Source: a bacterium UBP2_UBA5202 (GTDB lineage Bacteria > Edwardsbacteria > AC1 > EtOH8). From it: a stretch of 64,000 bases of DNA. The position numbers were made by a program, and so were the translations under genes. The first letter of the stretch is position 1; every line of letters begins with the position of its first letter. The stretch covers positions 4 through 64,003 of the forward strand of contig DHVS01000038.1 of NCBI GenBank assembly GCA_002412795.1, read 5' to 3'. The notes below the pieces were generated by a model. It was not told where the DNA came from, did no database searches, and was given only the letters and a program-made list of their open reading frames with translations. Positions 1 to 64,000 of the stretch are shown here, in pieces.

Positions 1-78
1 AGACCACAGGGAATTGCAAGTTTAAGATAAAAGCCATCAGAATATCATATTCTATGGCATTCTTGATGCTTTTGCAAG

Positions 79-117
79 CAAAAAATAAGGCCGGAACACA
101 TCCTTGTGTTCCGGCCG
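79..117 (-). terminator. Rho-independent terminator for the minus-strand gene ending at 208
   Basis: GC-rich hairpin ggccggaacaca/tgtgttccggcc followed on the minus strand by a T-run (plus-strand aaaaaataa). Confidence 0.5.
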
Positions 118-207
118 GGGTACGGTTATTATCACCTAATAAAAAACATTAAAGTCACCGAAAAACCCGACTCTTTGGCGGCTAAATGTCGGGCCTTTAT
201 ATATGGG

Positions 208-840
208 TCACGGGGCCAGGCCCAAGCCGGCCACCAGACCCAGGGGCCGGATGTCTCCTCCCAACTGCAGGTAAAAGTAGCGCCCCAGTTTATAGTAAAC
301 GCCGCCGGTAATATTAAGATTTACTGTTGAGTTGGATTCATCTCTAACCCAATAAGACCCATCGGCACTTATACCCCCGGTATAAGGTTCACGGTACTGA
401 CGGTAAGCCTTGTGGAATGAAGCCCCCAGCCCCAGGTAGGAGCAGAAATGGTCGTTTATGGGCCAGGTGATCCCACCATTTACCGAGATCCAGGAATAGC
501 GTGAATCTTTTAACGTATCGGCGTAGAAGATAGTTTCCACGTCTTCTACGGTCAGGTTTTCGGATAAATAGGGAGCAATCTCCAGCGTGGTAAGGTCCAT
601 TTTATATTCCAAAAAAAGGCCCACGGCTTGGGGCCGGGAAACTCCAATGGTAACTCCAAGGTATTGATTGGGAATGTTGACGGCATACCCAAGTAGGAAC
701 CTGTTACCGGAATTGAAACCTGGCCCCCCGTCATCGTCGTAATTGTATTTTTCTACTTGGGCCCAGGCCGGGCTGTGAACCATTATCAAGACCAACAAAC
801 CTAAGATGAACGATGTTTTCCTCATGATTGCCATTATCAA
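208..840 (-). CDS. Secreted or outer-membrane beta-barrel-like hypothetical protein (signal peptide)
   Basis: N-terminal signal peptide ending in AWAQ. The protein is rich in Tyr/Gly and alternating beta-strand-like segments, and ends ...GLAP. The start could be the internal Met at 825. Confidence 0.45.
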   Translation of the reverse strand: MIMAIMRKTSFILGLLVLIMVHSPAWAQVEKYNYDDDGGPGFNSGNRFLLGYAVNIPNQYLGVTIGVSRPQAVGLFLEYKMDLTTLEIAPYLSENLTVEDVETIFYADTLKDSRYSWISVNGGITWPINDHFCSYLGLGASFHKAYRQYREPYTGGISADGSYWVRDESNSTVNLNITGGVYYKLGRYFYLQLGGDIRPLGLVAGLGLAP

Positions 841-876
841 TTAACCTTATTGTGATATTATTGTATTTGTTTCAAG

Positions 877-1851
877 CTAAACCATCCGGCCCCGGCCGGT
901 GTCCGAGATATCCACCAGCTCCCGGGGATAGGGTTCAAAGTAGGTCTGGAGCCCAAGGTACTTATCCTGAAAACGGGCCACCCAAGCTCCGATCAGCGTG
1001 GCAGCCGTGCTCAGCGGGATCTTATCCCGGCCCAGCAGATCCAGTTGTTCCAGAAAATATTTTTTCTCGGCCGGGGTCAGCTCGTCCTTGAAATAGCCCA
1101 GGGCATGCATCAGCACATTCAGGTGGGAGCGGGGCCGGGGGGTCCGGCCCAGGGCCTGCTCAAAATGCGCTTGATACCCGGCCGCCAGTTCTGTCCACTT
1201 TAACTCGTTTTGACGGGCCACCAATTTCCCCAGGACCCGCATCTCCTTCTGGTTGTAGGCCATCAGCTGCAGTTTGCGGGAGGAGTGGAACTCCACCAGT
1301 TTTTTTACCGGGCCGGAGTTCAAAGTATCCCTTAAACCGGCCAGGGCGAAGATCCTGGTCAAAAAATGTTCCCGGATGGCGGCGTTCTCCAGCCGTCCCT
1401 CGTCCTCTATAGCCCGGCCGGGGTAGAGCTCAAGCGCCAGGCCGCCGAAGAACCCGGAACTTTTGCCGGTGACCGGGGCCGTGCCCTTAAACGAACCGGG
1501 ATAGACCTTGACGTCATTGATGCCGCAGGAGGGGGAGCGGGTCTTAAGCAGAAAGCCGTCCACCGGTCCCAGGCCATTTAAAAAAATCCCGGCAAAGGCG
1601 TTCATCTCTGCCGTCACATCCCGGCCGGTGGCCGGCTGGTACAGGGAGCGGCGGCCCTTGGTTTCTACGATCCGGACTGGGTCGCGGGGCACGCCCAGGC
1701 CGATCTCCAGCTCCGGGCAGACAGGGACAAAGTCTACGTGGTCCTTAAGTTTCCGGACAAAAGGACTGGAGATTATCAGGCCGTTGTAGCGGCAGGCGGC
1801 GAAACCCAGGCACTTGCTGACCACTATCCGTGGTTTGAAAAATTTATTCAT
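877..1851 (-). CDS. DUF523 plus DUF1722 domain protein (YbgA/TudS-like)
   Basis: The N-terminus PRIVVSKCLGFAACRYNG matches the DUF523 Cys motif, and the C-terminal half resembles DUF1722. Confidence 0.65.
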   Translation of the reverse strand: MNKFFKPRIVVSKCLGFAACRYNGLIISSPFVRKLKDHVDFVPVCPELEIGLGVPRDPVRIVETKGRRSLYQPATGRDVTAEMNAFAGIFLNGLGPVDGFLLKTRSPSCGINDVKVYPGSFKGTAPVTGKSSGFFGGLALELYPGRAIEDEGRLENAAIREHFLTRIFALAGLRDTLNSGPVKKLVEFHSSRKLQLMAYNQKEMRVLGKLVARQNELKWTELAAGYQAHFEQALGRTPRPRSHLNVLMHALGYFKDELTPAEKKYFLEQLDLLGRDKIPLSTAATLIGAWVARFQDKYLGLQTYFEPYPRELVDISDTGRGRMV

Positions 1852-2458
1852 TTTGAATTGTATTGTTCTTTAGCGGATCAACTGGTTTGCCGAAATGAAA
1901 ATAAGCCAGGGTTCCGCTTAGCGGAGCAAGAATGACGGCGGCACTGGCAAAATTCCCTTCCCCTGTGGAAGCGGTTAAGACCGCCCCCAACCCTAATGTT
2001 AACACAATGCCACCAGCGGCGTACCAATAAGAACTATTACAGAATCGTTTGGCAGAATAGTGTATCCCCACCGTAGAGAGTGCCGTTGCCCCGGCCACAC
2101 CGCCCAAAACCACATAGGGAATAAGATCAAATCCAGCCCAATCATCAGTAGTATCAATAAATTGTTTGCCTATCAAACCGGCTACGGTACCGCCCAATAA
2201 ACCTCCACCTATATATAACATTGCTCCGGAAAATGCCGTTTTAACATATAATCTGGGAGGGTAGTGTTCAGGGTGTTTTGGTGTTGGGGCCATAACATTT
2301 GGCCTGTTCTCTCCAGTAACAGTAGCTTCAGGAGCAGACTGGTCGGCGGAAGTGTAAAATGGTGATAGCCTATAAGATAGCTGTTGCTCAATGGTCTGAG
2401 CCCGAACGCAAAAAGTAAAAACCTGAACCAGGGAAAACAGCAACAAAAATCTTTTCAT
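1844..2458 (-). CDS. Hypothetical secreted or membrane glycine-rich protein
   Basis: Signal peptide MKRFLLLFSLVQVFTFCVRAQ followed by Gly/Ala-rich hydrophobic segments. It overlaps the previous gene by 8 nt. Confidence 0.4.
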   Translation of the reverse strand: MKRFLLLFSLVQVFTFCVRAQTIEQQLSYRLSPFYTSADQSAPEATVTGENRPNVMAPTPKHPEHYPPRLYVKTAFSGAMLYIGGGLLGGTVAGLIGKQFIDTTDDWAGFDLIPYVVLGGVAGATALSTVGIHYSAKRFCNSSYWYAAGGIVLTLGLGAVLTASTGEGNFASAAVILAPLSGTLAYFHFGKPVDPLKNNTIQNE

Positions 2459-2495
2459 AAAATTGTTCCTTACTTGCTATATAACCGGTTGGGAA

Positions 2496-2744
2496 CTATT
2501 TCTGTTCCCGTTCCACCTTGACCGTGCACTCGGTCACTAATGCCGCCACCGCGCCGATGGCGGCCAGGGTGGGGGCAATCAGGGCGCCCACCACCCCGAT
2601 GGTCAGGGGAAAGGCCATGATGACCTTCCCGTCCCGGTCGATGATGGTGATGCGGCGGATGTTGCCCTCGCGCACCAGCTCCTTGACCTTGGCCAGCAGC
2701 TGTTCGCCGGATACTTTTATTTCCTCGGTGAATTGGCCGGACAT
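2496..2744 (-). CDS. DUF4342-family small protein
   Basis: An 82-aa protein with a charged N-terminus and a Gly/Ala-rich hydrophobic C-terminal half, typical of DUF4342. Confidence 0.5.
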   Translation of the reverse strand: MSGQFTEEIKVSGEQLLAKVKELVREGNIRRITIIDRDGKVIMAFPLTIGVVGALIAPTLAAIGAVAALVTECTVKVEREQK

Positions 2745-2773
2745 GGTGCTTCTCCTTTTGATAATGGATTGGA

Positions 2774-4258
2774 TCAGGAAACTTTTGTTCCGGTAATCAT
2801 CCCGGCCGCGATCCGTCCCGACTGGTAAATGGTCGGCAGACCCGAGCCGGGATGGGTGCCGCCGCCCACCAGGTAGCAGTTCCTGAATTCCTCAAAACGG
2901 TTGTGGGGTCTGAAGGACAGCATCTGGGTTATCTTGTGGCTGAGGTTGAAGGTGGCCCCGTTATAGATGTTGTATTCATGCTGCCAGTCGGCCGGGGTGA
3001 TCACCTTCTCCACCTCGATGTGCTGTTCCAGGTCCTTCAGCTCGGTCTTGTCCTGGATGATCCTGATCACCAGGTCGCGGAAGCCCTTCTTTTCCTTGGC
3101 CCAGTCTATCCCCGAGGTCTGATTGGCGATGGGCACCAGCACGTAGATGGCAGACTTCCCGGCCGGGGCCAGGGTGGGGTCGGTGATGCTGGCGTTCTGG
3201 ATGTAGACCGACGGGTCCCGGGGCAGGGTCTTGGTCCTGACTATCTCGTCCACGTTGTCCCGGTAGCTTTGGGCGAAGATCACGTTGTGGTGCGGGATGT
3301 CGTACTTCCTGTTCACCCCCAGGTAAAGCATGAAGGTGGAGCAGGAATACTCCATCTTCTTCAGCCTGGCGTCGGTGTATTTTTTCCGGTCCTCCGGCTT
3401 GACGATACTGCTCATGGCCCAGGCGAAATCGGGGTTGATGATCACCTGGTCGGCCTCTATGGACCGGCCGTTCTCCAGCAAAACGCCTTTGGCAGTGCGG
3501 TCCTTAACCTGCAATTGTTTCACCGGGGTGTTCAGGTGAATCCGTCCGCCGTCCTCCTGGATCACTTTGGCCATGGCTTCAGATATCTTATTGAGCCCGC
3601 CGATGGGGTGGTAGATGCCGAACTTGTGCTCGATGATCGACAATATGGTGAAGGTGGCCGGGCACTGCCAGGGCGACATCCCCAGGTACTTGGCCTGGAA
3701 GGTCATGGCGATCCGCAGGTCGTCGTGGGTGAAGTAGCTGGCCAGCCGGTCATAGACCGAGGCGAATGGATCCAGCCGGGGGATGGCTTTCAGGAAGCGC
3801 GGTTTCAGGTACGAGAGCAGGCTGTCATACGGCACCTTCAAACAGGGATAGACCCGGTCGAACTTCTTTCCCTCGTCCTTTTTGAACCGCAGATAATTCC
3901 GTCCGTCCCCGGGGAAGGCCCGCTCGACCTCCTCCACCATCCTTTTTTCATCGCCGGTGGGGAAGAAGTCCCTGCCGCCCTCGAACCGCAGGCGGTACAT
4001 GGGATCAATGCGTTTCAGGTCCAGGTACTTGTTCATGTCCCGGCCGGCGTCGGCGAAGGACTGCTCCAGCACCTCCAGCAGCATCAGGAAAGTGGGGCCG
4101 GTGTCAAAGGTGTACTGGTCCAGCCTGATGGCCTGGTTGCGGCCGCCCACCCGGCTGTCCTTTTCGAATATATCCACCTGATAGCCTTTGTTGGCCAGCT
4201 GCATGCCGGCGGTCAGCCCGCCCGGCCCGGCCCCGATGATGATGACTTTTTTGCTCAT
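2774..4258 (-). CDS. FAD-dependent oxidoreductase of the phytoene desaturase (CrtI) family
   Basis: N-terminal IIGAGPGGL dinucleotide-binding motif and a 494-aa length typical of CrtI-family amine oxidases. Confidence 0.75.
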   Translation of the reverse strand: MSKKVIIIGAGPGGLTAGMQLANKGYQVDIFEKDSRVGGRNQAIRLDQYTFDTGPTFLMLLEVLEQSFADAGRDMNKYLDLKRIDPMYRLRFEGGRDFFPTGDEKRMVEEVERAFPGDGRNYLRFKKDEGKKFDRVYPCLKVPYDSLLSYLKPRFLKAIPRLDPFASVYDRLASYFTHDDLRIAMTFQAKYLGMSPWQCPATFTILSIIEHKFGIYHPIGGLNKISEAMAKVIQEDGGRIHLNTPVKQLQVKDRTAKGVLLENGRSIEADQVIINPDFAWAMSSIVKPEDRKKYTDARLKKMEYSCSTFMLYLGVNRKYDIPHHNVIFAQSYRDNVDEIVRTKTLPRDPSVYIQNASITDPTLAPAGKSAIYVLVPIANQTSGIDWAKEKKGFRDLVIRIIQDKTELKDLEQHIEVEKVITPADWQHEYNIYNGATFNLSHKITQMLSFRPHNRFEEFRNCYLVGGGTHPGSGLPTIYQSGRIAAGMITGTKVS

Positions 4259-4697
4259 ATAATTTTACTTTTTCAAATAAGCTTGTTCTCGGTAAAACTG
4301 TAATACCCCAGCCTAACTATTATCAGATGATCCCATGCACTAATTGTAAGGGATAGGGCCAAGATGATTTTGCCCATTAACCAGTTAGCTGAACTGGGCC
4401 AGCAGCGGCAACCCAGAAACTATTATCTTCGGTGAATTGATTAGCCAATGTATTTTCCGTCAAGTGATAATTCTTATGCAGAAAAGTAAAAAACAATTAC
4501 ATTATTGCATTGAAACAAAGGAAGGTATTATTATTGCCGCAAAAAGCATACAGGAAACAAAGGCACCTAAAAACCAAACAAGCGCTTTTTTCTTTTCACC
4601 ATGCCTAATACATATTATGCCTTTTACTAAAGCATATACAAAAAATACAATAAATATTAATTGCATATATTTATCGTCTCCAATCTTTGTTAAATAT

Positions 4698-5378
4698 TCA
4701 TATCAACTTGTTTTCAGCGAAACTATAGTGCCCGGCCCTTCCCACTATGATGTGGTCCAGCACCCGGATGTCCAGCGCCTTGGCCACGCTGACGATGGAG
4801 TCGGTCAGCTGCCGGTCCTCCGGCGAGGGCTGGCAGTGCCCGCTGGGGTGGTTGTGCACCAGGATCAGCCCTGCGGCGTGGAGGTTCAGGGCCTCCTCGA
4901 TGATCCGCCGGGGATAGACCGCCGCCTTGTCCACCGTGCCCTGGTTGATGGTCTTGTATCTCAGCACCTCGTTCTTGGTGTTGAGATAGATGCAGAGGAA
5001 GGCCTCGTTGGGCAGTCCGGCCATCTTGGTCCGGGCGAAAGCCAGCACCGACTGGGGCGAGGAGAGGGCGTCCCTGGACATCATCCCGTCCGCCAGGTAC
5101 TGCTCGGACAGGTGCTTGGCCAGCTTGATCAGCACCGCCGGGGATGTTCCTATACCCTTGACCTTCTCCAGGTCTTCGGGGGTGGCGTCCAGCACTCCGG
5201 CCAGGCCGTCGAACCTGGCGATCAATTCCTTGGCCAAGGGCTTTACATCGCGGGGGGGCAGGGCGTAGGTCAGCAGCAGTTCCAGCAGCTCGTAGTCGTG
5301 CAGGCCTTCTCCGGCGGTCCGGCGGAACTTTTCCTTCAGTCTCTGGCGGTGCCCCGATGTCTGTTCTTTCTGGTCCAT
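4698..5378 (-). CDS. radC: RadC-family JAB domain protein
   Basis: HNHPSG JAMM motif and a helix-hairpin-helix N-terminal region. The start is placed at the internal Met (MDQKEQ...) rather than the ORF-track start at 5468. Confidence 0.75.
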   Translation of the reverse strand: MDQKEQTSGHRQRLKEKFRRTAGEGLHDYELLELLLTYALPPRDVKPLAKELIARFDGLAGVLDATPEDLEKVKGIGTSPAVLIKLAKHLSEQYLADGMMSRDALSSPQSVLAFARTKMAGLPNEAFLCIYLNTKNEVLRYKTINQGTVDKAAVYPRRIIEEALNLHAAGLILVHNHPSGHCQPSPEDRQLTDSIVSVAKALDIRVLDHIIVGRAGHYSFAENKLI

Positions 5379-5478
5379 GTTTCGTATTTTTAAATTCCCG
5401 TCCCGAAGCGGAAACCGGCTTGCATATTTGCCTGGTTTGTTATACAATTTGTCAGAACCATTTTTCAAACGGAGGCTT

Positions 5479-6117
5479 ATGTCAAACTATACCATTCTGG
5501 TGGTCGAGGATGAAGCCAACATGGCCCGCCTGCTGGAATTCCAGCTGCGGAGCGCCGGCTACCAGGTGATCCAGGCCAGGGATGGAAAGGACGGTCTGCA
5601 GGTGGCCAAAGAGAAACCGGTGGACCTGATCCTGACCGACATCATGATGCCGATGATGGACGGCTACGAACTGTGCCGGGCGGTCAAGCAGAGCCCGGAG
5701 CTGTGGCACATCCCGGTGATCATGCTTTCGGCCAAGTCCGACCGGGCCAGCATCATCCACGGTTATGCGGTGGGCGCCGCCCGCTACCTGACCAAGCCCC
5801 TCAAGCGCGAGGAACTGTACAAGGGGATAGACCTGCGGCTTAAATATTCCTACAAGGCCAAGGCCATGCTGGACCGCAAGGCCAAGGAGTGGGCCGGCCA
5901 GCTGGCGGGGGACAACGTGTTCACCGTGCTGGAGCTGTTCTCCATCGGCGGCTGGACCGGGAGGATAGACATCACCAATTCCCTGGGCCAGCACGGCTGC
6001 CTGCACCTGGCCGGCGGGTCCATTCTTAGCTGCAGCCTGGAGGGGCAGAGCAGTAATTTCAACATTTTCCTGGTGCTGTCCTGGGAGCAGGGCGAATTCA
6101 CTGCCTTCCGGTACTGA
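5479..6117 (+). CDS. Response regulator receiver domain fused to a DUF4388 domain
   Basis: GGAGG RBS 6 nt upstream of the ATG. The receiver domain is CheY-like (VVEDE...D...LTDIMMP...LSAK). The C-terminal FTVLELFSIGGWTGRIDI segment is typical of DUF4388. Confidence 0.7.
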   Translation: MSNYTILVVEDEANMARLLEFQLRSAGYQVIQARDGKDGLQVAKEKPVDLILTDIMMPMMDGYELCRAVKQSPELWHIPVIMLSAKSDRASIIHGYAVGAARYLTKPLKREELYKGIDLRLKYSYKAKAMLDRKAKEWAGQLAGDNVFTVLELFSIGGWTGRIDITNSLGQHGCLHLAGGSILSCSLEGQSSNFNIFLVLSWEQGEFTAFRY

Positions 6118-6825
6118 TCATTTGACCATGGCTTTTTTGCGCAACGTGGTCGGCATCTTCTCGATGGCATAGCGCAATGCCGTCCGGGGCATCGTATCCT
6201 TGTTCTTCATCACATAGCCGAAAATTTCCCGGGGAAATTTGACATAGGCCTCCTTAAGCAGCCAGCCATAGCCCTTTTGCACCAGGTAATGTTCATCGTT
6301 CAGCAGTGCGTCCGAAGTCTCAAGGATCTCCGGCAAGGCCCGGCCCAGTTTGGCGGGAGAGATCAATATCACCGCCGCCGCCCGGCGCAGGTGCCATTCC
6401 CGGGATCTGGTCCAGCGGAACACCTGGGGCAGGAATTGTGAATAACGGCAGATGAAATATCCCAAGGCCCGCCGGCAAAGGTCGTCCACCCCGCCCCAGT
6501 TGCTGACATGATTCTTTAGCCAGCGTTCCAGTATCTTGAAATCGGCCGGCTCAAACTGTCTGCGGAGCCGCCAGGCCCAGTCGAAGGCGATGGTGCGTTC
6601 CTCGCTGGTGTCGTACGAGAGCATCTTGTCGCACAGGGCAAAGATCTCAGATTTCCCCAAACCTTTTACTTGCCGATAGTATTTAGCCGAAATGGCCCGA
6701 ACCGCCGGCAGGCGCACCCCGTGCAGGACTATCCCTTCCTTGAAATAGTTCTGGGCGCCATTACGGTAGACTGGGTCCACGTTCTGCAGCAGCTCGGTCC
6801 GGATATTCTTAATTACTGTGTTCAT
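6118..6825 (-). CDS. DNA alkylation repair enzyme (AlkD/HEAT-repeat glycosylase family)
   Basis: HEAT-like repeats with the conserved W..W and VD positions of the PF08713 family. The start is taken at the internal MNTVIK, which overlaps the upstream GNAT stop by 4 nt. Confidence 0.65.
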   Translation of the reverse strand: MNTVIKNIRTELLQNVDPVYRNGAQNYFKEGIVLHGVRLPAVRAISAKYYRQVKGLGKSEIFALCDKMLSYDTSEERTIAFDWAWRLRRQFEPADFKILERWLKNHVSNWGGVDDLCRRALGYFICRYSQFLPQVFRWTRSREWHLRRAAAVILISPAKLGRALPEILETSDALLNDEHYLVQKGYGWLLKEAYVKFPREIFGYVMKNKDTMPRTALRYAIEKMPTTLRKKAMVK

Positions 6826-7244
6826 AGTTTTCTGCCGGATTGCATAACGCGGTGGCGGATCATCATCCCTGTGGCCTTTGACATTCCGTGCCGGAGATAG
6901 AACGGTTGCACACTTTTGTCGCACAGCAGATCTACCATATACAGGCCTTTTAATCTCTTCAGCATTCTTTTGACCAACTCCCTTCCGATGCCCTGATTCC
7001 GGTATTCGGGCAAGACCTCTAACAGCGGAATATAAGCGCATAGCACACAGTCGCTGATGGCGGTGATGAAGCCCACCACCCCATTCGTTCGCTCATCGAC
7101 TGCCAGGACAACTTGATCGCTGTTTTTTAACAAAAGCAAATGAGTCCGGGGCGAAGGCTTTTTAGGCCAGCCTTCAAAGAACCCCCGAAGCATAGAAGGG
7201 GTTATCCCTTTAAGTGATGATGTGTATGCAATCATAGGCATCAT
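6822..7244 (-). CDS. GNAT family N-acetyltransferase
   Basis: Acetyl-CoA binding motif RNQGIGRELV. A 4-nt ATGA overlap with the downstream AlkD-like gene suggests translational coupling. Confidence 0.7.
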   Translation of the reverse strand: MMPMIAYTSSLKGITPSMLRGFFEGWPKKPSPRTHLLLLKNSDQVVLAVDERTNGVVGFITAISDCVLCAYIPLLEVLPEYRNQGIGRELVKRMLKRLKGLYMVDLLCDKSVQPFYLRHGMSKATGMMIRHRVMQSGRKL

Positions 7245-7417
7245 ATAGGATATATTAAATCATAACAGGTCGTTATATGCAACTAAATAATGAAAAAATT
7301 TAGATCTTTTTACCATGATCAAAAGGCCCCGGTCCTCCGCCTCTTTCTATAATGTCTGGCGGGATAATAAATAAAACAACTGTTGACTTTTAAAGCCTCC
7401 ATCACTATAATAATCCC

Positions 7418-8548
7418 ATGAACAATTCTGAACGCCGCCTGTTCCCGTTCCCGGCCATCATCGGCCAGGACAAGCTGAAGACCGCCTATCTGGCCAACCT
7501 GGTCAACCCGCGCATAGGGGGTCTGCTGATCTCCGGGCCCAAGGGCACCGGCAAGAGCACCATTGTGCATTCTATTTCCTCTGTGCTGCCGGAATATCAC
7601 GCGGTGCAGGACTGCCCCTTCAACTGTGATCCGGCCGACCCGTCCCGGTTCTGTTCTCTGTGCCGGGAGAGGACCGCCCACCGGGCGCTGACCAGGCCGA
7701 TGCGGATTATCAACCTGCCGCTGTCCTGCAGCGAGGACCGGCTGGTGGGCAGCATCGACGTGGAGAAACTGCTCAAGACCGGCGAGAAGGCGGTGCTGCC
7801 GGGCATCCTGGGGGCGGCCAACGGCAACATCCTTTACGTGGACGAGGTCAACCTGCTGCCCGACCACTTGGTGGACGACATCCTGGACGCGGCGGCCTCG
7901 CACTGGAACACCATCGAGCGGGAGGGGGTGTCCGTCTCCCACCCGGCCGGCTTCGTGCTGGTGGGAACCATGAACCCGGAGGAGGGCGACCTGAGGCCCC
8001 AGATCCTGGACCGCTTCCCGCTCTGCGTCCGGATAGAGACGGTGAAGGACCCGGGACAACGGGTGGAGATAGTCCGGGCAAACCTGATGTTCGAGGACCA
8101 TCCGGAGGAATTCTTTAAGCGATACGAGACCCGGTCGGAAGCGCTGAAAGCCGCCATCATAACCGCCAGGGGACTGCTGCCGGGGGTGACGGCCGGCGAC
8201 GAGGCGGTGGCGGCGGTGGCCCGCTCCTGCGCCGAGCTGAAAGTGGACGGCCAGCGCCCGGACATAGTGATCATAAAGACCGGCCTGACCCTGGCCGCCC
8301 TCAACGGCCGCACCCAGGCCGCCCGCGAAGACATAATGCTGGCGGCCGAGCTGGCCCTGGTGCACCGCACCCGGGACGGCGGCCTGCTGGAACCGCCCTC
8401 GCCCGATGAGATAGCCCGTAGTTTCGGCAAACATGCGGCAGCGGTCCCGGCCGCCAAAGACCTGGCGGATGGGGACAGCACCCAGTCATCCGGACAACCG
8501 TCATCTGAGGCCGGTTCCGGCGCCGATGGCGTAAAAAAAAACAAATAA
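7418..8548 (+). CDS. ChlI/BchI-like AAA+ ATPase (Mg-chelatase subunit I family) with a Cys-rich insert
   Basis: Walker A GPKGTGKST, Walker B ILYVDEVN, and sensor motifs of the ChlI family. It carries a CPFNCD...CSLC four-Cys insertion. Confidence 0.8.
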   Translation: MNNSERRLFPFPAIIGQDKLKTAYLANLVNPRIGGLLISGPKGTGKSTIVHSISSVLPEYHAVQDCPFNCDPADPSRFCSLCRERTAHRALTRPMRIINLPLSCSEDRLVGSIDVEKLLKTGEKAVLPGILGAANGNILYVDEVNLLPDHLVDDILDAAASHWNTIEREGVSVSHPAGFVLVGTMNPEEGDLRPQILDRFPLCVRIETVKDPGQRVEIVRANLMFEDHPEEFFKRYETRSEALKAAIITARGLLPGVTAGDEAVAAVARSCAELKVDGQRPDIVIIKTGLTLAALNGRTQAAREDIMLAAELALVHRTRDGGLLEPPSPDEIARSFGKHAAAVPAAKDLADGDSTQSSGQPSSEAGSGADGVKKNK

Positions 8549-8586
8549 AGGCCAAACTGCAGGCACTGCAAACGGCCAGGCTTAAT

Positions 8587-9675
8587 GTGCAGCCGGGGAA
8601 TGCCGACAGGAATATCCTGAGGAGCCTCTTTAACAAGGTCAAACGCCGGTTCACCAAGCCCAAGAAAATCGCAGTAATTTCCCCGGGCCAGCCCATTCCG
8701 CTGTTCGACCCCTCCCGCAGCCTGACTGCCAAGCTCAAAGGCGGGTTCCTGAAATTCCTGAAAAAGATCGGAAAGACCAAGACCCGTTCGTTCAAGGGAA
8801 GCCCCAGGCGGAGGACCGTGGTAACCGAGCGCTCGGGACGCAACGTCAAGGAGGTGCGTTACCAGCCGGGCGAGAATACCTTGGCCCCGGTGCAGACCCT
8901 GATCAAGGCCGCCGGGCAGGGCAGGTACGAATTCAGATCCAGGCGGTTCTCCATCGGCAGCCGTGATCTGGTGGGCTGGGAAAAAGCGGAAAGGCAGAGC
9001 CTGACCCTGGTGCTGCTGGCCGACGTCAGCCATTCCACCCATCCCTATATCAACGTGATGGCCGAGATCATCAACTCGCTGACCGGCTATTTCCGGGTGA
9101 ACAAGGACCGGATCGGGTTGATCTCGCTGTCCGGCGCCCAGGCCCGGATCCTGAACCACCCCACCCACAATTACCGGGTGGTCACTAAAAGCCTGCTGTC
9201 GCTGGCCATCCAGGGGCAGACCCCGCTGGCCGACGGGATGCAGAAGGCCCTGGCCATGATCCGCCTACAGAAGCAACGTTCGCCGGGTTCCTCCAGCCTG
9301 GTGATCGCCCTGACCGACTGCTATCCCGAACCGCTGACCTTCCATTCACCCGACCCCTTCGACGAGCCGGCTTACCGGGAATCGGTGCGGGCCGCTAAGC
9401 TCTTCCGCAAGGGCAAGGTTCCGCTGCTGCTGATAAACCCGACCTTCAGTCATCATGAGGAGAAGGATTATTTTCCGGGGGAGAAGCTTTCGGTGATGAT
9501 CGAAAGCGAAAGCGGGGGGAGGCTGATAAAATTATACCGTCCCATGGAATTCGCCCAGACCCAGCCCAGCCAGGGAATTCCGCCCAGCCACCGCGACATT
9601 CTCCGGATCATCAGCGGGGTGGAGGAAATGATAGGCAGCCGTAAACTGGGGGAGGACCGCCGGATAGCGGGCTGA
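8587..9675 (+). CDS. vWA domain protein (ChlD C-terminal-like partner of the ChlI-like ATPase)
   Basis: The von Willebrand A fold is indicated by a MIDAS-like motif (LVLLADVSHST) and by the gene's position immediately downstream of the AAA+ gene. Confidence 0.65.
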   Translation: MQPGNADRNILRSLFNKVKRRFTKPKKIAVISPGQPIPLFDPSRSLTAKLKGGFLKFLKKIGKTKTRSFKGSPRRRTVVTERSGRNVKEVRYQPGENTLAPVQTLIKAAGQGRYEFRSRRFSIGSRDLVGWEKAERQSLTLVLLADVSHSTHPYINVMAEIINSLTGYFRVNKDRIGLISLSGAQARILNHPTHNYRVVTKSLLSLAIQGQTPLADGMQKALAMIRLQKQRSPGSSSLVIALTDCYPEPLTFHSPDPFDEPAYRESVRAAKLFRKGKVPLLLINPTFSHHEEKDYFPGEKLSVMIESESGGRLIKLYRPMEFAQTQPSQGIPPSHRDILRIISGVEEMIGSRKLGEDRRIAG

Positions 9676-9704
9676 GGGATCGTCCCCAAAACATAAATTT
9701 CAGG

Positions 9705-9742
9705 CAAATACAAAACCCCGCCGCTGGCGGGGTTTTGTTTGG
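9705..9742. terminator. Bidirectional rho-independent terminator
   Basis: Hairpin aaaaccccgccgctggcggggtttt with T-runs on both strands, between convergent genes. Confidence 0.6.
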
Positions 9743-9755
9743 CTATGGGCAACGC

Positions 9756-10313
9756 TTACTTGCCGGCGGTATTTTCTCCCAGGCTGGCCATGATCTTGGC
9801 GGCCTGTTCCTTGATCCCGGAGGCCTTGGTAACGGCTTCAAACAGATTACCGGCCTTGAATTCGTCCTGGGCCTGTTTCCAGGTTCCGGGCATGGCATTG
9901 ACGGCGGCTTTGGCATCGGCCAGCACAGATTTATCAACGCCTTTGGCATTGGCCACGGCGGTCTTGACACCGGCGATCAGCTTGGGCATCTCGGCTGACA
10001 GGGCCTTCCAATCCTGGGGCAGGGCGGCCTTTTTGGCCTCGATGGCGGTGCCCAGGTCCTGGACCTTGGCCGGAAGGTCCTTGGCGGAAGCCAAAGCGGC
10101 CTTGTAGTCACCCTTCTCAAATGCCTGTTTGGCCCCGGCCAGGGCGGCTTCCATCTCCGCCAGCTGTTCGGGCACGAACTTGGCGGCTTCGTTCCGGACG
10201 GTGTTCATGGCCTCCTCGGCGGTTTTGATGGCCAGCTGGGCCGGGGTCTTGCTCAGGCTGCAGGACATGGCCAGGAACGCAACGCAAAAAAGAACAGGGA
10301 TAAGTTTTTTCAT
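9756..10313 (-). CDS. Secreted Ala/Lys-rich lipoprotein-like protein
   Basis: Start at the internal MKKLIPVLFCVAFLAMSC (signal peptide plus Cys), preceded by an AGGAGAA RBS. The rest is low-complexity Ala/Lys/Glu-rich helical sequence. Confidence 0.5.
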   Translation of the reverse strand: MKKLIPVLFCVAFLAMSCSLSKTPAQLAIKTAEEAMNTVRNEAAKFVPEQLAEMEAALAGAKQAFEKGDYKAALASAKDLPAKVQDLGTAIEAKKAALPQDWKALSAEMPKLIAGVKTAVANAKGVDKSVLADAKAAVNAMPGTWKQAQDEFKAGNLFEAVTKASGIKEQAAKIMASLGENTAGK

Positions 10314-10390
10314 GTTTTCTCCTGATTGGTTTATTGTTGGGTTGATGTAAAAATTGAGTATATACCCGGAAACCGGGGTTGTCAAGATAA

Positions 10391-10741
10391 TTATTTCCGG
10401 TGCGGATCTTTTTGTTTTCTTTTGCTTTGTTTTAAGCCCGGCCCCGGCCACCGGAATCTTTCAAGATCAATATTTTCATGAAGGCCCAAAGCCACTCCTT
10501 CGCTTTCCAGCAGGGCCCGCTGTTCCTCGTAGCCGTATCCGGGTTTAAGGGAGATCGTTCCCCGGCTGTTGATCACCCTGTGCCAGGGAAGCTGTTCCTT
10601 GCCCGAGCTGGAATGAAGCAGCCAGATGACCGCCCGGGCGCCTCTGGGATTGCCGGCCAGGGCCGCGATCTGGCCGTAGGTGGCTACTTTGCCGCGGGGG
10701 ATGCGTTTGATGAGGGAGATTATCTGGGAGGAGAAGGTCAT
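10391..10741 (-). CDS. Alkyltransferase-like protein (ATL), a catalytically inactive MGMT-fold DNA damage sensor
   Basis: MGMT DNA-binding domain with PWHRV in place of the PCHRV active site, the hallmark of Atl1/YbaZ. Confidence 0.7.
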   Translation of the reverse strand: MTFSSQIISLIKRIPRGKVATYGQIAALAGNPRGARAVIWLLHSSSGKEQLPWHRVINSRGTISLKPGYGYEEQRALLESEGVALGLHENIDLERFRWPGPGLKQSKRKQKDPHRK

Positions 10742-10845
10742 GTGATATGCTGCGGTTTATTGTTGGGGTCCGGCAGTCCTTGTCCCTGTCTTTAGCGGGA
10801 TGCACAAAGCGGCGGCCATTGTTGGCCGCCGCTTCTGTTTTCCGT

Positions 10846-11607
10846 TTACACCTTCTTCTCGCCCTTGTCAATTATCTGGGCAAAATACTTCATGAACTCT
10901 ATGGGCAGGGGGAAGATGATGGTGGAATTCTTCTCCACTGCGATCTCGGTCAAAGTCTGGAGGTAGCGCAGCTGCACGGTCACCGGTTCCTGGGCCATGA
11001 TCGAAGCGGCATCCTTGAGCTTGGCCGAGGCCTGGAACTCGCCGTCGGCGTGGATCACCTTGGCCCGGCGTTCGCGCTCGGCCTCGGCCTGCTTGGCCAT
11101 GGCCCGGCGCATGCCCTCGGGCAGGTCAATGTCCTTGACCTCCACCGCCGAGACCTTGACGCCCCAGGGGTCGGTGCGCCCGTCTATCACCTTCTGCAGG
11201 GTCAGGTTGATCTTCTCCCGGTTGGTTAGCAGTTCGTCCAGTTCATGCTCGCCCAAAATGGAGCGGAGGGTGGTCTGACCCATCTGGCTGGTGGCGTACA
11301 TATAGTCCTCCACCGCGATGATGGCTTTGTCCGGCTGGAACACCTGGAAGTACATTACGGCGTTGACCTTCACCGAGACGTTGTCCTTGGTGATCACCTC
11401 CTGGGTGGGCACGTCCAGGGCGATGGTGCGCAGGGTCACCTTGACCATCTTCTCGAACAGGGGGATCAGGATGATCAGTCCCGGGCCCCGGGTGCCGACG
11501 TAGCGGCCCAGTCTAAAGACCACGCCCCGCTCGTATTCCCGCAGGATCTTGAAGGTGTTGAGCAGGATGAACAGGATGAAGATGATCAGAGCTATGGTAC
11601 CGGTCAT
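10846..11607 (-). CDS. SPFH/band-7 (stomatin-like) protein
   Basis: N-terminal TM helix followed by a prohibitin-homology domain and a coiled-coil ([11 protein letters not shown]). Confidence 0.85.
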
Positions 11608-11682
11608 GGTTGGTTCCTCCTTATGTTTGGTTGAAATTTACTAAGCGTAAAGCGTGAAGCGGATAGCGTCAAGCGTTAAGCA

Positions 11683-12054
11683 TTACGGGGTATTTTCCTT
11701 CAGACCAACGATCATTTTCCATAACATCCGGCCCACTTCCTGGGATAGGGCATATAACGTGTTAAAATCTTCAGTCTTGAGATATCCAATATCCTTTGCT
11801 AACATTAATTGGGTTTGGAATTCTGCCAGTGATCCGTTGGCGGTATAAAGAAATTGAATATATTCTTTTCTGTTTTTCCGGCCATAACCTTCCGCAATGT
11901 TTGAAGGAATTGAAACCGAGCACCTTCTGATCTGTGAGGTTAAACCATAATCTTCATTGGCTGGAAATAATTTGGTGATCTGGTATAAAGCTACACATAA
12001 TTTGTAGGACTTTTGCCACACTATCAGGTCGGCAAAACTCTTTGTTGGTTGCAT
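11683..12054 (-). CDS. Four-helix-bundle protein (23S rRNA intervening-sequence / Avd-like family), copy 1
   Basis: Family signature W....L......T..FP........QIRR...SI..NIAEG. It lies between the SPFH and NfeD genes. Confidence 0.8.
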   Translation of the reverse strand: MQPTKSFADLIVWQKSYKLCVALYQITKLFPANEDYGLTSQIRRCSVSIPSNIAEGYGRKNRKEYIQFLYTANGSLAEFQTQLMLAKDIGYLKTEDFNTLYALSQEVGRMLWKMIVGLKENTP

Positions 12055-12103
12055 ACAATCCTTATTCTATGCTCAAACAACGCTTTTCGCTAAACGCTGA
12101 CCG

Positions 12104-13381
12104 CTATACGCTCTTGGTTACCTTAAGCGTCATGCCTTTTACTTCCAATACCTTGATCTTGGTGCCTTCGGCGATCTCGGTCTCCGACCAGGCGCTCCAG
12201 TGGGTTCCTTCCACAAACACGCTTCCGCCGTCCTTGTTCACCAGGGTCCGGGCGTCGCCCTCCTGGCCCAGCAGGCCCTTGTCGCCGGAGACGGGTTTGG
12301 TCCTCAATGTCTTGATGGACAGCCAGACCCCGATGATGAAGAAGGCCGCGGTGGCCGCCACCACCGGGATGATAACCTGGAGCGAGGCCCGCAGGGCCGG
12401 GTCCGGCGAGTTGAACAGCATTACCGATCCAATGAACATGGCAACTATCCCTCCTATGCTAAGTATTCCGTGCGAGGCTATTTTGACGTCCAGGATAAAC
12501 AGCACGATGGCCAGTATTATCAGCAGCATTCCGGCGTAGCTGACCGAAAGGGTCTGGAAGGCGAAGAAGGCCAGGATCAGCGAGATGGCGCCCACCACCC
12601 CGGGCAGTATGGCCCCGGGATTGGAGAACTCAAAGTAAAGGCCCAGCAGCCCCAGCATGAAGAAGATGTAGGCGATGTTGGGATCGGAGATCACGGACAG
12701 GAACCTGTCCCGCCAGTTCATCTCTACTGTCACCGTTCGGGCCAGCTTGATGTTCAGGGTCACAGTGTCCCGGTCCATGGCTATCTTCCGGCCGTCCAGG
12801 GAATCCAACAGGGCGGAGGTGTTGGGGGCCACCAGGTCAATGACTTTGCGTTTTAAGGCCTCTGTCTCGGACAGAGAGACGCTGTGGCGGACGGCGGAGT
12901 CGGCCCAGGCCACGTTGCGGCCCCGTTTCTCGGCGATGGAGCGGATGTAGGCCGCGGCGTCATTTGTTACCTTGCCGGACATGGTGCTGTCCATCTGTCC
13001 GCTCTGCCCGATGGAGACCGGGTGGGCCGCCCCGATGCTGGTTCCCGGCGCCATGGCCGCCAGGTGGGCCGACATGGTGATGAAGGCCCCGGCCGAGGCC
13101 GCCCGCGATCCCTGGGGCGCCACGAACACTATCACCGGGACCGGCGAGGCCATGATGCTCTTGATCACCTGGCGCATGGACTGGTCCAGCCCGCCCGGGG
13201 TGTCCATCTCGATGATCAGGCACTCGGCCTGCTCCGCTTGGGCCCGTTCAACGGCCTGGACCATGAACCGGGCCGAGGCCGGGCTGACGGCGCTTTCCAC
13301 CCGGGCCACCAGTACCTGGGAGGCTTCGGCCATTCCGCTAACTAAAATTAGCGAAAGAACAAACAATAACAACTTCTTCAT
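12104..13381 (-). CDS. NfeD-family membrane-bound serine protease (ClpP-fold), partner of the SPFH protein
   Basis: N-terminal ClpP-like domain, central TM helices, and a C-terminal OB-fold NfeD domain. Confidence 0.8.
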   Translation of the reverse strand: MKKLLLFVLSLILVSGMAEASQVLVARVESAVSPASARFMVQAVERAQAEQAECLIIEMDTPGGLDQSMRQVIKSIMASPVPVIVFVAPQGSRAASAGAFITMSAHLAAMAPGTSIGAAHPVSIGQSGQMDSTMSGKVTNDAAAYIRSIAEKRGRNVAWADSAVRHSVSLSETEALKRKVIDLVAPNTSALLDSLDGRKIAMDRDTVTLNIKLARTVTVEMNWRDRFLSVISDPNIAYIFFMLGLLGLYFEFSNPGAILPGVVGAISLILAFFAFQTLSVSYAGMLLIILAIVLFILDVKIASHGILSIGGIVAMFIGSVMLFNSPDPALRASLQVIIPVVAATAAFFIIGVWLSIKTLRTKPVSGDKGLLGQEGDARTLVNKDGGSVFVEGTHWSAWSETEIAEGTKIKVLEVKGMTLKVTKSV

Positions 13382-13499
13382 AATATCCTCTTCTCATGAA
13401 TACTGAATACTGAAGATAGAATGCCAGCAAAAATCTGAGATCACAAAACTATTCTGTATTCAATATTCCAAATTCAGTCTTCTGTTTTGGTCTCGAGTG

Positions 13500-14273
13500 T
13501 CAGTACTGGAAGTGCTTGATCTTCTCGCCCATCTGGCCGATCTCGGTCATGCTTTCGATGCCGATGTCCAGGTGCAGTCTGCTGAACTTCTTGGTGACCT
13601 CCCGGTCGCTCCGGTCGGTCTTGATCCCGTGGGGCACCATCGGGATGTCCGAGACCAGCAGCAGGGCGCCCCGGGCGATCTGGTTGGCGTGGCCCACGAT
13701 GAACAGGGTGGCTGTTTCCATGTCGATGGCGATGGCCGTCAGCCTTTTCAGGTATTTCTTGAAAGGCTCGTCCCATTCCCAGACCCGGCGGTTGGCGGTG
13801 TAGATCACCCCGGTGCGGTAATCCAGGTTCCGCTCCTTAAGCTTTTCCGAAACGAACTTGTGCAGTTTAAAGGAGGGCAGGGCCGGCACCTCAGGCGGCA
13901 GGTAGTCGTTGCCGGTACCCTCGCCCCTGATGGCCCCGATGGGCAGGATGAAATGGCCCAGCTCGGTGGTCTTTTTAAGCCCTCCGCATTTTCCCAGGAA
14001 CAGCACCCCCTTGGGGTGCCGGGCCACCAGCAGGTCCATGATGGTGGCGATGTTGGGGCTGCCCATTCCCAGGTTCACTATCGACAGGCCCTTGCTGTTG
14101 GTGGCGGCCTGCATCGGCCGGCCCTGACCCTTGATCTCGCAGTTGAAACGCTCGGCGAAGCGCTGCAGGTAGTCGTCGAAGTTGGTCAGCAAAATGTAAT
14201 CGCCGAACTGGTCGATCTCCATCCCGGTGTAGCGGGGCAGCCAGTTCTTTGCTATGTCTAATTTTGTCTTCAT
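13500..14273 (-). CDS. Nucleoside phosphorylase-family protein (AMP nucleosidase-like)
   Basis: PNP/UDP phosphorylase-fold motifs (GMGSPNIA, IAIDMETA). Confidence 0.65.
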   Translation of the reverse strand: MKTKLDIAKNWLPRYTGMEIDQFGDYILLTNFDDYLQRFAERFNCEIKGQGRPMQAATNSKGLSIVNLGMGSPNIATIMDLLVARHPKGVLFLGKCGGLKKTTELGHFILPIGAIRGEGTGNDYLPPEVPALPSFKLHKFVSEKLKERNLDYRTGVIYTANRRVWEWDEPFKKYLKRLTAIAIDMETATLFIVGHANQIARGALLLVSDIPMVPHGIKTDRSDREVTKKFSRLHLDIGIESMTEIGQMGEKIKHFQY

Positions 14274-14536
14274 AGTATCCTTATTTCATTTTTTGCCACA
14301 GAGCGTTGCACTGAGTTTGCCGAAGTGACTCAGAGGCACAGAGATATTTTCGGTTGGTCTTGCGGTCATCGCGAGTTTTGCTATTCCTCCAGGACAAACG
14401 AAGCGATCTGCCCGGTGGTTGTTTACGGTTGGACTGCTTCGTTTGTTTGACAGGGGGCCGTTCCCTTCGTATGCTAAGCAAGTAACTCAACTCGGGACAT
14501 GCCTCGCAGTGACTGTTCCAGCCCAGGACCTGCCCG

Positions 14537-15313
14537 TCACTTCGTTATTCCCCGTTCCGAGCCCTCGATGAACTCCACCATGTGCTTTACCTCCGGGGTC
14601 AGCTCCATCGTCTCTTTGATCCGGGTCAGGGCCTGGGTGGTGTTCAGTCCCGACCGGAAGATGATGCGGTAGGCCTGGTCCATCAGGTCGCGCTGGGCCT
14701 GGGTAAAGCCCCGCCGGGACAACCCCAGGGTGTTCAGTCCGAACATCTTCAGCGGATTGCCGAAGGCCTTGGAGTAGGGCAGGACATCCTTCTGGACCGC
14801 CGAGGCCCCGCCCACTATGGTGTGGCAGCCCACCCGGGAGAACTGGTGGACCGGGGTCAGCCCGCCGATGATGGCAAAGTCCTCTATTATGGTGTGCCCG
14901 GCCAAAGTGGCCGAGTTGGCCAGGATCACGCTGTCGCCCACCGTGCACTCATGGGCCACGTGGGAGTAGGCCATCAGCAGGCAGTTGCTCCCGATCTTAG
15001 TCACCTGGTCCTCCAGTGTCGACAGGGTGACGGTGGCGAACTCCCTCACCACGGTCTTCTCGCCGATGACCACCTTGGTCTTTGCCCCCCGGTATTTCAG
15101 GTCCTGGGTGTCGCTTCCTATCGACGCTCCGTGCCAGACCTTGCAGCCGGCGCCCAGCTCGGTCCACTTGTGGATGGCCACCGAGTCGCCGATGACGCAG
15201 TTGTCGCCCAGCACGCACTCCGGGCCGATGATGGTGAAGGGGCCGACCATGACGTTGTCGCCCAGTCGGGCGGTGGGGTCGATGATGGCAGTGGGGTGGA
15301 TTTGATTAGGCAT
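14537..15313 (-). CDS. lpxA: Acyl-ACP--UDP-N-acetylglucosamine O-acyltransferase LpxA
   Basis: The N-terminus [25 protein letters not shown] and left-handed beta-helix hexapeptide repeats throughout are typical of LpxA. Confidence 0.9.
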   Translation of the reverse strand: MPNQIHPTAIIDPTARLGDNVMVGPFTIIGPECVLGDNCVIGDSVAIHKWTELGAGCKVWHGASIGSDTQDLKYRGAKTKVVIGEKTVVREFATVTLSTLEDQVTKIGSNCLLMAYSHVAHECTVGDSVILANSATLAGHTIIEDFAIIGGLTPVHQFSRVGCHTIVGGASAVQKDVLPYSKAFGNPLKMFGLNTLGLSRRGFTQAQRDLMDQAYRIIFRSGLNTTQALTRIKETMELTPEVKHMVEFIEGSERGITK

Positions 15314-15396
15314 GGGCTAAATGAAGTAAAGGTTGTAAAATTTTCGAAGGTTGTAAATGTAAAGGAAATAAACGTCAGGTTTGGTTGTGACTCATC

Positions 15397-15624
15397 TTAG
15401 ATGTCAACAATTAATTTACGGCATGCCTGACACCTATTGGCTTCAACTTTTGGCCTTCCCAGGCCCGCTCCTGTGCCTATTTTTATACCGCCTATTGCCC
15501 ATATCCCCAAAAGCAAGCTTTTTCCTTCCTGCAGCCATTTCAAAGCATATCTGTCTCCATATATGTGGCCCCTGGCCATCTCTACCTTGCAATAAGGACA
15601 TTTCATTTTGATTTGCCTTCCCAA
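15397..15624 (-). CDS. Small zinc-ribbon protein (CPYC...CQAC), hypothetical
   Basis: A 75-aa protein with two CxxC pairs, lying in the AT-rich insert between lpxA and its duplicated 5' fragment. Confidence 0.45.
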   Translation of the reverse strand: MGRQIKMKCPYCKVEMARGHIYGDRYALKWLQEGKSLLLGIWAIGGIKIGTGAGLGRPKVEANRCQACRKLIVDI

Positions 15625-15630
15625 ATATTT

Positions 15631-15810
15631 TTAAAGAGAAACGGAATATTCAACCCGTAAGTGGCTATTTGAAACTTTTGTCGGGTGTTTGACGCAGCCG
15701 TCGCCCAGCACGCACTCCGGGCCGATGATAGTGAAGGGGCCGACCGTAACGTTTTCGCCCAAGCGGGCGGTGGGGTCTATGATGGCGGTGGAGTGGATCA
15801 GATTAGGCAT
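15631..15810 (-). pseudogene. Diverged duplicate of the lpxA 5' end (first ~41 codons plus upstream leader), truncated
   Basis: Region 15685-15810 is about 85% identical to 15190-15313 ([37 protein letters not shown] vs the LpxA N-terminus). It then diverges into a short out-of-context tail. The leader repeat gttgtaaaggttgtaaagg is also duplicated. Confidence 0.6.
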
Positions 15811-15868
15811 GGTCGAAATTATGTAAAAGTTGTAAAGGTTGTAAAGGCAATATTTTCTATTAATATCT

Positions 15869-16333
15869 TTAAAGAAGTTGAAAAACTTCCTTAACTGTTT
15901 CCAAATTATCTGTTGCGCGTTTAACAATATCTAAATCAACCCAACGTGGCTTTTCAGCTTCCTCATCATCGACAGCGTTATCGTTCAACAAGGTAAAAGT
16001 TTTAGGCTGGCAGACATAGAAAAAGTTAAACATATGATAAGCCACATCACCAGGATCCCAGTAAAAAAATTGCTCTTTGAAGTATAAAAATTCCCCAACT
16101 TCTATTTCAATGCCTGTCTCTTCACGTACCTCTCTGACCAGTGCGTCTGATAATTTTTCGGCTTGATTAATCCCACCACCAGGGAAGAACAACTTTCCGT
16201 TGCTTTTATTGCTAAGCATAAGGATCTTGCTGTCGTGGATAATTACGCCATAGACGGATGGCCTAAAAACAAGCTTTTCCGCAGGAACGCTTATTTTACC
16301 ACCTTTTATGGAATTACATTCTACGTTGGTCAT
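15869..16333 (-). CDS. NUDIX hydrolase
   Basis: NUDIX box [25 protein letters not shown]. The gene is AT-rich relative to its neighbours. Confidence 0.75.
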
Positions 16334-16349
16334 TGGTATTGACCTATTT

Positions 16350-17660
16350 TTATGTTTTCCGGTCCACCACCGCCGCGGTCAGCTCGGCCTCGCAGACCAC
16401 CTGGCCGTCCACCAGGGCCTTGCCCTCCATCTTGCAGATGCCCCGCTTGAAGGAGACCAGGTCCAATTCGAACCTCAGCTGGTCCCCGGGCATCACCGGC
16501 TTGCGGAAGCGCACCTTGTCTATGGCCGCAAAGTAAAGCAGTTTCTGGTGGTAGTTCTCCACCGAATGCAGCACCATGAACGCCCCGGTCTGGGCCAGGG
16601 CCTCCACTATCAGCACCCCGGGGAACACCGGGTGGTCCGGGAAATGCCCCTGAAAGAACGGCTCGTTGATGGTGACGTTCTTAAGACCCACCACCCGCTT
16701 GCCCTCCTCCAGCTCCAGGATCCTATCCACCATCAAAAAGGGATAGCGGTGGGGCAGCATCCCGGCGATGGCGTTGATGTCGAACACCGGGCCCTTCTTC
16801 TGGCGCTCCACCTCGTCGTAGACCTTCTTCAGTTCCTGCACCAGCTTCACATTGGAGCGGTGGCCGGATTTGATGGAGATGACGTGGGCCCGCAGCGGCC
16901 GGCCCAGCAGGGTCAGGTCGCCCAGCAGGTCCAGGATCTTGTGCCGCACGAATTCGTCGGGGTAGCGCAAAGGCTCCTTGTTCTCGATCCCCTTTTCCCC
17001 GATCACCACCGCCGACTGCAGGCTGCCGCCCTTGATCAGGCCCTGGGCCCGCAAATGCTCCACGTCCCGGGCCAGGCAGAAGGTGCGGGCATCGGCCAGC
17101 TCCTTGTCAAAGGTCTCCCCGCTGATGGGGAAGGAGGCGTACTGGCTGCGCAGGATATGGTGCTCAAAGTCGATGGTAAAGCTGATCCTCAGCTCATTGC
17201 TGGGGCTGGCCACCAGCTGGACGCTGCCGTCGTTGACCGAGACCACCTTGGGCAGGTCAAAATACTGCCGGGGGGCGTCCAGCTCCACCGTGCCGGCCTT
17301 TTTCAGGATGTCCAAAAAGGGGCGGGAGGAGCCGTCGCCGATGGGCGGCTCGTTGTTGTCCATCTCCACCCGGATGTTGTCTATCTCCAGCGAGGCGATG
17401 GCCGCCAGTACGTGCTCCACGGTGTGGGCCTTCACCATCTGGCCGTTGAAATCCCTGCCCAAAGTGGTGCCCCGGGCGGTCTCCACCACGTACTCGATCA
17501 GGGCCGGGATCTCCGGGCTCTGGGGGATGTCGGTGCGGATGAAGCGGATCCCGGTATCGGCCGGGGCCGGCTTGAAGGTGAGGTTGGTCATGTTGCCGGT
17601 GTGGACCCCGACCCCGGAAAAACGGACCTCGCTGACTATTGTCTTCTGCAGTTTGGGCAT
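16350..17660 (-). CDS. lpxC: Bifunctional UDP-3-O-acyl-GlcNAc deacetylase LpxC / 3-hydroxyacyl-ACP dehydratase FabZ fusion
   Basis: The N-terminal 280 aa resemble LpxC (HTGN..., HTVEH...). The C-terminal 150 aa resemble FabZ (LPHRYPFLMVDRI...GHFP..P.FPGVL). The start is taken at the internal MPKLQKT. Confidence 0.85.
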   Translation of the reverse strand: MPKLQKTIVSEVRFSGVGVHTGNMTNLTFKPAPADTGIRFIRTDIPQSPEIPALIEYVVETARGTTLGRDFNGQMVKAHTVEHVLAAIASLEIDNIRVEMDNNEPPIGDGSSRPFLDILKKAGTVELDAPRQYFDLPKVVSVNDGSVQLVASPSNELRISFTIDFEHHILRSQYASFPISGETFDKELADARTFCLARDVEHLRAQGLIKGGSLQSAVVIGEKGIENKEPLRYPDEFVRHKILDLLGDLTLLGRPLRAHVISIKSGHRSNVKLVQELKKVYDEVERQKKGPVFDINAIAGMLPHRYPFLMVDRILELEEGKRVVGLKNVTINEPFFQGHFPDHPVFPGVLIVEALAQTGAFMVLHSVENYHQKLLYFAAIDKVRFRKPVMPGDQLRFELDLVSFKRGICKMEGKALVDGQVVCEAELTAAVVDRKT

Positions 17661-17726
17661 TAAAAAGCATCTCCTAAAATGGATGGTGTAAATATAATAA
17701 TACCCCAAAAACAGGGGGTTGTCAAA

Positions 17727-18012
17727 TGATTTTAGCATCTGTAATTCAGACAGTGGAGAGCTAATCGGGGCGGATTTGTCCAGAGGCATATATGCCAAGA
17801 ATAGAGCATATGGAAATACCCATTTGCAATTCCAAATTGCCACGAGCTTTAGCTCGTGGGTTAGGTTAGGATCTGGGAAATATCCTCCGGGGTTTTAACC
17901 CCTTTATCCTGGGGCTAAAGCCCAAATATCTGACTTTTTATTGCCACGACCTGAAGGTCGTGGCAATAAAATATATAGATCCCACTGCTGTCTGAATCAC
18001 TATTTTAGCATT
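17727..18012. other. Structured element of about 285 bp bounded by inverted repeats (MITE-like or structured ncRNA) in the lpxC / znuC divergent intergenic region
   Basis: ttttagcat direct repeats plus gtaattcagacagtgg / ccactgctgtctgaatcac inverted repeats enclose at least three internal GC hairpins (ccacgagctttagctcgtgg; gccacgacctgaaggtcgtggc; ggggttttaacccc). Confidence 0.4.
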
Positions 18013-18225
18013 TATTAGCTTGACAAAGACTGGTTTGTAAATTACAATAAATAATCCGGCCGCCCCGGCTGGGAAAGACAGGAGCTCCTCCGCTGAAGCT
18101 TTGGCGCTTGAAGGAGTCCGGCATTGAAGCGCAAGCGGATCAACATGATTAAATTTAATACCAGAGGAAATAAAAAATCCTGTAAATCCTGTCAAAAATG
18201 TTCCAATTAAATATCAAATAATTCA

Positions 18226-19056
18226 ATGAACGATACCGGACAGACAGCAACCCCCTCCTGCGGCTCCTGCTGCACCAAGCTGGTGCGGGTGGGGGTCAAG
18301 CTGGGCAACAACCCGGTGCTGGAGGACATCAACCTGCACCTGCACTGCGGCCAGCTGACGGCCATCGTCGGCCCCAACGGGGCCGGCAAGAGCACTTTGC
18401 TCAGGACCATTTTGGGCGAGGTCCCGCACTCCGGGCACGTCCATTTCCTGGACTCGGGCAAAAAGCGCCCCGACAAGCCCTTCATCGGCTATGTGCCCCA
18501 GCGGCTGGAGTTCGACCCCTCGGCGCCCCTGACGGTGGCCGACCTGTTCGGCGCGTCCCTGCAAAAACGCCCGGCCTGGATGGGTTTGGCCAAGGACCAG
18601 CGCAAAATTGTCGGGGAGGCGCTGAATGCGGCCGGGGCGGGGCACCTGTTGGACAGCAAGCTGGGCCAGCTTTCGGGCGGAGAACTGCAGCGGGTGATGC
18701 TGGCTTTGGCCTTGACCCCGCTGCCCGACCTGCTGCTTTTAGACGAGCCGGTCTCCGGGGTGGACATGGCCGGGGTGGACGCCTTTTACGAAATGGTGTC
18801 GCAGCTTCGGAAACGCTACCATCTGTCCATCATCCTGGTCACCCACGACCTGGCGGCGGTGGCCGGCTTCGCCGACCGGATGATATTCCTGAACAAAAAA
18901 ATAATCGCCCAGGGCTCGCCGGCCCAGGTGCTGGGCCATCCTTTGGTCCAGCAGATCTTCGGACGGCTGAAACCGGAGCTGAAACAGGGGGTCCCGGAGG
19001 CGGCCGAAAGTGTTCCCCACCACTGCATCGCCTGCGAACTGGAGGCCAAGCCATGA
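18226..19056 (+). CDS. Metal (Zn/Mn-type) ABC transporter ATP-binding protein, ZnuC-like, with a Cys-rich N-terminus
   Basis: Walker A GPNGAGKST, the LSGGE signature, and Walker B LLLDEP. The CGSCC N-terminal segment is unusual. Confidence 0.8.
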   Translation: MNDTGQTATPSCGSCCTKLVRVGVKLGNNPVLEDINLHLHCGQLTAIVGPNGAGKSTLLRTILGEVPHSGHVHFLDSGKKRPDKPFIGYVPQRLEFDPSAPLTVADLFGASLQKRPAWMGLAKDQRKIVGEALNAAGAGHLLDSKLGQLSGGELQRVMLALALTPLPDLLLLDEPVSGVDMAGVDAFYEMVSQLRKRYHLSIILVTHDLAAVAGFADRMIFLNKKIIAQGSPAQVLGHPLVQQIFGRLKPELKQGVPEAAESVPHHCIACELEAKP

Positions 19057-19886
19057 TGAGCTTTTGGCAGCAAATGATAGGGCTGCTGCCCTTCGAATGG
19101 GCAAAATTCGCCTTCATGCAGAACGCCCTGCTGGCGGCCCTGCTGGCCTCGCTGCTGCTGGGGGTGCTGGGCACCATGGTCATCAGCCGGCAGATGGCCT
19201 TCTTCTCCGATGCCATCGGGCACGCCGCCCTGACCGGGGTGGCCATCGGCGCGCTGCTGGGGCTGGGCGACCCGCTGTGGGCCATGCTGGTCTTCTCCGC
19301 CCTGCTGGCCCTGTCCTTCAGTTTCTTAAGGCAGCGGACCAAGGCCTCGTCCGACACCGTGATCGGGCTGATCATGTCCTTTGCGGTGGCGTTAGGGATA
19401 GTGATCCTTTCCCGGCGGGGCGGGTTCAACCGCTATTCCCAGTACCTGATCGGGGACATCCTGAGCGTGGGCCCGGCCGACATTGTAAAACTGCTGGTGC
19501 TGCTTTTGGCGGTGGCCGGATTCTGGTTTTTTTATTTCAACCAGATAATGCTGCTGAGCCTCAGCCCCTCGCTGGCCAAAAGCCGCCGGGTCAACACCGG
19601 CCTGGCCGAGGCGGCCTTCTCGGTGATGACCGCCCTGGTGGTGACGGTGGCCATCCAGTGGGTGGGCCTGCTGGTGATCAACGCCCTGCTGATACTGCCG
19701 GCGGCTTCGGCCCGCAACCTGGCCGGCAACATGAGGCAGTACCTGTGGCTCTCGGCGGGCTTCGGCCTGGCGGCCGCGCTGACCGGGCTGATAGCCTCGT
19801 ACTACTGGGCCACCGCCTCCGGCGCCACCATGGTGCTGACGGCCATGGGGTTCTATCTGCTGACCCTGGTGCTCAGGAAAAAATAG
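19053..19886 (+). CDS. Metal ABC transporter permease (ZnuB-like)
   Basis: The ATGA overlap with the upstream ATPase gene and an 8-TM hydrophobic profile are typical of ABC-3 permeases. Confidence 0.8.
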   Translation: MMSFWQQMIGLLPFEWAKFAFMQNALLAALLASLLLGVLGTMVISRQMAFFSDAIGHAALTGVAIGALLGLGDPLWAMLVFSALLALSFSFLRQRTKASSDTVIGLIMSFAVALGIVILSRRGGFNRYSQYLIGDILSVGPADIVKLLVLLLAVAGFWFFYFNQIMLLSLSPSLAKSRRVNTGLAEAAFSVMTALVVTVAIQWVGLLVINALLILPAASARNLAGNMRQYLWLSAGFGLAAALTGLIASYYWATASGATMVLTAMGFYLLTLVLRKK

Positions 19887-20021
19887 CGTGCCTTCTATCC
19901 TAAAACCGCCGGACCAACCACGGAAGCAGGGAACAGCTGAAAACGCGGAATGATTTTAAAATATTCGTCATTCGGTGATTCAGTGGTAAATGGAACATCA
20001 TAATTATAATGCGGGTAAACC

Positions 20022-21119
20022 ATGAAAAGAACACTCCTCCTGCTCTTGGTACTATTGCCACTGCTCTGGTCCTCCTCCGCCCTGGCCGACAGCCAATGCG
20101 CCCAATGCCGGAAGTGGATAACCTCCAAAGACAGTTACATTGAGCATGAAGGCAAGATATATTGCTCCCAAAAGTGCTTCGCCCGGGCCATGCCCAAGTG
20201 CGCCGCCTGCGGCAAGTCCATCGCCGAGGGCAAAGGGCTGGCGGGAGGATATGTCTACACCAAGGACAAATATTACTGCTCCGATGAATGCTTCCAGAAA
20301 TCCCTGCCCCTCTGCGCGGTCTGCGGTAAAAGTGTCCAGGGGGGCTTAAGGGACCAGCAGGACAAGAGCAAACTCTACTGCTCCCAGGAATGCTACCGGA
20401 CCACCCTGCCCAAATGCGCGCTGTGCGGCGCCGTCATGCAGTCCTGGACCGAGATCGAGGGCGTCAAGTTCTGCGGCCAGTGCGCCAGGCTGCCGGAATG
20501 CTTCAACTGCCAGATGCCGGGGGCCGGCCGGGAATCCAGGGACGGCCGGCGCTGGTGCGATTCCTGCCTGGCCCTGACGGTGATGGATCAGGCTGAGGCC
20601 CAAAAAATGTTTGACCAGGTGCGGCTGGACCTCAAAAGCCATCTGGGACTTTCCACTCCGGACACCATCGCCTTCCACATGGTGGACGCCGACAGCCTGG
20701 GCCGCCTGCTGGGGCACAAGAATTTTGCCGAGCGGGGCTTTTACAAGTACAATGTCCAGTACACGGTCAACAAGAAGAAACAGAAAAAAGTGACCCGGGA
20801 GCTGTTCGACATTTACATCCTCTCCGGACTCTCGCCCGAGAATTTCCGGGATGTGGCGGCCCACGAGCTGGCCCACGACATCAACTATCGCTACTTTCCC
20901 CGGGTCCAGGGTCAAAGGGAGGTGGAGGGCTTTGCCGAATATGTTTCGGCCTTGATGAACCAATACTGGGGCCAGGATAAGGTCAACGACACCAAATTGC
21001 GAAACCAGCAAAAGGAATATGCCGAGGCCTACAAGTACTTTTTGAAACTGGGGGAAAAGGGCGGATTGAAGGCGGTGTGGGAATACATGGAAGGAAAGAA
21101 TAAAACGGCAAGTAAGTAA
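20022..21119 (+). CDS. Secreted protein with five LIM-like zinc-finger repeats and a C-terminal DA1-like HExxH metallopeptidase-like domain
   Basis: Signal peptide, then five repeats of C..C-x17-20-YCS..C, then an AAHELAHD motif in a region resembling the DA1-like family. Confidence 0.55.
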   Translation: MKRTLLLLLVLLPLLWSSSALADSQCAQCRKWITSKDSYIEHEGKIYCSQKCFARAMPKCAACGKSIAEGKGLAGGYVYTKDKYYCSDECFQKSLPLCAVCGKSVQGGLRDQQDKSKLYCSQECYRTTLPKCALCGAVMQSWTEIEGVKFCGQCARLPECFNCQMPGAGRESRDGRRWCDSCLALTVMDQAEAQKMFDQVRLDLKSHLGLSTPDTIAFHMVDADSLGRLLGHKNFAERGFYKYNVQYTVNKKKQKKVTRELFDIYILSGLSPENFRDVAAHELAHDINYRYFPRVQGQREVEGFAEYVSALMNQYWGQDKVNDTKLRNQQKEYAEAYKYFLKLGEKGGLKAVWEYMEGKNKTASK

Positions 21120-21132
21120 AGTACAAGAGAAC

Positions 21133-21168
21133 AGAAGAGCCCCGCCAACGGCGGGGCTCTTCTGTTTG
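21133..21168 (+). terminator. Rho-independent terminator
   Basis: Hairpin agaagagccccgcc-aacg-gcggggctcttct followed by gttt. Confidence 0.7.
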
Positions 21169-21182
21169 GGGAACATTTCTAT

Positions 21183-21219
21183 CTGTAAAAACAAAAGCCC
21201 CGCCATCGGCGGGACTTTT
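21183..21219 (-). terminator. Rho-independent terminator for minus-strand micro-ORFs
   Basis: Hairpin aaagccccgcc-atc-ggcgggacttt with a minus-strand T-run. Confidence 0.6.
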
Positions 21220-21370
21220 GAAACTGTGTTAGGAAAACCCAGTTATTTCTTTTTCTTCTTGGCGGCTTTCTTCTTGGCTGGCATGATTAAACCTCCTTTC
21301 TCACCGGAATTCCTCCGGTACTTAAAATTGTGGTTTGTTCTGTTAGCGAGCCAGTAAATTTATGCCGATC

Positions 21371-21457
21371 TTACTTCTTTTTCTTCGCGACCTTCTTGAC
21401 GACCTTCTTCACTGCCTTCTTGACGACCTTCTTGGCGGGTTTTTTTGCGCAAGCCAT
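21371..21457 (-). CDS. Lysine-rich 28-aa micro-protein (MACAKKPAKKVVKKAVKKVVKKVAKKKK)
   Basis: A strong GGAGGTG Shine-Dalgarno sequence lies 7 nt upstream of the ATG. A second, 13-aa Lys-rich micro-ORF (MPAKKKAAKKKKK) with an identical SD lies at 21243-21284. Confidence 0.3.
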   Translation of the reverse strand: MACAKKPAKKVVKKAVKKVVKKVAKKKK

Positions 21458-21469
21458 TATTTTCACCTC

Positions 21470-21960
21470 CTTAAGAATCAAAGTATTAGTAACTTGTGTT
21501 AATTAAGTACAAATATACAACATATTGTATATTTGTCAAGAAAAAAAATAAAAATATTTTTTAGTGGATAACTTTTATTACATTGCAAAAAAATGAAAGT
21601 ATTCTAAAACCCTTTAAAATCAATGGTCTTAGAGCATTAAATAATGGTTGTTTGCCTATAGTAAAAAAAATATCCACAACACAATAGGTAGTGTTGTGGA
21701 TAACTAATTTACTGTTTTTTCAAAGATTTTTCAGGAAATGCGCTGGAAGCATTAAAAGACAAGGGTTTCAAAAGGTTCCCTTCTGAAAAAATTGTACAAC
21801 CCGCATAATCACTATTGTTTTCAAATCTCAAAATAATGAGCGGTGAAAAAAACATGATGGCCAAAAAATATTACAAAGGAAGTCAGCCGGTAATCTGCAG
21901 GCGGTATTTTTACTGGGCAGGATCATTCTCCTCCTGCTGATTTTTGCATTTAACCTATCG
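21470..21960. other. AT-rich (~25-30% GC) non-coding region of about 490 bp with DnaA-box-like sequences
   Basis: One perfect TTATCCACA (rc of 21696-21704) and two 8/9 matches (21670-21678; rc of 21565-21573). Two of them are arms of a perfect palindrome tatccacaacac/gtgttgtggata. Confidence 0.35.
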
Positions 21961-22833
21961 ATGCAATATCCGTTTGGCCAGGGCCGTGCCGCCGGCGCAC
22001 CAGTTCACCAGGCGGCTCCACAGGTCCTGCAGCCAGAACCAGGGGGAATCGTGGTCGATCTTGTGCTTCATGTCCCAGAGGAGGTCAGTGACATATACCC
22101 CGCAGCGGCGCAGGGCGTAATAATCGATGCTGCTGTTCTTGATCCCGGGCGAAAGACTGCAGGTAGAGAGGTATCCGGCATCCCGGGCGGCCTGCTTTAC
22201 CGCTTCATTATAAAGACCGAAGGGATAGGACAGGGCGGCCACCGGCAGGCCCAGGTTCTGCTCCATCACTTGGCGGGATCCCGCCAGCTCTTCCTTCAAC
22301 TTCTCCGGGCTTAAAGAACGAAGATCCCGGTGGCTTTTTCCGTGGGAGCCGAACTCGATCCCGCCGGCCTGCATCTCCTTCATCTGTTCCCAGCTCAGAT
22401 GCCCGAATTTCAAACCGCCCCAGTTGATGTCCCAGTCGTTCGTTCTCCCCGCGTAATCCGTGACCACAAAGACGGTAGCGGTGAAGCCGTATTCCCTGAG
22501 CAGGGGAAAGGCGTGCTGGTAAAGCCCGGCATAAGCGTCGTCAAAGGTCAGACAGAGGTATTTTTTGCCGCTGCTTTCTCCCTGCCGCATCAGCTCCACG
22601 GCCCGGGACAGGGTGACGCTTTGATAACCGTTCTTTCGGAAATAGTCCAAATGCCCGGCAAAACGCTTGGGGGAGATCATGGTTCCGCCCAACTCCAGCC
22701 GGGTGTCCACCTTATGGTAGGCCAGGATGGGAATGGAACTTTTGGCCGGCGGGCCGAAGCGGATCCTCCAGTAAAGGTAAAGCAGGGCGCCGGCCAGGGC
22801 GGCGGACATTATGAATACTGCGAATGTCTGCAT
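21955..22833 (-). CDS. Polysaccharide deacetylase family protein (NodB homology domain)
   Basis: N-terminal TM anchor and NodB motifs (LTFDDAY, HGKSH). Confidence 0.8.
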   Translation of the reverse strand: MQTFAVFIMSAALAGALLYLYWRIRFGPPAKSSIPILAYHKVDTRLELGGTMISPKRFAGHLDYFRKNGYQSVTLSRAVELMRQGESSGKKYLCLTFDDAYAGLYQHAFPLLREYGFTATVFVVTDYAGRTNDWDINWGGLKFGHLSWEQMKEMQAGGIEFGSHGKSHRDLRSLSPEKLKEELAGSRQVMEQNLGLPVAALSYPFGLYNEAVKQAARDAGYLSTCSLSPGIKNSSIDYYALRRCGVYVTDLLWDMKHKIDHDSPWFWLQDLWSRLVNWCAGGTALAKRILHR

Positions 22834-23030
22834 GGCCTGAATTTTACCGCTTAACGGCTCCGGTTGTCAATTAAAATATGGGTTATATTTTTTGGCAAAA
22901 CTCTTGACTTTTTATGTTCTTTGTGAAATAATTCACTTTCTGTGCCCCGAATATACCCGAACGGTCAACTGTTATCTTGTGACCCGGGTTTAAGGGGCCA
23001 TTAGTTCATTGTCAGACAGAGAACGTTTCT

Positions 23031-23112
23031 TCTTTTGCCACATAAAGCACATAAACCGTTATAACGTTACTACGTAATAACGTTAAACGTGGTGCTTAAA
23101 TTCGGTAAAGCC
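23031..23112 (+). promoter_or_regulatory. Shared upstream boxes: A (GCCACAnAAAGCACATAAA) and B (CTTAAATTCGGT), about 50 nt before the asrA-like start
   Basis: The same two boxes recur at 26301-26354, ahead of the first antiporter-like hydrogenase gene. Box B is 47-50 nt from the ATG in both places. Confidence 0.45.
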
Positions 23113-23152
23113 AATCAGCAATCATTTCAATCATACGTAAGGCAATAAAAAT

Positions 23153-24238
23153 ATGCCGGAAAAGACGGTTTATTCGCTGGCCAAGGCCCAGGTGCCGGAG
23201 CTGATCGCCAAACTGCTTAAGTCCCGGAACGAGGTCTGGGCGCCGGTGAAGGGCGAGGGCGGCGACACCTTTTTGGCGCAGATCGATTCGGCCAAGCAGA
23301 TAGCCCCCGAATATGTCAACGGGTTCCTGGGGGCCAAGCGCTATGTGTTCCCCCAGCTGGAGGAGCTGTTCCGCTTCAAGAAGGGCAAGAACGGAACCAC
23401 CCTGCAGACCGAGACGGATCAGCCCCGGGCGGTGATCTGGGGCATCCGGCCTTGCGACATGTCGGCGGTCAACTATTTCGACAGCTTCTTCGGCCAGGGC
23501 GCCAAGTCCGGCCCCGGCTGGAAATCGGGCGATCCGCTGCCTGACCCGCTGTACGAAAAGCGGCGGGAGCGGGTGGTGTTCATCACCCTGGCCTGCAACC
23601 AGGCCGGGCCGAAATGCTTCTGCGTCTGCACCGACTCCGGGCCGTTCCTCTCCAAGGGTTTTGACATCCAGCTGACCGACCTGGGAACCTATTATCTGGT
23701 GGAAGTGGGGAGCACCAAGGGGGAGGAGTTCGTCAAGGAATTCAAGACCCTGTTCGGGACCGGGAACGAGAACGACGTCAAGCTCCGCCGGAAACTGGAA
23801 ACGGAGGCCGAGAAGACCTTCCAGCAGCCGGTCAGTTTCTTCGCCAAGGCCATGCGCAAGCTGGACGGGGGCAAGGTGGACCAGAAGTTCTGGGAGAAGG
23901 TGGCCGGGTACTGCATCGGCTGCGGCGGCTGCATCTACGTCTGCCCCATGTGCAGTTGCTTTGACGTGGACGACAAAATGGAGTCCGATACCGATGGCCT
24001 GCGCTACCGGTCCTGGGACACCTGCGACTTTGCCGGGTTCACCCGCGAGGTCTCGGGACACAACCCCCGGGCCTCCAGGGCCGACCGCCGGAAACGCTGG
24101 TTCTACCACAAGCTGTCCATGGACTATCTGGAAAAGAACCCGGTGATCGGCTGCGTGGGCTGCGGCCGCTGCGTGGTCACCTGCCCCGGCGAGGTGGACA
24201 TGGCCACGGTGGTGAGGTGGATGCGAAAGGTCGAGTGA
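23153..24238 (+). CDS. 4Fe-4S dicluster protein of the AsrA / sulfhydrogenase beta-subunit family
   Basis: Two ferredoxin-type motifs (CIGCGGCIYVCPMC; CVGCGRCVVTCPG) and an N-terminal region typical of AsrA-like proteins. Confidence 0.7.
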   Translation: MPEKTVYSLAKAQVPELIAKLLKSRNEVWAPVKGEGGDTFLAQIDSAKQIAPEYVNGFLGAKRYVFPQLEELFRFKKGKNGTTLQTETDQPRAVIWGIRPCDMSAVNYFDSFFGQGAKSGPGWKSGDPLPDPLYEKRRERVVFITLACNQAGPKCFCVCTDSGPFLSKGFDIQLTDLGTYYLVEVGSTKGEEFVKEFKTLFGTGNENDVKLRRKLETEAEKTFQQPVSFFAKAMRKLDGGKVDQKFWEKVAGYCIGCGGCIYVCPMCSCFDVDDKMESDTDGLRYRSWDTCDFAGFTREVSGHNPRASRADRRKRWFYHKLSMDYLEKNPVIGCVGCGRCVVTCPGEVDMATVVRWMRKVE

Positions 24239-24382
24239 CCTCACCCGCCCGGGCTGCCCGCGAAAAACGAGAAAAGGGACGAAAAATAATTCATGGTATC
24301 TACCGGGGTTGCCCACGAAAAACACTAAAAGGCACGGAACATTTAAATTTTACGATGGCTTGAAAAAACGCGGATAAAGTAT

Positions 24383-24763
24383 ATGAAGGTCGAATTATTA
24401 TATAAAGATGAGAGTTATGCTATAGTAGGAGCATGTTTCAATGTATATAAAAATATGGGGAGTGGGTTTTTAGAGCCAGTTAATCAGGAATGTTTGGAGA
24501 TTGAATTTGAAAGACAAAAAATTCCATTTGAGCCGCAGAAAGAACTTGCCTTAAAATATCTGGACAGAACATTAAAGCAAAAGTATAAGCCGGACTTTGT
24601 TTGTTACGGAAAAATAGTGGTGGAGATCAAAGCGGTAGAAAAACTCATTGATGATCACAGGTCACAAATGTTGAATTACCTTAACGCCACCGGTTTTAAA
24701 TTGGGCTTGCTGGTTAATTTCGGCCACCACCCCAGGATGGAAAACGAAAGATTTATCCTTTAA
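24383..24763 (+). CDS. GxxExxY protein (PD-(D/E)xK-like, PF13366 family)
   Basis: Motif IVGACFNVYKNMGSGFLEPVNQECLEIEF. The gene is AT-rich and inserted between the asrA-like and asrB-like genes. Confidence 0.8.
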   Translation: MKVELLYKDESYAIVGACFNVYKNMGSGFLEPVNQECLEIEFERQKIPFEPQKELALKYLDRTLKQKYKPDFVCYGKIVVEIKAVEKLIDDHRSQMLNYLNATGFKLGLLVNFGHHPRMENERFIL

Positions 24764-24833
24764 ATCAAACTCCCGCTAAAAATAGAAAAATATTTTTTCG
24801 TGTATTTAGTGGGCAAAACCAAAAGTAAGAGCT

Positions 24834-25670
24834 ATGAATCCAAATATCTATGTTCCTTATATAGCCGAGATCACCGACATCAAGCAGGAGACCGGCGACA
24901 CCCGGACCTACGATGTCAGGATAAAGAACAAGGAAGAGGCCAGGCTGTTCCGTTCCCGGCCCGGCCAGTTCGTGGAGGCCTCGGTGTTCGGGGCCGGCGA
25001 GGCCCCCTTTGGGCTGACCACATCGCCCAAAGAGCCCGGCGTGATGACCTTCACCGTGCGGGCCTGCGGCAAGGTGACCAACGCCCTGGCCGAAATGAAG
25101 AAGGGCGACGAGATAGGCATCAAAGGCCCCCTGGGCAACAGCTTTTTGGACAAGATAGATTCCAAGGGCAAGGACATCCTGGTGATCGGGGGCGGCATCG
25201 GACTTCCGCCGCTGCGCTCCATGATCGACCACATCTTCAACAACCGGGCCGACTACCGGGAGTTCACCATCCTCTACGGCGCCAGGACCCCGGCCGACCG
25301 GGTCTACAAATACCAGTTGAGCGATTGGGAAAATAAGACCGACCTCAAGCTGATCCAGACGGTGGACGTGGCCGACAAGGACTGGACCGGCAACGTGGGG
25401 GTGGTCACCACTTTGTTCCCCAAGCTCAAGCTGGACATACCCAACACCGTGGTCTACACTTGCGGCCCGCCAATAATGATCAAGTTCGTGATCATTGAGC
25501 TTTTAAAGCTGGGTCTGCCGGAGAAGCAGATAGTGTCCACCTTGGAGCGCTACATGAAGTGCGGGGTGGGGAAATGCGGGCACTGCTGCATCGGGAACAA
25601 GTACGTCTGCACCGACGGGCCGGTGTTCGATTATACCGAGATCAAGGGGCTGGCCGAAGAGGCTTTCTAA
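24834..25670 (+). CDS. FAD/NAD(P)-binding plus 2Fe-2S oxidoreductase of the AsrB / sulfhydrogenase gamma / PyrK-like family
   Basis: Ferredoxin-reductase-type FAD and NAD binding (RTYD/S, GGGIGLPP) and a C-terminal C..C..C cluster (CGVGKCGHCC). Confidence 0.8.
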   Translation: MNPNIYVPYIAEITDIKQETGDTRTYDVRIKNKEEARLFRSRPGQFVEASVFGAGEAPFGLTTSPKEPGVMTFTVRACGKVTNALAEMKKGDEIGIKGPLGNSFLDKIDSKGKDILVIGGGIGLPPLRSMIDHIFNNRADYREFTILYGARTPADRVYKYQLSDWENKTDLKLIQTVDVADKDWTGNVGVVTTLFPKLKLDIPNTVVYTCGPPIMIKFVIIELLKLGLPEKQIVSTLERYMKCGVGKCGHCCIGNKYVCTDGPVFDYTEIKGLAEEAF

Positions 25671-25730
25671 CGATAGGGATTACGATAGGCCATACAATGG
25701 GGATTCGATAGCGATACAATTGCAGTCTCA

Positions 25731-26228
25731 ATGTATAACCATCGTATAGCAAAGGAAGCTATCGTGCATGACCTGATAGAGTACCTGCGCTCCCTGAACC
25801 AGAGCTCCCTGATCATCGGGGTGGGGAATCCGTTGCGGGGCGACGACGGGTTCGGCCCGGCGCTGATCGCAGGGCTTAACGGGCGGACCGGCATCAGGCT
25901 GCTGGACGCCGAGGAGATCCCGGAAGCCTTCCTTGACAAAGCGGTGGAAATGGCCCCGGACAAACTGCTGATCGCCGACGCGGTGGCCCTGGGCGGCCTG
26001 CCGGGGGAAGCGGCCCTGATGCCGCCGGAATCGCTGGGGCAGAAGATAGCCATCTCCACCCACAACCTGCCGCTGTTGATGTTCATCAAGTTCTTTAAGG
26101 AGAAATGCCCGAACACCGAGGTGATGCTGCTGGGGGTCCAGCCCAAGGGCATAGAGTTCGGAAAAGAGCTGAGCCCGGAGATAAAGAAGACCATAGACAG
26201 TTTGGTCAATATTCTGACAGCCAAGTAA
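25731..26228 (+). CDS. hycI: Hydrogenase maturation endopeptidase (HycI/HyaD family)
   Basis: LIIGVGNPLRGDDGFGP motif. It matches the C-terminal extension on the large-subunit gene at 31383. Confidence 0.8.
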   Translation: MYNHRIAKEAIVHDLIEYLRSLNQSSLIIGVGNPLRGDDGFGPALIAGLNGRTGIRLLDAEEIPEAFLDKAVEMAPDKLLIADAVALGGLPGEAALMPPESLGQKIAISTHNLPLLMFIKFFKEKCPNTEVMLLGVQPKGIEFGKELSPEIKKTIDSLVNILTAK

Positions 26229-26300
26229 AATATAAAAACAGGTAACTGGTAAACTACTCGTTCAGAGCAAGTCGAACCACTCTGGTACCACCTTTATTCA

Positions 26301-26378
26301 GATTTGGCCACAGAAAGCACATAAAACACAAAAATACATCTCTTAAATTCGGTTTGTGACCTTTGTGCCTTTTGTGGC
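26301..26378 (+). promoter_or_regulatory. Second copy of box A / box B, followed by a CACAAAGGCAC-type inverted motif
   Basis: GCCACAGAAAGCACATAAAAC ... CTTAAATTCGGT ... tttgtgacctttgtgccttttgtgg. Confidence 0.45.
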
Positions 26379-26403
26379 GGAATAGTAACAAAAATAGGAA
26401 TAT

Positions 26404-27858
26404 ATGCTGTTACCCATTCTACTATTCACAATGTTGCTGCTGCCCTTTGCCGGGGCGCTGGTCTCGCAGTGGCTGCCGGAGAAGAGGCAGGACGGCTTTG
26501 CCGCCGCCATAGTCAGCCTGGTGACCGCGGCCTCGCTGTGGGCGGTGTTCCTGGGCCTGAACCAAAAGGTGGACATCAACATCCTGCCCTGGCCCTGGCT
26601 GCCCCAGGGAACCCGGGTGCTGGGAGTCCACCTGGACCCGCTGTCCATAGTGCTGCTTTTGGTGACCACCATCATCGGGCTGGCGGTGACCTTCTACGCC
26701 CGGGACTACCTGACCCCCCAGAACAGGTATCACCCGATAGAGGGCGGCAAGCGGCGCTTTTACCTGTGGCACCTGCTGTTCGTGGGAGCCATGGTGGGGG
26801 TGGCCCTGTCGCCCAACTTCCTCCAGATGTTCATCTTCTGGGAACTGACCACCATCTGCTCCTGGGCGCTGATCTCCTACTACCATAATAACGAGTCGCT
26901 GGAGGCCGGGTTCGAGGCCCTGATCAAGACCTTTTTCGGGGGCATCTTCTTCCTGATCGCCCTGATAGTGATCTTCGTCAACACCGGCAGCTTCGGCTTC
27001 GACGCCATCACCCTGCTGACCCCCCAGGCCAAGACCCTGGTCTTCATCCTGTTCCTGATAGCGGCTTGGGCCAAGTCTTCCCAGATAGTCTTCTTTGCCT
27101 GGCTGCCCAACGCCATGGCCGCTCCCACCCCGGTCTCCTGCTACCTGCACGCGGCCGCCATGGTCAAGGCCGGTGTATATTTGATGGCCCGGGTGGCCAT
27201 CTCCACCGTGGGCTTCTCCTACGGGCTGGGCCTGCTGGTGGCCGTGTTTGCGGTGTTCACCATGCTGGCCGCGCTGTTCCTGTTCTTCTTCCAGACCGAC
27301 CTTAAAAAGTTCCTGGCCTATTCCACCATCGCCCACCTGGGATACATCTTCCTGGGAATAGGGCTGGGGGTGATGGGCAGCTACTACGGCTACCAGGGGG
27401 CCATCCTGCACATCATCTGCCACGCCCCGGCCAAGGCCCTGCTGTTCATCTGCGTGGGGAACATAGCCTATGCCACCGGCACCCGCAACATGGACGAGCT
27501 GGGCGGCCTGACCAAGACCATGCCTTTGACCTCCATCGCCTTCATCGTGGGAACTTTAGGCGTCACCGGCATCGCGCCGCTGTCCTGCTACTGGTCAAAG
27601 CTGTTCCTGATGGAGGGCGTGATAGAGATGGGCGGCAAGACGGCCGTCTTCCTGATCATCCCCTTCGTGGCCGAGATCATCATCGCCTTCGCCTGGTATT
27701 TCTTCATCGCCCACAAGGTGTTTTTCGGCGAGGCCTCGCCCCGGGTGAACCAGGCCCTTAGACTGCCCATGAACACCAAGGTCATTTTGATAGCGCTGAT
27801 GGCGCTGACCGTGATCGCCCCGTTGGTGGGATTGCCGCTGGTGAAGTTGGTACGGTAA
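26404..27858 (+). CDS. Antiporter-like proton-translocating membrane subunit (NuoL/M/N / MrpD / HyfD-like)
   Basis: A 484-aa polytopic membrane protein with motifs of the complex I antiporter-like family (WLP.A...P.SA..HAA). Confidence 0.8.
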   Translation: MLLPILLFTMLLLPFAGALVSQWLPEKRQDGFAAAIVSLVTAASLWAVFLGLNQKVDINILPWPWLPQGTRVLGVHLDPLSIVLLLVTTIIGLAVTFYARDYLTPQNRYHPIEGGKRRFYLWHLLFVGAMVGVALSPNFLQMFIFWELTTICSWALISYYHNNESLEAGFEALIKTFFGGIFFLIALIVIFVNTGSFGFDAITLLTPQAKTLVFILFLIAAWAKSSQIVFFAWLPNAMAAPTPVSCYLHAAAMVKAGVYLMARVAISTVGFSYGLGLLVAVFAVFTMLAALFLFFFQTDLKKFLAYSTIAHLGYIFLGIGLGVMGSYYGYQGAILHIICHAPAKALLFICVGNIAYATGTRNMDELGGLTKTMPLTSIAFIVGTLGVTGIAPLSCYWSKLFLMEGVIEMGGKTAVFLIIPFVAEIIIAFAWYFFIAHKVFFGEASPRVNQALRLPMNTKVILIALMALTVIAPLVGLPLVKLVR

Positions 27859-27936
27859 GCCCGACCCCTCCCTTGATCCCTCCCCGCTGCGGAGAGGGAT
27901 AATATGAAGGTTGAAAAGGTTATAACCTGAGTTAGG

Positions 27937-28130
27937 AAGGCTGTAACTACGGTTAGCAAGGTCCTGACCAAGGCCGGAAGGATTCTAACCAAGGTTAGCA
28001 AGGTTATTACCTAGGTCGGAAGGGTTATTACCTAGGTCGGAAGGGTTATTACCTGGGCCGGAAGGGTTATTACCTAGGTCGGAAGGGTTCTTACCTGGGT
28101 TACAAGGGTTATTACCATAGTTAGCAGCTT
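27937..28130. repeat. Array of about nine degenerate 21-bp tandem repeats (consensus aagggttattacctaggtcgg)
   Basis: Directly visible head-to-tail units. They are preceded by related AAGGTTG(A/T)AAAGGTT motifs at 27908-27925. Confidence 0.85.
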
Positions 28131-28229
28131 CCGTTAGTGAAGCCGATACGATAAGGCACCTAATGGGACGCGGATTTATTTTTAGGGTAGGCACTTTCCT
28201 GGCAGGAGAGGGAAATTTAATGAGGGCGT

Positions 28230-28766
28230 ATGAAATATTTCAAAGTATTTTTATCGTTGGTCATTGTCACTACTGGTTGTGCCAGCACAACCCGGAGAGT
28301 GACCCCAGCAAAAATTGAGTTGACGGAAACATTAATTGTTGAACAGCCTAAGGAAAATAAAATAAGTCAAGAGGCTTTTATAATAAAGGTTTCTGAATTA
28401 AAAGGGAAAATAAGGATTTTAAACAGCAGGCAGTCCAATTCGCAAATATTATCAATAAATGACCAATTAGATTCTTTAGTCGTTAGCGAAGATCTGGCAC
28501 GTGATAGGTCAATCAATAAAGGATTGGGGTGGGGTCTTGTTGCCGGCATTTTACCAGCGCCTTTTATTTATGTGAAAGAAAACGGCACTGAATTTGGGAG
28601 TTTAATATCAGTGGTTTCCATATCGTCTTTGATTTGGTTAGGTACTACTACCGGTTGGTTGATTGGTCAGCATAAATGTAAATACATTCAAAAAAGGACT
28701 TATCAAAAACTCATAGACATAATTAACGAGCACAACAGTTTGGTTGGTTGGCAAAATAAACCATAA
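28230..28766 (+). CDS. AT-rich hypothetical lipoprotein
   Basis: Signal peptide with an IVTTGC lipobox. The gene is low-GC and sits between two hydrogenase membrane-subunit genes. Confidence 0.45.
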   Translation: MKYFKVFLSLVIVTTGCASTTRRVTPAKIELTETLIVEQPKENKISQEAFIIKVSELKGKIRILNSRQSNSQILSINDQLDSLVVSEDLARDRSINKGLGWGLVAGILPAPFIYVKENGTEFGSLISVVSISSLIWLGTTTGWLIGQHKCKYIQKRTYQKLIDIINEHNSLVGWQNKP

Positions 28767-28797
28767 AGCATCATAATTCGTAATTTCAGATAAACAT

Positions 28798-30846
28798 ATG
28801 AGCCTTCAATTCATCATACTCCTTTCCATGGGCTGGCTGCTGGCCGGCGCGGCCATTACCCTGGCCATGCCCTACTCCCGGCGGACCATCGGCTGGGTCT
28901 CGCTCTTCTTCCAGACCCTGGCGGCGGGCGGGTTCGGCTACGTGGCCATCCAGGTGCTGGCCCACGGGACCTTCAGCCTGGACAAGCCTCTGTTCTCGGT
29001 GGCGGGGCTGGGGGCGGCCTTCCTGCTTAAGGTGGATGCGCTGTCGGCCATCTTCCTGCTGGCCATCACCATCGTCTCCTGGGCGGCCGGGCTGTACTCG
29101 GTGCAGTACATCAAGCATTACAAGGAATCGCTGGGCCGCTACTACCCGCTGTTCCTGCTGTTCCTGCTGGGGATGTACGGGGTGGTGGTGGTGCGCGACC
29201 TGTTCTTCTTCATCGTCTTCTGGGAATTCATGACCCTGACCTCTTATGGATTAGTGGTGTTTGAATGGGGCAACAAGCAAAGTGTCAACGCCGGTTTCAA
29301 GTATTTTTTAATGACCCACATCGGCACCGCCGGCATCATCATCGCCGCCAACACGCTGTACCACTATTCGCAGTCCTTCGACTTTGAGGCCCTGCGCCCG
29401 GTGATGGCCCTGTTGAGCAGCGAGAACCCGGCCCTGCTACACACTATCTTACTATTGTTCTTCGTGGGCTTCGCCACCAAGGCCGGCGTCTTTCCCTTCG
29501 GCGACTGGCTGCCCGACGCCCACCCGGCGGCCCCGGCCCCGGTCAGCGCCATCCTTTCCGGGGTGATGATCAAGATGGGCATCTACGGGATCCTGCGGGT
29601 CTTCCTGGGCATGCTGCCGGTGTCGGAGTTCTCCCATACTTGGGGCTACATCTTCGTGATCTTCGGCACGGTCTCGCTATTCATCGGCACCATGACCGCC
29701 ATGTTCCAGCACGACGCCAAGCGGGTGCTGGCCTTTCACTCCATCGGCCAGAACGGATACATCATGCTGGCTTTAGGGGCCGGGCTGATGCTGACCCGGA
29801 TCTCGCCGGCTTTGGCCACGGTGGCCATCATAGCCGGGCTGTTCCATTTGATAAACCACGCCGCCTTCAAGTCGCTGCTGTTCCTTACCGCCGGCTCGCT
29901 GCAATATAAGACCGGCCACCGCGACCTGGACAAGATGGGGGGCCTGGCCAAATACATGCCATGGACCGCGGCCGTGGCCCTGATCGCCGCCATGGGCATC
30001 TCCGGCATCCCGCCCTTCAACGGCTTCGCCAGCAAGTGGCTGATCTACCAGTCCACCATCAACGCCGGGTTCAACACACCCATCCTGCTTTTATGCGGAC
30101 TGATCGCCCTGTTCACCAGCCTTTTGACCCTGGCCAGCGTGATGATCAAGTACATCGGTCTGGCCTTTCTGGGCCAGCGTCTGCCCAACAATAAAGAGGT
30201 CAACAGCGATGTGCCCCGCTCCATGATCTGGGCCCAGGGGATCCTGGCGGCGGTGGTCATCCTGGAGGGTGTGCTGGCCGGATTCATCGTCCGCGGCCTG
30301 TACACGGCCGCTTCCGGGCTTTTGACCCCGGATTACTGGCCGCAGTTCTCTTCGCTGTTCCATACCGTCAACCTTGGCCTCCGTCTTAATTTTGGCGAGG
30401 GGCTGGTGGGTTTCTATAATCCGTTGTTCCTGCTGATCATATTAACCGGGCTGGCTTTGATCGCGGTGCTGTTCTGGTGGTCGGGCGGGGCCAAGCGCAA
30501 GGTGGTCTCCGAACTGTGGTACTCAGGCGAACTGCAGTCCCCGGCCTCGGTGCGCTATTCCTCCTACAGCTATTTCAAGACCTTCAAGCAGAATTTCAAC
30601 ATCCGGATCGGCAAGTACACCCAGGAGGGAGTCTATCCCAAATGGCCGACCATCAAGTTCAAACGGCCGTTCAAGATCAAATATCTGCTGGACGTGGACA
30701 GCTGGCTGTACCGGCCCCTGGCTTTCATTGGTCACAAGGCGCTGGAGATCTTCGCCGGAACCCACAGCGGGTTCCCCCAATGGTATCTGCTGTGGATGGT
30801 GATCGGCGCGGCCGCGGCCATGCTGGTGATGTTCTTGGTGCGCTAA
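28798..30846 (+). CDS. Large antiporter-like membrane subunit (HyfB / NuoL / MnhA-like)
   Basis: A 682-aa protein of the NuoL/HyfB family (conserved WLPDAHPAAPAPVSA region). Confidence 0.85.
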   Translation: MSLQFIILLSMGWLLAGAAITLAMPYSRRTIGWVSLFFQTLAAGGFGYVAIQVLAHGTFSLDKPLFSVAGLGAAFLLKVDALSAIFLLAITIVSWAAGLYSVQYIKHYKESLGRYYPLFLLFLLGMYGVVVVRDLFFFIVFWEFMTLTSYGLVVFEWGNKQSVNAGFKYFLMTHIGTAGIIIAANTLYHYSQSFDFEALRPVMALLSSENPALLHTILLLFFVGFATKAGVFPFGDWLPDAHPAAPAPVSAILSGVMIKMGIYGILRVFLGMLPVSEFSHTWGYIFVIFGTVSLFIGTMTAMFQHDAKRVLAFHSIGQNGYIMLALGAGLMLTRISPALATVAIIAGLFHLINHAAFKSLLFLTAGSLQYKTGHRDLDKMGGLAKYMPWTAAVALIAAMGISGIPPFNGFASKWLIYQSTINAGFNTPILLLCGLIALFTSLLTLASVMIKYIGLAFLGQRLPNNKEVNSDVPRSMIWAQGILAAVVILEGVLAGFIVRGLYTAASGLLTPDYWPQFSSLFHTVNLGLRLNFGEGLVGFYNPLFLLIILTGLALIAVLFWWSGGAKRKVVSELWYSGELQSPASVRYSSYSYFKTFKQNFNIRIGKYTQEGVYPKWPTIKFKRPFKIKYLLDVDSWLYRPLAFIGHKALEIFAGTHSGFPQWYLLWMVIGAAAAMLVMFLVR

Positions 30847-30947
30847 ACCGGGGAAACCGGTTGAAAAGGTTGGACGAACATACGGTTGAAGATGTTGAAA
30901 AAGTTGATGTGTCGTTCTGATGAAAATGGTGAGGTGATTGAAAAAAC

Positions 30948-31367
30948 ATGACGGTTAAGAGATTTGAGGATCTGAAAATCTGGCAACAGGCCAAAGAGCT
31001 GGCCAACTTGATTTATGATTTAACCGGAACAAACGCTTTCAAAGGCGACAGGAGTCTTACAGATCAATCCCGCCGGGCGGCAGTTTCGGTAATGGCCAAT
31101 ATTGCCGAGGGATTTGAGAGAGGCAGCAACAAAGAATTCATTCAGTTTTTGTTTATTGCAAAAGGTTCGTGCGGAGAACTGAGAAGCCACCTGATATTAG
31201 CTCAAGACCGCTGTTATATAACCCCGGTACAACATACGCAAGCCAGAGAAATGGCTTTAGGGATTTCCACGATGGTGTATAACTTCATCACATATTTACA
31301 AAACACTAAAGTTAAAGGCAAGAGGTGCCAAACCTCTTCAACAATTTCAACAAAAGCAACATCTTAA
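30948..31367 (+). CDS. Four-helix-bundle protein (IVS/Avd-like), copy 2
   Basis: The same family signature as copy 1 (IWQQA...RAAVSVMANIAEGFERGS). Confidence 0.8.
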   Translation: MTVKRFEDLKIWQQAKELANLIYDLTGTNAFKGDRSLTDQSRRAAVSVMANIAEGFERGSNKEFIQFLFIAKGSCGELRSHLILAQDRCYITPVQHTQAREMALGISTMVYNFITYLQNTKVKGKRCQTSSTISTKATS

Positions 31368-31382
31368 ACATTCAGGGATACA

Positions 31383-33062
31383 ATGACCAAACAGGAAATC
31401 CTTTCTTTACTAAAGGCCAAGCTGGGCGCCGGATTCATCGCCCACACCGAGCCTATCCCCGACCAGCTGTGGGTGGAGGTCAAGCCCCAGGCCTCGGTCC
31501 AGGCCGTGGAACTGCTGCACCGCACCACCAAGGCCCGCTATTTAGTGAGCGTGGGCTCGGACGAGCGGGAGCTTAAAAAGCGCTTCGGGGTCTACCACCT
31601 GTTCAGCTTTGACAAGGAGCACTTCTTCGTCACCATCGACGTCTCGGCCGATCCCCACCAGCCGGTGCTTCCCTCCATCACCAATGTCATCGCCGGGGCC
31701 AACTGGTCGGAGCGGGAGATCCGCGACCTTTTGGGAGTGCAGTTCGAGGGCCATCCCGATCCCCGGCGCCTGGTGCTGGCCGATGACTGGCCGAACGAGG
31801 TCTATCCGCTGCGCCGAGATTTTGACTACAGTTCCAAGCCGCCCTCCAACCCGGAGAACGCCTATCCCTTCAAGGACAATCCGCCCAACACCACGGTGGT
31901 GGCCATGGGCCCGTATTTTCCGGTGTTCGAGGAAGCCACCTATTTCCGGCTGTACGTCGAGGGCGAGAAGGTGGTGGACGTGGACTACCGCGGCTTTTAC
32001 GCCCACCGGGGGATAGAAAAACTGGGCGACGCCTCGCTGACCTACAACCAGATACCATTCATCGCCGAGCGGATCTGCGGCATCTGCGGCTTTGTGCACA
32101 ACGTCTCCTTCTGCAAATTAGTGGAGCACGCGGCCGGGATCAAGGTCCCGCGCCGGGCCGACTATATAAGAACCATCATGCTGGAGCTGGAGCGGATCCA
32201 TTCCCACGCCCTGTGGCTGGGGGTGGCCGGGCACATCATCGGCTTTGACACCGTGCTGATGCAGACCTGGCGGATGCGGGAGCCCATCATGTGGCTGTGC
32301 GAAAAGCTGACCGGAAACCGCAAGACCTACGGCATGAACCTGATCGGCGGGGTGCGCCGGGACATCACCAAAGCCCAGGTGCCCGAGGTCCGCAAAAAGA
32401 TCGACGCCATGGACAAGGAATGGCAGGCGGTGCTGGACGCCGTCAAGGACGACACCACATTAAGAATGAGATTAGAGAAGGTGGGGATCCTCAACCGCGA
32501 GCAAAGCCACGAGTGGGCGGCGGTGGGCCCGGTGGCCCGGGCGGCCGACATCGACATGGACTCCCGCAAGGACCATCCCTACTGCGCCTACGACGCGGTG
32601 GATTTCAAGGTGATCACCGCCGACACCAACGACGTCTGGGGCCGGACCGTGGTCCGGATCCTGGAGACCATAGAATCGTTCAAGATCGTCCGCCAGTGCC
32701 TGGACGCTTTAATGGAACTGCCGGAGGGCGACATCATCACCGAGATCCGGGACGAGATCCCGGCCGGCCGGATAGCCATTTCCGCTGTCGAGGCGCCCCG
32801 GGGCGAGGATGTCCATTTCCTTTTAACCGGCGGAGACAACCGGCCCTACCGCTGGCGGGTGCGGTGCCCAACCTACCCCAATCTGCCCACCGTGCAGGTG
32901 ATGGTCAAGGGCGAACAGGTGGCCGACGTCCCGATCATCCTGGGCTCCATAGATCCCTGCTTCAGCTGCACCGAGCGGATGGAGGTGGCGGACGTCAACA
33001 CCGGGAAGATCAGGGTTTACTCACAGGAAGAACTGTTTAACTGGACAAAACGCAAGGCTTGA
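31383..33062 (+). CDS. hycE: Group-4 [NiFe]-hydrogenase large subunit fused to a NuoC-like domain (HycE/HyfG-type)
   Basis: The N-terminus resembles the NuoC 30-kDa subunit. The NiFe ligand motifs RICGICGFVH and DPCFSCTER are present. A C-terminal extension follows the second motif, consistent with HycI processing. Confidence 0.9.
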   Translation: MTKQEILSLLKAKLGAGFIAHTEPIPDQLWVEVKPQASVQAVELLHRTTKARYLVSVGSDERELKKRFGVYHLFSFDKEHFFVTIDVSADPHQPVLPSITNVIAGANWSEREIRDLLGVQFEGHPDPRRLVLADDWPNEVYPLRRDFDYSSKPPSNPENAYPFKDNPPNTTVVAMGPYFPVFEEATYFRLYVEGEKVVDVDYRGFYAHRGIEKLGDASLTYNQIPFIAERICGICGFVHNVSFCKLVEHAAGIKVPRRADYIRTIMLELERIHSHALWLGVAGHIIGFDTVLMQTWRMREPIMWLCEKLTGNRKTYGMNLIGGVRRDITKAQVPEVRKKIDAMDKEWQAVLDAVKDDTTLRMRLEKVGILNREQSHEWAAVGPVARAADIDMDSRKDHPYCAYDAVDFKVITADTNDVWGRTVVRILETIESFKIVRQCLDALMELPEGDIITEIRDEIPAGRIAISAVEAPRGEDVHFLLTGGDNRPYRWRVRCPTYPNLPTVQVMVKGEQVADVPIILGSIDPCFSCTERMEVADVNTGKIRVYSQEELFNWTKRKA

Positions 33063-33287
33063 TGGAAATGTCCGGCAGGAAGCAACGATGACGATGGAGA
33101 AGCAATAATATAAGCAGGGCAACGTTGGAGAGGTCCAACAGGGAGGCAGGCAACGATAAACGTTCCATCGTTGAGCGGCTTCCAAAGCAAGACTTCTCAA
33201 ACATTGCAATACCGGAAATATGGCATCTCCATCAAATAAAGTTAAGAAGAACAGATCTTTTTATAAATAATACAAGTTAAAAGCGAT

Positions 33288-34187
33288 ATGCAGTCATTAG
33301 TAAAAATGATCATCATGGTGGCGCTGCTGCTCTTCGTCTCGCCGCTGCTGGAAGGCATCCTGCGCAAGTTCAAGGCGCTGGTGCATTCCCGGATCGGGCC
33401 GCCGTTGTTGCAGCCGTACTGGGACATCCTTAAGCTGCTGGGCAAGGACGACGTCCGCTCGCCCCACTCCTTTCTGGGGCCGCTGCCGGCCTTTCTGGGC
33501 CTGGCCGCCATCCTGGCCGCCGGCCTGCTGGTGCCGCTGGGAAACAGCGCGCCCTTCGCCAGCGGGGACCTGTTCCTGTTCCTCTACCTGATCAGCTTCG
33601 CCTCGGTCTGCGTGATGCTGGCCGGCATGGACTCAGGCTCGCCCTACGGATTTTTGGGCACCGCCCGGGAGATGATGACCTCTTTCGTGGTGGAACCGGT
33701 GCTGTTCATCGCCCTGATCACCGTGGCCATCAAGACCCACAACTTCCGTTTCTCCGACATGGCGGCCTACCAGCAGATCTCCGGGGCCTCGCTTTCCACC
33801 ATCATCTCCGGGCTGGCCCTGTTCCTGGGGATCCAGGCACAGCTTTCCAAACTGCCGTTCGACATCCCCGAGGCCGAGGGCGAGCTGATGGGCGGCACCT
33901 TTGCCGAGATGTCCGGCCCGACCTTTGCCCTGTACCGCTGGGGCTTCATCGCCAAACAGGTGATATTCTCCATGATCCTGGCCCAGCTGTTCTTCCCCTG
34001 GCCGTTGGGGTTGGTTGGCCTGTGGGCGGTGGTGGCCCAGATAGCCAAAGTGATCCTGATCGTGGTGCTGGTGGGGCTGATAGACGCGGTCAACCCCCGG
34101 CTACGGATAGACCAGGCGCTCGTTTATTACTTCGGGGTTATTCTGATGGCGATCGTCGGTTTGGTCTTTGCGCTGGTCGGAGCCTGA
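33288..34187 (+). CDS. hycD: NuoH/HycD-like membrane subunit (formate hydrogenlyase subunit 4 family)
   Basis: A 299-aa, 8-TM protein with the complex I subunit-1 family N-terminus (...EGILRKFKALVHSRIGP). Confidence 0.85.
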   Translation: MQSLVKMIIMVALLLFVSPLLEGILRKFKALVHSRIGPPLLQPYWDILKLLGKDDVRSPHSFLGPLPAFLGLAAILAAGLLVPLGNSAPFASGDLFLFLYLISFASVCVMLAGMDSGSPYGFLGTAREMMTSFVVEPVLFIALITVAIKTHNFRFSDMAAYQQISGASLSTIISGLALFLGIQAQLSKLPFDIPEAEGELMGGTFAEMSGPTFALYRWGFIAKQVIFSMILAQLFFPWPLGLVGLWAVVAQIAKVILIVVLVGLIDAVNPRLRIDQALVYYFGVILMAIVGLVFALVGA

Positions 34188-34243
34188 GGCATTTACAATT
34201 CGGGATTTACCATTTGGAAACTTTCCGGTGGAGAGAAGAGTAA

Positions 34244-34657
34244 ATGGCGACTTTTAAGAAATTTGAAGAAGTGGATATTTGGATAAAAGCGCGTGAATTG
34301 ACCAAGCGGATTTACGAAGCCTCTCGCAAAGGGGCTTTTGCCAAGGATTATTCTTTGGGCGACCAGATGAGGCGGGCATCGGTGTCGATCATGTCAAATA
34401 TTGCCGAGGGTTTTAATCGTGGCGGGAACAAAGAGCTTGTCCAATATTTGGCAATCGCCAAAGGATCTGCGGCAGAGATACAAAGCCAGTTATATGTCGC
34501 ACTTGACCAACAGTATATACCCAAAGAAGTATTTAACGATTTGTACAATTTAACAGACCAAATTGCAGCCGGAATATTTTCTTTTATAATTTATCTCAAT
34601 AAAAGCAATATCAAAGGGATAAAATATAAATACGCCCAAATTCCAAATGGTAAATAA
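34244..34657 (+). CDS. Four-helix-bundle protein (IVS/Avd-like), copy 3
   Basis: Family signature (DIWIKA...[19 protein letters not shown]). Confidence 0.8.
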
Positions 34658-34679
34658 ATAGCAGGAAAGAATTGCTAAC

Positions 34680-35135
34680 ATGATCATATCCAAATTGAAA
34701 GAGGCATTGATCTGCTTCAAGAACCTGAGGGTCACCTTTCCCTATCCCCTGAAGCGGAACATCGAGGCCCTTCCGGTGGAGGGCTTCCGGGGCAAGTTGA
34801 CCATAGACGTGTCCAAGTGCATCGGCTGCGCCGGCTGCGCCAACGTCTGCCCATCGCGGCTGATCATCGTCACCGACAAGAAGGCGGTGCGCCGGCTGGA
34901 CTTTTACCTGGAGCGCTGCACTTACTGCGGGCGCTGCGCCGACGTCTGCCCGGAGAAGGCCATCACCATGACCCAGGAGTTCGAGACCGCCACCAACGAC
35001 GTCCACAACGACATGCACATCAGCGCCGAGGTCTACATGGGAACCTGCCAGCGCTGCGGAAGATGTTTCGAGACCCAGACCATCCTGGACAAGATGATGA
35101 CGGTGGGGTTCCGGAACAACCAAACTACCGAATAA
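34680..35135 (+). CDS. hycF: 2x[4Fe-4S] ferredoxin subunit (NuoI/HycF-like)
   Basis: CIGCAGCANVCP and CTYCGRCADVCP motifs in a 151-aa protein. Confidence 0.85.
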   Translation: MIISKLKEALICFKNLRVTFPYPLKRNIEALPVEGFRGKLTIDVSKCIGCAGCANVCPSRLIIVTDKKAVRRLDFYLERCTYCGRCADVCPEKAITMTQEFETATNDVHNDMHISAEVYMGTCQRCGRCFETQTILDKMMTVGFRNNQTTE

Positions 35136-35145
35136 ACCACAAAGA

Positions 35146-35202
35146 CACAAAGGCACTATTTTCGTAATCGTAAATTATTTTGTGTCTTAGTGCCTTAGTG
35201 GT
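35146..35202. promoter_or_regulatory. Inverted-repeat motif ACACAAAGGCACT...AGTGCCTTAG in the hycF / hyfE-like gap
   Basis: It recurs at 40635-40685, and in degenerate form at 26353-26378. Confidence 0.4.
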
Positions 35203-35221
35203 GAAAATAATAAGGAAGAAT

Positions 35222-35884
35222 ATGGGTGATCTAATCACAACCTTAATGGTCTGCCACTTCATAGCCTCGGTGGGCGCGGCCGAGATCAGGAATCTGAAGA
35301 CCTCCACCATTTTCCTGATGCTGCAGTCCCTGCTGCTGGCCCTGATCATCGCGGCCTTTGCCGGGCGCAGCCAGAACTACTCGCTTTACTGGTGGGTGGC
35401 CCTGACCGTGGTCACCAAGGTCATCATCATACCCGGGCTGCTGTGGGTCCACATCAAGAAGACCCAGGTGATGGAGATAAAACCGCTGGTCAGCTTTGTG
35501 GTCTCGTTCATAGTGCTGGCCATCTTCCTGGTGGCCTTCTACCAGATGGTCCACACCTACGCCGGCTTCGTGGCCCCCACCGCGGCGGCGGCGGTGGAAC
35601 CGGCCCGCTCGGCCCTGGCCCTGTCATTCACCATCTTCGTGCTGGGCCTTTACGTGCTGGTGATCCACCGGGACGCGGTCAAGATCATCATCGGCCTCCA
35701 TTTAATAGAGAACGGCGTCCACCTGGCCCTGGTGACCTTGGTTCCCCAACTGCCGGTATCCACGGTCTTCGGGATTGTATCCAATGTGGTGTTTGCCGCG
35801 GTGATGCTGCTTTGGCTGACGGATAATATTTACAAGGCCTTCGGGTCCTCCGACACCATGAAACTTTCCAGCCTTAAGGGCTGA
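35222..35884 (+). CDS. HyfE-like small membrane subunit of group-4 hydrogenase (NuoK-like fold)
   Basis: A 220-aa, 6-7 TM protein placed between hycF and another antiporter-like subunit. The start is at MGDL, with an AGGAAG RBS. Confidence 0.6.
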   Translation: MGDLITTLMVCHFIASVGAAEIRNLKTSTIFLMLQSLLLALIIAAFAGRSQNYSLYWWVALTVVTKVIIIPGLLWVHIKKTQVMEIKPLVSFVVSFIVLAIFLVAFYQMVHTYAGFVAPTAAAAVEPARSALALSFTIFVLGLYVLVIHRDAVKIIIGLHLIENGVHLALVTLVPQLPVSTVFGIVSNVVFAAVMLLWLTDNIYKAFGSSDTMKLSSLKG

Positions 35885-35953
35885 TCCGGTTCCCGCTGGA
35901 CGGTCCGGCCTGGGTCAATAAAGAACGTTTAACGTTTGAAAGGAGCCCGGCAA

Positions 35954-36430
35954 ATGACAGACAAAAATATCCTTAAAAACATCTCGCTGTTTTCCGATTT
36001 TTCAGATAAGGAGATCGAGAAGATGGCGGCCCTGTTTTCCGAACGGTCATTCAAGGAAAACGAAGTGCTGATCCCGGAGCAGTCCGAAAACCTCGAGCTG
36101 ATGATCCTTTTGGAGGGCAGCGTGGCGGTGGAGGTGGGACTGAGCCTTTCGGCCAGCGCCGAAAAACTGATGCTGACCTCCGAGGATTCCCCCGGCCGGA
36201 TCATCGAATGGTCCTCGGCCATCGACACCACCAAGAGCGGCGGCACCGCCTCGGCCCGGGCCCTAAAGCCCACCAAAGTGCTGGTGGCCGACGGGCAGGA
36301 ACTGGTAAACCTCTTCAAGTCGGAGAAGGAGCTGGGCTACAAGCTGATGCATAGAATCCTGCTGGTTATAGCCTCCCGGCTGAAGGACACCAGGCTGCAG
36401 CTGATCAGCATGGCGGCCCAGTGCCGGTAA
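35954..36430 (+). CDS. Cyclic-nucleotide-binding (cNMP) domain protein without a DNA-binding domain
   Basis: The Crp/PKA-like effector-domain pattern (FSDFSDKEIEKMAALFSERSFKENEVL... GE.AL) is present and there is no HTH. The start is MTDKN, preceded by an AAAGGAG RBS. Confidence 0.6.
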   Translation: MTDKNILKNISLFSDFSDKEIEKMAALFSERSFKENEVLIPEQSENLELMILLEGSVAVEVGLSLSASAEKLMLTSEDSPGRIIEWSSAIDTTKSGGTASARALKPTKVLVADGQELVNLFKSEKELGYKLMHRILLVIASRLKDTRLQLISMAAQCR

Positions 36431-36597
36431 CTGAGAACGTCATCGCGAGAAGGGCAGGCAATGTGACGAATGAAGCGATCTAACTGTAAACAAGTCAGAT
36501 TACTTCGTTTGTCCGGCAAGTTGTCATACTCGCAATGACATGGTGCAATGATAATAGTTTTGAAAACAGTACAAAAGCAATAAAATAGAGATTTCAT

Positions 36598-38124
36598 ATG
36601 GTCGTTACTATCAATCCCACCGCGGTCTCGATCCTGCCGTTCCTGGTGTTCATGGTTCCCCTGTTCTTCGGGGGCCTGATCTTCGCCCTGGGACGCTACG
36701 GCAAGTTCTTCCGGCAGGGTCTGGCCCTGATCGGGATCTTCGCCACCTTGGCCATCTCGATCATGATGACCGGACGGGTGCTGGGCGGCGAGGTGCTGAC
36801 CTGGTGGAACAATAACTTCTACATCGACGGCTTGGCCACCCTGATGGAACTGGCGGCCAGCGGGCTGGGGGCCATAGTGGTGGTCTACTCCATCTACTAT
36901 TTCTCGGAGAAGACCGAGGCGGCCGAGGCCCACCCCTACACCAGCATGACCAGTTACTATGGGCAGATCATGGTCTTTCTGGGGCTGATGAACTGGACCT
37001 GCGCCACCAACAACATCATCATGATGTACGTCTCGCTGGAGTTCACCACCCTGGCCACGGTCTTTTTGGTGACCTTCCACTGGAACAAGCAGGCACTGGA
37101 AGCCGGTTACAAATATCTTCTATTGGTGACTGTGGGGGTGATCTTCGCCCTGCTGGGCTCGGTCCTTTTATACGCCGCGGCCATTCCCTACCTGCCGGTG
37201 TCGAGGGTCCTGCTTTTGACCGAGCTGGGGACCATTGCCACCAAGATACCCACCAACATAGTGCTGCTGGCCTCGGCCTTCTTAGTCGTCGGTTTCGGCA
37301 CCAAGGCCGGCCTGGTGCCCTTTCACGCCTGGCTGCCGGATGCCCACGCCGAGGCCCCGGCCCCGGTAAGCGCCCTGCTCTCCGGCATCGTCATCAAAGT
37401 GGGGGCCTACGCCCTGGCCAGGACCATCTCGGTCTTTGCCCCGCACTACGGCACCATCCCGCTGTTCATCGCCATTCTCTGTTCCATCTCCATGATCGTG
37501 GGAATGATGATGGCCATGATCCAGGACGACCTGAAGCGGATGCTGGCCTACTCCTCGGTCGCCCAGATCGCCTACGTGATCGAGGGCCTGGGAATGGGCA
37601 CCTACCTGGGGATCTACGGCGGCCTGATGCACCTGCTGAACCACTCCATCGTCAAGGGCCTGCTGTTCCTGGCGGTGGGGGCGCTGATCTACGCCACCGG
37701 CAAGCGCAAGGTGTCCGAGTTGTCAAAGATCAAATTGAACATGCCCATCACCGCCTTCGCCTTTTTCGTGGGAATATTCGCCCTATCCGGGATGCCGCCC
37801 TTCAACGGCTTCGTCTCAAAATTCACCCTGTTTTTGGCGGTGGGCCAGGCCAATCTTTTGTGGGCGGCCATCATCGGCATCATCACCTCGCTGTTCACCC
37901 TGGTTTGTTTCTTTAGGGCCGGATACAAGATATTCTGGTCGCCGAAAGAAAGTTATTCCGTCGGGGCTGAAACAACCACCGCCGCCGAGGTCCCGGCCGG
38001 GATGTGGGTGGGCATGGTGATCCTGGCCGTGGCGGCCATAGCGTTGGGGGTATTTCCCCAGATCGTGCACCCGCTTTTGGACAGCGCCACCAAGTGCATA
38101 CTGAGGATATTGATCGGGGGCTGA
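36598..38124 (+). CDS. Antiporter-like membrane subunit (HyfF / NuoN / MrpD-like)
   Basis: A 508-aa protein of the NuoM/N family (WLPDAHAEAPAPVSALLSG). Confidence 0.8.
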   Translation: MVVTINPTAVSILPFLVFMVPLFFGGLIFALGRYGKFFRQGLALIGIFATLAISIMMTGRVLGGEVLTWWNNNFYIDGLATLMELAASGLGAIVVVYSIYYFSEKTEAAEAHPYTSMTSYYGQIMVFLGLMNWTCATNNIIMMYVSLEFTTLATVFLVTFHWNKQALEAGYKYLLLVTVGVIFALLGSVLLYAAAIPYLPVSRVLLLTELGTIATKIPTNIVLLASAFLVVGFGTKAGLVPFHAWLPDAHAEAPAPVSALLSGIVIKVGAYALARTISVFAPHYGTIPLFIAILCSISMIVGMMMAMIQDDLKRMLAYSSVAQIAYVIEGLGMGTYLGIYGGLMHLLNHSIVKGLLFLAVGALIYATGKRKVSELSKIKLNMPITAFAFFVGIFALSGMPPFNGFVSKFTLFLAVGQANLLWAAIIGIITSLFTLVCFFRAGYKIFWSPKESYSVGAETTTAAEVPAGMWVGMVILAVAAIALGVFPQIVHPLLDSATKCILRILIGG

Positions 38125-38153
38125 AACTTAAACTGTTTGAACCGAGAAATGAC

Positions 38154-38510
38154 ATGAATAAGACAAAATATAACCAGTCATTTTGGAGTGCTTTAGATAC
38201 ATTGCTTAAATCATGCGAAGTTATTGTTGACCGACCGAAAGGAGCTCAACACCCAAGATACCCTGGTTGTATTTATCCTCTTGATTATGGTTATTTAAAA
38301 GGAACACTATCCTTGGACAATTCAGGAATTGATATTTGGAAAGGCAGCAACAATAAGAACAGTATAAATGGAATACTCTGCACTATTGATTTGCATAAAA
38401 AGGATTCGGAGATAAAGATAATGATTGATTGCACTCAGGATGAAAAAAGTAAAATATTAGATTTTCACAATGAGAATAATATGTATGCAATTTTAATTGA
38501 TCGCGAATAA
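38154..38510 (+). CDS. AT-rich hypothetical protein (119 aa)
   Basis: The ORF is low-GC relative to its surroundings. The start is taken at MNKTKYNQ; the ORF-track N-terminal extension overlaps the upstream gene. Confidence 0.4.
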   Translation: MNKTKYNQSFWSALDTLLKSCEVIVDRPKGAQHPRYPGCIYPLDYGYLKGTLSLDNSGIDIWKGSNNKNSINGILCTIDLHKKDSEIKIMIDCTQDEKSKILDFHNENNMYAILIDRE

Positions 38511-38568
38511 CCCTATTTTAATCACAGATAGACGTTTAAAAATAAACATATACCGGATAAATAATGAA

Positions 38569-38700
38569 GAAATCTTTGACATTGATCTTATGTACGGCAT
38601 TGGCGATTCCCTTTGCCGTAACTTCCTGCGGGCCGGGCGGCCAGCAGATCAAGATCGGGGTGGCCGGGGGCAATAAGCGCCAAATTTAAACCGGGGAGAA
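38569..38700 (+). pseudogene. Truncated diverged copy of the 5' end of the downstream LivJ-like SBP gene
   Basis: MKKSLTLILCTALAIPFAVTSCGPGGQQIKIGVAG... The 45 nt at 38625-38669 are nearly identical to 39508-39552. The frame stops after GGNKRQI. Confidence 0.5.
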
Positions 38701-38705
38701 ATATC

Positions 38706-39035
38706 ATGACACATCAAGAAACAAAGGAACATATCGCAGCGGTCATCCGCGATGAGTTCAAAGAAAAAAACATCGCAATAAAAAACATGATCCTCTTTGG
38801 AAGCCAGGCGCGGCAGAATGCCGGGCCCGGCAGCGACTGGGATTTTATGGTAAGCGTGGCGGAAGAATTGGGGTTCATTGAAAAATCAAAAATAACAACC
38901 AGCATTCAAAGAAAGCTGGCGGCAAAGCATCTCTCGGCCGATATCATCATCAAATCCGAAATGAAAATGAATCAGGAGCGCAATAACGTCGGCTTCATAA
39001 CTTATTACGCGCTTAAAGATGGAGTCCCGGCATGA
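38706..39035 (+). CDS. Minimal nucleotidyltransferase (MntA-like antitoxin component)
   Basis: FGSQARQNAGPGSDWD motif (GS-x9-13-DxD). Confidence 0.8.
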   Translation: MTHQETKEHIAAVIRDEFKEKNIAIKNMILFGSQARQNAGPGSDWDFMVSVAEELGFIEKSKITTSIQRKLAAKHLSADIIIKSEMKMNQERNNVGFITYYALKDGVPA

Positions 39036-39427
39036 ATGAAGAGATCGTAAAATTGTGGCTCCTAAAAACGGATAACGATTTTAAAACCGGCAAGGATGAA
39101 CTGGCTACGGAAAGCCCGGCAACGGATACCATTTGCTTTCATATGCAACAGTGCGTGGAAAAACATCTTAAGGCATTTCTGGTTTCCAAAGGCGTGGAAA
39201 TATCAAAATCCCACAATCTATCCCTTATCCTGCAGCAGTGCGCCGACGTTGATCCTGATTTTGAAAAACTTAAATCCAGCGGAGCTGATGAATTAACCCC
39301 ATATGCAGTAAATGCCAGATACCCGGATGATTTTTATATGCCGTCTCAGGAAGAAACTCAGAATGCCGTCCGGATGGCGGAAAAAGTGAATACCTTTGTC
39401 CTTGCAAAAATAAAACCATCAACATGA
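39032..39427 (+). CDS. HEPN domain protein (HepT-like toxin component)
   Basis: A 4-nt overlap with the NT gene. A HEPN-fold helix set with a conserved ARY...Y segment. Confidence 0.7.
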   Translation: MNEEIVKLWLLKTDNDFKTGKDELATESPATDTICFHMQQCVEKHLKAFLVSKGVEISKSHNLSLILQQCADVDPDFEKLKSSGADELTPYAVNARYPDDFYMPSQEETQNAVRMAEKVNTFVLAKIKPST

Positions 39428-39443
39428 AATCAGGCGCATTAAA

Positions 39444-40604
39444 ATGAAAAAATCAGTTGCAATGTTTCTAACGGTCAGCGTTCTGATAACGCTGGTGTTC
39501 TTCGGCTGCGGGCCGGGCGGCCAGCAGATCAAGATCGGGGTGGCCGGGCCGCTGACCGGCGAGCAGGGCAAGGCCGGGCAGGACCTGCTGCACGGGGTGC
39601 AGCTGGCGGTCTCCGAGTGCAACGCCCGGGGCGGGGTGCTGGGCAAGCGGGTGGTGATCATCGCCGGGGACGACCGGGCTGATGAGAAGGAGGCCAATGT
39701 CATAGCCCAGCGGCTGTGCGACCAAGGGGTGGCCGGAGTGGTGGGGCACTACAACAGCCACTGCTCCATAGCCGGCAGCCGGATCTACAACCAGAGGATG
39801 ATCCCCCAGATCACCCCTTCGTCCACCAACCCCAAGTTCACCCGGCAGGGGTTTGTCAACGTCTTCCGGACCTGCGGCCGCGACGACCAGCAGGGCAGGA
39901 TAGCCGCCGACTACGCCTTCAACACAATGAAGGTCAAGAAAGTGGCCATCTTCTCCGACGGCACTACCTACGGGCTGGGGCTGGCCGAGGAATTCAAGAA
40001 ATCCATCCTGTCGTACAACCAGCCGAAGAAGGTCGAAGTGACCATTGTGGCCGAGGCCCAGCTGCCGCTGATCACCGAGGGCAAGGCCCCGGACTACGGC
40101 CCGCTGTTGGATCCCCTGATCAGCTACCAGCCCGACCTGATCTATTTCGGCGGCAGCTATCCCGAAGGGGCCATGCTGATCCGGCAGATCAAGGAACGCC
40201 GGCTGGCGGCGGCTTTCATGACCGGGGACGCCATAGCCAACTCGGAGCTGATCAAACGGGGCGGGGTGGCCACCGAGGGAATATTATTCACCTTCGGGCC
40301 GGCGGTGGAGGACATGCCCCAGGCCGGCAGGTTCTACGATTCCTTCAAGGCCCGCTACGGCGAGCTGGGCCCCTACTCGGTTTACGCCTACGACGCGGCC
40401 ACCGTGCTGCTGAAAAGCATTGAGCTGGCCGGGACCACCGGCGGGGATTCCCTGGTCAAGGTGATCCATTCCGCCAAATTCTCCGGAGCCATGGGCGAGC
40501 TGGAATTTGACGAGACGGGTGACATCAGGGCCGCTCCCTATGTGCTGTGGACGGTGAAGGGCGGGGAGTTCCGGCCGGTCAGGGCGGAGACTACGTTAAA
40601 ATAG
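39444..40604 (+). CDS. Periplasmic-binding-protein type I (LivJ/LivK-like branched-chain amino acid) solute-binding lipoprotein, orphan
   Basis: Signal peptide plus FFGC lipobox, then the IKIGVAGPLTG start typical of Leu/Ile/Val-binding proteins. No permease or ATPase genes lie nearby. Confidence 0.75.
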   Translation: MKKSVAMFLTVSVLITLVFFGCGPGGQQIKIGVAGPLTGEQGKAGQDLLHGVQLAVSECNARGGVLGKRVVIIAGDDRADEKEANVIAQRLCDQGVAGVVGHYNSHCSIAGSRIYNQRMIPQITPSSTNPKFTRQGFVNVFRTCGRDDQQGRIAADYAFNTMKVKKVAIFSDGTTYGLGLAEEFKKSILSYNQPKKVEVTIVAEAQLPLITEGKAPDYGPLLDPLISYQPDLIYFGGSYPEGAMLIRQIKERRLAAAFMTGDAIANSELIKRGGVATEGILFTFGPAVEDMPQAGRFYDSFKARYGELGPYSVYAYDAATVLLKSIELAGTTGGDSLVKVIHSAKFSGAMGELEFDETGDIRAAPYVLWTVKGGEFRPVRAETTLK

Positions 40605-40634
40605 CCACCCTTCGAGAAACTCAGGGTAAACTCC

Positions 40635-40685
40635 AACACAAAGGCACCAAGGGTTAATTAATTTGTGTCTTGGTGTCTTAGCGGC
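40635..40685. promoter_or_regulatory. Second copy of the ACACAAAGGCAC ... TTTGTGTCTTGGTGTCTTAG motif ahead of the hydrogenase small-subunit gene
   Basis: Sequence similarity to 35146-35202. Confidence 0.4.
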
Positions 40686-40721
40686 AAACCATTCTGACAT
40701 TATAAGATTAAGAGTGAAAAG

Positions 40722-41204
40722 ATGTTTCTGAAAAAACTTTGCGCCAAGGCCTTTCCCAAGTCGCTGTGGATCTATCACGTCAACACCGGGTCCTGCAACG
40801 GATGCGACATCGAGATCGTGGACGTGATCACACCCTACTACGACGCCGAGCGCTTTGGCATCAAGCTGGCCGGAAGCCCGCGCCATGCCGACATCATGCT
40901 GGTGTCCGGGCCGGTGACCCGGCAGGCCCTGCCGTCCTTAAAGCGGGCCTACCAGGCCATCCCCGACCCCAAGATCGTGATCGTGGTGGGCTCCTGCGGG
41001 GCCGGCGGCAACCTGTGGTTTGACACCTACAACGTCACCGGCGGGGTGGACAAGGTGATCCCGGTCAACTACTACATCCCGGGCTGCCCGCCCCGGCCCG
41101 AGGCCATCCTCTATGGCGTGGCAGTAGCCCTGGGGCTGGCCCCCAAGAAGGTCAAGGCCGAGGAATCGGTGGAAGGCCCGATAAGGGAGGGAATGTGGAA
41201 ATGA
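40722..41204 (+). CDS. hycG: Group-4 [NiFe]-hydrogenase small subunit (NuoB/HycG-like)
   Basis: CNGCD, GSCGAGG and PGCPPRPE cluster-binding motifs in a 160-aa protein. Confidence 0.9.
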   Translation: MFLKKLCAKAFPKSLWIYHVNTGSCNGCDIEIVDVITPYYDAERFGIKLAGSPRHADIMLVSGPVTRQALPSLKRAYQAIPDPKIVIVVGSCGAGGNLWFDTYNVTGGVDKVIPVNYYIPGCPPRPEAILYGVAVALGLAPKKVKAEESVEGPIREGMWK

Positions 41205-42106
41205 TGACGCTGAATATAAAATCAGAAAGCAAAAGGCGGAATAATCTGCTCACAGTGGGTTTGGCTTTTCTGCTTTCATCTTTCAGCCTTATGCTTTTCG
41301 CCAGCTGCGGAAACCTTTCCCGGGGCAGCCTCAGCCAGGAAGCGGTCAAGATGGCGGTGCTGCCGGCCTATTCCACCGCTTTGACCAGCCATAAATACCT
41401 GCCACTACTGAACTACCTCTCCCGGGAGACCGGTTACGAGGTCCAGTACATCTGGGGCCAGAGCTACTCCGGGCTGGGCGCCGCCATCGAGACCTCCGGG
41501 GCCGACTTCGTGATCTGCGACCCGCTAGCCTACCTGACCCTGCAGAAGACCCACCGGGCCAGGCTGCTGGTGATCAGCGTTGGGGCGGACGGCCAGAGCG
41601 AGGCGCCGGGAATGATATTCGTTCCGCAAGGTTCACCGATCACAGATCCCCGGTCCCTGAAAGGGAAGCTGGTGGCCTGCGCCTCAATGCAGTCTTCCGA
41701 GGGATTCATATCCCAGGCCGTTTACCTGAAGTCCCTGGGGCTTTTGGCCGGCAGGGATTACCGGCTGCTGGTCTGCGGCACCATGGACGAGGCGGTCAAA
41801 AAAGTGGCCGAAGGCAAGGCCCAGGCCGGTTTCGGCGGCCCGGACTGCCTGGATCCCGCAATGACCGGCCAGCTGATCCCCCTGGCCGGCACCGATCCGG
41901 TGCCGGGCTGGCTTTGCCTGAGCCTGAAGGGCGACAATTACGAGGTGGAAGAAAAACTGACCCAGGCTTTCTTAAGACTGGGCCTTGAAAATACGGAGCA
42001 TAAAAAAGTGCTGGAAGGCCTGGGATATAATGGTTTTGCCATTCCCCAGGAGGCCGGTCTCAAGGGGCTGGAGGAAATGGCCAAGGGCCTGAAAGTCCCA
42101 TTTTAA
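41195..42106 (+). CDS. PhnD/SsuA-family (phosphonate-type) periplasmic solute-binding lipoprotein, orphan
   Basis: Signal peptide with FASCG lipobox and a PBP type II fold. It overlaps the hycG stop and has no ABC permease or ATPase partner. Confidence 0.55.
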   Translation: MEMMTLNIKSESKRRNNLLTVGLAFLLSSFSLMLFASCGNLSRGSLSQEAVKMAVLPAYSTALTSHKYLPLLNYLSRETGYEVQYIWGQSYSGLGAAIETSGADFVICDPLAYLTLQKTHRARLLVISVGADGQSEAPGMIFVPQGSPITDPRSLKGKLVACASMQSSEGFISQAVYLKSLGLLAGRDYRLLVCGTMDEAVKKVAEGKAQAGFGGPDCLDPAMTGQLIPLAGTDPVPGWLCLSLKGDNYEVEEKLTQAFLRLGLENTEHKKVLEGLGYNGFAIPQEAGLKGLEEMAKGLKVPF

Positions 42107-42144
42107 ATTGACCCAAATACTCCGACCAATAACATAAAGATGAT

Positions 42145-43932
42145 ATGAAACAGACCTTTACCATTTGCCCCCATTGCGGCTGCGGCTGCGGCCTTTACCT
42201 GGTGCAGCAGGACGGCAGGACCGGCGGGGTCACCGCCAGCCAGGAGCATTATTTTTCGGCCGGACAACTTTGCGCCCGGGGCTGGACCGGTTACCAGTTG
42301 TTATGGTCGCCGCTACGGATAAAGACCCCGCTCTATAAAAAGAACGGCGGACTGGCCCCCATCGGTTACGACAAGGGGCTGGAGGCCGCCGGCAAAAAAC
42401 TTAAGTCCATCAGGGAAAAGCACGGTCCCCAGAGCATCGGCATCATCGCTTCCTCCCGGCTGACGGTGGAGGAGGCCCAGGCCCTGCGCTCGTTCGCCAA
42501 AGACATCCTGGAGACCCCCAATTGCGACAGCGCCGCCCGGCTGGGCTACCTGCCGCTGGAATTCCCTAAAACAGCCGCCACCACGGACATTGCCGGGGCC
42601 GACCTGATCATAGCGCTGGGGACCAATCTGATGGAAGAGAACCCCATGCTGGGCGCCCGGGTGGTCTCGGCCTGCAAGCCGGAGGCCGACCGGCCCTACC
42701 AGTCGGCCGACCTGAGCCACGTCATTGCCGGCCAGCCCGCACGGCTGGCGGTGATGGACAGCCGCAAAAGCGCGCTGGCCGATGCGGCGGAATTGTTCCT
42801 AAAGACCATTCCCGGCCAGGAGGCCGGGGTGCTGCTGGCCCTGCTTAAAGTATTGATCGAAAAATACCAGCTGGAATCCAAGGATCCGGCTTTCCGCAAG
42901 GTCAAGGAAGTTTTGGCCAAGATGACCTGGGAGAACCTGTTGTCCAACACCGGGCTGGTGCTGCCGAACCTGGAACAGCTGGGAGCCATTATTGTATCCG
43001 CTAAGTCGCCGCTGTTGATATTCGGGCGCAGCCTGTTCACCGGGCACGATGCGGCGGCGGCCCGTTCAGCCCTGACCGGCCTGTCGCTGCTGCTGCCGGA
43101 AAAGCTCTCGGTGCTCCAGACTAGCGCCGCCGCCAACGACTGGGGATGCGCCCGGATCCTGCATCCGGACAAGGGCCAAAGCTATCTGGAGATGGTGGAA
43201 TCGCTGGCCTCCGGGAAAATAAAAGCCCTGGTGCTGGTGGGCGAGGATCCCCTGAAGACGCTGGGCGGAAAAGATGAGGCGGCCCAGGCCCTGGCCCAGG
43301 CCGAGCTGGTGGTTGCCTTCGATCATTTTGTCTCCGAGAGCCATCAGTACGCCGAGGCGGTTTTCCCGCTGGCCCTTTCCTTTGAAAAGGAAGGTTCGTT
43401 CTGCAACTTGGACGGGAAAAGACAGAGATTTGAACAGTCAGTCAAGCCGGACTTTGAGATCAAACCGTTGGAAGAATCCTTGAAGGCCATGGCCTCGGTG
43501 ATCGGCGGAAAACTGGACCCCAAGGACGAGTTCAACCAGCCGGCCAAGGCCGGGTGGGATGCGGCCTTCGATCTGTCCAAGGCGGCTCCCCAGGGTTATG
43601 TGCTGGAACTGGGCACGGCCTACCCCCATCTATACGGGGACGACCAGCTGACCTTCAACAGTTATCACCTGACCCGGGAATTTGCCGGCGGTTTTGTGGA
43701 GCTGCATCCCGAAGACATCAAGGAATTGGGGGTCAGGGCGGGCTGGAAGGTCAAGGTCAGCTCGGCCACCGGAAGTCTGGTGGTGGTGGCCCGGGCCAAT
43801 CCCGATCTGGTGAAAAAGACCGCCTTCATGCCGATACATTTCGGCGGCAACCTGCTGGCCCCAGCCAAGCCCAATCACCATCTGAAGACCCCGCAGTTGA
43901 GGGGCATAGCGGTCAAGATAGAAAAGACTTGA
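42145..43932 (+). CDS. fdhF: Formate dehydrogenase H-like molybdopterin oxidoreductase catalytic subunit (Cys-type, no selenocysteine)
   Basis: N-terminal 4Fe-4S motif CPHCGCGCG and the MopB superfamily architecture with a molybdopterin-binding C-terminal domain. There is no in-frame TGA. Confidence 0.8.
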   Translation: MKQTFTICPHCGCGCGLYLVQQDGRTGGVTASQEHYFSAGQLCARGWTGYQLLWSPLRIKTPLYKKNGGLAPIGYDKGLEAAGKKLKSIREKHGPQSIGIIASSRLTVEEAQALRSFAKDILETPNCDSAARLGYLPLEFPKTAATTDIAGADLIIALGTNLMEENPMLGARVVSACKPEADRPYQSADLSHVIAGQPARLAVMDSRKSALADAAELFLKTIPGQEAGVLLALLKVLIEKYQLESKDPAFRKVKEVLAKMTWENLLSNTGLVLPNLEQLGAIIVSAKSPLLIFGRSLFTGHDAAAARSALTGLSLLLPEKLSVLQTSAAANDWGCARILHPDKGQSYLEMVESLASGKIKALVLVGEDPLKTLGGKDEAAQALAQAELVVAFDHFVSESHQYAEAVFPLALSFEKEGSFCNLDGKRQRFEQSVKPDFEIKPLEESLKAMASVIGGKLDPKDEFNQPAKAGWDAAFDLSKAAPQGYVLELGTAYPHLYGDDQLTFNSYHLTREFAGGFVELHPEDIKELGVRAGWKVKVSSATGSLVVVARANPDLVKKTAFMPIHFGGNLLAPAKPNHHLKTPQLRGIAVKIEKT

Positions 43933-43994
43933 GACATCTTTTCAAACAGGCCCCCGGTCTCGAAACATAACCACCGTCTACAATTTTATCATTT

Positions 43995-44040
43995 GGTGCG
44001 GGCAGCTGCAAAGGCAAGCCTGTCCGCACCGTTTCTATAC
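43995..44040 (+). terminator. Rho-independent terminator after the fdhF-like gene
   Basis: Hairpin ggtgcgggcag...ctgtccgcacc followed by a U-rich tract. A TTGACA-type promoter-like sequence follows at about 44071. Confidence 0.55.
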
Positions 44041-44099
44041 CCTTAAGGGAACCAGGTATTTTTCCTGGTTGACATGAGGGCTTATTTGTATTATCCTTA

Positions 44100-44460
44100 T
44101 GGCTCACAATATTAAGGTGGCGCACTAAGGAAACCTCGGTTTTACTCTGTTATGTTCTTTTTCTTGTTTGTGCCGCCAACTAAGAAAAAGAACCAAAAAG
44201 AAAAAAGCTCGTCGCAAAATACTATCCGGGCCACGCTTACGCCAAGGCTTCAGCGGACCCGCGCTGAGCTTCTCGTCGCCGGCGGGCTTGTCTGAACTCG
44301 GGCTTTGCCAGCCCTCAAACATGCAGACAAGCTATTAACCGCCGTCAACTGCGATGCTCACTGATAGTATTTAACGCGACAACCAGGGTTGGTCCCGGGT
44401 GATCAATGGATTACCTGAGATAATTGGATAATCATTTGGTTCATCTATAAAACATAATCA
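44100..44460 (+). other. Unassigned GC-rich structured non-coding region upstream of gatE
   Basis: It carries no ORF of 60 aa or more with coding features. Long-range complementarity is visible (gcttgtctg 44288-44296 with cagacaagc 44326-44334), along with several local hairpins. Confidence 0.25.
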
Positions 44461-44478
44461 AGCTAAATAAACATTTTC

Positions 44479-46446
44479 ATGAGCTCAAAGTTAAATCCGC
44501 AGGACAACTACCGGGCCACCCTGGCCTCCACCGGCTATGTTCCGATCAAACAGGCCACCCAGGCCACCTACGACGCCATCGGCTTCATGTCGGGGCTGGA
44601 GGTGCACCAGCAGCTGCTGACCGACCAGAAGCTGTTCTGCCGCTGTCCGGCCGGGCGCTTCCAGAAGTCAGACGACTACGACGCCGAGATCGTCCGCCAC
44701 ATGCGGCCCACCCTTTCGGAGCTGGGGGAATACGACGGCACCGCTTTGATGGAGTTCCGGACCCGGAAGAACATAGTCTACCGCATCAAGAGCCCCACCG
44801 CCTGCACCTACGAGGTGGACGACACCCCGCCCTTCCCCCTGAACCGTCAGGCGCTGGAGATCGCCATCGAGATCGCCCTGCTTTCCAAGCTGAACCTGGT
44901 GGGCGAGGTCCACATCGCCCGCAAGCAGTACCTGGACGGCAGCATCCCCACCGGGTTCCAACGCACCGCCATCATCGGGGTGGAGGGCTCGATCCCGCTG
45001 AAGCACAAGAAGGTCCGCCTGATCCAGCTGTCGCTGGAGGAGGACTCCTGCCGCGAGGTCTCCGACATCGGCCACCTCCGGATCTACCGCACCGACCGGC
45101 TGGGGATGCCGCTGATAGAGACCGTGACCTATCCCGACATGAAGAACCCGGACGAGGTGAAGGAGGCCTGCGACTACATCCGCTTTTTGAACCGCAGCAC
45201 CGGCAAGGTCCGCACCGGCATCGGGGCGGCCCGCCAGGACGTCAACGTCTCCTGCCGGGGCGGCACCCGGGTGGAGCTGAAGGGCGTCTCCCACACCAAG
45301 TGGATACCGCTTTTGACCCACAATGAATGCTTCCGCCAGTGGGCCCTGCTGAACATCCGTGATCTGCTCAAGAACAAGGTGAAACAGCCCAAGGACTGGA
45401 AGATGGCTTCCGAGCCGCTGAAACCCGTATCCGGAAAGCTGGAGAGCCCCCGGGCCAGGGAGCTTTTCAGCAACGGGAACAAGGTAATGGCGGTGAACCT
45501 GCCGGGGTTCCACGGCATCCTGTCGCATTTCACCCAGCCGGGCAAATGCTTCGCCGATGATTTCTCGGAACGGCTGAAGGTGATCGCCTGCATCGAAAAA
45601 CCGAACATGACCAGCTCCGAGGCGCTGGAGCCGGTGCTTTCGGACAAAGACTGGGACCAGGTCCGGACCCTGCTCCGATCTTCTGACAACGACGCCCAGC
45701 TGGTGTTCTGGGGGCCGGAGGACGACATCAAGACCGCTTTGGAGACCATCGAGGAACGCTGCAAAATGGCCTTTGCCGGGGTTCCCAACGAGACCAGAAA
45801 AACATTCGAGGACGGGAGCACCATCTTCGAGCGGGTGCTGCCCGGGGCCGACCGGATGTACCCCGACACCGATTCCAAGCCCATCCCGCTGGATGATTCC
45901 CGGATCGAGGAGATCAGGAAGGGCGTGCCCACCGAGGTGGCCGACCGCTACCGGCAGTTAAAGGACTGGGGCGTGCCGGAGGATTGCTATACCTACCTCT
46001 TCGTCCGCAACCTGTATCCGGTGATCGAGAAGATAGTCAAAGAGCTGGGGCAGGATCCCAAGACCGTGGGCGGCGTGTTTGGACATCTTTTGAGGAATAT
46101 CGAGGGGCATTACAAAAAATCTCCGGACTTCACTTACGACCGCATCTACGATCTCTATAAATATATAGTTGACGGCAAGCTGGATGGGGAGATAGTCAAA
46201 ACCATGCTGCCGGTGGTCTACCAGTATCCCAAGATGGACTTTGATTCGGTGCTGGTGAACCTTGAATTCAAGCGGTTCTCCAAGGAGGAGATAGTTTCCA
46301 AGATCCAGTTCTTGAAAGACAAATACAAAAGCATCAGGACATCGAAAGATCCACTGGCGGAAAAGCATTGGATAATGGGGCAGTTGAGGAAACCGGCATT
46401 GGGGAACCTTAAGCTGGCCGAACTTTGGAATATGATCAAAGACTAA
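44479..46446 (+). CDS. gatE: Archaeal-type Glu-tRNA(Gln) amidotransferase subunit E (GatE)
   Basis: GLEVHQQL...KLFCRCP N-terminal motif of the GatB/E family. The 655-aa length with an inserted domain matches GatE, and the next gene is the asparaginase-like GatD. Confidence 0.7.
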   Translation: MSSKLNPQDNYRATLASTGYVPIKQATQATYDAIGFMSGLEVHQQLLTDQKLFCRCPAGRFQKSDDYDAEIVRHMRPTLSELGEYDGTALMEFRTRKNIVYRIKSPTACTYEVDDTPPFPLNRQALEIAIEIALLSKLNLVGEVHIARKQYLDGSIPTGFQRTAIIGVEGSIPLKHKKVRLIQLSLEEDSCREVSDIGHLRIYRTDRLGMPLIETVTYPDMKNPDEVKEACDYIRFLNRSTGKVRTGIGAARQDVNVSCRGGTRVELKGVSHTKWIPLLTHNECFRQWALLNIRDLLKNKVKQPKDWKMASEPLKPVSGKLESPRARELFSNGNKVMAVNLPGFHGILSHFTQPGKCFADDFSERLKVIACIEKPNMTSSEALEPVLSDKDWDQVRTLLRSSDNDAQLVFWGPEDDIKTALETIEERCKMAFAGVPNETRKTFEDGSTIFERVLPGADRMYPDTDSKPIPLDDSRIEEIRKGVPTEVADRYRQLKDWGVPEDCYTYLFVRNLYPVIEKIVKELGQDPKTVGGVFGHLLRNIEGHYKKSPDFTYDRIYDLYKYIVDGKLDGEIVKTMLPVVYQYPKMDFDSVLVNLEFKRFSKEEIVSKIQFLKDKYKSIRTSKDPLAEKHWIMGQLRKPALGNLKLAELWNMIKD

Positions 46447-46492
46447 GGCCAATAAAGTAAACCTGAAAACAGCAATTGAGAACCAGACGATA

Positions 46493-47878
46493 ATGAACGA
46501 CGATTTATTCCAAGGCTACAAAGGCGGGGGGCTGGAGGTCCTCAAGAAACACAACGTCCGGGTGTGGGGCCAGGCCGAAGTGCTTACCAGCCGCGGGCCC
46601 TTCAAGGGCACGGTACTGCCCCGGGCCGACCAGGACGACGACCAGCACATAGTGCTGAAGATCGCCACCGGCTACAACGTGGGCATAGACATCAAGACCA
46701 TCACCGGGATGACCGAGACCGGCTACAAGAAAGCCAACTACAAGATCCCGGAGAAGGAGTTCCCCATCACCCCGGGCCTGCCCAAGGTCAAGCTGCTGGG
46801 GACCGGGGGCACCATCGCCAGCCGGCTGGACTACCGCACCGGCGCGGTGATCCCGGCCTTCACTCCGGGCGAGCTTTACGGTGCGGTGCCGGAGCTGGCC
46901 GACATCTGCAACCTGAGCACCGAAAAATTGTTCGCGGTCTTTTCCGAGAACATGGGGCCGGAGCAGTACAAGAAGCTGGCGGTGGCTATCGGCAAGGAGA
47001 TCGAGAACGGGATCGACGGCATCGTGATCGGCCACGGCACCGACACCCTGCACTACACCGCGGCCGCCCTGACCTACATGGTCCAAAACCCCCCGGTACC
47101 GATCGTTTTGGTGGGCTCCCAGCGCTCCTCCGACCGCCCCAGCTCCGATGCCGCCCTGAACCTGATGCATGCCACCACCGCCGCTGGGCACGGGGACATC
47201 GCAGAGGTGATGGTCTGCATGTTCGGCCCCACCTCGGATGAATACGGCTTTTTGCACCGGGGCACCCGGGTCCGCAAGATGCACTCCTCCTACCGTTCCA
47301 CCTTCCGCACCATCGGGGATACCCCGCTGGCCACGGTCACCCGCCAGGGGGTCAAGCCCATCAAGCAGGATTACCATCCCCGGCGCAAGGACCGGAACGT
47401 CAAGATCATGCCCTACTTCGAGGAGAAGGTGGGGATGATCTACTACTATACCAACATGCAGCCGGACATGATAGATTCCATGGTGGACAACGGCTACAAG
47501 GGGATCATCATTATCGGCACCGGATTGGGGCACGTCAACAAGCCGCTGTACCCGGCCATCGAGCGGGCGGTGAAAAAGGGCGTAGCCATTTACATGACGG
47601 TCCAGACCCTGTGGGGCTATGTTCACATGTTCGTCTACGACACCGGCCGCGACCTGATGGCCCAGGGGGTGGTGCCGGCCGAAAACATGCTGCCCGAGGC
47701 GGCCTACATCAAGTTAGGCTGGGCGCTGGGGCAGACCTCGGATCTGGAGAAGGTCCGGGAAATAATGATGACGCCCATCAACGACGAGACCACGCCCCGG
47801 GAACCGTACAACGGGTATTTGATCTACCAGGGCGGGGTGCCCGAGGTGGAGGAGTTCATCAAAAAGGTACACAAGTAA
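46493..47878 (+). CDS. gatD: Archaeal-type Glu-tRNA(Gln) amidotransferase subunit D (GatD), asparaginase fold
   Basis: L-asparaginase motifs (GTGGTIAS, HGTDTL) preceded by the N-terminal extension typical of GatD. Confidence 0.75.
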   Translation: MNDDLFQGYKGGGLEVLKKHNVRVWGQAEVLTSRGPFKGTVLPRADQDDDQHIVLKIATGYNVGIDIKTITGMTETGYKKANYKIPEKEFPITPGLPKVKLLGTGGTIASRLDYRTGAVIPAFTPGELYGAVPELADICNLSTEKLFAVFSENMGPEQYKKLAVAIGKEIENGIDGIVIGHGTDTLHYTAAALTYMVQNPPVPIVLVGSQRSSDRPSSDAALNLMHATTAAGHGDIAEVMVCMFGPTSDEYGFLHRGTRVRKMHSSYRSTFRTIGDTPLATVTRQGVKPIKQDYHPRRKDRNVKIMPYFEEKVGMIYYYTNMQPDMIDSMVDNGYKGIIIIGTGLGHVNKPLYPAIERAVKKGVAIYMTVQTLWGYVHMFVYDTGRDLMAQGVVPAENMLPEAAYIKLGWALGQTSDLEKVREIMMTPINDETTPREPYNGYLIYQGGVPEVEEFIKKVHK

Positions 47879-47900
47879 TCTGTTTATAATTTATCGTTTT

Positions 47901-48509
47901 ATGCAAAATACGGAAATGATATTGTTCAAGATTGCTGGTGCAGTGTTAAGCACAGCAGTGATATTCACATTCGGTTATTTAATCAGGAATGATTTCAAAC
48001 ACATGTCAATGATGAGGCCTGAAAAAGATATCCTGATTAAAACAACGCCAGATATGCCTTGGACATATATTATTGTTATTGCTGCTCCTATTCTCTATTT
48101 ATGGTATATAGTTGGACCTTGGGAATATCAATATCTGCTTCTAATTCTCTGCGGGTTCCTAGTTCTGATAACATTATTTGGGTATATCATACTGCGCAAT
48201 ACTAAGAACAGTTTAAACAATAAATACCTCGCATTGTGTTTGCAAAAAGGTGTAACCTTTATTCCCGCTGGACTGAATAGTAAACCAGTGATCAAAGATA
48301 AACCCTGGTGTGATGGACGCTATCAAGACGCGCTATTTGTTGGCACACAAGGGGCAACTGATGATGCTTTTCGGCAATACGAAACAAAGGAAAACAGTCG
48401 ACCGCAGGTTGCCAAAGGCCTTTTACTGGTTATTGGCATATGTATTTTTATGTACATTCTTTGGCTTGTCGCACAAATCCTGGCATTTGGAAAGATACTC
48501 GAAAGGTGA
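47901..48509 (+). CDS. AT-rich hypothetical membrane protein
   Basis: Several predicted TM helices. The gene is low-GC. Confidence 0.4.
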   Translation: MQNTEMILFKIAGAVLSTAVIFTFGYLIRNDFKHMSMMRPEKDILIKTTPDMPWTYIIVIAAPILYLWYIVGPWEYQYLLLILCGFLVLITLFGYIILRNTKNSLNNKYLALCLQKGVTFIPAGLNSKPVIKDKPWCDGRYQDALFVGTQGATDDAFRQYETKENSRPQVAKGLLLVIGICIFMYILWLVAQILAFGKILER

Positions 48510-48598
48510 TATACAAAATATGCTATGAAGCCTCGTTAACACGAGGCTTTTAATTTATTCATCAAAGCTAAAATTCCTAATCAACAATTAATAAAAAC

Positions 48599-50245
48599 AT
48601 GGCAACTCAGAATAGAATCTCATTTATAGTAGACGGCTGGCACCCCTATGCCTGGCTGGCGGCGGCAGGCTTTGCGCTGTACGCCCAGACCCTGTTCTTC
48701 GGGCTTAGCGGCTACGACGACACCCTGCTGATCACCAAACATTTTTACCTGATCAAGGACATCACCAAGGTCCCGGCGGCCTTTCTGAACGACGTGGCCT
48801 GGGGCCAAAGCCAGCAGTTCTACCGGCCGGTGCTGACGCTGTCCTTCATGTTCAATGCCATCCTGGGCGGAAAGAACATCTGGTTCTATCACCTGACCAA
48901 TGTGTTGATGCACCTGGGCTCCATCCTGCTGGTATTCTGGCTGCTCAAAAAACTGACCGGAGGGCGTGGTTCTGCTTTCGTGCTGGCACTGCTCTTTGCC
49001 GTCCACCCGGCCCTGGCTCCGGCGGCGGCCTGGCTGCCGGGGCGCAACGACCCACTGCTGGGGCTTTTCATTTTTAGCTCGCTGGCGGCCCTGGTTCGCT
49101 ACCGGGAAAAGGAGACTTTGGGGTGGTACGCCCTGCATCTGTTCCTGTTCCTGGGCGCACTGTTCACCAAGGAGACCTCGACGGCCATCCCGGCGGTTTT
49201 CATTATGTTCCTTTTACTGGTTTACGGCCAACAGAAGGCAAAACCATACATTATTCTGGCTGCCGGCTGGCTGGCCTGTCTGGCCGGGTATTTCAGCCTA
49301 AGGCTCTCGGTGCTGCCCCGGGTGCCACCGGTGATGAACACCGCTTCCGAGAACGCGCTGGGCCTGCTGGGGTACCTCGGCAAGCTGATATTTCCGGCAA
49401 ACCTCTCAGTGATGCCCCTGCCCCAGGATACCCATTGGTTCTTTGGAACGGCGGCCCTGGGTTTGTTCACCGCCCTGTTCGCGCTGAAAGGCATCCGGAG
49501 CAAGGGGATATTCCTGGCCGGCCTGGTCTGGTTCGGGGTGTTCCTGGTCCCCACCGTCTTCAGGATCACCGATTTTGCCAACATGCTGGAACACAGGCTG
49601 TACGTGCCTTTCCTGGGACTCTTGCTGATCGTTTCCCAGGCGGAGGCGATTTACAGTTATAAAAAAACCTTTTTGTCCTTGGCCGCCGGGCTGTTCATCG
49701 TCTTCAGTTTATTCTCCGTCCGGCACAGCCGGGACTTTAAGGACCCGCTGTCCTTCTGGCAGAACGCGGTTAAGACCTCGCCCCACTGTTCGCTGGCCCA
49801 CCGGTCACTGGGAATGATGTATATTAACCAGAAGGATCCGGGCGGGGCGGCCGCACAGTTCCAGGCGGGTTTAAGATACGACCCCAAAAACCCCGGGCTG
49901 TTGAACGGCCTGGCGCTGTCATATTTGGACATGGGAAAGGTCGAACCTGCCATACAGTTATTCAAGGAAGCGATACAAACAGAGCCAGGCAATCCCTTCA
50001 GCCACGATAATCTGGGGACAGCATGGCTTAGGGCCGGGAACACGGCGGAGGCCGGGAAAGAATACCGGCAGGCGTTCCTGCTGAAACCGGACGACCCGAT
50101 GATAATGGTCAATTTTTCCTATGCCCACTATCTGCTGAAGGATATTGACTCGGCATCTTACTATTACGAACTGGCGTTGAGGAACGGGCTGGTCAGGGAT
50201 GCAGGGATAGAGGGAAGGCTGAAGGGTGCGGGTGTTCTAAAATAA
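48599..50245 (+). CDS. TMTC-like protein (DUF1736 multi-TM domain plus C-terminal TPR repeats), putative protein O-mannosyltransferase-like
   Basis: An N-terminal polytopic domain of about 400 aa followed by TPR motifs (AHRSLGMMYINQKD..., LKPDDP). Confidence 0.6.
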   Translation: MATQNRISFIVDGWHPYAWLAAAGFALYAQTLFFGLSGYDDTLLITKHFYLIKDITKVPAAFLNDVAWGQSQQFYRPVLTLSFMFNAILGGKNIWFYHLTNVLMHLGSILLVFWLLKKLTGGRGSAFVLALLFAVHPALAPAAAWLPGRNDPLLGLFIFSSLAALVRYREKETLGWYALHLFLFLGALFTKETSTAIPAVFIMFLLLVYGQQKAKPYIILAAGWLACLAGYFSLRLSVLPRVPPVMNTASENALGLLGYLGKLIFPANLSVMPLPQDTHWFFGTAALGLFTALFALKGIRSKGIFLAGLVWFGVFLVPTVFRITDFANMLEHRLYVPFLGLLLIVSQAEAIYSYKKTFLSLAAGLFIVFSLFSVRHSRDFKDPLSFWQNAVKTSPHCSLAHRSLGMMYINQKDPGGAAAQFQAGLRYDPKNPGLLNGLALSYLDMGKVEPAIQLFKEAIQTEPGNPFSHDNLGTAWLRAGNTAEAGKEYRQAFLLKPDDPMIMVNFSYAHYLLKDIDSASYYYELALRNGLVRDAGIEGRLKGAGVLK

Positions 50246-50430
50246 ATGATGTCATTAGGCAAAGCCGGTCTGACGACCGGTTTTTTTTATTCCCCCCCCC
50301 AATACCTCTTAAAAATATATTCAATAAATTGCTTGCTTAAAACAGCTTATTGATATAAAATATACTGTTAGACTCCGTAACTCCGCCTGCATAAAAATCC
50401 CAAAATATACCCCAAACAAGGAGGTATCCC

Positions 50431-52101
50431 ATGCCGCCAGCCAGAAAAAAACCGGGGCTTTTGCCGGCCAGGCCCGCCAGGGCCGCGCTGCTGCCCACCG
50501 CCAAGAGCGAGCTCTCCAGCCTTAAGATGAAGCTCAAGGTGCTCCAGCGGGTCAACGAGATCGCCGCCAGCACCTTCGACGTCCAGCCCCTGCTGGACCG
50601 GGCCATGGACCTGGTGACCGAGATCGCCCCCTCGGAAGCCGGGTCGCTGCTGCTGCTGTCCTCCGACCGCAGCTACCTGAAATTCTCCATCGTCAAGGGG
50701 CCGGCCGCCCACAAACTGGAGGGACTGGAGATCCCGGTGGGGCAGGGCATCGCCGGCTGGGTGGCCAAGACCGGGATCCCGCTGACGGTCAATGACGTTC
50801 AGAGCGAGCCCAAGTGGAAGAAGGAGATTGCCGACAACGTGGATTTCCCCACCCGGAGCATCCTCTGCGTCCCCCTGAAATCCAGGGCCGAGGTGATCGG
50901 GGTGGTGGAGCTGATCAACAAGCTGAGGGGCGAGGATTACAACGACGACGACCTGGAGATCATCGAACTATTAGGCGCCCATCTTTCCACCCTGATCGAG
51001 AACAGCCGGCTCTATTCCGAGGCCCGGGAGAAGGTGGAGAGGATCACCGCCATGGCCGAGACCAGCGCCCTGATCTCCTCGTCGCTGGACGTCAAGCGGG
51101 TGCTGGAGACGGTGATGACGGTGGCCAAGGACGTGATCGACGCCGAGGCCTCCTCCATCTTCTTGTACAACGAGGAGAAGAACGACTTCTATTTTGAGAT
51201 AGCCACCGGCGACGCCGGCGATGCGGTCAAGCAGATCCGGGTGCCCTGGGGCAAGGGGATGGTGGGCTGGGCGGCCGAGCACATGCAGACCCTGCTGGTC
51301 CCCGACGTCACCAAGGACCCCCGGTTCTATGCCAAGGTGGACGAGAAATCGAAGTTCCAGACCCGCAACGCCATCACCGTTCCCTTAAAGCCCAAGAACA
51401 AGCTGATCGGGGTGGCCCAGGTGCTCAATAAAAAGGGCGGGCTGTTCACCCGCGAGGATGTGGAGCTGTTCGAGACTTTGGCCCGCCAGGCGGCGGTGGC
51501 CATCGAGAACGCCAGCCTTTACACCGATCTCCAGGAGCTGTTCCTGAACTCCATCCGGACGGTGGTTTCGCTGATCGACGCCAAGGACGACTACACCGCC
51601 GGCCATTCCTCCCGGGTCACCAAGTATTCCATGATGATCGCCGACCAGCTGGGCTTTTCGGCCGAGGACCGCAAGCGGCTGGAGCTGGCGGCCCTGCTGC
51701 ACGACGTGGGCAAGATCGGGATGCCGGATGCCATCCTCAAGAAACCGTCGGGGCTGACCCCCGAGGAATTCGCCATAGTCAAGGACCATCCCAACAAGGG
51801 GGCCGAGGCGCTGGAGCCCATCAAGCAGATGAAGGACATCATCCCCGGGGTGCGCCACCACCACGAGAAGCTGGACGGACGGGGCTACCCGGCCGGGCTG
51901 GCCGGCGACCAGGTGCCGATGGACGCCCAGATCATCTGCGTGGGGGATTCCTACGACGCCATGAACTCCGACCGTCCCTATAGAAAAGGCCTGGGGATGG
52001 AGGAATCGGTCAAACGCCTGCGCCAGGATTCCGGGACCCAGTTCAACCCGGCCCTGGTGGAGGCCTTCGTCAAAGCTTTGGAGAAGGAGGCAAAAAAATG
52101 A
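50431..52101 (+). CDS. Tandem GAF domains fused to an HD-GYP phosphodiesterase
   Basis: HDVGKIG ... HHEKLDGRGYP motifs. There is a strong AAGGAGG RBS. Confidence 0.8.
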   Translation: MPPARKKPGLLPARPARAALLPTAKSELSSLKMKLKVLQRVNEIAASTFDVQPLLDRAMDLVTEIAPSEAGSLLLLSSDRSYLKFSIVKGPAAHKLEGLEIPVGQGIAGWVAKTGIPLTVNDVQSEPKWKKEIADNVDFPTRSILCVPLKSRAEVIGVVELINKLRGEDYNDDDLEIIELLGAHLSTLIENSRLYSEAREKVERITAMAETSALISSSLDVKRVLETVMTVAKDVIDAEASSIFLYNEEKNDFYFEIATGDAGDAVKQIRVPWGKGMVGWAAEHMQTLLVPDVTKDPRFYAKVDEKSKFQTRNAITVPLKPKNKLIGVAQVLNKKGGLFTREDVELFETLARQAAVAIENASLYTDLQELFLNSIRTVVSLIDAKDDYTAGHSSRVTKYSMMIADQLGFSAEDRKRLELAALLHDVGKIGMPDAILKKPSGLTPEEFAIVKDHPNKGAEALEPIKQMKDIIPGVRHHHEKLDGRGYPAGLAGDQVPMDAQIICVGDSYDAMNSDRPYRKGLGMEESVKRLRQDSGTQFNPALVEAFVKALEKEAKK

Positions 52102-54374
52102 GCGAGGCCAACCGCAGCAAGAAATCAGTGGGGGCCCTGGTGGGGATCGGGGTGGTGGCCGCGGTGCTGGCCATCTCCTATCTGGTGCCGGGCCTGTTCC
52201 AGGGGATGGAGAACAAGAGCTACGACCTGCGCTACCGTTTAAGGGTGGGGCAGACCAACGAACAGGACATAGAGGACGTGGTGATCGTGGACATAGACGA
52301 TACCTCGCTTTACCAGCTGGGCCGCTTCCAGAACTGGCCCCGGCTGTACCATGCCAAGGTGGCCGATTACCTGGCCCAGGGCGGGGCGTTGGCGGTGGCC
52401 TTCGACATCTTCTTCGTGGAGAGCGACAGCCTAAAGCCGGAGATGGTCCAGCTGTACCAGGATGCCAAGGGGGAGCAGATCAGGGAAAAACTTTTACAGA
52501 GCAAGCCCTTTAAGCCGGCGGCCGAAAACACCCCGGAGCTGATCAGCACCGTGCTGGAGAGCTGGGGCTACGACCAGGATTTTGGGGCGGCCACCGCCCA
52601 GGCCGGCATAGCCTACTTCCCCTTCTATTTCACCACCGGCAAGCTTAAGGACAGCTCGGATCTGACGGCCCGGCAATGGTCCTATGCCCTTTCTCCGGCG
52701 GCCACCGAAAAATACCAGTACATCAAATCACAGGGCGACCTTTACCAGGTGGGGCAGATGACCGCGCCGATACCGGTGCTGCTGGGTTCGGCCCGGGGAA
52801 CGGGGTACTACAACATCGAGCCCGATGACGACGGGGTGGCCCGGAGGCAGCCGTTGTTCCTGGCCCTGGGAGGCCGCTCTTATCCCTCGATGGACTTTCA
52901 GATAGTGTTGGATAAACTGGGGGTCAAGAAGGAAGATGTCACTGTGGAACTGGGCAAGTACATCAAGGCCGGTGACAAGCTGAATATTCCGGTGGATAAG
53001 GACGGGCGGACCCTGATCACCTATTTCGGGCAGTTCAAGAAATTCCGCTACATCTCCTACTCCGACGTGCTGACCGAGCAGGTGCCGGCCGAGTATTTCA
53101 AGGACAAGATAGTGATTGTCGGAGCCACCGCCGCCGGACTGATGGACCTGCGGGTGGTGCCGTTCTCCAACGTCTTTCCCGGGCCGGAGATCCACGCCAA
53201 CATAATGCAGACCCTGCTGACCGGAAAATTCGTGCAAGTTGTTCCCTGGCACATCCAGCTGGTCATTTTGGTGCTGATCGGGCTGTTGACGGTGTTCGTC
53301 TCCCTGCATTTCAAGCCGTTGGTGGCCGGATTGGTCCTGTCCGGGATGGTGGTGGCCTATTTCGTCACCGCCACTGTGATGTTCGACAAATCGCTGATCT
53401 GGGTGGAGATGGTGCGGCCCCTGGCGGTGGTGCTGTTCACCAACATGGCCATCCTGGGCTACCGCTACCTGACCGAGGAAAAGCAGAAGGTCTGGATCAA
53501 GAACATGTTCCAGGGCTACATGTCCAAGGATCTGGTGGACAAGATCATGGCCAACCCCGACATGCTGCTGATGGGCGGAGACAAGAAGGAGGTCACCGTC
53601 TTTTTCTCGGACATCAAGGGCTTCTCCTCGTTCTCCGAAAAACTGGGGACCCCGGAACGCCTGATCGCCCTGATCAACGAATACCTGGGGGCCATGTCCG
53701 ACGTGGTGCTGGAATACGGCGGCTATATCAGCAAGTACGAGGGCGACGCCATCATGGCCTTCTGGGGCGCCCCCACCGACGACCCCAGGCACGCCGAGAC
53801 CTGCATCAAGTGCGTCTGGGCCATGAACCAGCGCCTGCAGACACTCAACGCCGACCTGGCCAAGCGCAACATGCCAAATCTTTTCACCCGGTTCGGGATG
53901 AACACCGGCATGGTGACCGTGGGCAACGTGGGCTCGGAAAAGAAGAAGAGCTACACCGCCATGGGCGATTCCATCAACCTGGGCTCGCGGCTGGAGGGGG
54001 CCAACAAGGAATACGGCACGGCCATCATGATGTCGGAGTTCACCTACGCCAAGGTCAAGGGCCTGTACCCGGTGCGGGAGCTGGACATGCTGAGGGTGGT
54101 GGGCAAGGAACAGCCGGTGCGGGTCTACGAGCTGCTGGGGCTGTCCGAGGCCGACGTCAGCGAAAAGAAAAAGAAGGCGGTGGAGATCTACCTGAAGGGC
54201 CTGGAGCTCTATCGTTCCAAGCAGTGGGACCAGGCCGAGGCCGTGTTCCGGCAGGCTTTGGAAGTGGACCCCGACGACGGGCCCAGCCAGGCATACATCG
54301 ACCGCTGCGAGGACTTCAAGGTGCTGCCGCCGCCGGAGAACTGGGACGGAGTGTTCGTGATGAAGACGAAATAG
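52098..54374 (+). CDS. CHASE2-sensor class III adenylate/guanylate cyclase with a C-terminal TPR-like region
   Basis: ATGA overlap with the HD-GYP gene. Periplasmic CHASE2 domain, TM helices, and a cyclase core (VTVFFSDIKGFSSFSE...GDAIMAFWGAP). Confidence 0.8.
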   Translation: MSEANRSKKSVGALVGIGVVAAVLAISYLVPGLFQGMENKSYDLRYRLRVGQTNEQDIEDVVIVDIDDTSLYQLGRFQNWPRLYHAKVADYLAQGGALAVAFDIFFVESDSLKPEMVQLYQDAKGEQIREKLLQSKPFKPAAENTPELISTVLESWGYDQDFGAATAQAGIAYFPFYFTTGKLKDSSDLTARQWSYALSPAATEKYQYIKSQGDLYQVGQMTAPIPVLLGSARGTGYYNIEPDDDGVARRQPLFLALGGRSYPSMDFQIVLDKLGVKKEDVTVELGKYIKAGDKLNIPVDKDGRTLITYFGQFKKFRYISYSDVLTEQVPAEYFKDKIVIVGATAAGLMDLRVVPFSNVFPGPEIHANIMQTLLTGKFVQVVPWHIQLVILVLIGLLTVFVSLHFKPLVAGLVLSGMVVAYFVTATVMFDKSLIWVEMVRPLAVVLFTNMAILGYRYLTEEKQKVWIKNMFQGYMSKDLVDKIMANPDMLLMGGDKKEVTVFFSDIKGFSSFSEKLGTPERLIALINEYLGAMSDVVLEYGGYISKYEGDAIMAFWGAPTDDPRHAETCIKCVWAMNQRLQTLNADLAKRNMPNLFTRFGMNTGMVTVGNVGSEKKKSYTAMGDSINLGSRLEGANKEYGTAIMMSEFTYAKVKGLYPVRELDMLRVVGKEQPVRVYELLGLSEADVSEKKKKAVEIYLKGLELYRSKQWDQAEAVFRQALEVDPDDGPSQAYIDRCEDFKVLPPPENWDGVFVMKTK

Positions 54375-54498
54375 GTATTATTAGCCACGTCCTTCCTCCT
54401 ACGCTAAAGCTTCCGCCTTCGCACCTGCTACGGCGGACAGGTCGGCGGATAAACAAGGGCTGGGCTATTAAAGAACGATCATATCAGTTTAATAATAA

Positions 54499-55752
54499 AT
54501 GACCAACAACGCCCGGGCTTACGACGTACTTAAAATAGCCGACTTCCGGAAATTCCTGTTCGGACGCTTCTTCGTGGTCGTCTCCATCCAGATGGTGTCG
54601 GTGATAGTGGGCTGGCAGATCTACGAGCTGACCCGCGACCCGCTGGCCCTGGGGCTGATCGGTTTGGCAGAGGCCCTGGCCTTCTTTTCGGCGGCCCTGT
54701 TCGGAGGGCATTACGCCGACAGCCACGACCGCCAGCGGACCATGGCCGTGACCTCGGCCCTGCTGACCCTGTGCGCCGGGACACTACTGTGGCTTTCCTG
54801 GCGCTGCGGGGTCCTTCTTACCAGAACAACCCTTCCGATCTACGGCGTGATAGCCCTGATGGGTTTGATCCGGGCCTACCTGGCGCCTTCCACCATGGCC
54901 CTGTCGGCCCAGATAGTCCCCCGCGAGCTGTACGCCAGGATGTCGGCCTACAACAGCCTGGTGTTTCAGATCGGAGCGGTGGGCGGTCCGGCGGTGGCGG
55001 GGCTGATCTACGGTTTTTTCGGGGTACGGGCAGCCTATGCCACCGCCCTGGCCATGGGGATCATCGGCTCGGCCGCGGTGTTCCTGATAAAGTCACAGGG
55101 GGTGCCCCGTCGTAACCTGGAGGAACCGGTGATGACCAGCCTGGCCAGCGGGGTGAAGTTCGTGTTCGGAAATCCCATAGTTCTGCCGGCCATGAGCCTG
55201 GACATGTTCGCGGTGCTGTTCGGCGGCGCCACCGCCATGCTGCCGATGGTGGCCGACACCATTTTGCACGTCGGGCCCAAGGGGCTGGGCTTCCTGCGAG
55301 CGGCCCCGGCCGCCGGGGCGGCGATCATGGCCTTAACCCTGGCCCACCGGCCCCCGCTGCATAATGCGGGGAAGAAACTGCTGTGGGTGGTGGCTGGCTT
55401 CGGGGCCTGCATGATGATCTTCGCCCTGTCCCGCAATTTCTGGCTGTCGATGGCGGCCCTGGCCCTCTCCGGAGCGGTGGACAACATCAGCGTGGTGATC
55501 CGCCAGACCATCGTCCAGCTTTACACCCCGGACCAGATGCGGGGGCGGGTGTCGGCGGTCAACAGCGTATTCATCGGCTCCGCCAACGAGATCGGAGCCT
55601 TCGAGTCCGGGGTGGTGGCCAAGCTGATGGGCCTGGTGCCTTCGCTGGTGTTCAACAGCGGGATGACCTTTATCACCGCTGGTGCGGTGGCTTGGGCCGC
55701 GCCCAAGCTGAGGAGGCTGGACCTGAGTCAGCACATGGAACAGAAAGAATAA
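54499..55752 (+). CDS. MFS transporter
   Basis: 12-TM hydrophobic profile and MFS signature loops. Confidence 0.8.
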   Translation: MTNNARAYDVLKIADFRKFLFGRFFVVVSIQMVSVIVGWQIYELTRDPLALGLIGLAEALAFFSAALFGGHYADSHDRQRTMAVTSALLTLCAGTLLWLSWRCGVLLTRTTLPIYGVIALMGLIRAYLAPSTMALSAQIVPRELYARMSAYNSLVFQIGAVGGPAVAGLIYGFFGVRAAYATALAMGIIGSAAVFLIKSQGVPRRNLEEPVMTSLASGVKFVFGNPIVLPAMSLDMFAVLFGGATAMLPMVADTILHVGPKGLGFLRAAPAAGAAIMALTLAHRPPLHNAGKKLLWVVAGFGACMMIFALSRNFWLSMAALALSGAVDNISVVIRQTIVQLYTPDQMRGRVSAVNSVFIGSANEIGAFESGVVAKLMGLVPSLVFNSGMTFITAGAVAWAAPKLRRLDLSQHMEQKE

Positions 55753-55816
55753 TTCTGCCACGGAGCGTGGCACGGAGACACAGAGATTAACTGCTATTAA
55801 AGAAGCAAGAAAATAT

Positions 55817-56491
55817 TTGATGAAAAAAAGAATAGCCATATTGATAATATTTCCTTTTCTAATATTCTCAGTCATTTTTTCTTTTGCAGAGGATAAAGGA
55901 ATGGTTAAAGGAATGGTGGCCGACAATAATACACTTGAACCAATTCAGGGTGTACGTGTTGGTATTTTAGGCACAACAGTATATAATATAACTGATAAAA
56001 ATGGCAACTTTACAATAAAAAATATTTCTTTAGGCGCCTGGTCAGTTCAGGCACAAAAAAGTGGTTATGAAGCAGAAAGCTTATCAATTGATACAAACAG
56101 GCTCTCATACATTTCAGGAAAAATCAACAGAAGGGATACAACTAATAAGCGAATTAATATTTACATAAAAAGCCTGGTTTTTCGTGGAAGAAAACATGTA
56201 AACAAATATGACTATGGTGGCACCATAAAAGGCACAGTTAGAGATAGAGATACTTATGAACGTATTGACGGGGCTAATTTATACATTTTGGGTACCAGCA
56301 TAAAGACCACCACAAAAAATGGGGAATGTATTCTAAAAAATATGCCGACAGGTACATATTCTATAAAGGTGAAGAACGATAAATATGAATCTCAGACAAA
56401 AGCTAGTGTGAAATCAGTAATTGGTGTTGATACTGAATGCAATTTTAAAATACGGAAGATGGATAAAATCAAATATATACCGAGTTATTAA
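55817..56491 (+). CDS. AT-rich secreted protein with two carboxypeptidase-regulatory-like (CarbopepD_reg) domains
   Basis: Signal peptide, then a twice-repeated G.V.D..T..P..GA.V.ILGT motif. Confidence 0.45.
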   Translation: MMKKRIAILIIFPFLIFSVIFSFAEDKGMVKGMVADNNTLEPIQGVRVGILGTTVYNITDKNGNFTIKNISLGAWSVQAQKSGYEAESLSIDTNRLSYISGKINRRDTTNKRINIYIKSLVFRGRKHVNKYDYGGTIKGTVRDRDTYERIDGANLYILGTSIKTTTKNGECILKNMPTGTYSIKVKNDKYESQTKASVKSVIGVDTECNFKIRKMDKIKYIPSY

Positions 56492-56535
56492 AGCCGAAAA
56501 AGAAACAATTAAGTTCTAGGAGTAAAAAAAAAGCA

Positions 56536-57285
<750 letters not shown>

Positions 57286-57358
57286 GGATCATTGCGGTAC
57301 ATAAGGAGGGCCCTGGCTTGGGAATCTCAGTATGTTATGCGGAAGCATTTGTGATCTG

Positions 57359-58549
57359 ATGAACTTTGGACGAACCAAACATATCATTCTTGTCCTGGCC
57401 TTGCTTTGGTCCGGCTTCTTTTCTCCGGCCTTAAGCCAGGAGACGGACTCCCAGGAGGGCCAGCTCAAGGCCATCCGCCAGAAGCTGGCCCAGGCAAGGG
57501 AACGGGCCCAGGAACTGAAGGGCCAGGAGAAGAACCTCCTGGGCCAGATGGAACGGATGGCCGAACAGATCAACCTGACCCGCCAGGTGCTGAACGCCCT
57601 CAGGGAAAAGGAGGCCCGGCTCAATTCCGAGGTCAGGAAGCTGGACGGCCAGATGCTGAAGGCCGAATCCCAGATGAGCAGGCGCCAGGCCCTGATGGAG
57701 ACCCGGATCCGGCAGATGTACAAGCAGGGCCGGCTGTACGAATGGGAGGTGCTGGTAACCCGGGACAGTTTCACCGACATCATCAAACGCTACAAGTATC
57801 TCAGGCTCTTTTCCCTTCAGGACCGCAGGCTTTACGAGACCATCAAGGAAGAACGGACCCAGATATCCCGGGACAAGGCCGACCGCCAGGAACGGCTGAT
57901 CACCCTGGCCCAGGTGCGGGGCGAGACCGAACTGGAGATGGTGAACCTGAAGGCTGACGAACAGCAGCAGAAAAAACTATTGGACAGGGTCCGCCAGGAG
58001 AAGGCCTCCAAGGAAGCGCTGGTGAAAGAGCTGGCGGCGGCCGCCAAAAAACTTCAGAACCTGATAGACGACCTGGAGCGGCAGCGTAAGGCCGAGCTGC
58101 AGAAACGCCGGAAGACGGTTCCTGCCCCCGGCACCACCGTGTTGGAGCGCAAGCAGGGCGGCTTGTTATGGCCGGCCGAGGGGAAACTATACTCCACTTT
58201 CGGGCTTAAGAAGCACTCCAAGTACAACACCTACATCCAGAACAACGGCATTGACATCTATTCCTCCTACGGCTCAACGGTGGTGGCGGTGGCCCCGGGC
58301 AAGGTGGTCTACGCCGAGCGGTTCCTGGGTTACGGCAACGTCATCCTGATAGACCACGACGGGGGATACTACACCCTTTACGGTAACCTGACCGACATGA
58401 TGGTCTTCACCGGCTCGTCGGTGGCCGAGGGCCAGGTGATCGCCAGGGTGGGGGGCAACGTGGACGGGCCGATCATGCATTTTGAGGTGCGAAACGGCGG
58501 CAAGCCGGTGGACCCGGTCCAATGGCTTAAAAGAAAAAAGGGGAACTAA
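57359..58549 (+). CDS. M23 family peptidase with an N-terminal coiled-coil (EnvC/NlpD-like murein hydrolase activator)
   Basis: Signal peptide, long coiled-coil, and a C-terminal M23 domain (GIDI...HFEVR). An alternative start lies at 57332. Confidence 0.8.
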   Translation: MNFGRTKHIILVLALLWSGFFSPALSQETDSQEGQLKAIRQKLAQARERAQELKGQEKNLLGQMERMAEQINLTRQVLNALREKEARLNSEVRKLDGQMLKAESQMSRRQALMETRIRQMYKQGRLYEWEVLVTRDSFTDIIKRYKYLRLFSLQDRRLYETIKEERTQISRDKADRQERLITLAQVRGETELEMVNLKADEQQQKKLLDRVRQEKASKEALVKELAAAAKKLQNLIDDLERQRKAELQKRRKTVPAPGTTVLERKQGGLLWPAEGKLYSTFGLKKHSKYNTYIQNNGIDIYSSYGSTVVAVAPGKVVYAERFLGYGNVILIDHDGGYYTLYGNLTDMMVFTGSSVAEGQVIARVGGNVDGPIMHFEVRNGGKPVDPVQWLKRKKGN

Positions 58550-59012
58550 GTGGGCAAGTGCCGGAAATGCGGGTTTGAGAACCAGGGTAACATGGAATTT
58601 AGCGGCGATTTCAGGAACCGGCTCGAGCAGTCTGGAGGCTCTCTGACGGCTATGACAGTTTAGGGCCTTCCGCCTGCCGGCTGTGACCGAGATACTTTTG
58701 GGCGAAAGAGGTCCGGCCGAAGAGCCCTCTCCAAAAAATCGGCCGAGCTGATCTGCAGGTTCTGCGGCCAGCTGGATGAAGAGATGCAGGCCAATTACAG
58801 GGCCAAAGCGGATATCAGCGAGATTCTGGATTTTTGAAAGCAGCTGGGAACATAAATGCTGAAGGACCAGTCCGATAAAGAACCCTGTTCCATGGTTTTC
58901 TGGTGGTAAAAATAGGAAAAGTTTTTGTCAAAGTCCGCTGCCCGGAAGGTCATAGATATGGGAAGGATGCTTTAAAAAATAACCCAAAAATGAAATCAAC
59001 GGGATCACCGTC

Positions 59013-60383
59013 ATGAATTACGAAGAAAACCGGGCCGGGGAATTAGAAGAGGCCTTTAAAATTGCCGATCAGCTCAACACCCTTAACTGGGTGGACCTGG
59101 CGGTGGAAGTTTTGACCAGGGCCAAATGCTTTGCCGGCGACCAGGAGCAGGAGGCCTCTTTGTTCTCCAAGCTTGGGGAATACTACATCAAGAAGGGCAG
59201 TTATGAGCTGGCGGTCATCCAGCTGGAGAACGCCATGGGGAGGCTGTGGCAGCGTCCTGAGTCGCTGGAGTTGTTTTATGTTTACCGCAACATTGCCTGG
59301 ACCTTTTGGCGGCAGGGATATCTGGACCGGGCGGACAGCTACACCGAAGGGGCCAAAGCGGTCATTGAGGCCAGGGGACAGCACCAGGACAACGACACCA
59401 ACAAGGCCCGGGCCTGTCTCTTTCATCTTCAAGCCCTGTTGGCCGGGGCCAGGGGGGACAACCAGACGGCGGTAGAGTATTACAAAAAAGAAACAGAGAT
59501 ACTGGAACTCTACAACTTTAGCGATAAGCTGGCGGCGGTCTACGGTAACCTGTGCGGGATATACCGCACCACCGGAAATTATTCCCAGGCCATAGAATAC
59601 CAGGTTAAATCCATAGAGATCGCGGAAAAGCAGGGGGACCTGCTGACGGTAGGCATCGGCTGCAACAACCTGGGGGAGATCTACCAGAACCTGGGGAATT
59701 TCCAAAAAGCGGAATTATATTTCAACCGGTATCTGGAGATCAACAGCCGCATTGACAACCCCCTGGGGGATTCCTTTGCCTTGGCCGGCATGGCCCGCCT
59801 GCACACCGAATGGAAAGACTATACCCGGGCCGAAGCCCTGTACCGGAGAGCCCTGGTGAGAGCCATGGCCATAAAAAGCAAAGTCCGGGAATCCGGCATC
59901 CTGGCCAACCTGGCCCTGCTTTACCTTGCGTCGGGCAATACCGACCAGGCCCTGCAACAGGCGGATAAGGCCATAGAGATATGCCAACAGACCGGACGGC
60001 TCATCCCCCAAAGGTACCAGATCATCAGGGCCTGGATCTTATATAAGATGGCGGAGCAGGAGCCGGAAAGGAAGGATGACGCTTTTTTCCTTTTGGAACA
60101 GACCGTCTCCCAGCCGATAATCACTGATGATGAACAGGACCTGTCTTCCCAGGAAATAGCCCTGGAAGCCTATACCCTGCTGGCCAGGATAGGTTTGGAT
60201 AAAAACGATATCGTTCTGACAAAGGAATATTTGAAAAAGGCCAGGTTCTTCATAGACCAGCTGATGCAGAATATCCCGGCCGAACTGCAGACCACCTTCC
60301 TGTCAAAATCACTTATTAAGCACATCAGTGAGATGGAAGAAAAAGTAAAGGAACTTTCCGGCCCGGATACGGTTCCAACCTAA
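59013..60383 (+). CDS. Tetratricopeptide repeat protein
   Basis: Multiple TPR-like helical repeats. Confidence 0.65.
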   Translation: MNYEENRAGELEEAFKIADQLNTLNWVDLAVEVLTRAKCFAGDQEQEASLFSKLGEYYIKKGSYELAVIQLENAMGRLWQRPESLELFYVYRNIAWTFWRQGYLDRADSYTEGAKAVIEARGQHQDNDTNKARACLFHLQALLAGARGDNQTAVEYYKKETEILELYNFSDKLAAVYGNLCGIYRTTGNYSQAIEYQVKSIEIAEKQGDLLTVGIGCNNLGEIYQNLGNFQKAELYFNRYLEINSRIDNPLGDSFALAGMARLHTEWKDYTRAEALYRRALVRAMAIKSKVRESGILANLALLYLASGNTDQALQQADKAIEICQQTGRLIPQRYQIIRAWILYKMAEQEPERKDDAFFLLEQTVSQPIITDDEQDLSSQEIALEAYTLLARIGLDKNDIVLTKEYLKKARFFIDQLMQNIPAELQTTFLSKSLIKHISEMEEKVKELSGPDTVPT

Positions 60384-60439
60384 TCTGGCAAAACGATCCG
60401 GTAATCCGGCAAGGGAAATAACCGAACTGGTATAATAGA

Positions 60440-60500
60440 AAGCCCCCCGCCACACTTAGACCAAGCTTAGTGTCCGGCAGGGGGGCTTTATTGTTTCCAG
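60440..60500. terminator. Bidirectional terminator hairpin between the TPR and leuD genes
   Basis: aagccccccgcc ... ggcaggggggctt stem followed by tattgtttcc. Confidence 0.6.
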
Positions 60501-60585
60501 GAAAAAGGAGCGGTTTTCGTTTGTTTCGTGTCCTTTCGTGCCTGCGCGCTGAAGCGCTTTGGCGCGCAAGCGTGGGAAGGGTATC

Positions 60586-61080
60586 CTATTTCTTTCCATC
60601 CATGATCATCTTCTTGGTATAAGGTATCAGCCCTCCGGCGTCGATGATGGCCTGGCGGGCCTGGGGCAAGGGCACGATGTCAAAGCTCTTGCCGGTGGTC
60701 TTGTTCACTACTTTGTTGTTCTCGATCGCCAGTTCGTCGCCTTCGCTGGCCTCGATATTGGGGCAGATCACCATGTACAGTCCGACATTGATGGAGTTTT
60801 GCAAAAATATCCGGGAAAAATTCTTGGCTATCACCTTCAATCCCCAGCCCACCAGGCAGGAGGCGGCCTGTTCCCGTGAGGATCCGCAGCCGAAGTTCTT
60901 GTCGGCCACGATAAAACTGCCGGGCTCGATCTGCTTGGCCTTGAGTTTTTTGTTGAACTCGGCATCGTCCACGAAGGCGAACTGGGGGGTCTCGGTGGGG
61001 AGTACCGTGGCCATGAAGCGGCCGGGATAGATGATATCGGTGGAGATATCGGCGCCCAATTTCAATACGACTTTACCCAT
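60586..61080 (-). CDS. leuD: 3-isopropylmalate (or homo/methylmalate) dehydratase small subunit, archaeal-type short LeuD
   Basis: Aconitase swivel-domain motif GSSREQA in a 164-aa protein, immediately downstream of leuC. Confidence 0.85.
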   Translation of the reverse strand: MGKVVLKLGADISTDIIYPGRFMATVLPTETPQFAFVDDAEFNKKLKAKQIEPGSFIVADKNFGCGSSREQAASCLVGWGLKVIAKNFSRIFLQNSINVGLYMVICPNIEASEGDELAIENNKVVNKTTGKSFDIVPLPQARQAIIDAGGLIPYTKKMIMDGKK

Positions 61081-61082
61081 TT

Positions 61083-62471
61083 TTATTTCCTCCCTTTCTT
61101 GGCCGGCTTCTTCACTATCTTTGTTTTCGTTTTCTGCTTTTTGACTTTCGGCTTAACAGCCTTGCTTTTGGCCTTCGGCGCCGGGCTCACCGTGCGGGGG
61201 TCGGTGATCTCTCCCGTTATGGCCGAAGCCGCGGCGGTGGCCGCCGAGCACAGGTAGACCTCGGCGTTGGGGTTGCCCATCCGTCCCTTGAAATTCCGGT
61301 TGGTGGTGGCCAAAGCCTTGTCGCCGTCGGCCAAGGCGCCCTGGTGCACGCCCAGGCAGGGGCCGCAGCCGGAATTCATCACCACCGCGCCGGCCTGCAT
61401 GAAGGTTGCCACGTAGCCTTTCTTCAGGGCCTGCTGATAGATCCTGGTGGAAGCCGGGAACACCAGCATCCGGACGCTGCGGGCCACTTTCTTGCCCTTG
61501 AGGATGGAAGCCGCGATGGCCAGGTCGTCCAGCCGGCCGTTGGTGCAGGAGCCGATAACTATCTGCTGGATCTTGATGCCGCGGGCGGCGCCCACCGGCT
61601 TGACGTTGTCCACGGTGTGGGGGAAGGCGATCTGGGGCTCCAGCTTGGAGGCGTCGATCTCCACAACCTGTTCGTAGGCCGCATCTGGATCCGGCCCGAA
61701 CAATTCGGGGATATTCCTGACCCCGGCTTCCTGCTTAAGGTAGCGGACGGTCTCCGCATCCGGCGGGACGATGCCGCCGGTGGCCCCGGCCTCCACCGTC
61801 ATGTTACAGAGCACCAGGCGGCCGGAGGTGGACATCTTCTTGATGGTCTCGCCGTGGAACTCGATCACCTTGAAATTGGCGCCCTCGGCGGACAGCTTGC
61901 CGATCAGGTTCAGGATTATGTCCTTGGGCTCGACGTATTTCGGAAGCACCCCGTTGACCACCACCTTGATGGTCCCCGGCACTTCCACGTTCAGGATCTT
62001 TCCCAGGGCCCAGACCGCGGCCATTTCGGTGGCCCCGATGCCGAAGGAGAAGGCGCCCAAGGCCCCGTGGCTGGTGGTGTGGCTGTCGGTGCCCACCAGG
62101 ACCGAACCCGGCAGGACGTAGCCGTTCTCCGGCAGTATCTGGTGGCAGATCCCGCCCTCGTCGCCACGGATGTCGTGGAACTTGGTGATGCCCTGCTTGG
62201 CCACGAACTCGCGGATCTTCTTCTGGTTCCCGGCGGTCTTGGAGCTCTCGGCCGGCACCCGGTGGTCAAAGATGATGGCGATGCGGGACGGGTCCCACAC
62301 TTTGGCCTCAATCCCGGTGCCCTGGTAGATGTCCGAGAACTGGTTGATCACCAGCGCGCCGTTCTCGTGGGACATGGCCAGGCTGACCTTGGGCTCGACC
62401 ACGTCGTTCACTTTGACTGATGCCTGGCCGGTGGCTTTGGCCAGGATCTTTTGGACCATTGTCATTCCCAT
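61083..62471 (-). CDS. leuC: 3-isopropylmalate dehydratase large subunit (aconitase family) with a Lys-rich C-terminal tail of about 40 aa
   Basis: Aconitase catalytic-domain motifs (CNMTVEAGA, SCTNGR) and a C-terminal KAKSKAVKPKVKKQKTKTKIVKKPAKKGRK tail. Confidence 0.85.
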   Translation of the reverse strand: MGMTMVQKILAKATGQASVKVNDVVEPKVSLAMSHENGALVINQFSDIYQGTGIEAKVWDPSRIAIIFDHRVPAESSKTAGNQKKIREFVAKQGITKFHDIRGDEGGICHQILPENGYVLPGSVLVGTDSHTTSHGALGAFSFGIGATEMAAVWALGKILNVEVPGTIKVVVNGVLPKYVEPKDIILNLIGKLSAEGANFKVIEFHGETIKKMSTSGRLVLCNMTVEAGATGGIVPPDAETVRYLKQEAGVRNIPELFGPDPDAAYEQVVEIDASKLEPQIAFPHTVDNVKPVGAARGIKIQQIVIGSCTNGRLDDLAIAASILKGKKVARSVRMLVFPASTRIYQQALKKGYVATFMQAGAVVMNSGCGPCLGVHQGALADGDKALATTNRNFKGRMGNPNAEVYLCSAATAAASAITGEITDPRTVSPAPKAKSKAVKPKVKKQKTKTKIVKKPAKKGRK

Positions 62472-62599
62472 TCGGGCTCTCCTTATATTACCGTTTATGA
62501 TGTAAAGCTTCTCATCCGCAGATTAACGCAGATATTTCAATAATCATATGTGTCTCGGTGTCACTTCGATAAGCTCGGTGCAACTCTCTGCGGCCAATC

Positions 62600-63235
62600 T
62601 TAGATCTCCCTGGCCGGGGTCAGCACCTGCTCAAAGTAAAACTTGATGGCGCTCATGGCCTGGTTCCTATAACTCCCGGACACGCCCTTCTCGCCGCTCA
62701 GGTATTCCAGGTAAGCCTTGATCTCCGCCGGACCCAGTTCCTGGGGCGGCCGGTGCCCAGTATGGGCCAGCAGCAAATTAAAATGAGACACATAGACCCG
62801 GATGGTGGCCTCGCTGTAATTGCGCTGGCGGAGCTGTTCCAGGTACTCCGGCGGCAGGGCCGGGCTTTGGGACGATGAACGCCTTCTTTTTCTCCCGTCC
62901 GTCCGGGGCCCGTCAGCGCTCCGTCTGGCCCGCCGGCCGGGCGGGGGAGAGTCGCTTACTTCGGCCAGGCCGTCCAGCTTGGCTTGCAGGAAGGCCAGCC
63001 AGTTATCCCGCCAGGGCATCAGGCCCTCATGGGATCCGGCCCGCCAGTGCAGGCTGGGCAGCCTCTTTTTGATCTCGGCTAACGAGATCTCATCAGCGAT
63101 GTCCAGCTTGATCCATTTCCGGCCCAGATGGGTGATGGGTTCGCAGTAGATGGTCATCCGGCCAGCCGCTTGCTCTGGTTGGGTTCCGGGGATGTCGTGA
63201 GTTCCGTCGTTCATTATATTCTTCGTATCCGTCAT
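62600..63235 (-). CDS. Protein with a C-terminal phage-integrase N-terminal SAM-like (core-binding) domain only and an Arg/Ser-rich linker
   Basis: The C-terminus YSEATIRVYVSHFNLLL...IKAYLEYL...YRNQAMSAIKFYFEQV resembles the XerC/D N-terminal domain. There is no catalytic domain downstream. Confidence 0.45.
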   Translation of the reverse strand: MTDTKNIMNDGTHDIPGTQPEQAAGRMTIYCEPITHLGRKWIKLDIADEISLAEIKKRLPSLHWRAGSHEGLMPWRDNWLAFLQAKLDGLAEVSDSPPPGRRARRSADGPRTDGRKRRRSSSQSPALPPEYLEQLRQRNYSEATIRVYVSHFNLLLAHTGHRPPQELGPAEIKAYLEYLSGEKGVSGSYRNQAMSAIKFYFEQVLTPAREI

Positions 63236-63238
63236 TAA

Positions 63239-64000
63239 TTAAATTGCCGCTTTTTCCTTCATGGCCTTGATCTCTTCCGCGGTGTAGCCCAGCTGGGTCA
63301 GGATCTCCTGCTGGTGCTGGCCCAGGGTCGGGGGCGGGGCGTCAATGCTGGCCGGGGTGGCCGAGAACTTGGCCGACAGGTTGAACAGCTTCAGCTCGCC
63401 CAGGTCCGGGTCCCTGATGGTCTCGATGGTCTTGCGGTACTTCACCTGCTCGGCATTGAGCGCCTTTTCCAAGCTGTAAATGTCGCCCGAGGGGACGCCC
63501 TTGGCGTTGAGAACCTCGACCCAGTGCTCGGTGGTCTGGGTTTTCAATTTTTCCTCCAGCAGCGGGGTCAGCAGTTTTCGGTTCTTCTTGCGGGTGTCCC
63601 GCTCCTGGAAACGGGGATCGGTCAAGAGTTCCGGCACGCCCAGCACGGTGGCCAGATCCTCCCACTGCTTCTGCTGGTTGGCCGCGATGTTGATGTAGCC
63701 GTCCTTGGTGACGAAAGTGCCCGAGGGGGCTGCGGTGAAGTTGTCGTTGCCCATCACCACCGGCTGCTGCCCGCCGATCAACAGATTGGCGGCCACCCAG
63801 CCCATCAGCGGCATGATGGAATCCAATAATGCGATGTCTATGAACTGGCCCTCGCCGGTCTTCTCCCGGTAATACAGGGCGGCCATGATGGCGAAGGCGG
63901 CGTTAAGCCCGCCCACCGTGTCGCAGACCGGGAAGCCGGCCCGCAAGGGGTGCAGGCGCTCGTCGCCGTTGACGTCCATCTCGCCTGACAGGCCCTGGAT
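63239..64000 (-). CDS. CoA-transferase family III (CaiB/BaiF/Frc-like) protein, partial; the N-terminus lies beyond the window end
   Basis: The C-terminal two-thirds of family III CoA-transferases (...GQFIDIALLDS..., active-site Asp region). The open reading frame continues past 64000. Confidence 0.75.
   Translation of the reverse strand: MQGLSGEMDVNGDERLHPLRAGFPVCDTVGGLNAAFAIMAALYYREKTGEGQFIDIALLDSIMPLMGWVAANLLIGGQQPVVMGNDNFTAAPSGTFVTKDGYINIAANQQKQWEDLATVLGVPELLTDPRFQERDTRKKNRKLLTPLLEEKLKTQTTEHWVEVLNAKGVPSGDIYSLEKALNAEQVKYRKTIETIRDPDLGELKLFNLSAKFSATPASIDAPPPTLGQHQQEILTQLGYTAEEIKAMKEKAAI

Follow-up and report, generated by a model that had tools for sequence, protein, structure and literature searches.

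The genes of NfeD and of its SPFH (stomatin-like) partner normally lie side by side, and the question raised by the locus described here is why a small four-helix-bundle gene, flanked by inverted arrays of short tandem repeats, occupies the spacer between them. The window, that is, the whole stretch of 64,000 nucleotides analysed, carries the following features at this site:

10807..10834, no strand assigned: GC-rich 12-bp hairpin right after the SPFH stop (terminator scan)
10846..11607, minus strand: SPFH / Band 7 (stomatin-like) gene, partner of nfeD (domain match)
11616..11622, minus strand: AAGGAGG, Shine-Dalgarno of the SPFH gene (sequence and locus comparison)
11642..11683, minus strand: 3' arm of the cassette (sequence, repeat search and duplex prediction)
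11683..12054, minus strand: IVP / S23p-type four-helix-bundle gene, 123 aa (PF05635 23S_rRNA_IVP / TIGR02436; GC 0.395)
12059..12063, minus strand: AAGGA, Shine-Dalgarno-like and putatively that of the IVP gene (read from the sequence)
12070..12114, minus strand: 5' arm of the cassette (sequence, repeat search and duplex prediction)
12104..13381, minus strand: nfeD, 425 aa (matches PF25145, PF24961 and PF01957, all three NfeD domains)

The 372-bp ORF, which an initial sequence-only reading had taken for a four-helix-bundle gene of IVS/Avd type, belongs to the IVP family: its 123-aa product matches PF05635 with an E value of 4e-42 (143 bits, cutoff 33.8) and TIGR02436 with 134.5 bits (cutoff 24), and has 2GSC as a structural homologue (E 4e-23). 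Avd (bAvd, PDB 4DWL) shares the homologous, pentameric four-helix-bundle fold, and the corresponding models give a weaker match (PF22296, E 6e-12) or a score short of the cutoff (NF033474, 41.2 bits against 80). Identification as the accessory Avd of a DGR was rejected, since the score is below the equivalog cutoff and neither a reverse transcriptase nor a TR/VR pair was found beside any of the three IVP cassettes of the window. A defence system was also discarded (no PADLOC match for the cassette), and Rfam gave no match anywhere in the window. The cassette has a GC content of about 0.38-0.40, compared with about 0.60 in the adjoining genes and 0.56 in the window.

Both flanks, which are present as quoted in that reading, are built of tandem units in inverted orientation, and the AGCG-type repeat proved to be a strict heptamer, AGCGNNN, with AGCG on the minus strand in the 5' arm and on the plus strand in the 3' arm. 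The core of the 5' arm (12079-12112) consists of five units (AGCGTAT, AGCGGTC, AGCGTTT, AGCGAAA and AGCGTTG) and the 3' arm of five to six (11644-11681), for which TRF gives a period of 7 and 5.6 copies. The reported overlap with the end of nfeD is real, the last two codons and the TAG stop of this gene lying within the first heptamer of the 5' arm (AAG AGC GTA TAG). The pattern AGCGN3AGCGN3AGCG occurs six times in the window, always within the two arrays, against an expectation of 0.00 from 100 shuffles.

An inverted-repeat search returned arms of 34 nt, 76% complementary and separated by 401 nt, and in the MFE fold of the minus-strand RNA (12130-11620) the two arrays pair as a stem closing the ORF. 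For the arms alone, RNAduplex predicts 32 bp and -45.1 kcal/mol, compared with -21.1 +/- 4.1 for shuffled arms (z -5.9), so that the folding proposed earlier as a check does yield a stable stem between the flanks. The fold of the whole cassette gives weak z values (-1.8, -0.3 and -1.8 for cassettes 1, 2 and 3 of the window) because the ORF dominates the energy, and it is therefore the arm-arm duplex alone that is informative.

The AAGGA ends 4 nt 5' of the IVP ATG and follows the 5' arm, within the loop, while the AAGGAGG of the SPFH gene lies outside the stem and is also kept in loci without the cassette. No terminators were found between nfeD, IVP and SPFH in a scan of 10700-13600, in which the hairpin at 10807..10834 is the only terminator-like site and the probable end of the operon. 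Since no sigma-70-like promoter or terminator was found inside the cassette on its minus (sense) strand, the cassette is likely to be co-transcribed, riding on the pnp-like/nfeD/SPFH transcript.

Comparison of the nfeD-SPFH spacer among relatives

The cassette has been inserted into the nfeD-SPFH spacer, as had been supposed from the usual adjacency of the two genes. In the ten more distant loci that served as outgroups (L105, L106, L110, L111, L113, L116 and L118-L121) the spacer is bare, 17-155 nt long, and holds neither ORF nor array; the clade with about 80-88% NfeD identity has the cassette or its remains. An orthologous IVP gene is found at the same site in the window (W1), L098, L099/L100, L101 and L122 (61-80% identity), accompanied by flanking repeats in the relatives too. 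The empty site that the sequence-only reading had suggested looking for is represented by L102, where the spacer is clean-empty, and by the bare distant loci. Furthermore, L097, nested inside the IVP-bearing clade, retains a solo array of five AGCNTAT units, and other genes occupy the spacer in L096, L103 and L104. In each of the 15 conspecific contigs in which the SPFH or IVP protein is identical, this cassette is present and 99.6-100% identical; none of them has an empty site, so that the species itself offers no informative variation.

The arms covary between orthologous cassettes: they are of the AGCG/CGCT type in W1, L099 and L101 and of the AGGG/CCCT type in L098 and L122, and cognate arms form duplexes of -36 to -45 kcal/mol, compared with -16 to -36, mostly -16 to -27, for cross-type combinations. 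Moreover, the IVP protein is under strong purifying selection, with a dN/dS of 0.06 (L099-L101). Relative to W1, the orthologues have a pN of 0.14-0.31 and a pS that has reached saturation at about 0.8. At this distance the non-coding arms have outlasted neutral decay by a wide margin, so they have been maintained, and the cassette has been inherited vertically at this site for a long time. The history that we propose would comprise a single entry into the spacer, in an ancestor of the clade, followed by vertical inheritance with decay or replacement now and then.

Other cassettes in the window and in other phyla

The window contains two further IVP cassettes and two array pairs that enclose no ORF:

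13395..13488, minus strand: ORF-less inverted heptamer array pair between a PNP_UDP_1 gene and nfeD
30858..31369, plus strand: second IVP cassette (W2), between hyfB-like and NuoCD-like genes; period 9
30858-30907, plus strand: W2 5' array, GTTGAANNN units
30948-31367, plus strand: W2 ORF
31331-31369, plus strand: W2 3' array, TTCAACNNN units
34191..34659, plus strand: third IVP cassette, between HyfC/NADHdh-like and 4Fe-4S genes
34191-34219, plus strand: its 5' array, units ATTTACA, ATTCGGG, ATTTACC and ATTTGGA
34244-34657, plus strand: its ORF
34636-34659, plus strand: its 3' array, units CCAAATT, CCAAATG and GTAAATA
35138-35200: further ORF-less array pair

All three IVP genes of the window lie in operon spacers with paired arrays, the second and third within its hydrogenase operon; the three proteins are 36-46% identical to one another and their arrays differ. 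The third cassette has a perfect 15-nt inverted repeat and an arm duplex with a z of -3.9, and the arm duplex of W2 is no better than mononucleotide shuffles (z -0.1). The sense strand of the ORF-less pair at 13395..13488 reads ACAGAAG, ACTGAAT, TTGGAAT, ATTGAAT and ACAGAAT in one array and GCATTCT, ATCTTCA, GTATTCA and GTATTCA in the other. The pair is found in L096 and L103 and is missing in L098-L102; its fold equals that of shuffles (z 0.06), and it is taken as real because of its repeat pattern and its conservation in those two loci.

Pairs of the same design without an ORF, both in spacers of this genome and at places where a relative has an IVP gene (the B-C spacer of L079 and the Z-W spacer of L051), would be expected if the arrays were intercistronic hairpins of the host, REP/BIME-like or similar to those of Geobacter and Xanthomonas, stabilising or processing the mRNA, and the IVP ORF had simply landed in a loop. 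Paired 7-8-nt arrays between co-oriented genes are in fact common in Geobacter metallireducens and Xanthomonas, with no link to IVP described. However, the outgroups and L102 are array-free between nfeD and SPFH while both arms are present in each relative that has the IVP gene, so that, at the available resolution, the arms arrived with the ORF; the solo array of L097 lies nested in the IVP-bearing clade, the heptamers of the Coxiella IVS described below belong to the IVS and not to the rRNA, and few arrays occur at a distance from the IVP gene in the loci surveyed below. A host origin of the arrays is thus regarded as improbable.

The generality of the design was assessed in 80 loci with an IVP gene, which come from many phyla. 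A tandem array is present in at least one flank of 75 of them, compared with 11% of control segments; with a stricter threshold, arrays stand beside the IVP gene in 53 loci and in 1.3% of the controls. About 80% of the arrays have a period of 7, the flanks are complementary at z>3 in 60 of the 80 loci, and GC is below that of the flanks in 76. The IVP gene is co-oriented with both neighbours in 50/74 cases, with gaps of about 50-60 nt, and none of the 80 loci is inside rRNA. Furthermore, a YAG core is found in 36/45 consensus units, and the arrays are polar, G-rich at the 5' side (40/45) and C-rich at the 3' side (50/55). Both the anatomy of the cassette and the generality of its design are established.

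Two regularities of the arrays were discarded. A universal three-frame stop based on TAG with period 7 does not hold, since only 30% of the 5' arms close all frames; 13/56 are devoid of any stop, and the reverse complement closes all three frames in 21%. A correspondence between five units per arm and a pentamer was also dropped, the median of 5.0 being the minimum that the detection window can return.

The survey bears as well on the notion that the arrays are meaningless products of slippage or chance. Heptamer repeats are prone to slippage, and their unit number varies among the relatives and among Coxiella strains; yet chance alone would give no match in the window, the arrays come as inverted, covarying pairs that have been kept across saturated synonymous divergence, and the design recurs in the great majority of the loci surveyed, in many phyla. 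This notion is effectively refuted.

In the 80 loci the arm duplexes have the same stability whether sense or antisense (p 0.15), and G-U pairs occur as often in one orientation as in the other (324 vs 312), so the pairing constraint could act on the DNA or on either transcript. This equality is one of the observations in favour of a cassette that moves at the DNA level, the arrays being recombination ends or ssDNA hairpin sites of a non-autonomous element, mobilised by an enzyme of the host or assisted by IVP itself, and the RNA stem a by-product. Others concern position: the gene order is A-B-IVP-C in L066 and A-IVP-B-C in L079, with IVPs 85% and a flank gene 89% identical; L051 and L069 show the same kind of spacer difference; W2 is found in the hyfB-NuoCD spacer and its closest relatives (58-64%, with the same GTTNGA arrays) in the NuoCD-NADHdh spacer; and the pairs L052/L073, L023/L051 and L031/L046 have the IVP in common and no flanking genes. 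The low GC of nearly all the cassettes points in the same direction, array-unit distances track protein distances (Mantel r 0.18, 0/500 permutations), and the older literature took IVSs for relics of transposition or mobile elements. Some form of mobility does seem to exist, because related cassettes sit in different spacers of related genomes.

Against this stand the lack of a transposase or integrase in and beside the window cassettes, the absence of a visible target-site duplication at their boundaries and that of any recent burst, the window copies being so dissimilar in protein and arrays. Moreover, the nfeD-SPFH copy is identical or 99.6% identical in all 15 conspecific contigs and orthologous across saturated synonymous divergence, no match was found in 50,697 phage records, and the apparent hopping could be mimicked by differential loss of paralogues. 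DNA-level mobility as the main explanation is accordingly considered unlikely, though not negligible. Plasmids gave 45 IVP matches, mostly in Nostocales; an IVP gene on a Calothrix plasmid is bracketed by TAGGGTG/CTACACC arrays.

The miniature TIR element envisaged in the sequence-only reading stood up in part: the inverted arms are present, but neither a transposase (in or beside the cassettes, with 64 kb covered) nor near-identical copies were found, and comparison of filled and empty sites revealed no duplicated target, the boundaries being blurred by the repeats. A MITE/TIR transposon is therefore the weaker alternative. An integron cassette was rejected, since there are two symmetric arms and not a single attC, and the cassettes occur one at a time in separate operon spacers; no integrase was found within 4 kb of the IVP gene in L001-L015.

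Known systems and the proposed mechanism

Long imperfect stems in polycistronic RNA are well known from the RNase III-processed stems of T7 early mRNAs and rRNA precursors and from the REP/BIME intercistronic hairpins of enterobacteria. Like the stem described here, they can split a transcript into its cistrons, at whose ends half-stems remain as protection; unlike it, they enclose no conserved gene and are not built of heptamers.

The geometry of rRNA intervening sequences, recognised in the sequence-only reading, is indeed the same, as shown by the 23S rRNA IVS of Coxiella burnetii (Warrier et al. 2016, PMC4990558; Afseth 1995). This IVS has a 28-bp terminal stem, with three to four GACAGAT heptamers before the ATG of S23p and mapped RNase III cuts, at the first repeat; the heptamers are part of the inserted IVS and not of the rRNA, and their number differs between strains (PMC4990558). 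Both elements have an S23p/PF05635-type ORF in the loop of a long terminal stem (28 vs about 32 bp predicted), heptamers just 5' of the start (GACAGAT three to four times vs AGCGNNN five times), a GC content under that of the host and a sporadic distribution, and the Coxiella IVS is co-transcribed with its host gene, as is probably the case here. They differ in that the Coxiella IVS is located in helix 45 of the 23S rRNA, whereas the cassette has a protein-coding gene of the operon on either side, and in that RNase III cleavage has been demonstrated in Coxiella and is presumed here. Furthermore, the Coxiella ORF has been reported to be untranslated and decaying (PMC4990558), whereas the IVP gene has a putative Shine-Dalgarno of its own and is under purifying selection, so that the biology of the two may differ. 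As regards the IVS class, the locus has the PF05635/TIGR02436 ORF, terminal stem, tandem heptamers, sporadic presence and atypical composition; insertion into rRNA (23S helix 9, 25 or 45) is the exception, the neighbours being nfeD and SPFH.

The 23S rRNA IVS of Leptospira, as summarised in PMC4990558 from Ralph and McClelland (1993/1994), has an ORF of >120 aa, inverted repeats at its bounds and excision by RNase III; there is evidence of horizontal transfer, and it is the founding example behind the name of the protein family. By this description it resembles the cassette in having an ORF within inverted repeats and differs in residing in rRNA and not in mRNA.

Intergenic heptamer repeats form another group, with GGGNATC in Xanthomonas/Nostoc (PMC4692102) and, in Geobacter metallireducens, paired 7-8-nt arrays named 'global regulator sites' (PMC2700814). 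These repeats have been read as G-quadruplexes or IHF/HU-type binding sites, and IVP/S23p genes are unmentioned there (PMC4692102, PMC2700814). G-quadruplexes are inapplicable to the present arms, since the AGCGNNN units have no GGG tracts; such tracts do exist in the arrays of L091 and L016. The cyanobacterial STRR heptamers, reportedly described by Mazel et al. in 1990, belong here as well. All these repeats, like the arms, consist of roughly 7-nt units in tandem, as a rule 4-5 of them, are over-represented between co-oriented ORFs, often as convergent opposite-strand pairs, and are transcribed. The class-3 unit of Geobacter, TTCTGAA, resembles the ORF-less pair at 13395..13488; unlike the cassette, the Xanthomonas/Nostoc and Geobacter pairs are mostly ORF-less. 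A link between non-rRNA IVP genes and heptamer arrays was not found in the literature accessible without subscription.

We consider it fairly probable that the locus is an IVS-type cassette resident in an mRNA operon and processed by RNase III. The unit would begin with about five heptamers, which form the 5' array, followed by the Shine-Dalgarno and the S23p/IVP ORF of about 120 aa and then by the complementary 3' array. In the transcript the arrays would pair imperfectly over about 32 bp and enclose the ORF as a loop; the stem so formed would most likely be cut by RNase III, as in the rRNA IVSs of Coxiella, Leptospira and Salmonella. After such a cut, the IVP message would be free as a monocistronic mRNA closed by its stem, and those of nfeD and SPFH would be uncoupled from each other.

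Three features go beyond what a plain RNase III stem accounts for, namely the near-universal 7-nt period, the YAG core and the G-rich 5'/C-rich 3' polarity. Avd is a positively charged pentameric barrel that binds a defined structured RNA element in the DGR complex, and the arrays could likewise be candidate binding sites for IVP, a homopentameric Avd-like toroid reading the 7-nt lattice in RNA or DNA for the purpose of autoregulation, processing control or nucleoprotein assembly. Consistent with this, the arrays are specific to the neighbourhood of IVP genes, what is conserved in them is the periodicity together with a short YAG core and not the full unit, and the protein evolves under purifying selection; moreover, the homologues 2GSC and 2RLD were each deposited as five chains, and Xcc0516 is a homopentamer. 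Nevertheless, orthologues with 70-80% identity have AGCG or AGGG units, which argues against sequence-specific recognition, and the pairs at 13395..13488 and 35138-35200 and those in the B-C spacer of L079 and the Z-W spacer of L051 have no ORF; we judge binding by IVP to be quite unlikely as the main role of the arrays.

Wider reading of the cassette

Beyond the IVS-type reading preferred for this locus, a broader proposal can be put forward tentatively, as a possibility that we do not expect to hold in full. IVP/S23p genes and heptamer arrays may form one unrecognised, multi-phylum class located mainly in operon spacers, of which the rRNA IVSs would be a rare case and the ORF-less repeats relatives or remains, with a pentameric IVP reading the 7-nt YAG lattice. 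If this were true, the STRR heptamers, the GGGAATC pairs of Xanthomonas and the 'global regulator sites' of Geobacter would be such ORF-less relatives or remains, and the Avd-like IVP would control processing or mediate short-range moves between neighbouring spacers. Three sets of intergenic heptamers, from cyanobacteria, Xanthomonas and Geobacter, may be tied to one gene family.

The origin and function of bacterial IVSs and of the S23p ORF have been a puzzle since about 1990. Should the rRNA cases prove to be a minority, operon spacers would offer a setting for the study of the element in which it is common and its ORF clearly under selection. A possible use would be that of a natural, portable, stem-insulated expression cassette which tolerates insertion into operons and rRNA. 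Finally, the thousands of genes annotated as 'four helix bundle protein' or 'S23 ribosomal protein' are probably operon-splitting cassettes, and their stems are probably unnoticed sites of RNA processing at which the expression of partner genes, nfeD and SPFH for instance, is uncoupled.

Architecture of the nfeD-SPFH cassette

Along the minus strand, a 123-aa ORF lies between nfeD and the SPFH/Band 7 gene, and encodes a PF05635-type four-helix-bundle protein, here called IVP:

12104-13381, minus strand: nfeD, with all three NfeD domains (Pfam)
11683-12054, minus strand: IVP ORF, 123 aa, PF05635 23S_rRNA_IVP (Pfam, E 4e-42)
10846-11607, minus strand: SPFH/Band 7 gene, Band_7 (Pfam)

The 123-aa protein also has a weaker bAvd match in Pfam, and is classified by NCBIfam as TIGR02436 'four helix bundle protein', the NCBIfam model for DGR Avd being under cutoff. 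The closest solved structure is Xcc0516 (2GSC, E 4e-23), with five chains in the deposition. The ORF is flanked by inverted arrays of strict heptamers, which on the sense strand read AGCGTAT AGCGGTC AGCGTTT AGCGAAA AGCGTTG upstream (5' arm) and ACGCTTG ACGCTAT CCGCTTC ACGCTTT ACGCTTAG downstream (3' arm). The three-unit array pattern occurs six times in the 64 kb, every time in these two arrays, the expected number being zero. The end codons of nfeD and its TAG stop lie inside the first unit of the 5' arm (AAG AGC GTA TAG), while the IVP stop codon is the start of the 3' arm; the AAGGA site of the IVP is within the loop and the AAGGAGG site of SPFH outside the stem. The GC content of the cassette is some 16-20 points below that of its surroundings. 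The gene order, the inverted arrays and the overlap with the nfeD stop, as described in the sequence-only reading, are all confirmed by sequence and Pfam.

That reading also supposed a stem between the flanks. In the minimum free energy fold of the sense RNA the two arrays pair and close the IVP ORF, and the arms alone are predicted to form a stable, interrupted 32-bp duplex of -45.1 kcal/mol, versus -21.1 +/- 4.1 for shuffles. Neither a sigma-70-like promoter nor an intrinsic terminator was found on the sense strand from nfeD to the end of SPFH, and the sole terminator-like hairpin sits after SPFH; co-transcription of nfeD, IVP and SPFH is therefore plausible.

Insertion, covariation and selection at the nfeD-SPFH site

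An identical SPFH or IVP protein is found in 15 contigs, all of which (15/15) carry the cassette at 99.6-100% identity. A metagenome scan with NfeD as query gave 28 related loci, among which a closer clade has an NfeD identity of 78-88%.

State of the spacer between nfeD and SPFH in related loci (L numbers)
Bare spacer of 17-155 nt, without ORF or array: L105, L106, L110, L111, L113, L116, L118-L121 (NfeD 40-62% identical)
Orthologous IVP cassette, same site and orientation: window locus, L098, L099/L100, L101, L122 (IVP 61-80% identical)
Clean-empty spacer: L102, member of the closer clade
Solo array without ORF or partner arm: L097, 3279-3313, AGCTTAT AGCATAT AGCGTAT AGCTTAC AGCTTAT
Spacer with other genes: L096, L103, L104

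Empty nfeD-SPFH sites thus exist, in ten bare outgroup loci and in L102, which bears out the proposed insertion. In L097, a close relative, the nfeD stop codon again falls within the solo array. IVP-bearing loci occur in both subclades of a neighbour-joining NfeD tree without bootstrap support, the outgroups being empty, and the simplest history would be a single insertion in an ancestor, with several later losses or replacements. In L103, the final ~31 codons of nfeD recur in a second copy (4807-4899, 71% identical), 1 kb further downstream and beyond an inserted 321-aa gene, the first nfeD being intact, which suggests that this insertion duplicated the nfeD 3' end.

The arms change together. 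The upstream and downstream units are AGCG and CGCT in the window locus, L099 and L101, and AGGG and CCCT in L098 and L122, a two-sided change repeated over the units. Cognate arms give duplexes of -36 to -45 kcal/mol, versus -16 to -36 (mostly -16 to -27) across the two types. Synonymous divergence between the window IVP and its orthologues has reached saturation (pS 0.77-0.87). The comparison indicates that arm complementarity is maintained, through selection or inter-arm conversion, past a divergence that randomises neutral sequence. The much lower pN (0.14-0.31) and a dN/dS of 0.06 for the IVP of L099-L101 show that the protein is functional. In L098 the orthologous IVP (2993-3349) is interrupted in frame at codon 12, where AAG is replaced by TAG, and its arrays are intact; it may be decaying, as a pseudogene, or contain a sequencing error.

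Other cassettes in the window and signs of movement between spacers

Two further IVP genes were detected in the window by tblastn, both co-oriented with a hyf/Mrp-type [NiFe]-hydrogenase operon, and two array pairs are devoid of any ORF:

30858-31369 (ORF 30948-31367): cassette 2, between hyfB-like and NuoCD-like genes; inverted arrays GTTGAANNN / TTCAACNNN, period 9
34191-34659 (ORF 34244-34657): cassette 3, between HyfC/NADHdh-like and 4Fe-4S genes; inverted arrays ATTNNNN / NNNNAAT, period 7
13395-13488, minus-strand sense: inverted heptamer pair between the PNP_UDP_1 (pnp-like) gene and nfeD, in the operon of the nfeD-SPFH cassette
35138-35200: inverted 8-nt array pair between the 4Fe-4S gene and the subunit gene that follows it; CCACAAAG ACACAAAG ... 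TTGTGTCT TAGTGCCT TAGTGG

The arrays of cassettes 2 and 3 differ in sequence from those at nfeD-SPFH; cassette 3 contains a perfect inverted repeat of 15 nt, and the z of the arm duplex is -3.9 for cassette 3 and -0.1 for cassette 2. The pair at 13395-13488 (NNNGAAT x5 and ATTCNNN-type x4) is common to L096 and L103, give or take one unit, and absent in L098-L102, and as a whole folds no better than shuffles. That at 35138-35200 has a C/A-rich 5' arm, the reverse of the usual polarity, and related sequence is found in the hydrogenase-operon relatives L127 and L129. Repeats of other kinds are also present: a 21-nt unit (AAGGTTATTACCTAGGTAGG-like, 42-nt super-period) repeated in tandem ~9.6 times at 27916-28116, in the intergenic stretch that precedes the hydrogenase operon, and a period-8 array on the palindrome AACGTT (CGTTATAA x4.4) at 23048-23088, ~65 nt upstream of an ORF starting at 23154.

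In three hydrogenase-operon relatives (L126, L127 and L129; NuoCD 83-87% identical), an IVP lies between NuoCD and NADHdh; these IVPs are the nearest kin of cassette 2 (58-64%), with GTTNGA arrays alike. The corresponding NuoCD-like/HyfC-like spacer of the window (33063-33287) is unusually long (225 nt), ORF-less and scattered with GCAACG / CGTTG inverted repeats, and may be a decayed cassette. The cassette-2 site is occupied in L127 by an outer-membrane beta-barrel gene and in L129 by a HEPN/nucleotidyltransferase pair together with the decayed N-terminus of an IVP (MAKKNYEDPMIWQQD*). At the cassette-3 site, two relatives keep the IVP, followed by an inserted ProRS gene, and the third has a methyltransferase gene after a leftover 5' heptamer array. 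The hydrogenase-operon spacers of these relatives are insertion hot spots, whose cargo comprises HEPN/nucleotidyltransferase toxin-antitoxin-like pairs and methyltransferase, outer-membrane beta-barrel and prolyl-tRNA synthetase genes, several inserts adjoining leftover heptamer/nonamer arrays.

Independently of these, two other pairs of genomes carry the IVP in adjacent spacers. The order A-B-IVP-C of L066 is A-IVP-B-C in L079 (IVP 85%, gene B 89% identical), and the B/C spacer of L079 (5770-5940) keeps the same TGTATA arrays as an ORF-less pair. Likewise, L051 is X-Y-IVP-Z-W and L069 X-Y-Z-IVP-W, with an ORF-less YAGTTC pair in the Z/W spacer of L051 (4910-5060). In the sister genomes L066 and L069 these very spacers carry an IVP cassette, which suggests that an ORF-less heptamer hairpin and an IVP cassette represent one element in two states. 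In three more genome pairs the IVPs are 62-75% identical and the flanks unrelated. Array-unit and protein distances are weakly correlated (Mantel r 0.18, 0/500 permutations), which would be expected of arms that move together with their ORF. The apparent relocation might also stem from paralogues that were lost differentially; either way, the gene orders indicate that the cassette duplicates or relocates, often into the next spacer.

Generality across phyla and the proposed mechanism

A survey of one genome per GTDB species yielded 80 IVP loci, from Acidobacteriota, Planctomycetota, Bacteroidota, Firmicutes, Chloroflexota, Patescibacteria, Proteobacteria, Cyanobacteria and other groups, the best match to the window IVP being only 57% identical. 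None of the 80 lies in rRNA; both neighbours are co-oriented with the IVP in 50 of 74 loci, with median gaps of ~50-60 nt. The flanks are complementary at z>3 in 60/80 loci and at z>5 in 52/80 (versus dinucleotide shuffles), and the mean duplex energy is -64 kcal/mol for cognate flanks versus -44 for mismatched pairs. Nearly all arms are tandem repeats: at least one flank holds an array in 75/80 loci at self-match >=0.60 (11% of control segments) and in 53/80 at >=0.68 (1.3%). At the 0.60 threshold the period is 7 in 45/56 upstream and 54/67 downstream arrays, and mostly 8 in the remainder. Sense-strand composition is polar, G-rich in the 5' array (40/45 loci) and C-rich in the 3' array (50/55), and YAG is found within 36/45 consensus units; typically some 20 nt separate the end of the 5' array from the start codon, and the 3' array begins at the stop codon. 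ORF GC is below that of the flanks in 76/80 loci (mean -8 points) and tracks host GC (r 0.90). A 'S23 ribosomal protein' gene on a Calothrix plasmid, for instance, has TAGGGTG x4 on one side and CTACACC x4 on the other. Acido-Lenti-1 sRNA matches lie a few kb from IVP cassettes in the Acidobacteriaceae loci L068 (two copies) and L040.

The rRNA intervening sequences (IVSs) have the same build. The 23S IVS of Coxiella burnetii (428 nt, 28-bp terminal stem) carries 3-4 tandem GACAGAT heptamers, strain-variable in copy number, upstream of the S23p start; RNase III cuts have been mapped in its stem, at the first repeat. The authors regard its ORF as untranslated and of unknown function, and cite old proposals of IVSs as transposition relics or mobile elements (PMC4990558). 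In CPR bacteria the IVP domain has been reported within rRNA insertions and termed functionally uncharacterised. Repeated heptamers in spacers between co-oriented genes, frequently in convergent pairs, have been read as quadruplex-forming in Xanthomonas and Nostoc (PMC4692102) and as global-regulator binding sites in Geobacter metallireducens (PMC2700814), neither paper mentioning IVP genes. No publication linking non-rRNA IVP genes to heptamer arms was found; most subscription journals were outside the search, and an earlier description is possible.

The best-supported reading is that of an IVS-type cassette riding host transcription, whose arms would pair in the RNA to form a stem-closed loop around the IVP ORF. 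By analogy with Coxiella, RNase III probably cleaves this stem and excises the cassette from the polycistronic RNA, so that an IVP mRNA protected by the stem would be left, with nfeD and SPFH on messages of their own. Four features go beyond an RNase III account: the period of 7 nt, the YAG core, the polarity of the arrays (G-rich 5', C-rich 3') and the way in which the cassette relocates. They leave room for arms whose sequence is read by a protein as a lattice, or which act in DNA as a recombination site; neither the stop-codon idea nor a sense/antisense comparison discriminates between these models.

As to the IVS-type cassette, the sequence-only reading was essentially right, its anatomy, stem and insertion having been borne out. 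The nfeD-SPFH locus is an IVS-type element within an mRNA operon, of a kind known from rRNA, in a new setting. Its interest lies in the wider pattern that it exposes, that of IVP cassettes with heptamer arms.

Follow-up and report, generated by a model that had tools for sequence, protein, structure and literature searches.

Results

Gene content of the lpxC-fabZ/lpxA locus

We analysed a 64-kb stretch of DNA (64,000 nt, hereafter the window) in which all genes of the lpxC-fabZ/lpxA locus lie on the minus strand and are transcribed in the order lpxC-fabZ, NUDIX, lpxA', DUF6487 and lpxA. The conserved left flank is a fused lpxC-fabZ gene (16350..17663, minus strand; Pfam LpxC and FabA; NCBIfam NF009667, 546 bits, well over the equivalog cutoff), and similarity to all relatives stops within a few nucleotides of its stop codon. 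The first cargo gene, which encodes a NUDIX hydrolase (15869..16333, minus strand; Pfam NUDIX, E = 3e-17), starts 16 nt past the fabZ stop and has a homologue with 79% identity upstream of lpxA in a related locus, L033. It is followed by lpxA', a 59-aa ORF (15631..15810, minus strand) consisting of 40 in-frame lpxA codons, 19 unrelated codons and a stop. Matches of this pseudogene-like fragment to the LpxA equivalog models were confined to the first ~45 positions and fell far short of cutoff, and other assemblies have it called as a gene of 59 or 98 aa. A 65-nt spacer (15625..15689, minus strand) extends from the breakpoint in lpxA', at +121 of lpxA, to DUF6487, and no similar sequence was found among the related loci. 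The spacer holds a weak terminator-like hairpin (15641-15658), with folding no better than that of shuffled sequences.

The cargo between the two copies of the lpxA start is a DUF6487 zinc-ribbon gene (15397..15606, minus strand; Pfam PF20097, E = 1e-16), encoding 69 aa if started at the ATG of gene callers and homologues, or 75 aa from a TTG at 15624. Homologues occur in the same slot in L018 and, twice, in L038. More distant homologues, with 58–66% identity, sit in unrelated contexts and do not adjoin lpxA, and a functional tie between DUF6487 and lpxA was rejected on these grounds.

Intact lpxA forms the conserved right flank (14537..15313, minus strand) and scored 341 bits against NF003657 (cutoff 226) and 325 bits against TIGR01852, also above cutoff. 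It is preceded by an extended leader, leader A (15314..15396, minus strand), with a AACCAAACCTGAC element and TTTACAAC repeats. The same ~80-nt leader was present behind differing cargo (a ketopantoate reductase-like gene or DUF6487) in L006, L036, L037 and L038, and was missing from L019-L021, in which cargo reaches right up to the ATG, and from distant relatives. TTTACAAC, given as gttgtaaa in the original prediction, occurs four times in the window, always within the two lpxA leaders, and was therefore rejected as a genome-wide promoter motif. A sigma-70 pattern was matched by leader B, the copy upstream of lpxA', only. An Rfam search of positions 13000-18500 returned no known RNA element in the leader and one chance-level match elsewhere.

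Both cargo genes had lower GC and GC3 (NUDIX 0.39 and 0.37; DUF6487 0.45 and 0.44) than the backbone (n = 30 genes; GC 0.605 ± 0.026, GC3 0.84). The original prediction had described a low-GC NUDIX gene upstream, a small zinc-ribbon gene bracketed by copies of the lpxA start and a preserved lpxA, and our annotation agreed with it on all three.

Structure and support of the duplicated lpxA start

The duplication of the lpxA leader and 5' end, predicted at ~165 bp and ~85% identity, was confirmed by a repeat search of the window as an ungapped direct repeat of 158 nt at 85% identity (15193-15350 vs 15690-15847; BLAST, 147 nt at 87.8%); the limits first proposed (15190-15375 vs 15685-15850) were right as to the repeat and slightly generous in extent. 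No longer direct repeat was found in the 64 kb. On the coding strand, the repeat spans −37 to +121 of lpxA, comprising leader and first 40 codons, and upstream of −37 leaders A and B can be aligned only with a 9-nt gap. Copy A (15193..15350, minus strand) consists of the proximal leader and first 121 nt of functional lpxA, while copy B (15690..15847, minus strand) comprises leader B, with two TTTACAAC motifs, and codons 1-40 of the lpxA' relic, its homology ending at +121. The copies are spaced 497 nt apart and enclose just 314 nt, holding the single 69-aa DUF6487 gene, with the NUDIX gene outside the pair. The repeated segment is present in a single copy in relatives L006, L019, L020, L021, L010 and L042.

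We considered whether two co-occurring strains had been joined into a false duplication, given that strain variants may be collapsed or joined in metagenome assemblies and that contigs L018, L036 and L037 end at or near the repeated segment. However, the 3.4-kb region with the whole arrangement was 100% identical at the nucleotide level in contigs of five samples assembled with different pipelines, and the exact LpxA protein was encoded on contigs of all five in the same arrangement. The two copies are also 15% diverged with unique sequence between them, and analogous structures lie inside long contigs of relatives (L038, 223 kb). A chimera is thus extremely improbable, and we ruled out an assembly artefact on the identity across the five assemblies.

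Copy B differed from copy A by six synonymous and five non-synonymous codon changes, with no frameshift. Over the first 108 nt, 6 of the 11 differences were states present in full-length alleles of other lineages, as was Gly38 of copy B, while the remaining five, all of them changes to A or T, were private to copy B, a bias that decay would be expected to produce where GC3 is 0.84–0.9. Copy A was 92–96% identical to the lpxA 5' ends of close relatives; the best matches of copy B were to L006, L019 or L036, at about 90–92%. This comparison of alleles indicates that copy B descends from another lpxA allele and is no fresh copy of A.

Cargo between lpxC-fabZ and lpxA in related genomes

We collected relatives with an LpxA protein query in genome and metagenome collections. 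In L008, L016 and L025 (LpxA 66–70% identical), as well as in other phyla, lpxC-fabZ ends ~40 nt before lpxA, and this close adjacency (~40 bp) is the ancestral state. Differing cargo, co-oriented and placed exactly in the interval from the fabZ stop to the lpxA start, was present in at least 12 related loci, and in lineages with 84–92% LpxA identity the slot genes differ in almost every contig. All slot genes share the orientation of the operon, and most have low GC. The left cargo boundary is constant, at the fabZ stop, and the right boundary varies, at −37, −20, −10, −1 or 0 relative to the lpxA ATG. In this Edwardsbacteria/TA06-like lineage, the stretch separating lpxC-fabZ from lpxA is a slot with hypervariable cargo.

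Cargo in the closer relatives included restriction-modification (RM) systems, an XRE regulator, HIT, NUDIX, a toxin-antitoxin-like pair and dehydrogenases. The slot of L006 holds alcohol dehydrogenase-like, MBL-fold-like, outer-membrane-like, alpha/beta hydrolase-like and ketopantoate reductase-like proteins, and that of L037 a membrane protein with the alcohol dehydrogenase-like and ketopantoate reductase-like proteins; the enzyme families named for L006, L036 and L037 are what we take them to be from the ORF translations. In L019, L042 and L050 it is occupied by a DNA methyltransferase, an SfiI-like endonuclease and an XRE-family regulator, with no called relic flanking the methyltransferase and endonuclease. 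Other occupants were a small membrane protein, an XRE protein and a 71-aa / 188-aa nucleotidyltransferase-like pair (L010), a 23S-rRNA-IVP four-helix protein (L007), two NUDIX genes (L033), and ADH, patatin and MCRA (P0029 contig).

An empty site, with NUDIX followed by a single lpxA, was found in no close strain compared. The original prediction would have lost its ground had the arrangement been old and fixed among relatives; instead, there are relatives without it, and slot contents differ. PADLOC matches were limited to a weak one for NUDIX (PDC-S07) and one of HIT/ThsC-like type, too little for naming the slot a defence island, and we rejected a phage origin since the conserved lpxA block and the XRE cargo protein had no match in a viral contig collection.

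Recurrent gene-end relics and clustered breakpoints

Four further arrays (L036, L018, L038 and L041) hold a truncated lpxA start followed by more cargo. The lpxA' of L036 and L018 breaks at +116 and is followed by the 71-aa / 188-aa module, that of L038 and L041 breaks at +108 and is followed by an XRE module, and that of the window breaks at +121, such that three distinct junctions fall within 13 nt. In simulations of junction spread, this clustering was unlikely under a uniform distribution over the whole of lpxA (p = 0.0009) or over its first 200 nt (p = 0.013). We found no shared motif in the sequences past the three breakpoints. The +116 junction is common to L018 and L036 though their lpxA' parts are only ~75% alike, whereas their cassette regions are much closer (91% over the joint 526 nt). 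Comparison with relic-free copies of the same modules in L010 gave only 3–5 nt of possible microhomology at the left junctions (CTG; GGxCG). Mean pairwise lpxA identity was 0.83 for nt 1-60 and 0.93 for nt 61-120, with nt 439-488 better conserved than nt 61-120, and the relics end just past the first well-conserved lpxA block.

Using the 59-aa relic as a protein query in a word-index search, we obtained two candidates, one of which, P0002, led to L038. The L038 array begins with fabZ, followed by a first DUF6487 gene (DUF6487a) with a leader to about −1, 21 nt without assignment and a 58-nt relic of the fabZ 3' end. It continues with HIT, a leader and lpxA' (108 nt), XRE, a TPR protein, a second DUF6487 gene (DUF6487b), and a leader with intact lpxA. 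This layout indicates stacked units, each with pieces of one or both conserved flanks.

The same architecture was observed at other genes, at two further loci of the window and in L009. In the window, the first 35 codons of a periplasmic-binding-protein gene, intact at 39444-40604, recur in a 41-aa relic ORF (38564-38689), and the two copies bracket an MNT/HEPN pair. The signal-peptide half of the relic is very different and gives way to a 43-nt identical core, with unrelated sequence on either side. In its layout, this core between unrelated arms resembles an att core. Also in the window, downstream of intact radC, a diverged relic of the RadC C-terminus (4273-4377) follows a 54-aa membrane ORF, and in L009 a relic of the NfeD C-terminus lies behind a 325-aa cargo gene. 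The same scan applied to ~100 kb of loci from unrelated phyla gave paralogue matches only. Relics at unrelated genes fit a general process, based on host recombination, better than an lpxA-specific integrase.

Divergence from a near-clonal strain

Sliding identity between the window and L038 was 99–100% over 3.5 kb, from ~14080 down to ~10500, 88–95% across lpxA and the start of the next gene, and 97% over lpxC-fabZ and the ABC transporter genes that precede it. On its right, the divergent, possibly imported tract ends in the 5' part of a PNP-family gene (14080..14273, minus strand), within which identity climbs from 87–96% back to 99–100%, such that divergence to the right of the slot decays over ~1.2 kb. 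The slot array of L038 is wholly different from that of the window. A divergence peak at the slot is the pattern expected from homologous import of foreign flanks together with cargo.

Search for recombination machinery

Pfam searches of NUDIX, lpxA' and DUF6487 revealed no integrase, transposase or further recombinase family, and none was marked in the cargo of L038, L041, L042, L050, L051 and the P0029 contig; within the 64-kb window, neither the called ORFs nor the long ones included a recombinase. attC-like core pairs (RYYYAAC...GTTRRRY) were absent from the cassette borders and matched only inside the NUDIX coding region, and their counts in seven related arrays were within the range of shuffles. 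With neither attC-like pairs at the borders nor an integrase in the 64-kb window, an integron array was rejected. Sequences at the cassette borders and in the lpxA breakpoint region folded no better than shuffles, on which basis we also rejected IS200/IS605-like or other hairpin-guided insertion.

These results separate the parts of the original prediction. Its proposal of a gain of DNA where an essential gene starts holds, as does the supply of a replacement target segment, with the intact 5' end and leader downstream and the truncated relic upstream. The analogy to integrative islands at tRNA genes fails: the repeats bracket only 314 nt and leave NUDIX outside, boundaries beside intact lpxA vary by lineage from −37 to 0, and L038 also has a fabZ 3' relic, which an lpxA-specific integrase would not generate. 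The recombinase search that accompanied this proposal, run on the 64-kb window and related cargo, found none. The alternative given at the time, a recombination scar between two alleles, fits better, since the states of copy B are found in functional alleles of other lineages and the divergence peak of a near-clonal strain is centred on the slot.

Discussion

The repeat at lpxA is a recombination scar in a fast-evolving slot of an essential operon, and no self-mobile island. The best reading of how it arose, and on balance a probable one, is additive, homology-anchored recombination between strains with different slot contents. Under this model, slot contents would turn over by host homologous recombination, with the two conserved essential genes on either side serving as anchors. 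When both flanks pair, cargo would be cleanly replaced, and this would account for most exchanges. If pairing is confined to one flank, the unpaired end of the incoming DNA would be joined illegitimately to sequence within the flank gene of the recipient; as a second option, cargo and ~160 bp of gene end may enter as a circularised fragment via a single crossover. Either route would add cargo rather than replace it, leaving a truncated relic beside an intact, imported gene end. lpxA would survive thanks to the complete leader and 5' end supplied with the incoming unit. As only events that spare both essential genes survive, the 40-nt gap would bias viable joints into the gene that is being resupplied.

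Applied to the window, this would mean that an older unit of NUDIX, leader B and lpxA' was retained and that a newer unit of DUF6487, leader A and the lpxA 5' end was joined at +121, with the 59-aa lpxA' ORF as a decaying relic. That order of events is inferred, as are uptake from relatives, a RecA-dependent route and illegitimate end-joining. Generic illegitimate joining does not predict that junctions cluster, which is the main unexplained point. Speculatively, the clustering may reflect a minimum of conserved homology for the unit to spread combined with selection against longer LpxA fragments.

The layout of target, insert and target could also have come from in-situ long target or tandem duplication at insertion of DUF6487, as in published long target duplications (PMC2853133), followed by decay of the relic and a later swap of the functional copy for another allele. 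The five private changes of copy B, all to A or T, fit such decay, and lpxA alleles have clearly been exchanged between strains. Two steps are needed, however, to account for the six other-allele states and Gly38 of copy B against a clade-typical copy A, and in the binding-protein relic the signal-peptide half is essentially unrelated to the intact copy yet the adjacent 43 nt are identical, a pattern that uniform decay of a duplicate cannot give. We regard in-situ duplication as possible but unlikely. Improbable, in our assessment, is site-specific integration by a recombinase encoded elsewhere, with lpxA +100 to +125 as the attachment site of non-autonomous mini-cassettes that carry a surrogate leader and 5' end. 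It would explain why three different cassettes break lpxA within 13 nt, why two lineages with divergent lpxA' parts share the +116 junction, and why the binding-protein relic has a perfect 43-nt core between unrelated arms, and restoration of the target gene has its parallel in dusA islands (PMC4482086). Yet neither the cargo nor the 64-kb window holds an integrase, breakpoints are close but not identical, with no common motif after the three breaks, and boundaries beside intact lpxA range from −37 to 0. Relics of the fabZ, RadC and NfeD 3' ends and of the binding-protein 5' end share no sequence, and searches for hairpins and attC-like sites came up empty.

A dedicated, hitherto undescribed way of cassette-stacking at conserved gene ends in Edwardsbacteria/TA06-like genomes, by which small promoter-less cassettes would be placed into operons, strikes us as quite doubtful. 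In this variant, either a trans-acting enzyme or a cassette-borne homology arm of ~60–160 bp would direct insertion, and essential operons would remain intact as the cassette carries the replacement gene end. If true, it would amount to an integron-like cargo array that is anchored in core genes instead of attI/attC. If an enzyme, and not selection or constraints set by homology, lies behind the breakpoint clustering, a new mechanism of cassette capture would be implied.

The locus shows that accessory genes can build up inside a tight essential lipid A operon of an uncultured phylum, and that the operon stays undisrupted because each added unit has its own copy of the gene start. The relics may then serve as dated bookmarks of successive insertions, from which the order and source of gene gains could be read in MAGs. 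The pattern of long target duplication, so far mainly associated with RM systems, extends to other small cargo and to stacked arrays.

O-antigen and capsule loci are replacement-type flexible genomic islands between conserved core genes. Like them, the lpxA slot holds unrelated gene sets at one position in strains of the same species, and the flanking core genes show raised divergence that decays with distance. Unlike them, it is tiny (0.5–5 kb), lies inside an essential lipid A operon and takes up mixed, small, co-oriented cargo, with additive events that leave gene-end relics. Restoration of the 5' end of a target gene by an integrase-mediated island is known from SXT/R391 at prfC. Islands with dusA-specific integrases likewise target the 5' end of a protein-coding gene, which they restore (PMC4482086). 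As in these dusA islands, the site of insertion at lpxA is the 5' end of a conserved gene, the insert is bracketed by direct repeats of the target, and incoming DNA provides a new promoter or leader and 5' coding end, such that lpxA is full length. Those islands are several kb or more in size with their own tyrosine integrase beside att and use one fixed crossover site, in contrast to a 0.3-kb insert without integrase, breakpoints at +108, +116 and +121, and variable boundaries (PMC4482086).

In homology-facilitated illegitimate recombination (HFIR), foreign DNA is joined at 3–10 bp microhomologies beside a single homologous anchor (PMC6382021, citing de Vries and Wackernagel 2002); it is known from laboratory experiments in competent model species, in which recipient DNA is usually deleted. 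HFIR provides an experimentally tested path to one-sided anchoring, with a gain of DNA beside one homologous anchor that works between diverged relatives, as we propose for lpxA, and with a far junction that is illegitimate with short microhomology, for which the candidate at lpxA is 3–5 nt. Unlike in HFIR, part of the anchor gene persists here as a relic. The right side of the insert merges into lpxA homology.

Of the described patterns, insertion with long target duplication (Nobusato et al. 2000; Furuta, Abe and Kobayashi 2010, PMC2853133) comes nearest to the lpxA locus. In this process, inserts without mobility genes are flanked by target duplications of 30–420 bp, mostly in naturally competent species and with RM systems as the classic cargo (PMC2853133). 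The lpxA locus resembles the cases of Furuta, Abe and Kobayashi 2010 in that its 158-bp repeat is far above transposase duplications in length and overlaps the end of a flanking gene, in that its insert is <20 kb, lower in GC and without a mobility gene, and in that RM systems fill the same slot in L019, L042 and L050 (PMC2853133). It differs in that the cargo in the window is a 69-aa DUF6487 gene with no R/M homologues, that an essential gene is targeted at its 5' end, and that insertions are stacked, with relics of both flanks and three junctions within 13 nt. The copies here are also 85–88% identical and represent different alleles, unlike the tabulated cases shown in that paper, at ~93–100% (PMC2853133). 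Four points thus set the lpxA locus apart from published long target duplication: non-RM cargo, copies from different alleles, stacking and clustered breakpoints.

Truncated gene copies at other junctions

The architecture of the lpxA relic, in which a truncated copy of a conserved gene's end and small cargo genes lie near the intact gene, recurs in the window at 38564-40604 (+). A 41-aa ORF (38564-38689, +) is a 5' relic holding a second copy of the first 35 codons of a periplasmic-binding-protein gene (39444-40604, +), and the two copies flank a low-GC MNT/HEPN toxin-antitoxin pair (38706-39427, +). Relic and gene share a 43-nt core that is 100% identical (38626-38668 and 39506-39548), and their signal-peptide halves differ strongly. 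A third case, here at a 3' end, involves radC (window 4273-5468, -). Downstream of the intact gene (4698-5468, -) comes a 54-aa membrane ORF of low GC (4502-4666, -). Beyond it, immediately upstream of the following gene, lies an AT-rich relic (4273-4377, -) that corresponds to the RadC C-terminus and has diverged from it (~40% aa identity across 45 aa). In L009, which belongs with L006 to one MAG from a relative, nfeD is followed by a 325-aa cargo gene (within 2745-3965) and then by a relic of ~50 codons of the NfeD C-terminus (3746-3907), immediately before a Band_7 gene. The nfeD/Band_7 junction of the window is instead occupied by a 23S-rRNA-IVP gene (11683-12054, -).

That gene is one of numerous small low-GC genes that sit between, and are co-oriented with, GC-rich operon genes in the window (~17 low-GC islets over the 64 kb). 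Their hosts include a hydrogenase/antiporter cluster and other clusters, with wedged genes also at ~24383-24763, ~28230-28766, ~30948-31367 and ~34244-34657 (all +). Among the wedged genes are three PF05635 23S-rRNA-IVP four-helix proteins, a PDDEXK_3 protein and an unannotated 178-aa ORF.

Remnants and repeats around the lpxA slot

In relatives, motifs like AAAC(R)NGTTT(R)TTT recur many times upstream of the XRE regulator cargo module (L038 8140-8400; L010 3083-3350; L019 2301-2510) and are probably operators. At the left edge of the module, a ~15-nt remnant (AGTGCG..GGACG) resembles lpxA +93 to +108. It persists also in arrays where no relic was called, which suggests that relics are trimmed off over time. 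The array of the sister strain (L038) contains two DUF6487 zinc-ribbon genes 3 kb apart (7163-10421; 96.7% identical over 214 nt), and a 58-nt stretch of the fabZ 3' end is duplicated there (7479-7536 vs 7078-7135, 95% identical). Through these direct repeats, the cargo between them could be deleted or circularised.

Upstream of lpxC, REP-like palindromes occupy 17836-17971 of the window: ATTGCCACGAGC...GCTCGTGG and a perfect 17-nt inverted repeat (TTTTATTGCCACGACCT/AGGTCGTGGCAATAAAA). Beyond these three copies, the motif does not occur in the window. In the sister strain (L038), a 4.1-kb RND efflux pair separates lpxC from the ABC transporter; this pair is absent from the window.

In an unrelated organism (L047 4485-6341), a distant DUF6487 homologue has a Y1_Tnp-like gene and two GNAT acetyltransferases as neighbours; these small accessory genes are co-oriented and form a run that resembles a cassette array.

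Follow-up and report, generated by a model that had tools for sequence, protein, structure and literature searches.

A GxxExxY nuclease gene with conserved inverted arms in a hydrogenase-type operon of Candidatus Edwardsbacteria: an apparently undescribed kind of gene cassette

A small gene of the GxxExxY family lies between two hydrogenase-type genes in a contig of Candidatus Edwardsbacteria, accompanied by short direct and inverted repeats. This locus raises the question of whether the gene was inserted there and, if so, what part the repeats play. The whole stretch of DNA that was analysed, referred to here as the window, is 64,000 nt long, and all of the features described are on its forward strand. 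The segment of interest (24239–24833) is compact (595 nt, ~0.6 kb) and has a GC content of 0.34–0.38, compared with 0.60–0.675 in the flanking genes; the initial annotation had reported the AT-rich gene and placed its features correctly to within a few bases. The upstream host gene (23153–24238, 361 aa, with its TGA stop at 24236–24238) encodes a Fer4_22 protein of sulfhydrogenase-beta/AsrA type (PF17179, E = 2e-27; ShyB 168.8, HydB 152 and AsrA 123.9 bits), and the downstream gene (24834–25670, 278 aa) encodes an FAD/NAD-binding Fe-S protein of hydrogenase-gamma/AsrB type. For both genes the sulfhydrogenase beta/gamma models (ShyB/HydB and HydG/ShyC) score at least as high as AsrA/AsrB, and all scores are below the equivalog cut-offs. 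The earlier description of a divided AsrA/AsrB pair was thus loose in its naming, and we refer to the site as the hydB|hydG junction.

The gene between them (24383–24763, 126 aa) was proposed in the initial annotation to encode a PD-(D/E)XK-like GxxExxY protein, and the profile HMMs agree: the product scores 131.2 bits with PF13366 PDDEXK_3 (cut-off 22), its sole Pfam match, and 130.9 bits with TIGR04256 GxxExxY over residues 10–124 (cut-off 35), with E = 3e-38 for GxxExxY/PDDEXK_3. By these cut-offs it is a member of the GxxExxY family. The family signature reads GFLEPVN in the window copy, with G28 and E31 present and N at position 34, where L001, L002, L014 and at least 90% of 24 homologues have Y; this Y34N change leaves the family assignment by HMM unaffected. 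The PD-(D/E)XK core is an alpha-beta-beta-beta-alpha-beta fold with the catalytic D ... (D/E)-x-K residues on the central beta-sheet. In the window protein D71, E81 and K83 are intact, and they are invariant in the alignment of the 24 homologues. The AF2 model (pLDDT 93.5) has the topology H-H-E-E-E-E-E-H-E-E; its best PDB match by Foldseek is Cas4 SSO0001 (E = 7e-4), and the other nearest solved folds are LHK-exonuclease, alkaline exonuclease, lambda exonuclease, MGME1 and Hjc. Both the catalytic residues and the modelled core topology are those of the PD-(D/E)XK superfamily, and the product is predicted to be a minimal nuclease. A single search returned 4986 GxxExxY/PDDEXK_3 homologues; the family name is scarcely mentioned in the literature searched, in which we found no demonstration of nuclease activity, binding or mobility for any GxxExxY protein. 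PADLOC gave no matches, and PHROGs gave weak "endonuclease" matches only.

Two repeat units precede the gene. Unit 1 (24248–24302) consists of a degenerate left arm (24254–24286; CTGCCCGCGAAAAACGAGAAAAGGGACGAAAAA) and a tail of ~20 nt, and unit 2 (24303–24342) contains a left arm (24309–24339; TTGCCCACGAAAAACACTAAAAGGCACGGAA) with CAC(G/T)AAA units 9–10 nt apart. The direct repeats 24248–24287 and 24303–24342 are 78% identical over 40 nt and 55 nt apart from start to start, and their local-alignment score of 17.5 was reached by none of 2000 dinucleotide shuffles. An AT-rich leader of 40 nt (24343–24382) separates the left arm from the start codon. Downstream of the gene, the right arm (24793–24816; TTTTTTCGTGTATTTAGTGGGCAA), which has the same sequence in the window, L001 and L002, is an inverted copy of the left arm: 24309–24330 (TTGCCCACGAAAAACACTAAAA) and 24795–24816 (TTTTCGTGTATTTAGTGGGCAA) are complementary at 19 of 22 nt, with a score of 14.5 that one of 2000 shuffles reached. 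Both the direct and the inverted repeats noted earlier therefore stand up to a statistical test. The right arm is followed by a 17-nt spacer (24817–24833; AACCAAAAGTAAGAGCT) that is conserved in relatives and is presumed to hold the downstream gene's ribosome-binding region. An inner left-type arm (24772–24791; CCCGCTAAAAATAGAAAAAT) folds locally with the right arm into a hairpin (24772–24813; −15.1 kcal/mol, z −4.57, 0/200 shuffles); this hairpin, like the third upstream unit seen in close relatives, is a detail absent from the initial annotation.

Elsewhere in the 64 kb the motif is scarce. There are five occurrences of TTGCCCACGAAAAA with up to two mismatches, against 0.67 expected, three of them inside the cassette, and the only paired unit occurrence outside it is a solitary right-arm-like run between convergent genes (60510–60545; GCGGTTTTCGTTTGTTTCGTGTCCTTTCGTGCCTGC). 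TRF missed the 55-nt upstream units and reported only a 10-nt CCCACGAAAA period, in L001. Direct repetition of arm copies abutting the ORF is not significant in the window itself (38/300 shuffles), and the window has no Rfam matches.

The relatives indicate how the junction came to be occupied. Those whose upstream protein is 96–97% identical (L001/L004, L002 and L014) have the same GxxExxY gene and repeats there, with three copies of the upstream unit in L001 and L002 compared with two in the window, and every more distant relative differs. The junction of L008 is a 53-bp spacer only, so that its hydB and hydG genes are adjacent. L177 (79% identity) has arms without an ORF, including a segment (TTCCACGAAAAGTAGTGTTTTTCGTGG) homologous to the inner left-type arm, and L012 has an ORF-less hairpin. 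Other relatives carry four-helix-bundle 23S_rRNA_IVP cassettes (L007, L009, L011 and L178), a T9SS-tailed secreted-protein gene (L006, L010, L013) or both (L011 and L178), and the four-helix-bundle cassettes are also flanked by inverted arms. The likeness to four-helix-bundle insertions that the initial annotation had drawn is borne out, since those cassettes occupy the same junction. Distant relatives with the same gene at this position and no repeats, the case that had been named as counting against an insertion, were not found. The low GC relative to the flanks and the polymorphic junction together argue for insertion, and the comparison shows the cassette to be a probable acquisition in the ancestor of a Candidatus Edwardsbacteria sub-lineage, in the spacer between co-transcribed hydrogenase-type genes. 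A relic of the 3′ end of the ORF in L177 would have established loss rather than gain; the similarity there is not significant (436/1000 shuffles).

Since its acquisition the nuclease gene has evolved together with its neighbours. Nucleotide divergence from L001 and L002 is 4.5–5.8% in the nuclease gene and 5–7% in the flanking genes, and the codon changes are mostly synonymous (synonymous to nonsynonymous, 18:4 and 14:3). The similar divergence and the synonymous excess show, as read from these alignments, an intact gene that has been vertically inherited under purifying selection.

The arms are shared well beyond this lineage. Homologues on unrelated contigs, 42–74% identical, have the same architecture on both sides, namely CAC(G/T)AAA units with an 8–10-nt period and CCAC...GTGG ends (CCCAC/GTGGG at the outer ends of the window cassette), and the motif is kept while protein identity drops to 42%. 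Inverted arms are significant in 12 of 17 independent homologue flanks (≤3/300 shuffles each) by local alignment against shuffles, which was used instead of RNA duplexfold between 150-nt flanks because the latter over-extended and was uninformative. Clusters of the heptamers are confined to the gene borders, on the plus strand upstream and on the minus strand downstream, and variant motifs (CGCGAAA, GATGAA) go with sister proteins. The arms are arranged differently from locus to locus (L L ORF R; L R ORF R; L R ORF L R) and also occur singly, so an arm does not need a fixed partner to pair with. In eight of 19 loci, direct repeats of arms or hairpins of 25–145 nt and 91–97% identity abut the ORF. 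The upstream neighbour is co-oriented with the GxxExxY gene in 18/18 loci, and homologues that are ~70% identical occupy unrelated sites, beside hydrogenase, Na/Ca exchanger and TPR-CHAT genes and in what appear by eye to be restriction/defence operons. Across bacteria, then, these sequences show a GxxExxY family that apparently travels with its arm motif, co-oriented inside host transcription units. Scans of the window and of 20 related loci, 18 of them GxxExxY loci, gave no Rfam match to the motif, and one tRNA was the sole match. None of the 20 is in rRNA, so these loci do not confirm the statement of the initial annotation that the family is also known from intervening-sequence-like contexts. 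Arm 16-mers do not occur in the literature searched. DnaA boxes, boxA and tRNA T-arms bear only a weak resemblance to the arm ends. A nuclease cassette with conserved inverted arms is apparently an undescribed kind of gene cassette.

Signs of recent movement were sought in copy number and at the junctions. Identical proteins (P0066, P0075 and P0120) are each always in a single genomic context, and thus give no sign of recent transposition. There is no second GxxExxY copy in the 64-kb window or in any 4–20-kb locus, and the 20-kb loci L040 and L042 have no solo arms away from the gene, compared with one in the window. A 424-kb Treponema plasmid has the hairpin at three places. The arms are thus low in copy number in the window and the plasmid, and a REPIN-like population is not supported. 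Junctions read at the simple arm-ORF-arm loci show no evident target-site duplication and no direct duplication outside the arms.

The reading that we favour, tentatively and at somewhat less than an even chance, is of a promoterless nuclease cassette expressed by read-through of a host operon, with arms serving as sequence-specific cis sites where cassettes are gained and lost at hairpins. In a consensus scan of 23900–25100 there was no terminator-like call anywhere, and the only two promoter-like calls were within the ORF region, leaving the leader and arms with none; together with the invariably co-oriented upstream neighbour, this argues for read-through, and the gene would be translated from its own start. 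The arms would act by their sequence and not as a mere RNA stem, and may extrude in DNA as hairpins or cruciforms. An ORF with one hairpin could recombine with a resident hairpin to give hairpin-ORF-hairpin, and recombination between copies could leave a solo hairpin or arms, as at the L012 and L177 junctions. Gain and loss of this kind are suggested by the near-identical direct copies abutting the ORF and by the arms-only and hairpin-only alleles at the orthologous junction. The arms are most likely the recognition or nicking sites of the encoded nuclease, in a logic akin to that of RAYT with REPIN or of an integrase with attC, with a different enzyme. Several observations count against this reading: the single context of identical proteins, the missing target-site duplication at simple loci, the low copy number of the arms, the viral contigs in which the motif is frequent with no GxxExxY gene, and, in the window copy, the non-significant direct repetition and the Y34N change.

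The main rival is an IVS-like RNA element, a possibility that we rate below the favoured reading and consider doubtful, in which the arms would pair in the operon transcript as a ~22-bp stem and loop out the cassette, and host RNase III would cut the stem, freeing the cassette mRNA and separating the hydB and hydG messages; the arms would be kept for this RNA function and the nuclease would be cargo. RNase III needs roughly two turns of double-stranded RNA, for which arms of 22–30 nt suffice. Both the MFE and the centroid structure of the 595-nt cassette contain the pairing of the left arm 24309–24339 with the right arm, and the arms joined in one construct give −26 kcal/mol (z −5.5), but the cassette as a whole folds no more stably than its shuffles (z +0.37). 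The strict co-orientation and the lack of a called terminator-like site suit a transcript element, as do the ORF-less hairpins, which resemble short ORF-less IVSs, and the armed IVS-family cassettes at the same junction in relatives. The Coxiella IVS offers a close parallel in its 28-bp terminal stem, S23p ORF, low GC and RNase III cleavage, and in being horizontally acquired and then vertically inherited (PMC4990558). Against the RNA reading, few of the arm mismatches are G.U wobbles (4, compared with 13 A.C and 44 other), so that G.U pairs are not enriched, and conservation of the unit sequence far exceeds the needs of a stem; selection on the arms is, to judge from these mismatches and this conservation, on unit sequence rather than on pairing. 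The variable arm order, the solo arms and the location of all 20 scanned loci outside rRNA also tell against it.

Alternatively, CACGAAA arrays might be free-standing intergenic expression signals used by many genes (an unstructured A/C-rich leader, or the site of a host or phage factor for translation or mRNA stability), beside which GxxExxY genes land or which they carry, the inverted copy being incidental; we think this unlikely. A two-unit pattern has 98 matches in viral contigs, of which 50 carry an unspecified third unit. These tri-unit motifs are mostly in sense orientation just 3′ of a co-oriented gene (37 of the 50 within 90 nt after one, with 11 adjoining a divergent gene), and where an ORF start is called within 90 nt (19/50) the start codon is at a median of 38 nt. 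The contigs that bear them have no GxxExxY gene, and in L119 an arm pair encloses an unrelated 51-aa ORF, so the arms could serve another factor. A protein-alignment scan gave only five loci in viral contigs and none in cultured phages, in which the arm motif was not found either. An expression signal would also accord with the last CAC(G/T)AAA unit at GxxExxY loci, which often merges into the Shine-Dalgarno sequence (CACGAAAGGGG), and with the arms of the ORF-less L177, kept at a divergence at which neutral sequence should be scrambled. It leaves unexplained, however, the antisense copy downstream of nearly every GxxExxY gene, the variant motifs that track sister proteins and the near-identical direct copies abutting the ORF, and the motif is absent from Rfam and the literature searched. 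Far less probable is a conventional autonomous insertion sequence with GxxExxY as transposase, the arms as terminal inverted repeats and the ORF-less hairpins as MITEs. Inverted arms at both ends, ORF-less derivatives, patchy distribution and foreign composition would fit, but the target-site duplication and multiple identical copies of such elements are missing here: the gene is single in the regions scanned, identical copies are never in two contexts, it diverges in step with its neighbours, and no strand-transfer module is obvious in the 126-aa nuclease core. We give a similarly slim chance to a free-standing homing endonuclease gene whose product would cut the empty hydB|hydG junction of relatives, with repair then copying the gene in (intronless homing). 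PD-(D/E)XK homing enzymes exist, and I-Bth0305I is among the weak Foldseek matches of the model; the insertion lies in an intergenic space whose neighbours are conserved and co-oriented, the one junction is shared by several different small-gene cassettes, and a GIY-YIG gene is nested within the GxxExxY gene of L018. Homing enzymes keep one cognate site, however, whereas GxxExxY homologues of ~70% identity occupy unrelated ones, and homing neither needs nor explains conserved arms.

Among known systems, 23S rRNA IVSs such as that of Coxiella burnetii (PMC4990558) share much with the nuclease cassette. Both are small AT-rich elements in which inverted termini of ~22–28 bp can close a stem around an ORF (the 22-nt window arms, with 19 paired, are within the stem length of ~20 bp or more), both have short ORF-less hairpin versions, both are sporadic, with horizontal acquisition followed by vertical inheritance, and both lie within a host transcript and run in its direction; proteins of the IVS family are themselves encoded at the hydB|hydG junction in relatives. 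The window cassette differs in lying between two protein-coding genes of an operon and not in helix 9, 25 or 45 of 23S rRNA, in carrying a PD-(D/E)XK nuclease in place of a four-helix bundle, and in having arms in which a conserved 7-nt unit, common across phyla, recurs periodically. A broader proposal, which we regard as speculative and more doubtful than the favoured reading, is that GxxExxY genes and periodic CACGAAA arms form an unrecognised phylum-spanning class of hairpin-bounded cassettes whose nuclease would target the hairpins of its own arms, in DNA or possibly in operon RNA, so that the cassette enters and leaves operon spacers; four-helix-bundle "23S IVS protein" cassettes would be a sister class and rRNA IVSs a special case that landed in rRNA. 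How rRNA intervening sequences arose and spread has been called unclear (PMC4990558); such a class, if real, would explain where they come from, and an insertion hot spot common to GxxExxY and "IVS protein" cassettes provides a link to both. A conserved periodic cis motif that travels with the gene is also a concrete candidate substrate for the very large GxxExxY/PDDEXK_3 family. For annotation, cassettes of this type can account for AT-rich gaps that split operons in environmental genomes, and ORF-less arm hairpins are possible scars or landing pads.

Integron gene cassettes are likewise promoterless small ORFs co-oriented with upstream transcription, with an imperfect-palindrome site beside the ORF, and site-by-site recombination would give the hairpin-ORF-hairpin and solo-hairpin arrangements seen here. 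No integrase was found among the scanned window ORFs, however, and attI is apparently absent; the arms (CCCACGAAA...TTTCGTGGG) lack, by eye, the R/L-box consensus of attC with its GTTRRRY core, and the nuclease cassettes do not form arrays but occur one at a time in various ordinary operons. Neisserial Correia elements and similar MITEs resemble the arm elements in being inverted-repeat hairpins of ~70–110 nt in operon spacers, co-transcribed with their flanks; the arm elements, by contrast, show no TA or other target duplication, are low in copy number and have a protein-coding version with the same arms. REP/REPIN-RAYT systems (PMC3116915, PMC3337134, PMC5581495) differ in their enzyme, an HUH/Y1 transposase and not a minimal PD-(D/E)XK nuclease, and in repeat abundance, which is tens to hundreds per genome for REP compared with low copy where the cassette repeats can be counted (the 64-kb window, L040, L042 and the Treponema plasmid). 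The GxxExxY gene further differs in being AT-rich, inside operons and ~70% identical across phyla, a composition and identity that point to horizontal transfer. The two systems are alike in having a single-copy nuclease-type gene with cognate short repeats inverted around it, repeats that also occur as singlets and hairpin doublets, vertical inheritance of the gene with purifying selection (in the lineage of the window), and repeat variants that accompany related proteins.

The cassette at 24239-24833 contains a single gene, the sole long ORF native to its AT-rich stretch. This ORF (24383-24763, + strand; 126 aa) matches Pfam PDDEXK_3 (131.2 bits, E 3e-38) and NCBIfam TIGR04256, "GxxExxY protein" (130.9 bits), both over the full length, and the GC content is 0.34-0.38 over 24300-24800 as compared with 0.60-0.675 in both neighbouring genes. 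Two direct repeats of 40 nt (24248-24287 and 24303-24342; 78% identity, 55 nt start to start) lie upstream, and a 22-nt inverted pair (24309-24330 with 24795-24816; 19 of 22 positions complementary) spans the gene. The initial annotation had described this layout of an AT-rich GxxExxY gene, upstream direct repeats and a downstream inverted copy, and the repeats stand up to a statistical check: among 2000 dinucleotide-preserving shuffles, the direct-repeat score was never reached and the inverted-repeat score was reached once. The repeat 14-mer (up to two mismatches) occurs five times in the window against 0.67 expected, with three of the five inside the cassette. An additional left-type arm at 24772-24791 is predicted to fold locally against the right arm into a hairpin (-15.1 kcal/mol, z -4.6). 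No Rfam families or tRNAs were found within the window.

The genes on either side encode a Fer4_22 protein (23153-24238) and an FAD/NAD-binding Fe-S protein (24834-25670); beyond this pair are a HycI protease and Mrp/Mbh-type antiporter subunits. The two flanking genes match both sulfhydrogenase beta/gamma (ShyB/HydB; HydG/ShyC) and AsrA/AsrB, all with scores below the equivalog cut-offs. The name "AsrA/AsrB-like", proposed initially, is acceptable, and "hydrogenase-type beta/gamma pair" would serve at least equally well.

The junction was compared among relatives by scanning with the upstream protein in one genome per species, locating both flanking genes at each locus and reading the intervening DNA; the scan puts the window within Candidatus Edwardsbacteria (UBP2) or close to it. 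Ranked by upstream-protein identity to the window, the closest loci (L001/L004, L002 and L014; 96-97%) carry the GxxExxY gene and repeats as in the window. The nearest outgroup, L177 (79%), has an ORF-less 140-bp spacer (2832-2971) that keeps both arm types, TGA-CCTTCT-CCCGCGAAAGGCACGAAAAT ... TTCCACGAAAAGTAGTGTTTTTCGTGGGCAAAG; a left arm is retained, and a small hairpin with perfect pairing, CCACGAAAA-N7-TTTTCGTGG, sits immediately 5' of the downstream gene, so the arms persist even where the gene is absent. A four-helix-bundle 23S_rRNA_IVP gene and a T9SS-tailed protein occupy the junction in L178 (74%), a T9SS-tailed protein alone in L006 (74%), and a 127-aa four-helix-bundle cassette (GC 0.35-0.38 versus 0.59) in L007 and L009 (73% and 71%). 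The flanking genes are adjacent in L008 (72%; 53-bp spacer), a T9SS protein is present in L010 and L011 (both 70%; L011 also with a four-helix-bundle gene) and in L013 (66%), and the 194-bp spacer of L012 (53%) contains an ORF-less hairpin of CACGGATT-type arms (1963-2058; -32.8 kcal/mol, z -5.5). L012 is a distant Edwardsbacteria relative, and arms of its type also surround GxxExxY genes in L021 and Treponema pTS1.

From these contents it follows that the GxxExxY gene at this junction is restricted to one shallow clade, that at least one relative has the two flanking genes side by side, and that the junction is a hot spot, all of which supports the earlier suggestion of an insertion between normally adjacent genes. 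The same gene at this position in distant relatives without repeats was not found among the junction relatives compared. Nucleotide divergence of the gene between the window and L001 or L002 is 4.5-5.8% (neighbours 5-7%), with synonymous to nonsynonymous changes of 18:4 and 14:3 (neighbours 48:13 and 37:10), from which we infer that the gene was probably acquired once and then inherited vertically with its function kept. The window has two copies of the upstream repeat unit where L001 and L002 each have three; none of these loci differs from the others in its right arm or in the spacer that precedes the start of the downstream gene. A remnant of the ORF's 3' end in L177 would prove loss; the similarity seen there is not significant (reached by 436 of 1000 shuffles).

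The arms are a family-wide feature. A single protein search returned 4986 homologues; the best 120 of these are 65-98% identical, and those with a name are attributed to Planctomycetota, Verrucomicrobiota, Ignavibacteriota, Nitrospinota and others. Nearly all independent homologues whose flanks were read have the same arm plan, with an upstream arm on the coding strand such as (G)CCCACGAAACACACGAAAAAACACGAAAGG and a downstream inverse, TTTCGTG..TTTCGTG..TTTCGTGGG(C), each of two to three 7-nt units at a spacing of 8-10 nt, and with outer ends CCAC...GTGG. When the upstream flank was locally aligned to the reverse-complemented downstream flank, 12 of 17 loci had significant inverted arms (score reached in no more than 3 of 300 shuffles); in the others the flank is truncated, the gene is interrupted, or the arms are short or degenerate. 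Within loci of 10-64 kb the heptamers occur essentially only at gene borders, on the plus strand upstream and the minus strand downstream. Variant units are CGCGAAA (L042, L043, L025), CACGAAT (L020), CACGGATT (L021, the related CAC(A/T)GATT form in L022, and Treponema saccharophilum pTS1) and C(C/A)NGATGAA (L026, L028), and the variant is always common to both arms of one locus. L042 and L043, which share CGCGAAA, group as sisters in the protein tree, as do L026 and L028 with GATGAA; CACGAAA, the widespread state, is presumably ancestral. Arms and gene have been inherited together across proteins as little as 42% identical, which implies that purifying selection acts on the unit sequence itself.

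In the predicted protein the PD-(D/E)XK triad (D71, E81 and K83) is invariant across 24 homologues, as are E31, E36 and E41. Its AlphaFold model is confident (pLDDT 93.5, pTM 0.87), and its closest matches among solved structures are Cas4 SSO0001 (E 7e-4), LHK alkaline exonuclease, MGME1, lambda exonuclease and Hjc resolvases, which are DNA-end and DNA-structure nucleases; these matches are modest (TM-scores 0.4-0.58), and tRNA-splicing and influenza PA endonucleases rank lower. No solved structure related by sequence was found, no PADLOC family matched, and PHROGs gave weak "endonuclease" matches only. At the tyrosine of the GxxExxY signature, codon 34 is AAT (Asn) in the window (24482-24484) and TAT (Tyr) in its three closest relatives, L001, L002 and L014, the tyrosine being at least 90% conserved in the family. 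In another homologue locus (L018, 356-1018) the gene is broken after about codon 33 by an 84-aa GIY-YIG nuclease ORF (483-737; PF01541 E 2e-16), one small nuclease cassette nested inside another.

The cassettes ride in operons. The upstream neighbour is on the GxxExxY strand in all 18 independent loci (binomial probability about 4e-6) and the downstream neighbour in 16 of 18. The left arm usually starts at, or a few bases past, the upstream stop (TAA-CCAC, TAG-CCCAC), its last unit often merges into the Shine-Dalgarno sequence (CACGAAAGGGG-N-ATG), and the start of the next gene is close behind the right arm. No terminator-like sites were called around the window's cassette and no promoter-like sites in its leader, which, with the co-orientation and arm placement, supports probable expression of the gene by read-through from the host operon. 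A 69%-identical GxxExxY cassette from an unrelated organism (L030-L039; L030 5001-5384) interrupts a second hydrogenase operon, lying between the gene for the NiFe large subunit and a Fer4/small subunit (Fer4/Oxidored_q6) gene, a host context of the same kind as the window's. Other contexts are a Na/Ca exchanger and lpxB (L040) and a TPR-CHAT gene (L050), and further ones, judged by eye, resemble restriction or defence operons.

Three readings of the arms were weighed. They can pair: the helix between the right arm and the left arm of the second repeat unit is present in the MFE fold of the 595-nt cassette RNA and also in its centroid, a joined-arm construct reaches -26 kcal/mol (z -5.5), and the ORF-less hairpins of other loci have fold z-scores of -2.7 to -8.3. 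The Coxiella rRNA intervening sequence (IVS) likewise has a 28-bp terminal stem, an S23p ORF and low GC, is excised by RNase III, and was acquired horizontally and then descended vertically (PMC4990558). An IVS-like role in RNA, with processing by RNase III, nevertheless seems rather unlikely. The whole cassette folds no better than its shuffles (z +0.37); mismatches between arms over 440 positions (4 G.U, 13 A.C, 44 other) are mostly unit swaps (G versus T at unit position 4), not wobble; and the arm order, L-L-ORF-(L')R in the window, is elsewhere L-ORF-R, LR-ORF-R, LR-ORF-LR or RL-ORF-RL. For these reasons we argue that pairing is not the sole constraint. Direct copies of an arm or whole hairpin (25-145 nt, 91-97% identical) abut the ORF on both sides in 8 of 19 loci, ending 2-30 nt before the ATG and starting 1-14 nt after the stop, which is a DNA-level signature; the window's own flanking direct repeat is weak (score reached in 38 of 300 shuffles). 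We tentatively favour a model in which the hairpin arms are sequence-specific cis sites in DNA at which cassettes are gained and lost; the encoded nuclease most likely acts on them, and the gene would be expressed by read-through. Recombination of an "ORF plus hairpin" unit with a resident hairpin would leave direct copies bracketing the ORF, and recombination between these would reduce the site to a single hairpin; at this junction L177 has an allele with arms alone and L012 one with a hairpin alone.

That the arms are a free-standing expression signal is improbable in our estimate, and the main argument for it is that the motif also occurs apart from the gene. Viral contigs scanned for exact matches to CCACGAAANNCACGAAA gave at least 120 stretches, a number of the order that chance could yield for a 15-base pattern; a third unit, unspecified in the pattern, directly follows in 50 of 98 occurrences (80 viral loci). 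A co-oriented gene ends no more than 90 nt before 37 of these 50 sites, and 11 are next to a divergent gene; three to four such sites stand between consecutive genes in L058, L068, L072 and L133. The tri-unit motif CCACGAAA-NN-CACGAAA-NN-CACGAA occurs two to four times per viral contig in L058, L068, L072, L080, L090 and L133, in sense orientation in intergenic spacers of co-directional phage genes (by eye, apparently Mu-like and tail) that have no GxxExxY gene close by. Full hairpins are present at a few viral sites (L077 6228-6310, L117, L128), an arm pair in L119 (4108-4335) encloses an unrelated 51-aa ORF, and a GxxExxY protein is encoded at only one of these viral loci. The motif thus exists independently of the gene as well, which is the principal observation left unexplained.

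Where arms could be counted, they are few. The window has one solitary right-arm-like run (TTTTCGTTTGTTTCGTGTCCTTTCGTGCC, 60510-60545), which lies in the space between two convergent genes and away from any GxxExxY gene; a 40-kb stretch of the Treponema plasmid holds one extra hairpin and one solo unit, and its whole 424 kb only three places for its hairpin. Identical GxxExxY proteins from up to 14 contigs are always in a single genomic context, and they thus give no evidence of recent transposition.

Four known systems each share part of this anatomy and none fits fully. rRNA intervening sequences differ in location, REP/REPIN-RAYT (PMC3116915, PMC3337134, PMC5581495) in enzyme class and copy number, integron cassettes in that no integrase is seen here and the arms by eye are unlike attC, and MITEs in that the cassette has neither a target duplication nor a multi-copy population. 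By analogy, the element may work like these systems, and we file it under none of them. The literature searched held nothing on GxxExxY function or flanks, and arm 16-mers were absent from the full texts; as far as we can tell, the architecture is previously undescribed. The window instance is one of thousands of GxxExxY genes, and its value is as an entry point to a family-wide architecture (nuclease gene, conserved periodic arms, operon-riding, and a hot spot common with IVS-protein cassettes) that suggests a testable function.

Several other sites in the window are AT-rich or variable. Two AT-rich pockets contain four-helix-bundle 23S_rRNA_IVP genes: 11683-12054 (- strand, E 4e-42; region 11644-12112), with inverted 34-nt arms of periodic AGCGnnn units that are 76% complementary, and 34244-34657 (+ strand, E 3e-34; region 34205-34655), which splits a membrane-bound hydrogenase-like operon and has a perfect 15-nt inverted pair, ATTTACCATTTGGAA / TTCCAAATGGTAAAT, the right arm overlapping the ORF 3' end. 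A strain-variable insertion between two Proton_antipo genes (27859-28797; compare L002 9386-9471 and L001 9526-10545) includes a ~21-nt tandem array (about 27930-28140), an AT-rich 178-aa ORF without a Pfam family (28230-28766), and short GC hairpin copies at both sides, of which the empty L002 site has a single copy; L001 encodes a 339-aa TPR protein at this spot. The segment 21166-21950 (0.8 kb, 35% GC) has no long ORF and includes a 36-aa lysine-rich one (21371-21481, - strand); L001 and L002 encode an MscS-type channel there. At 38706-39427, an AT-rich nucleotidyltransferase (Polbeta/NTP_transf_2) and HEPN gene pair forms an MNT-HEPN toxin-antitoxin-like module.
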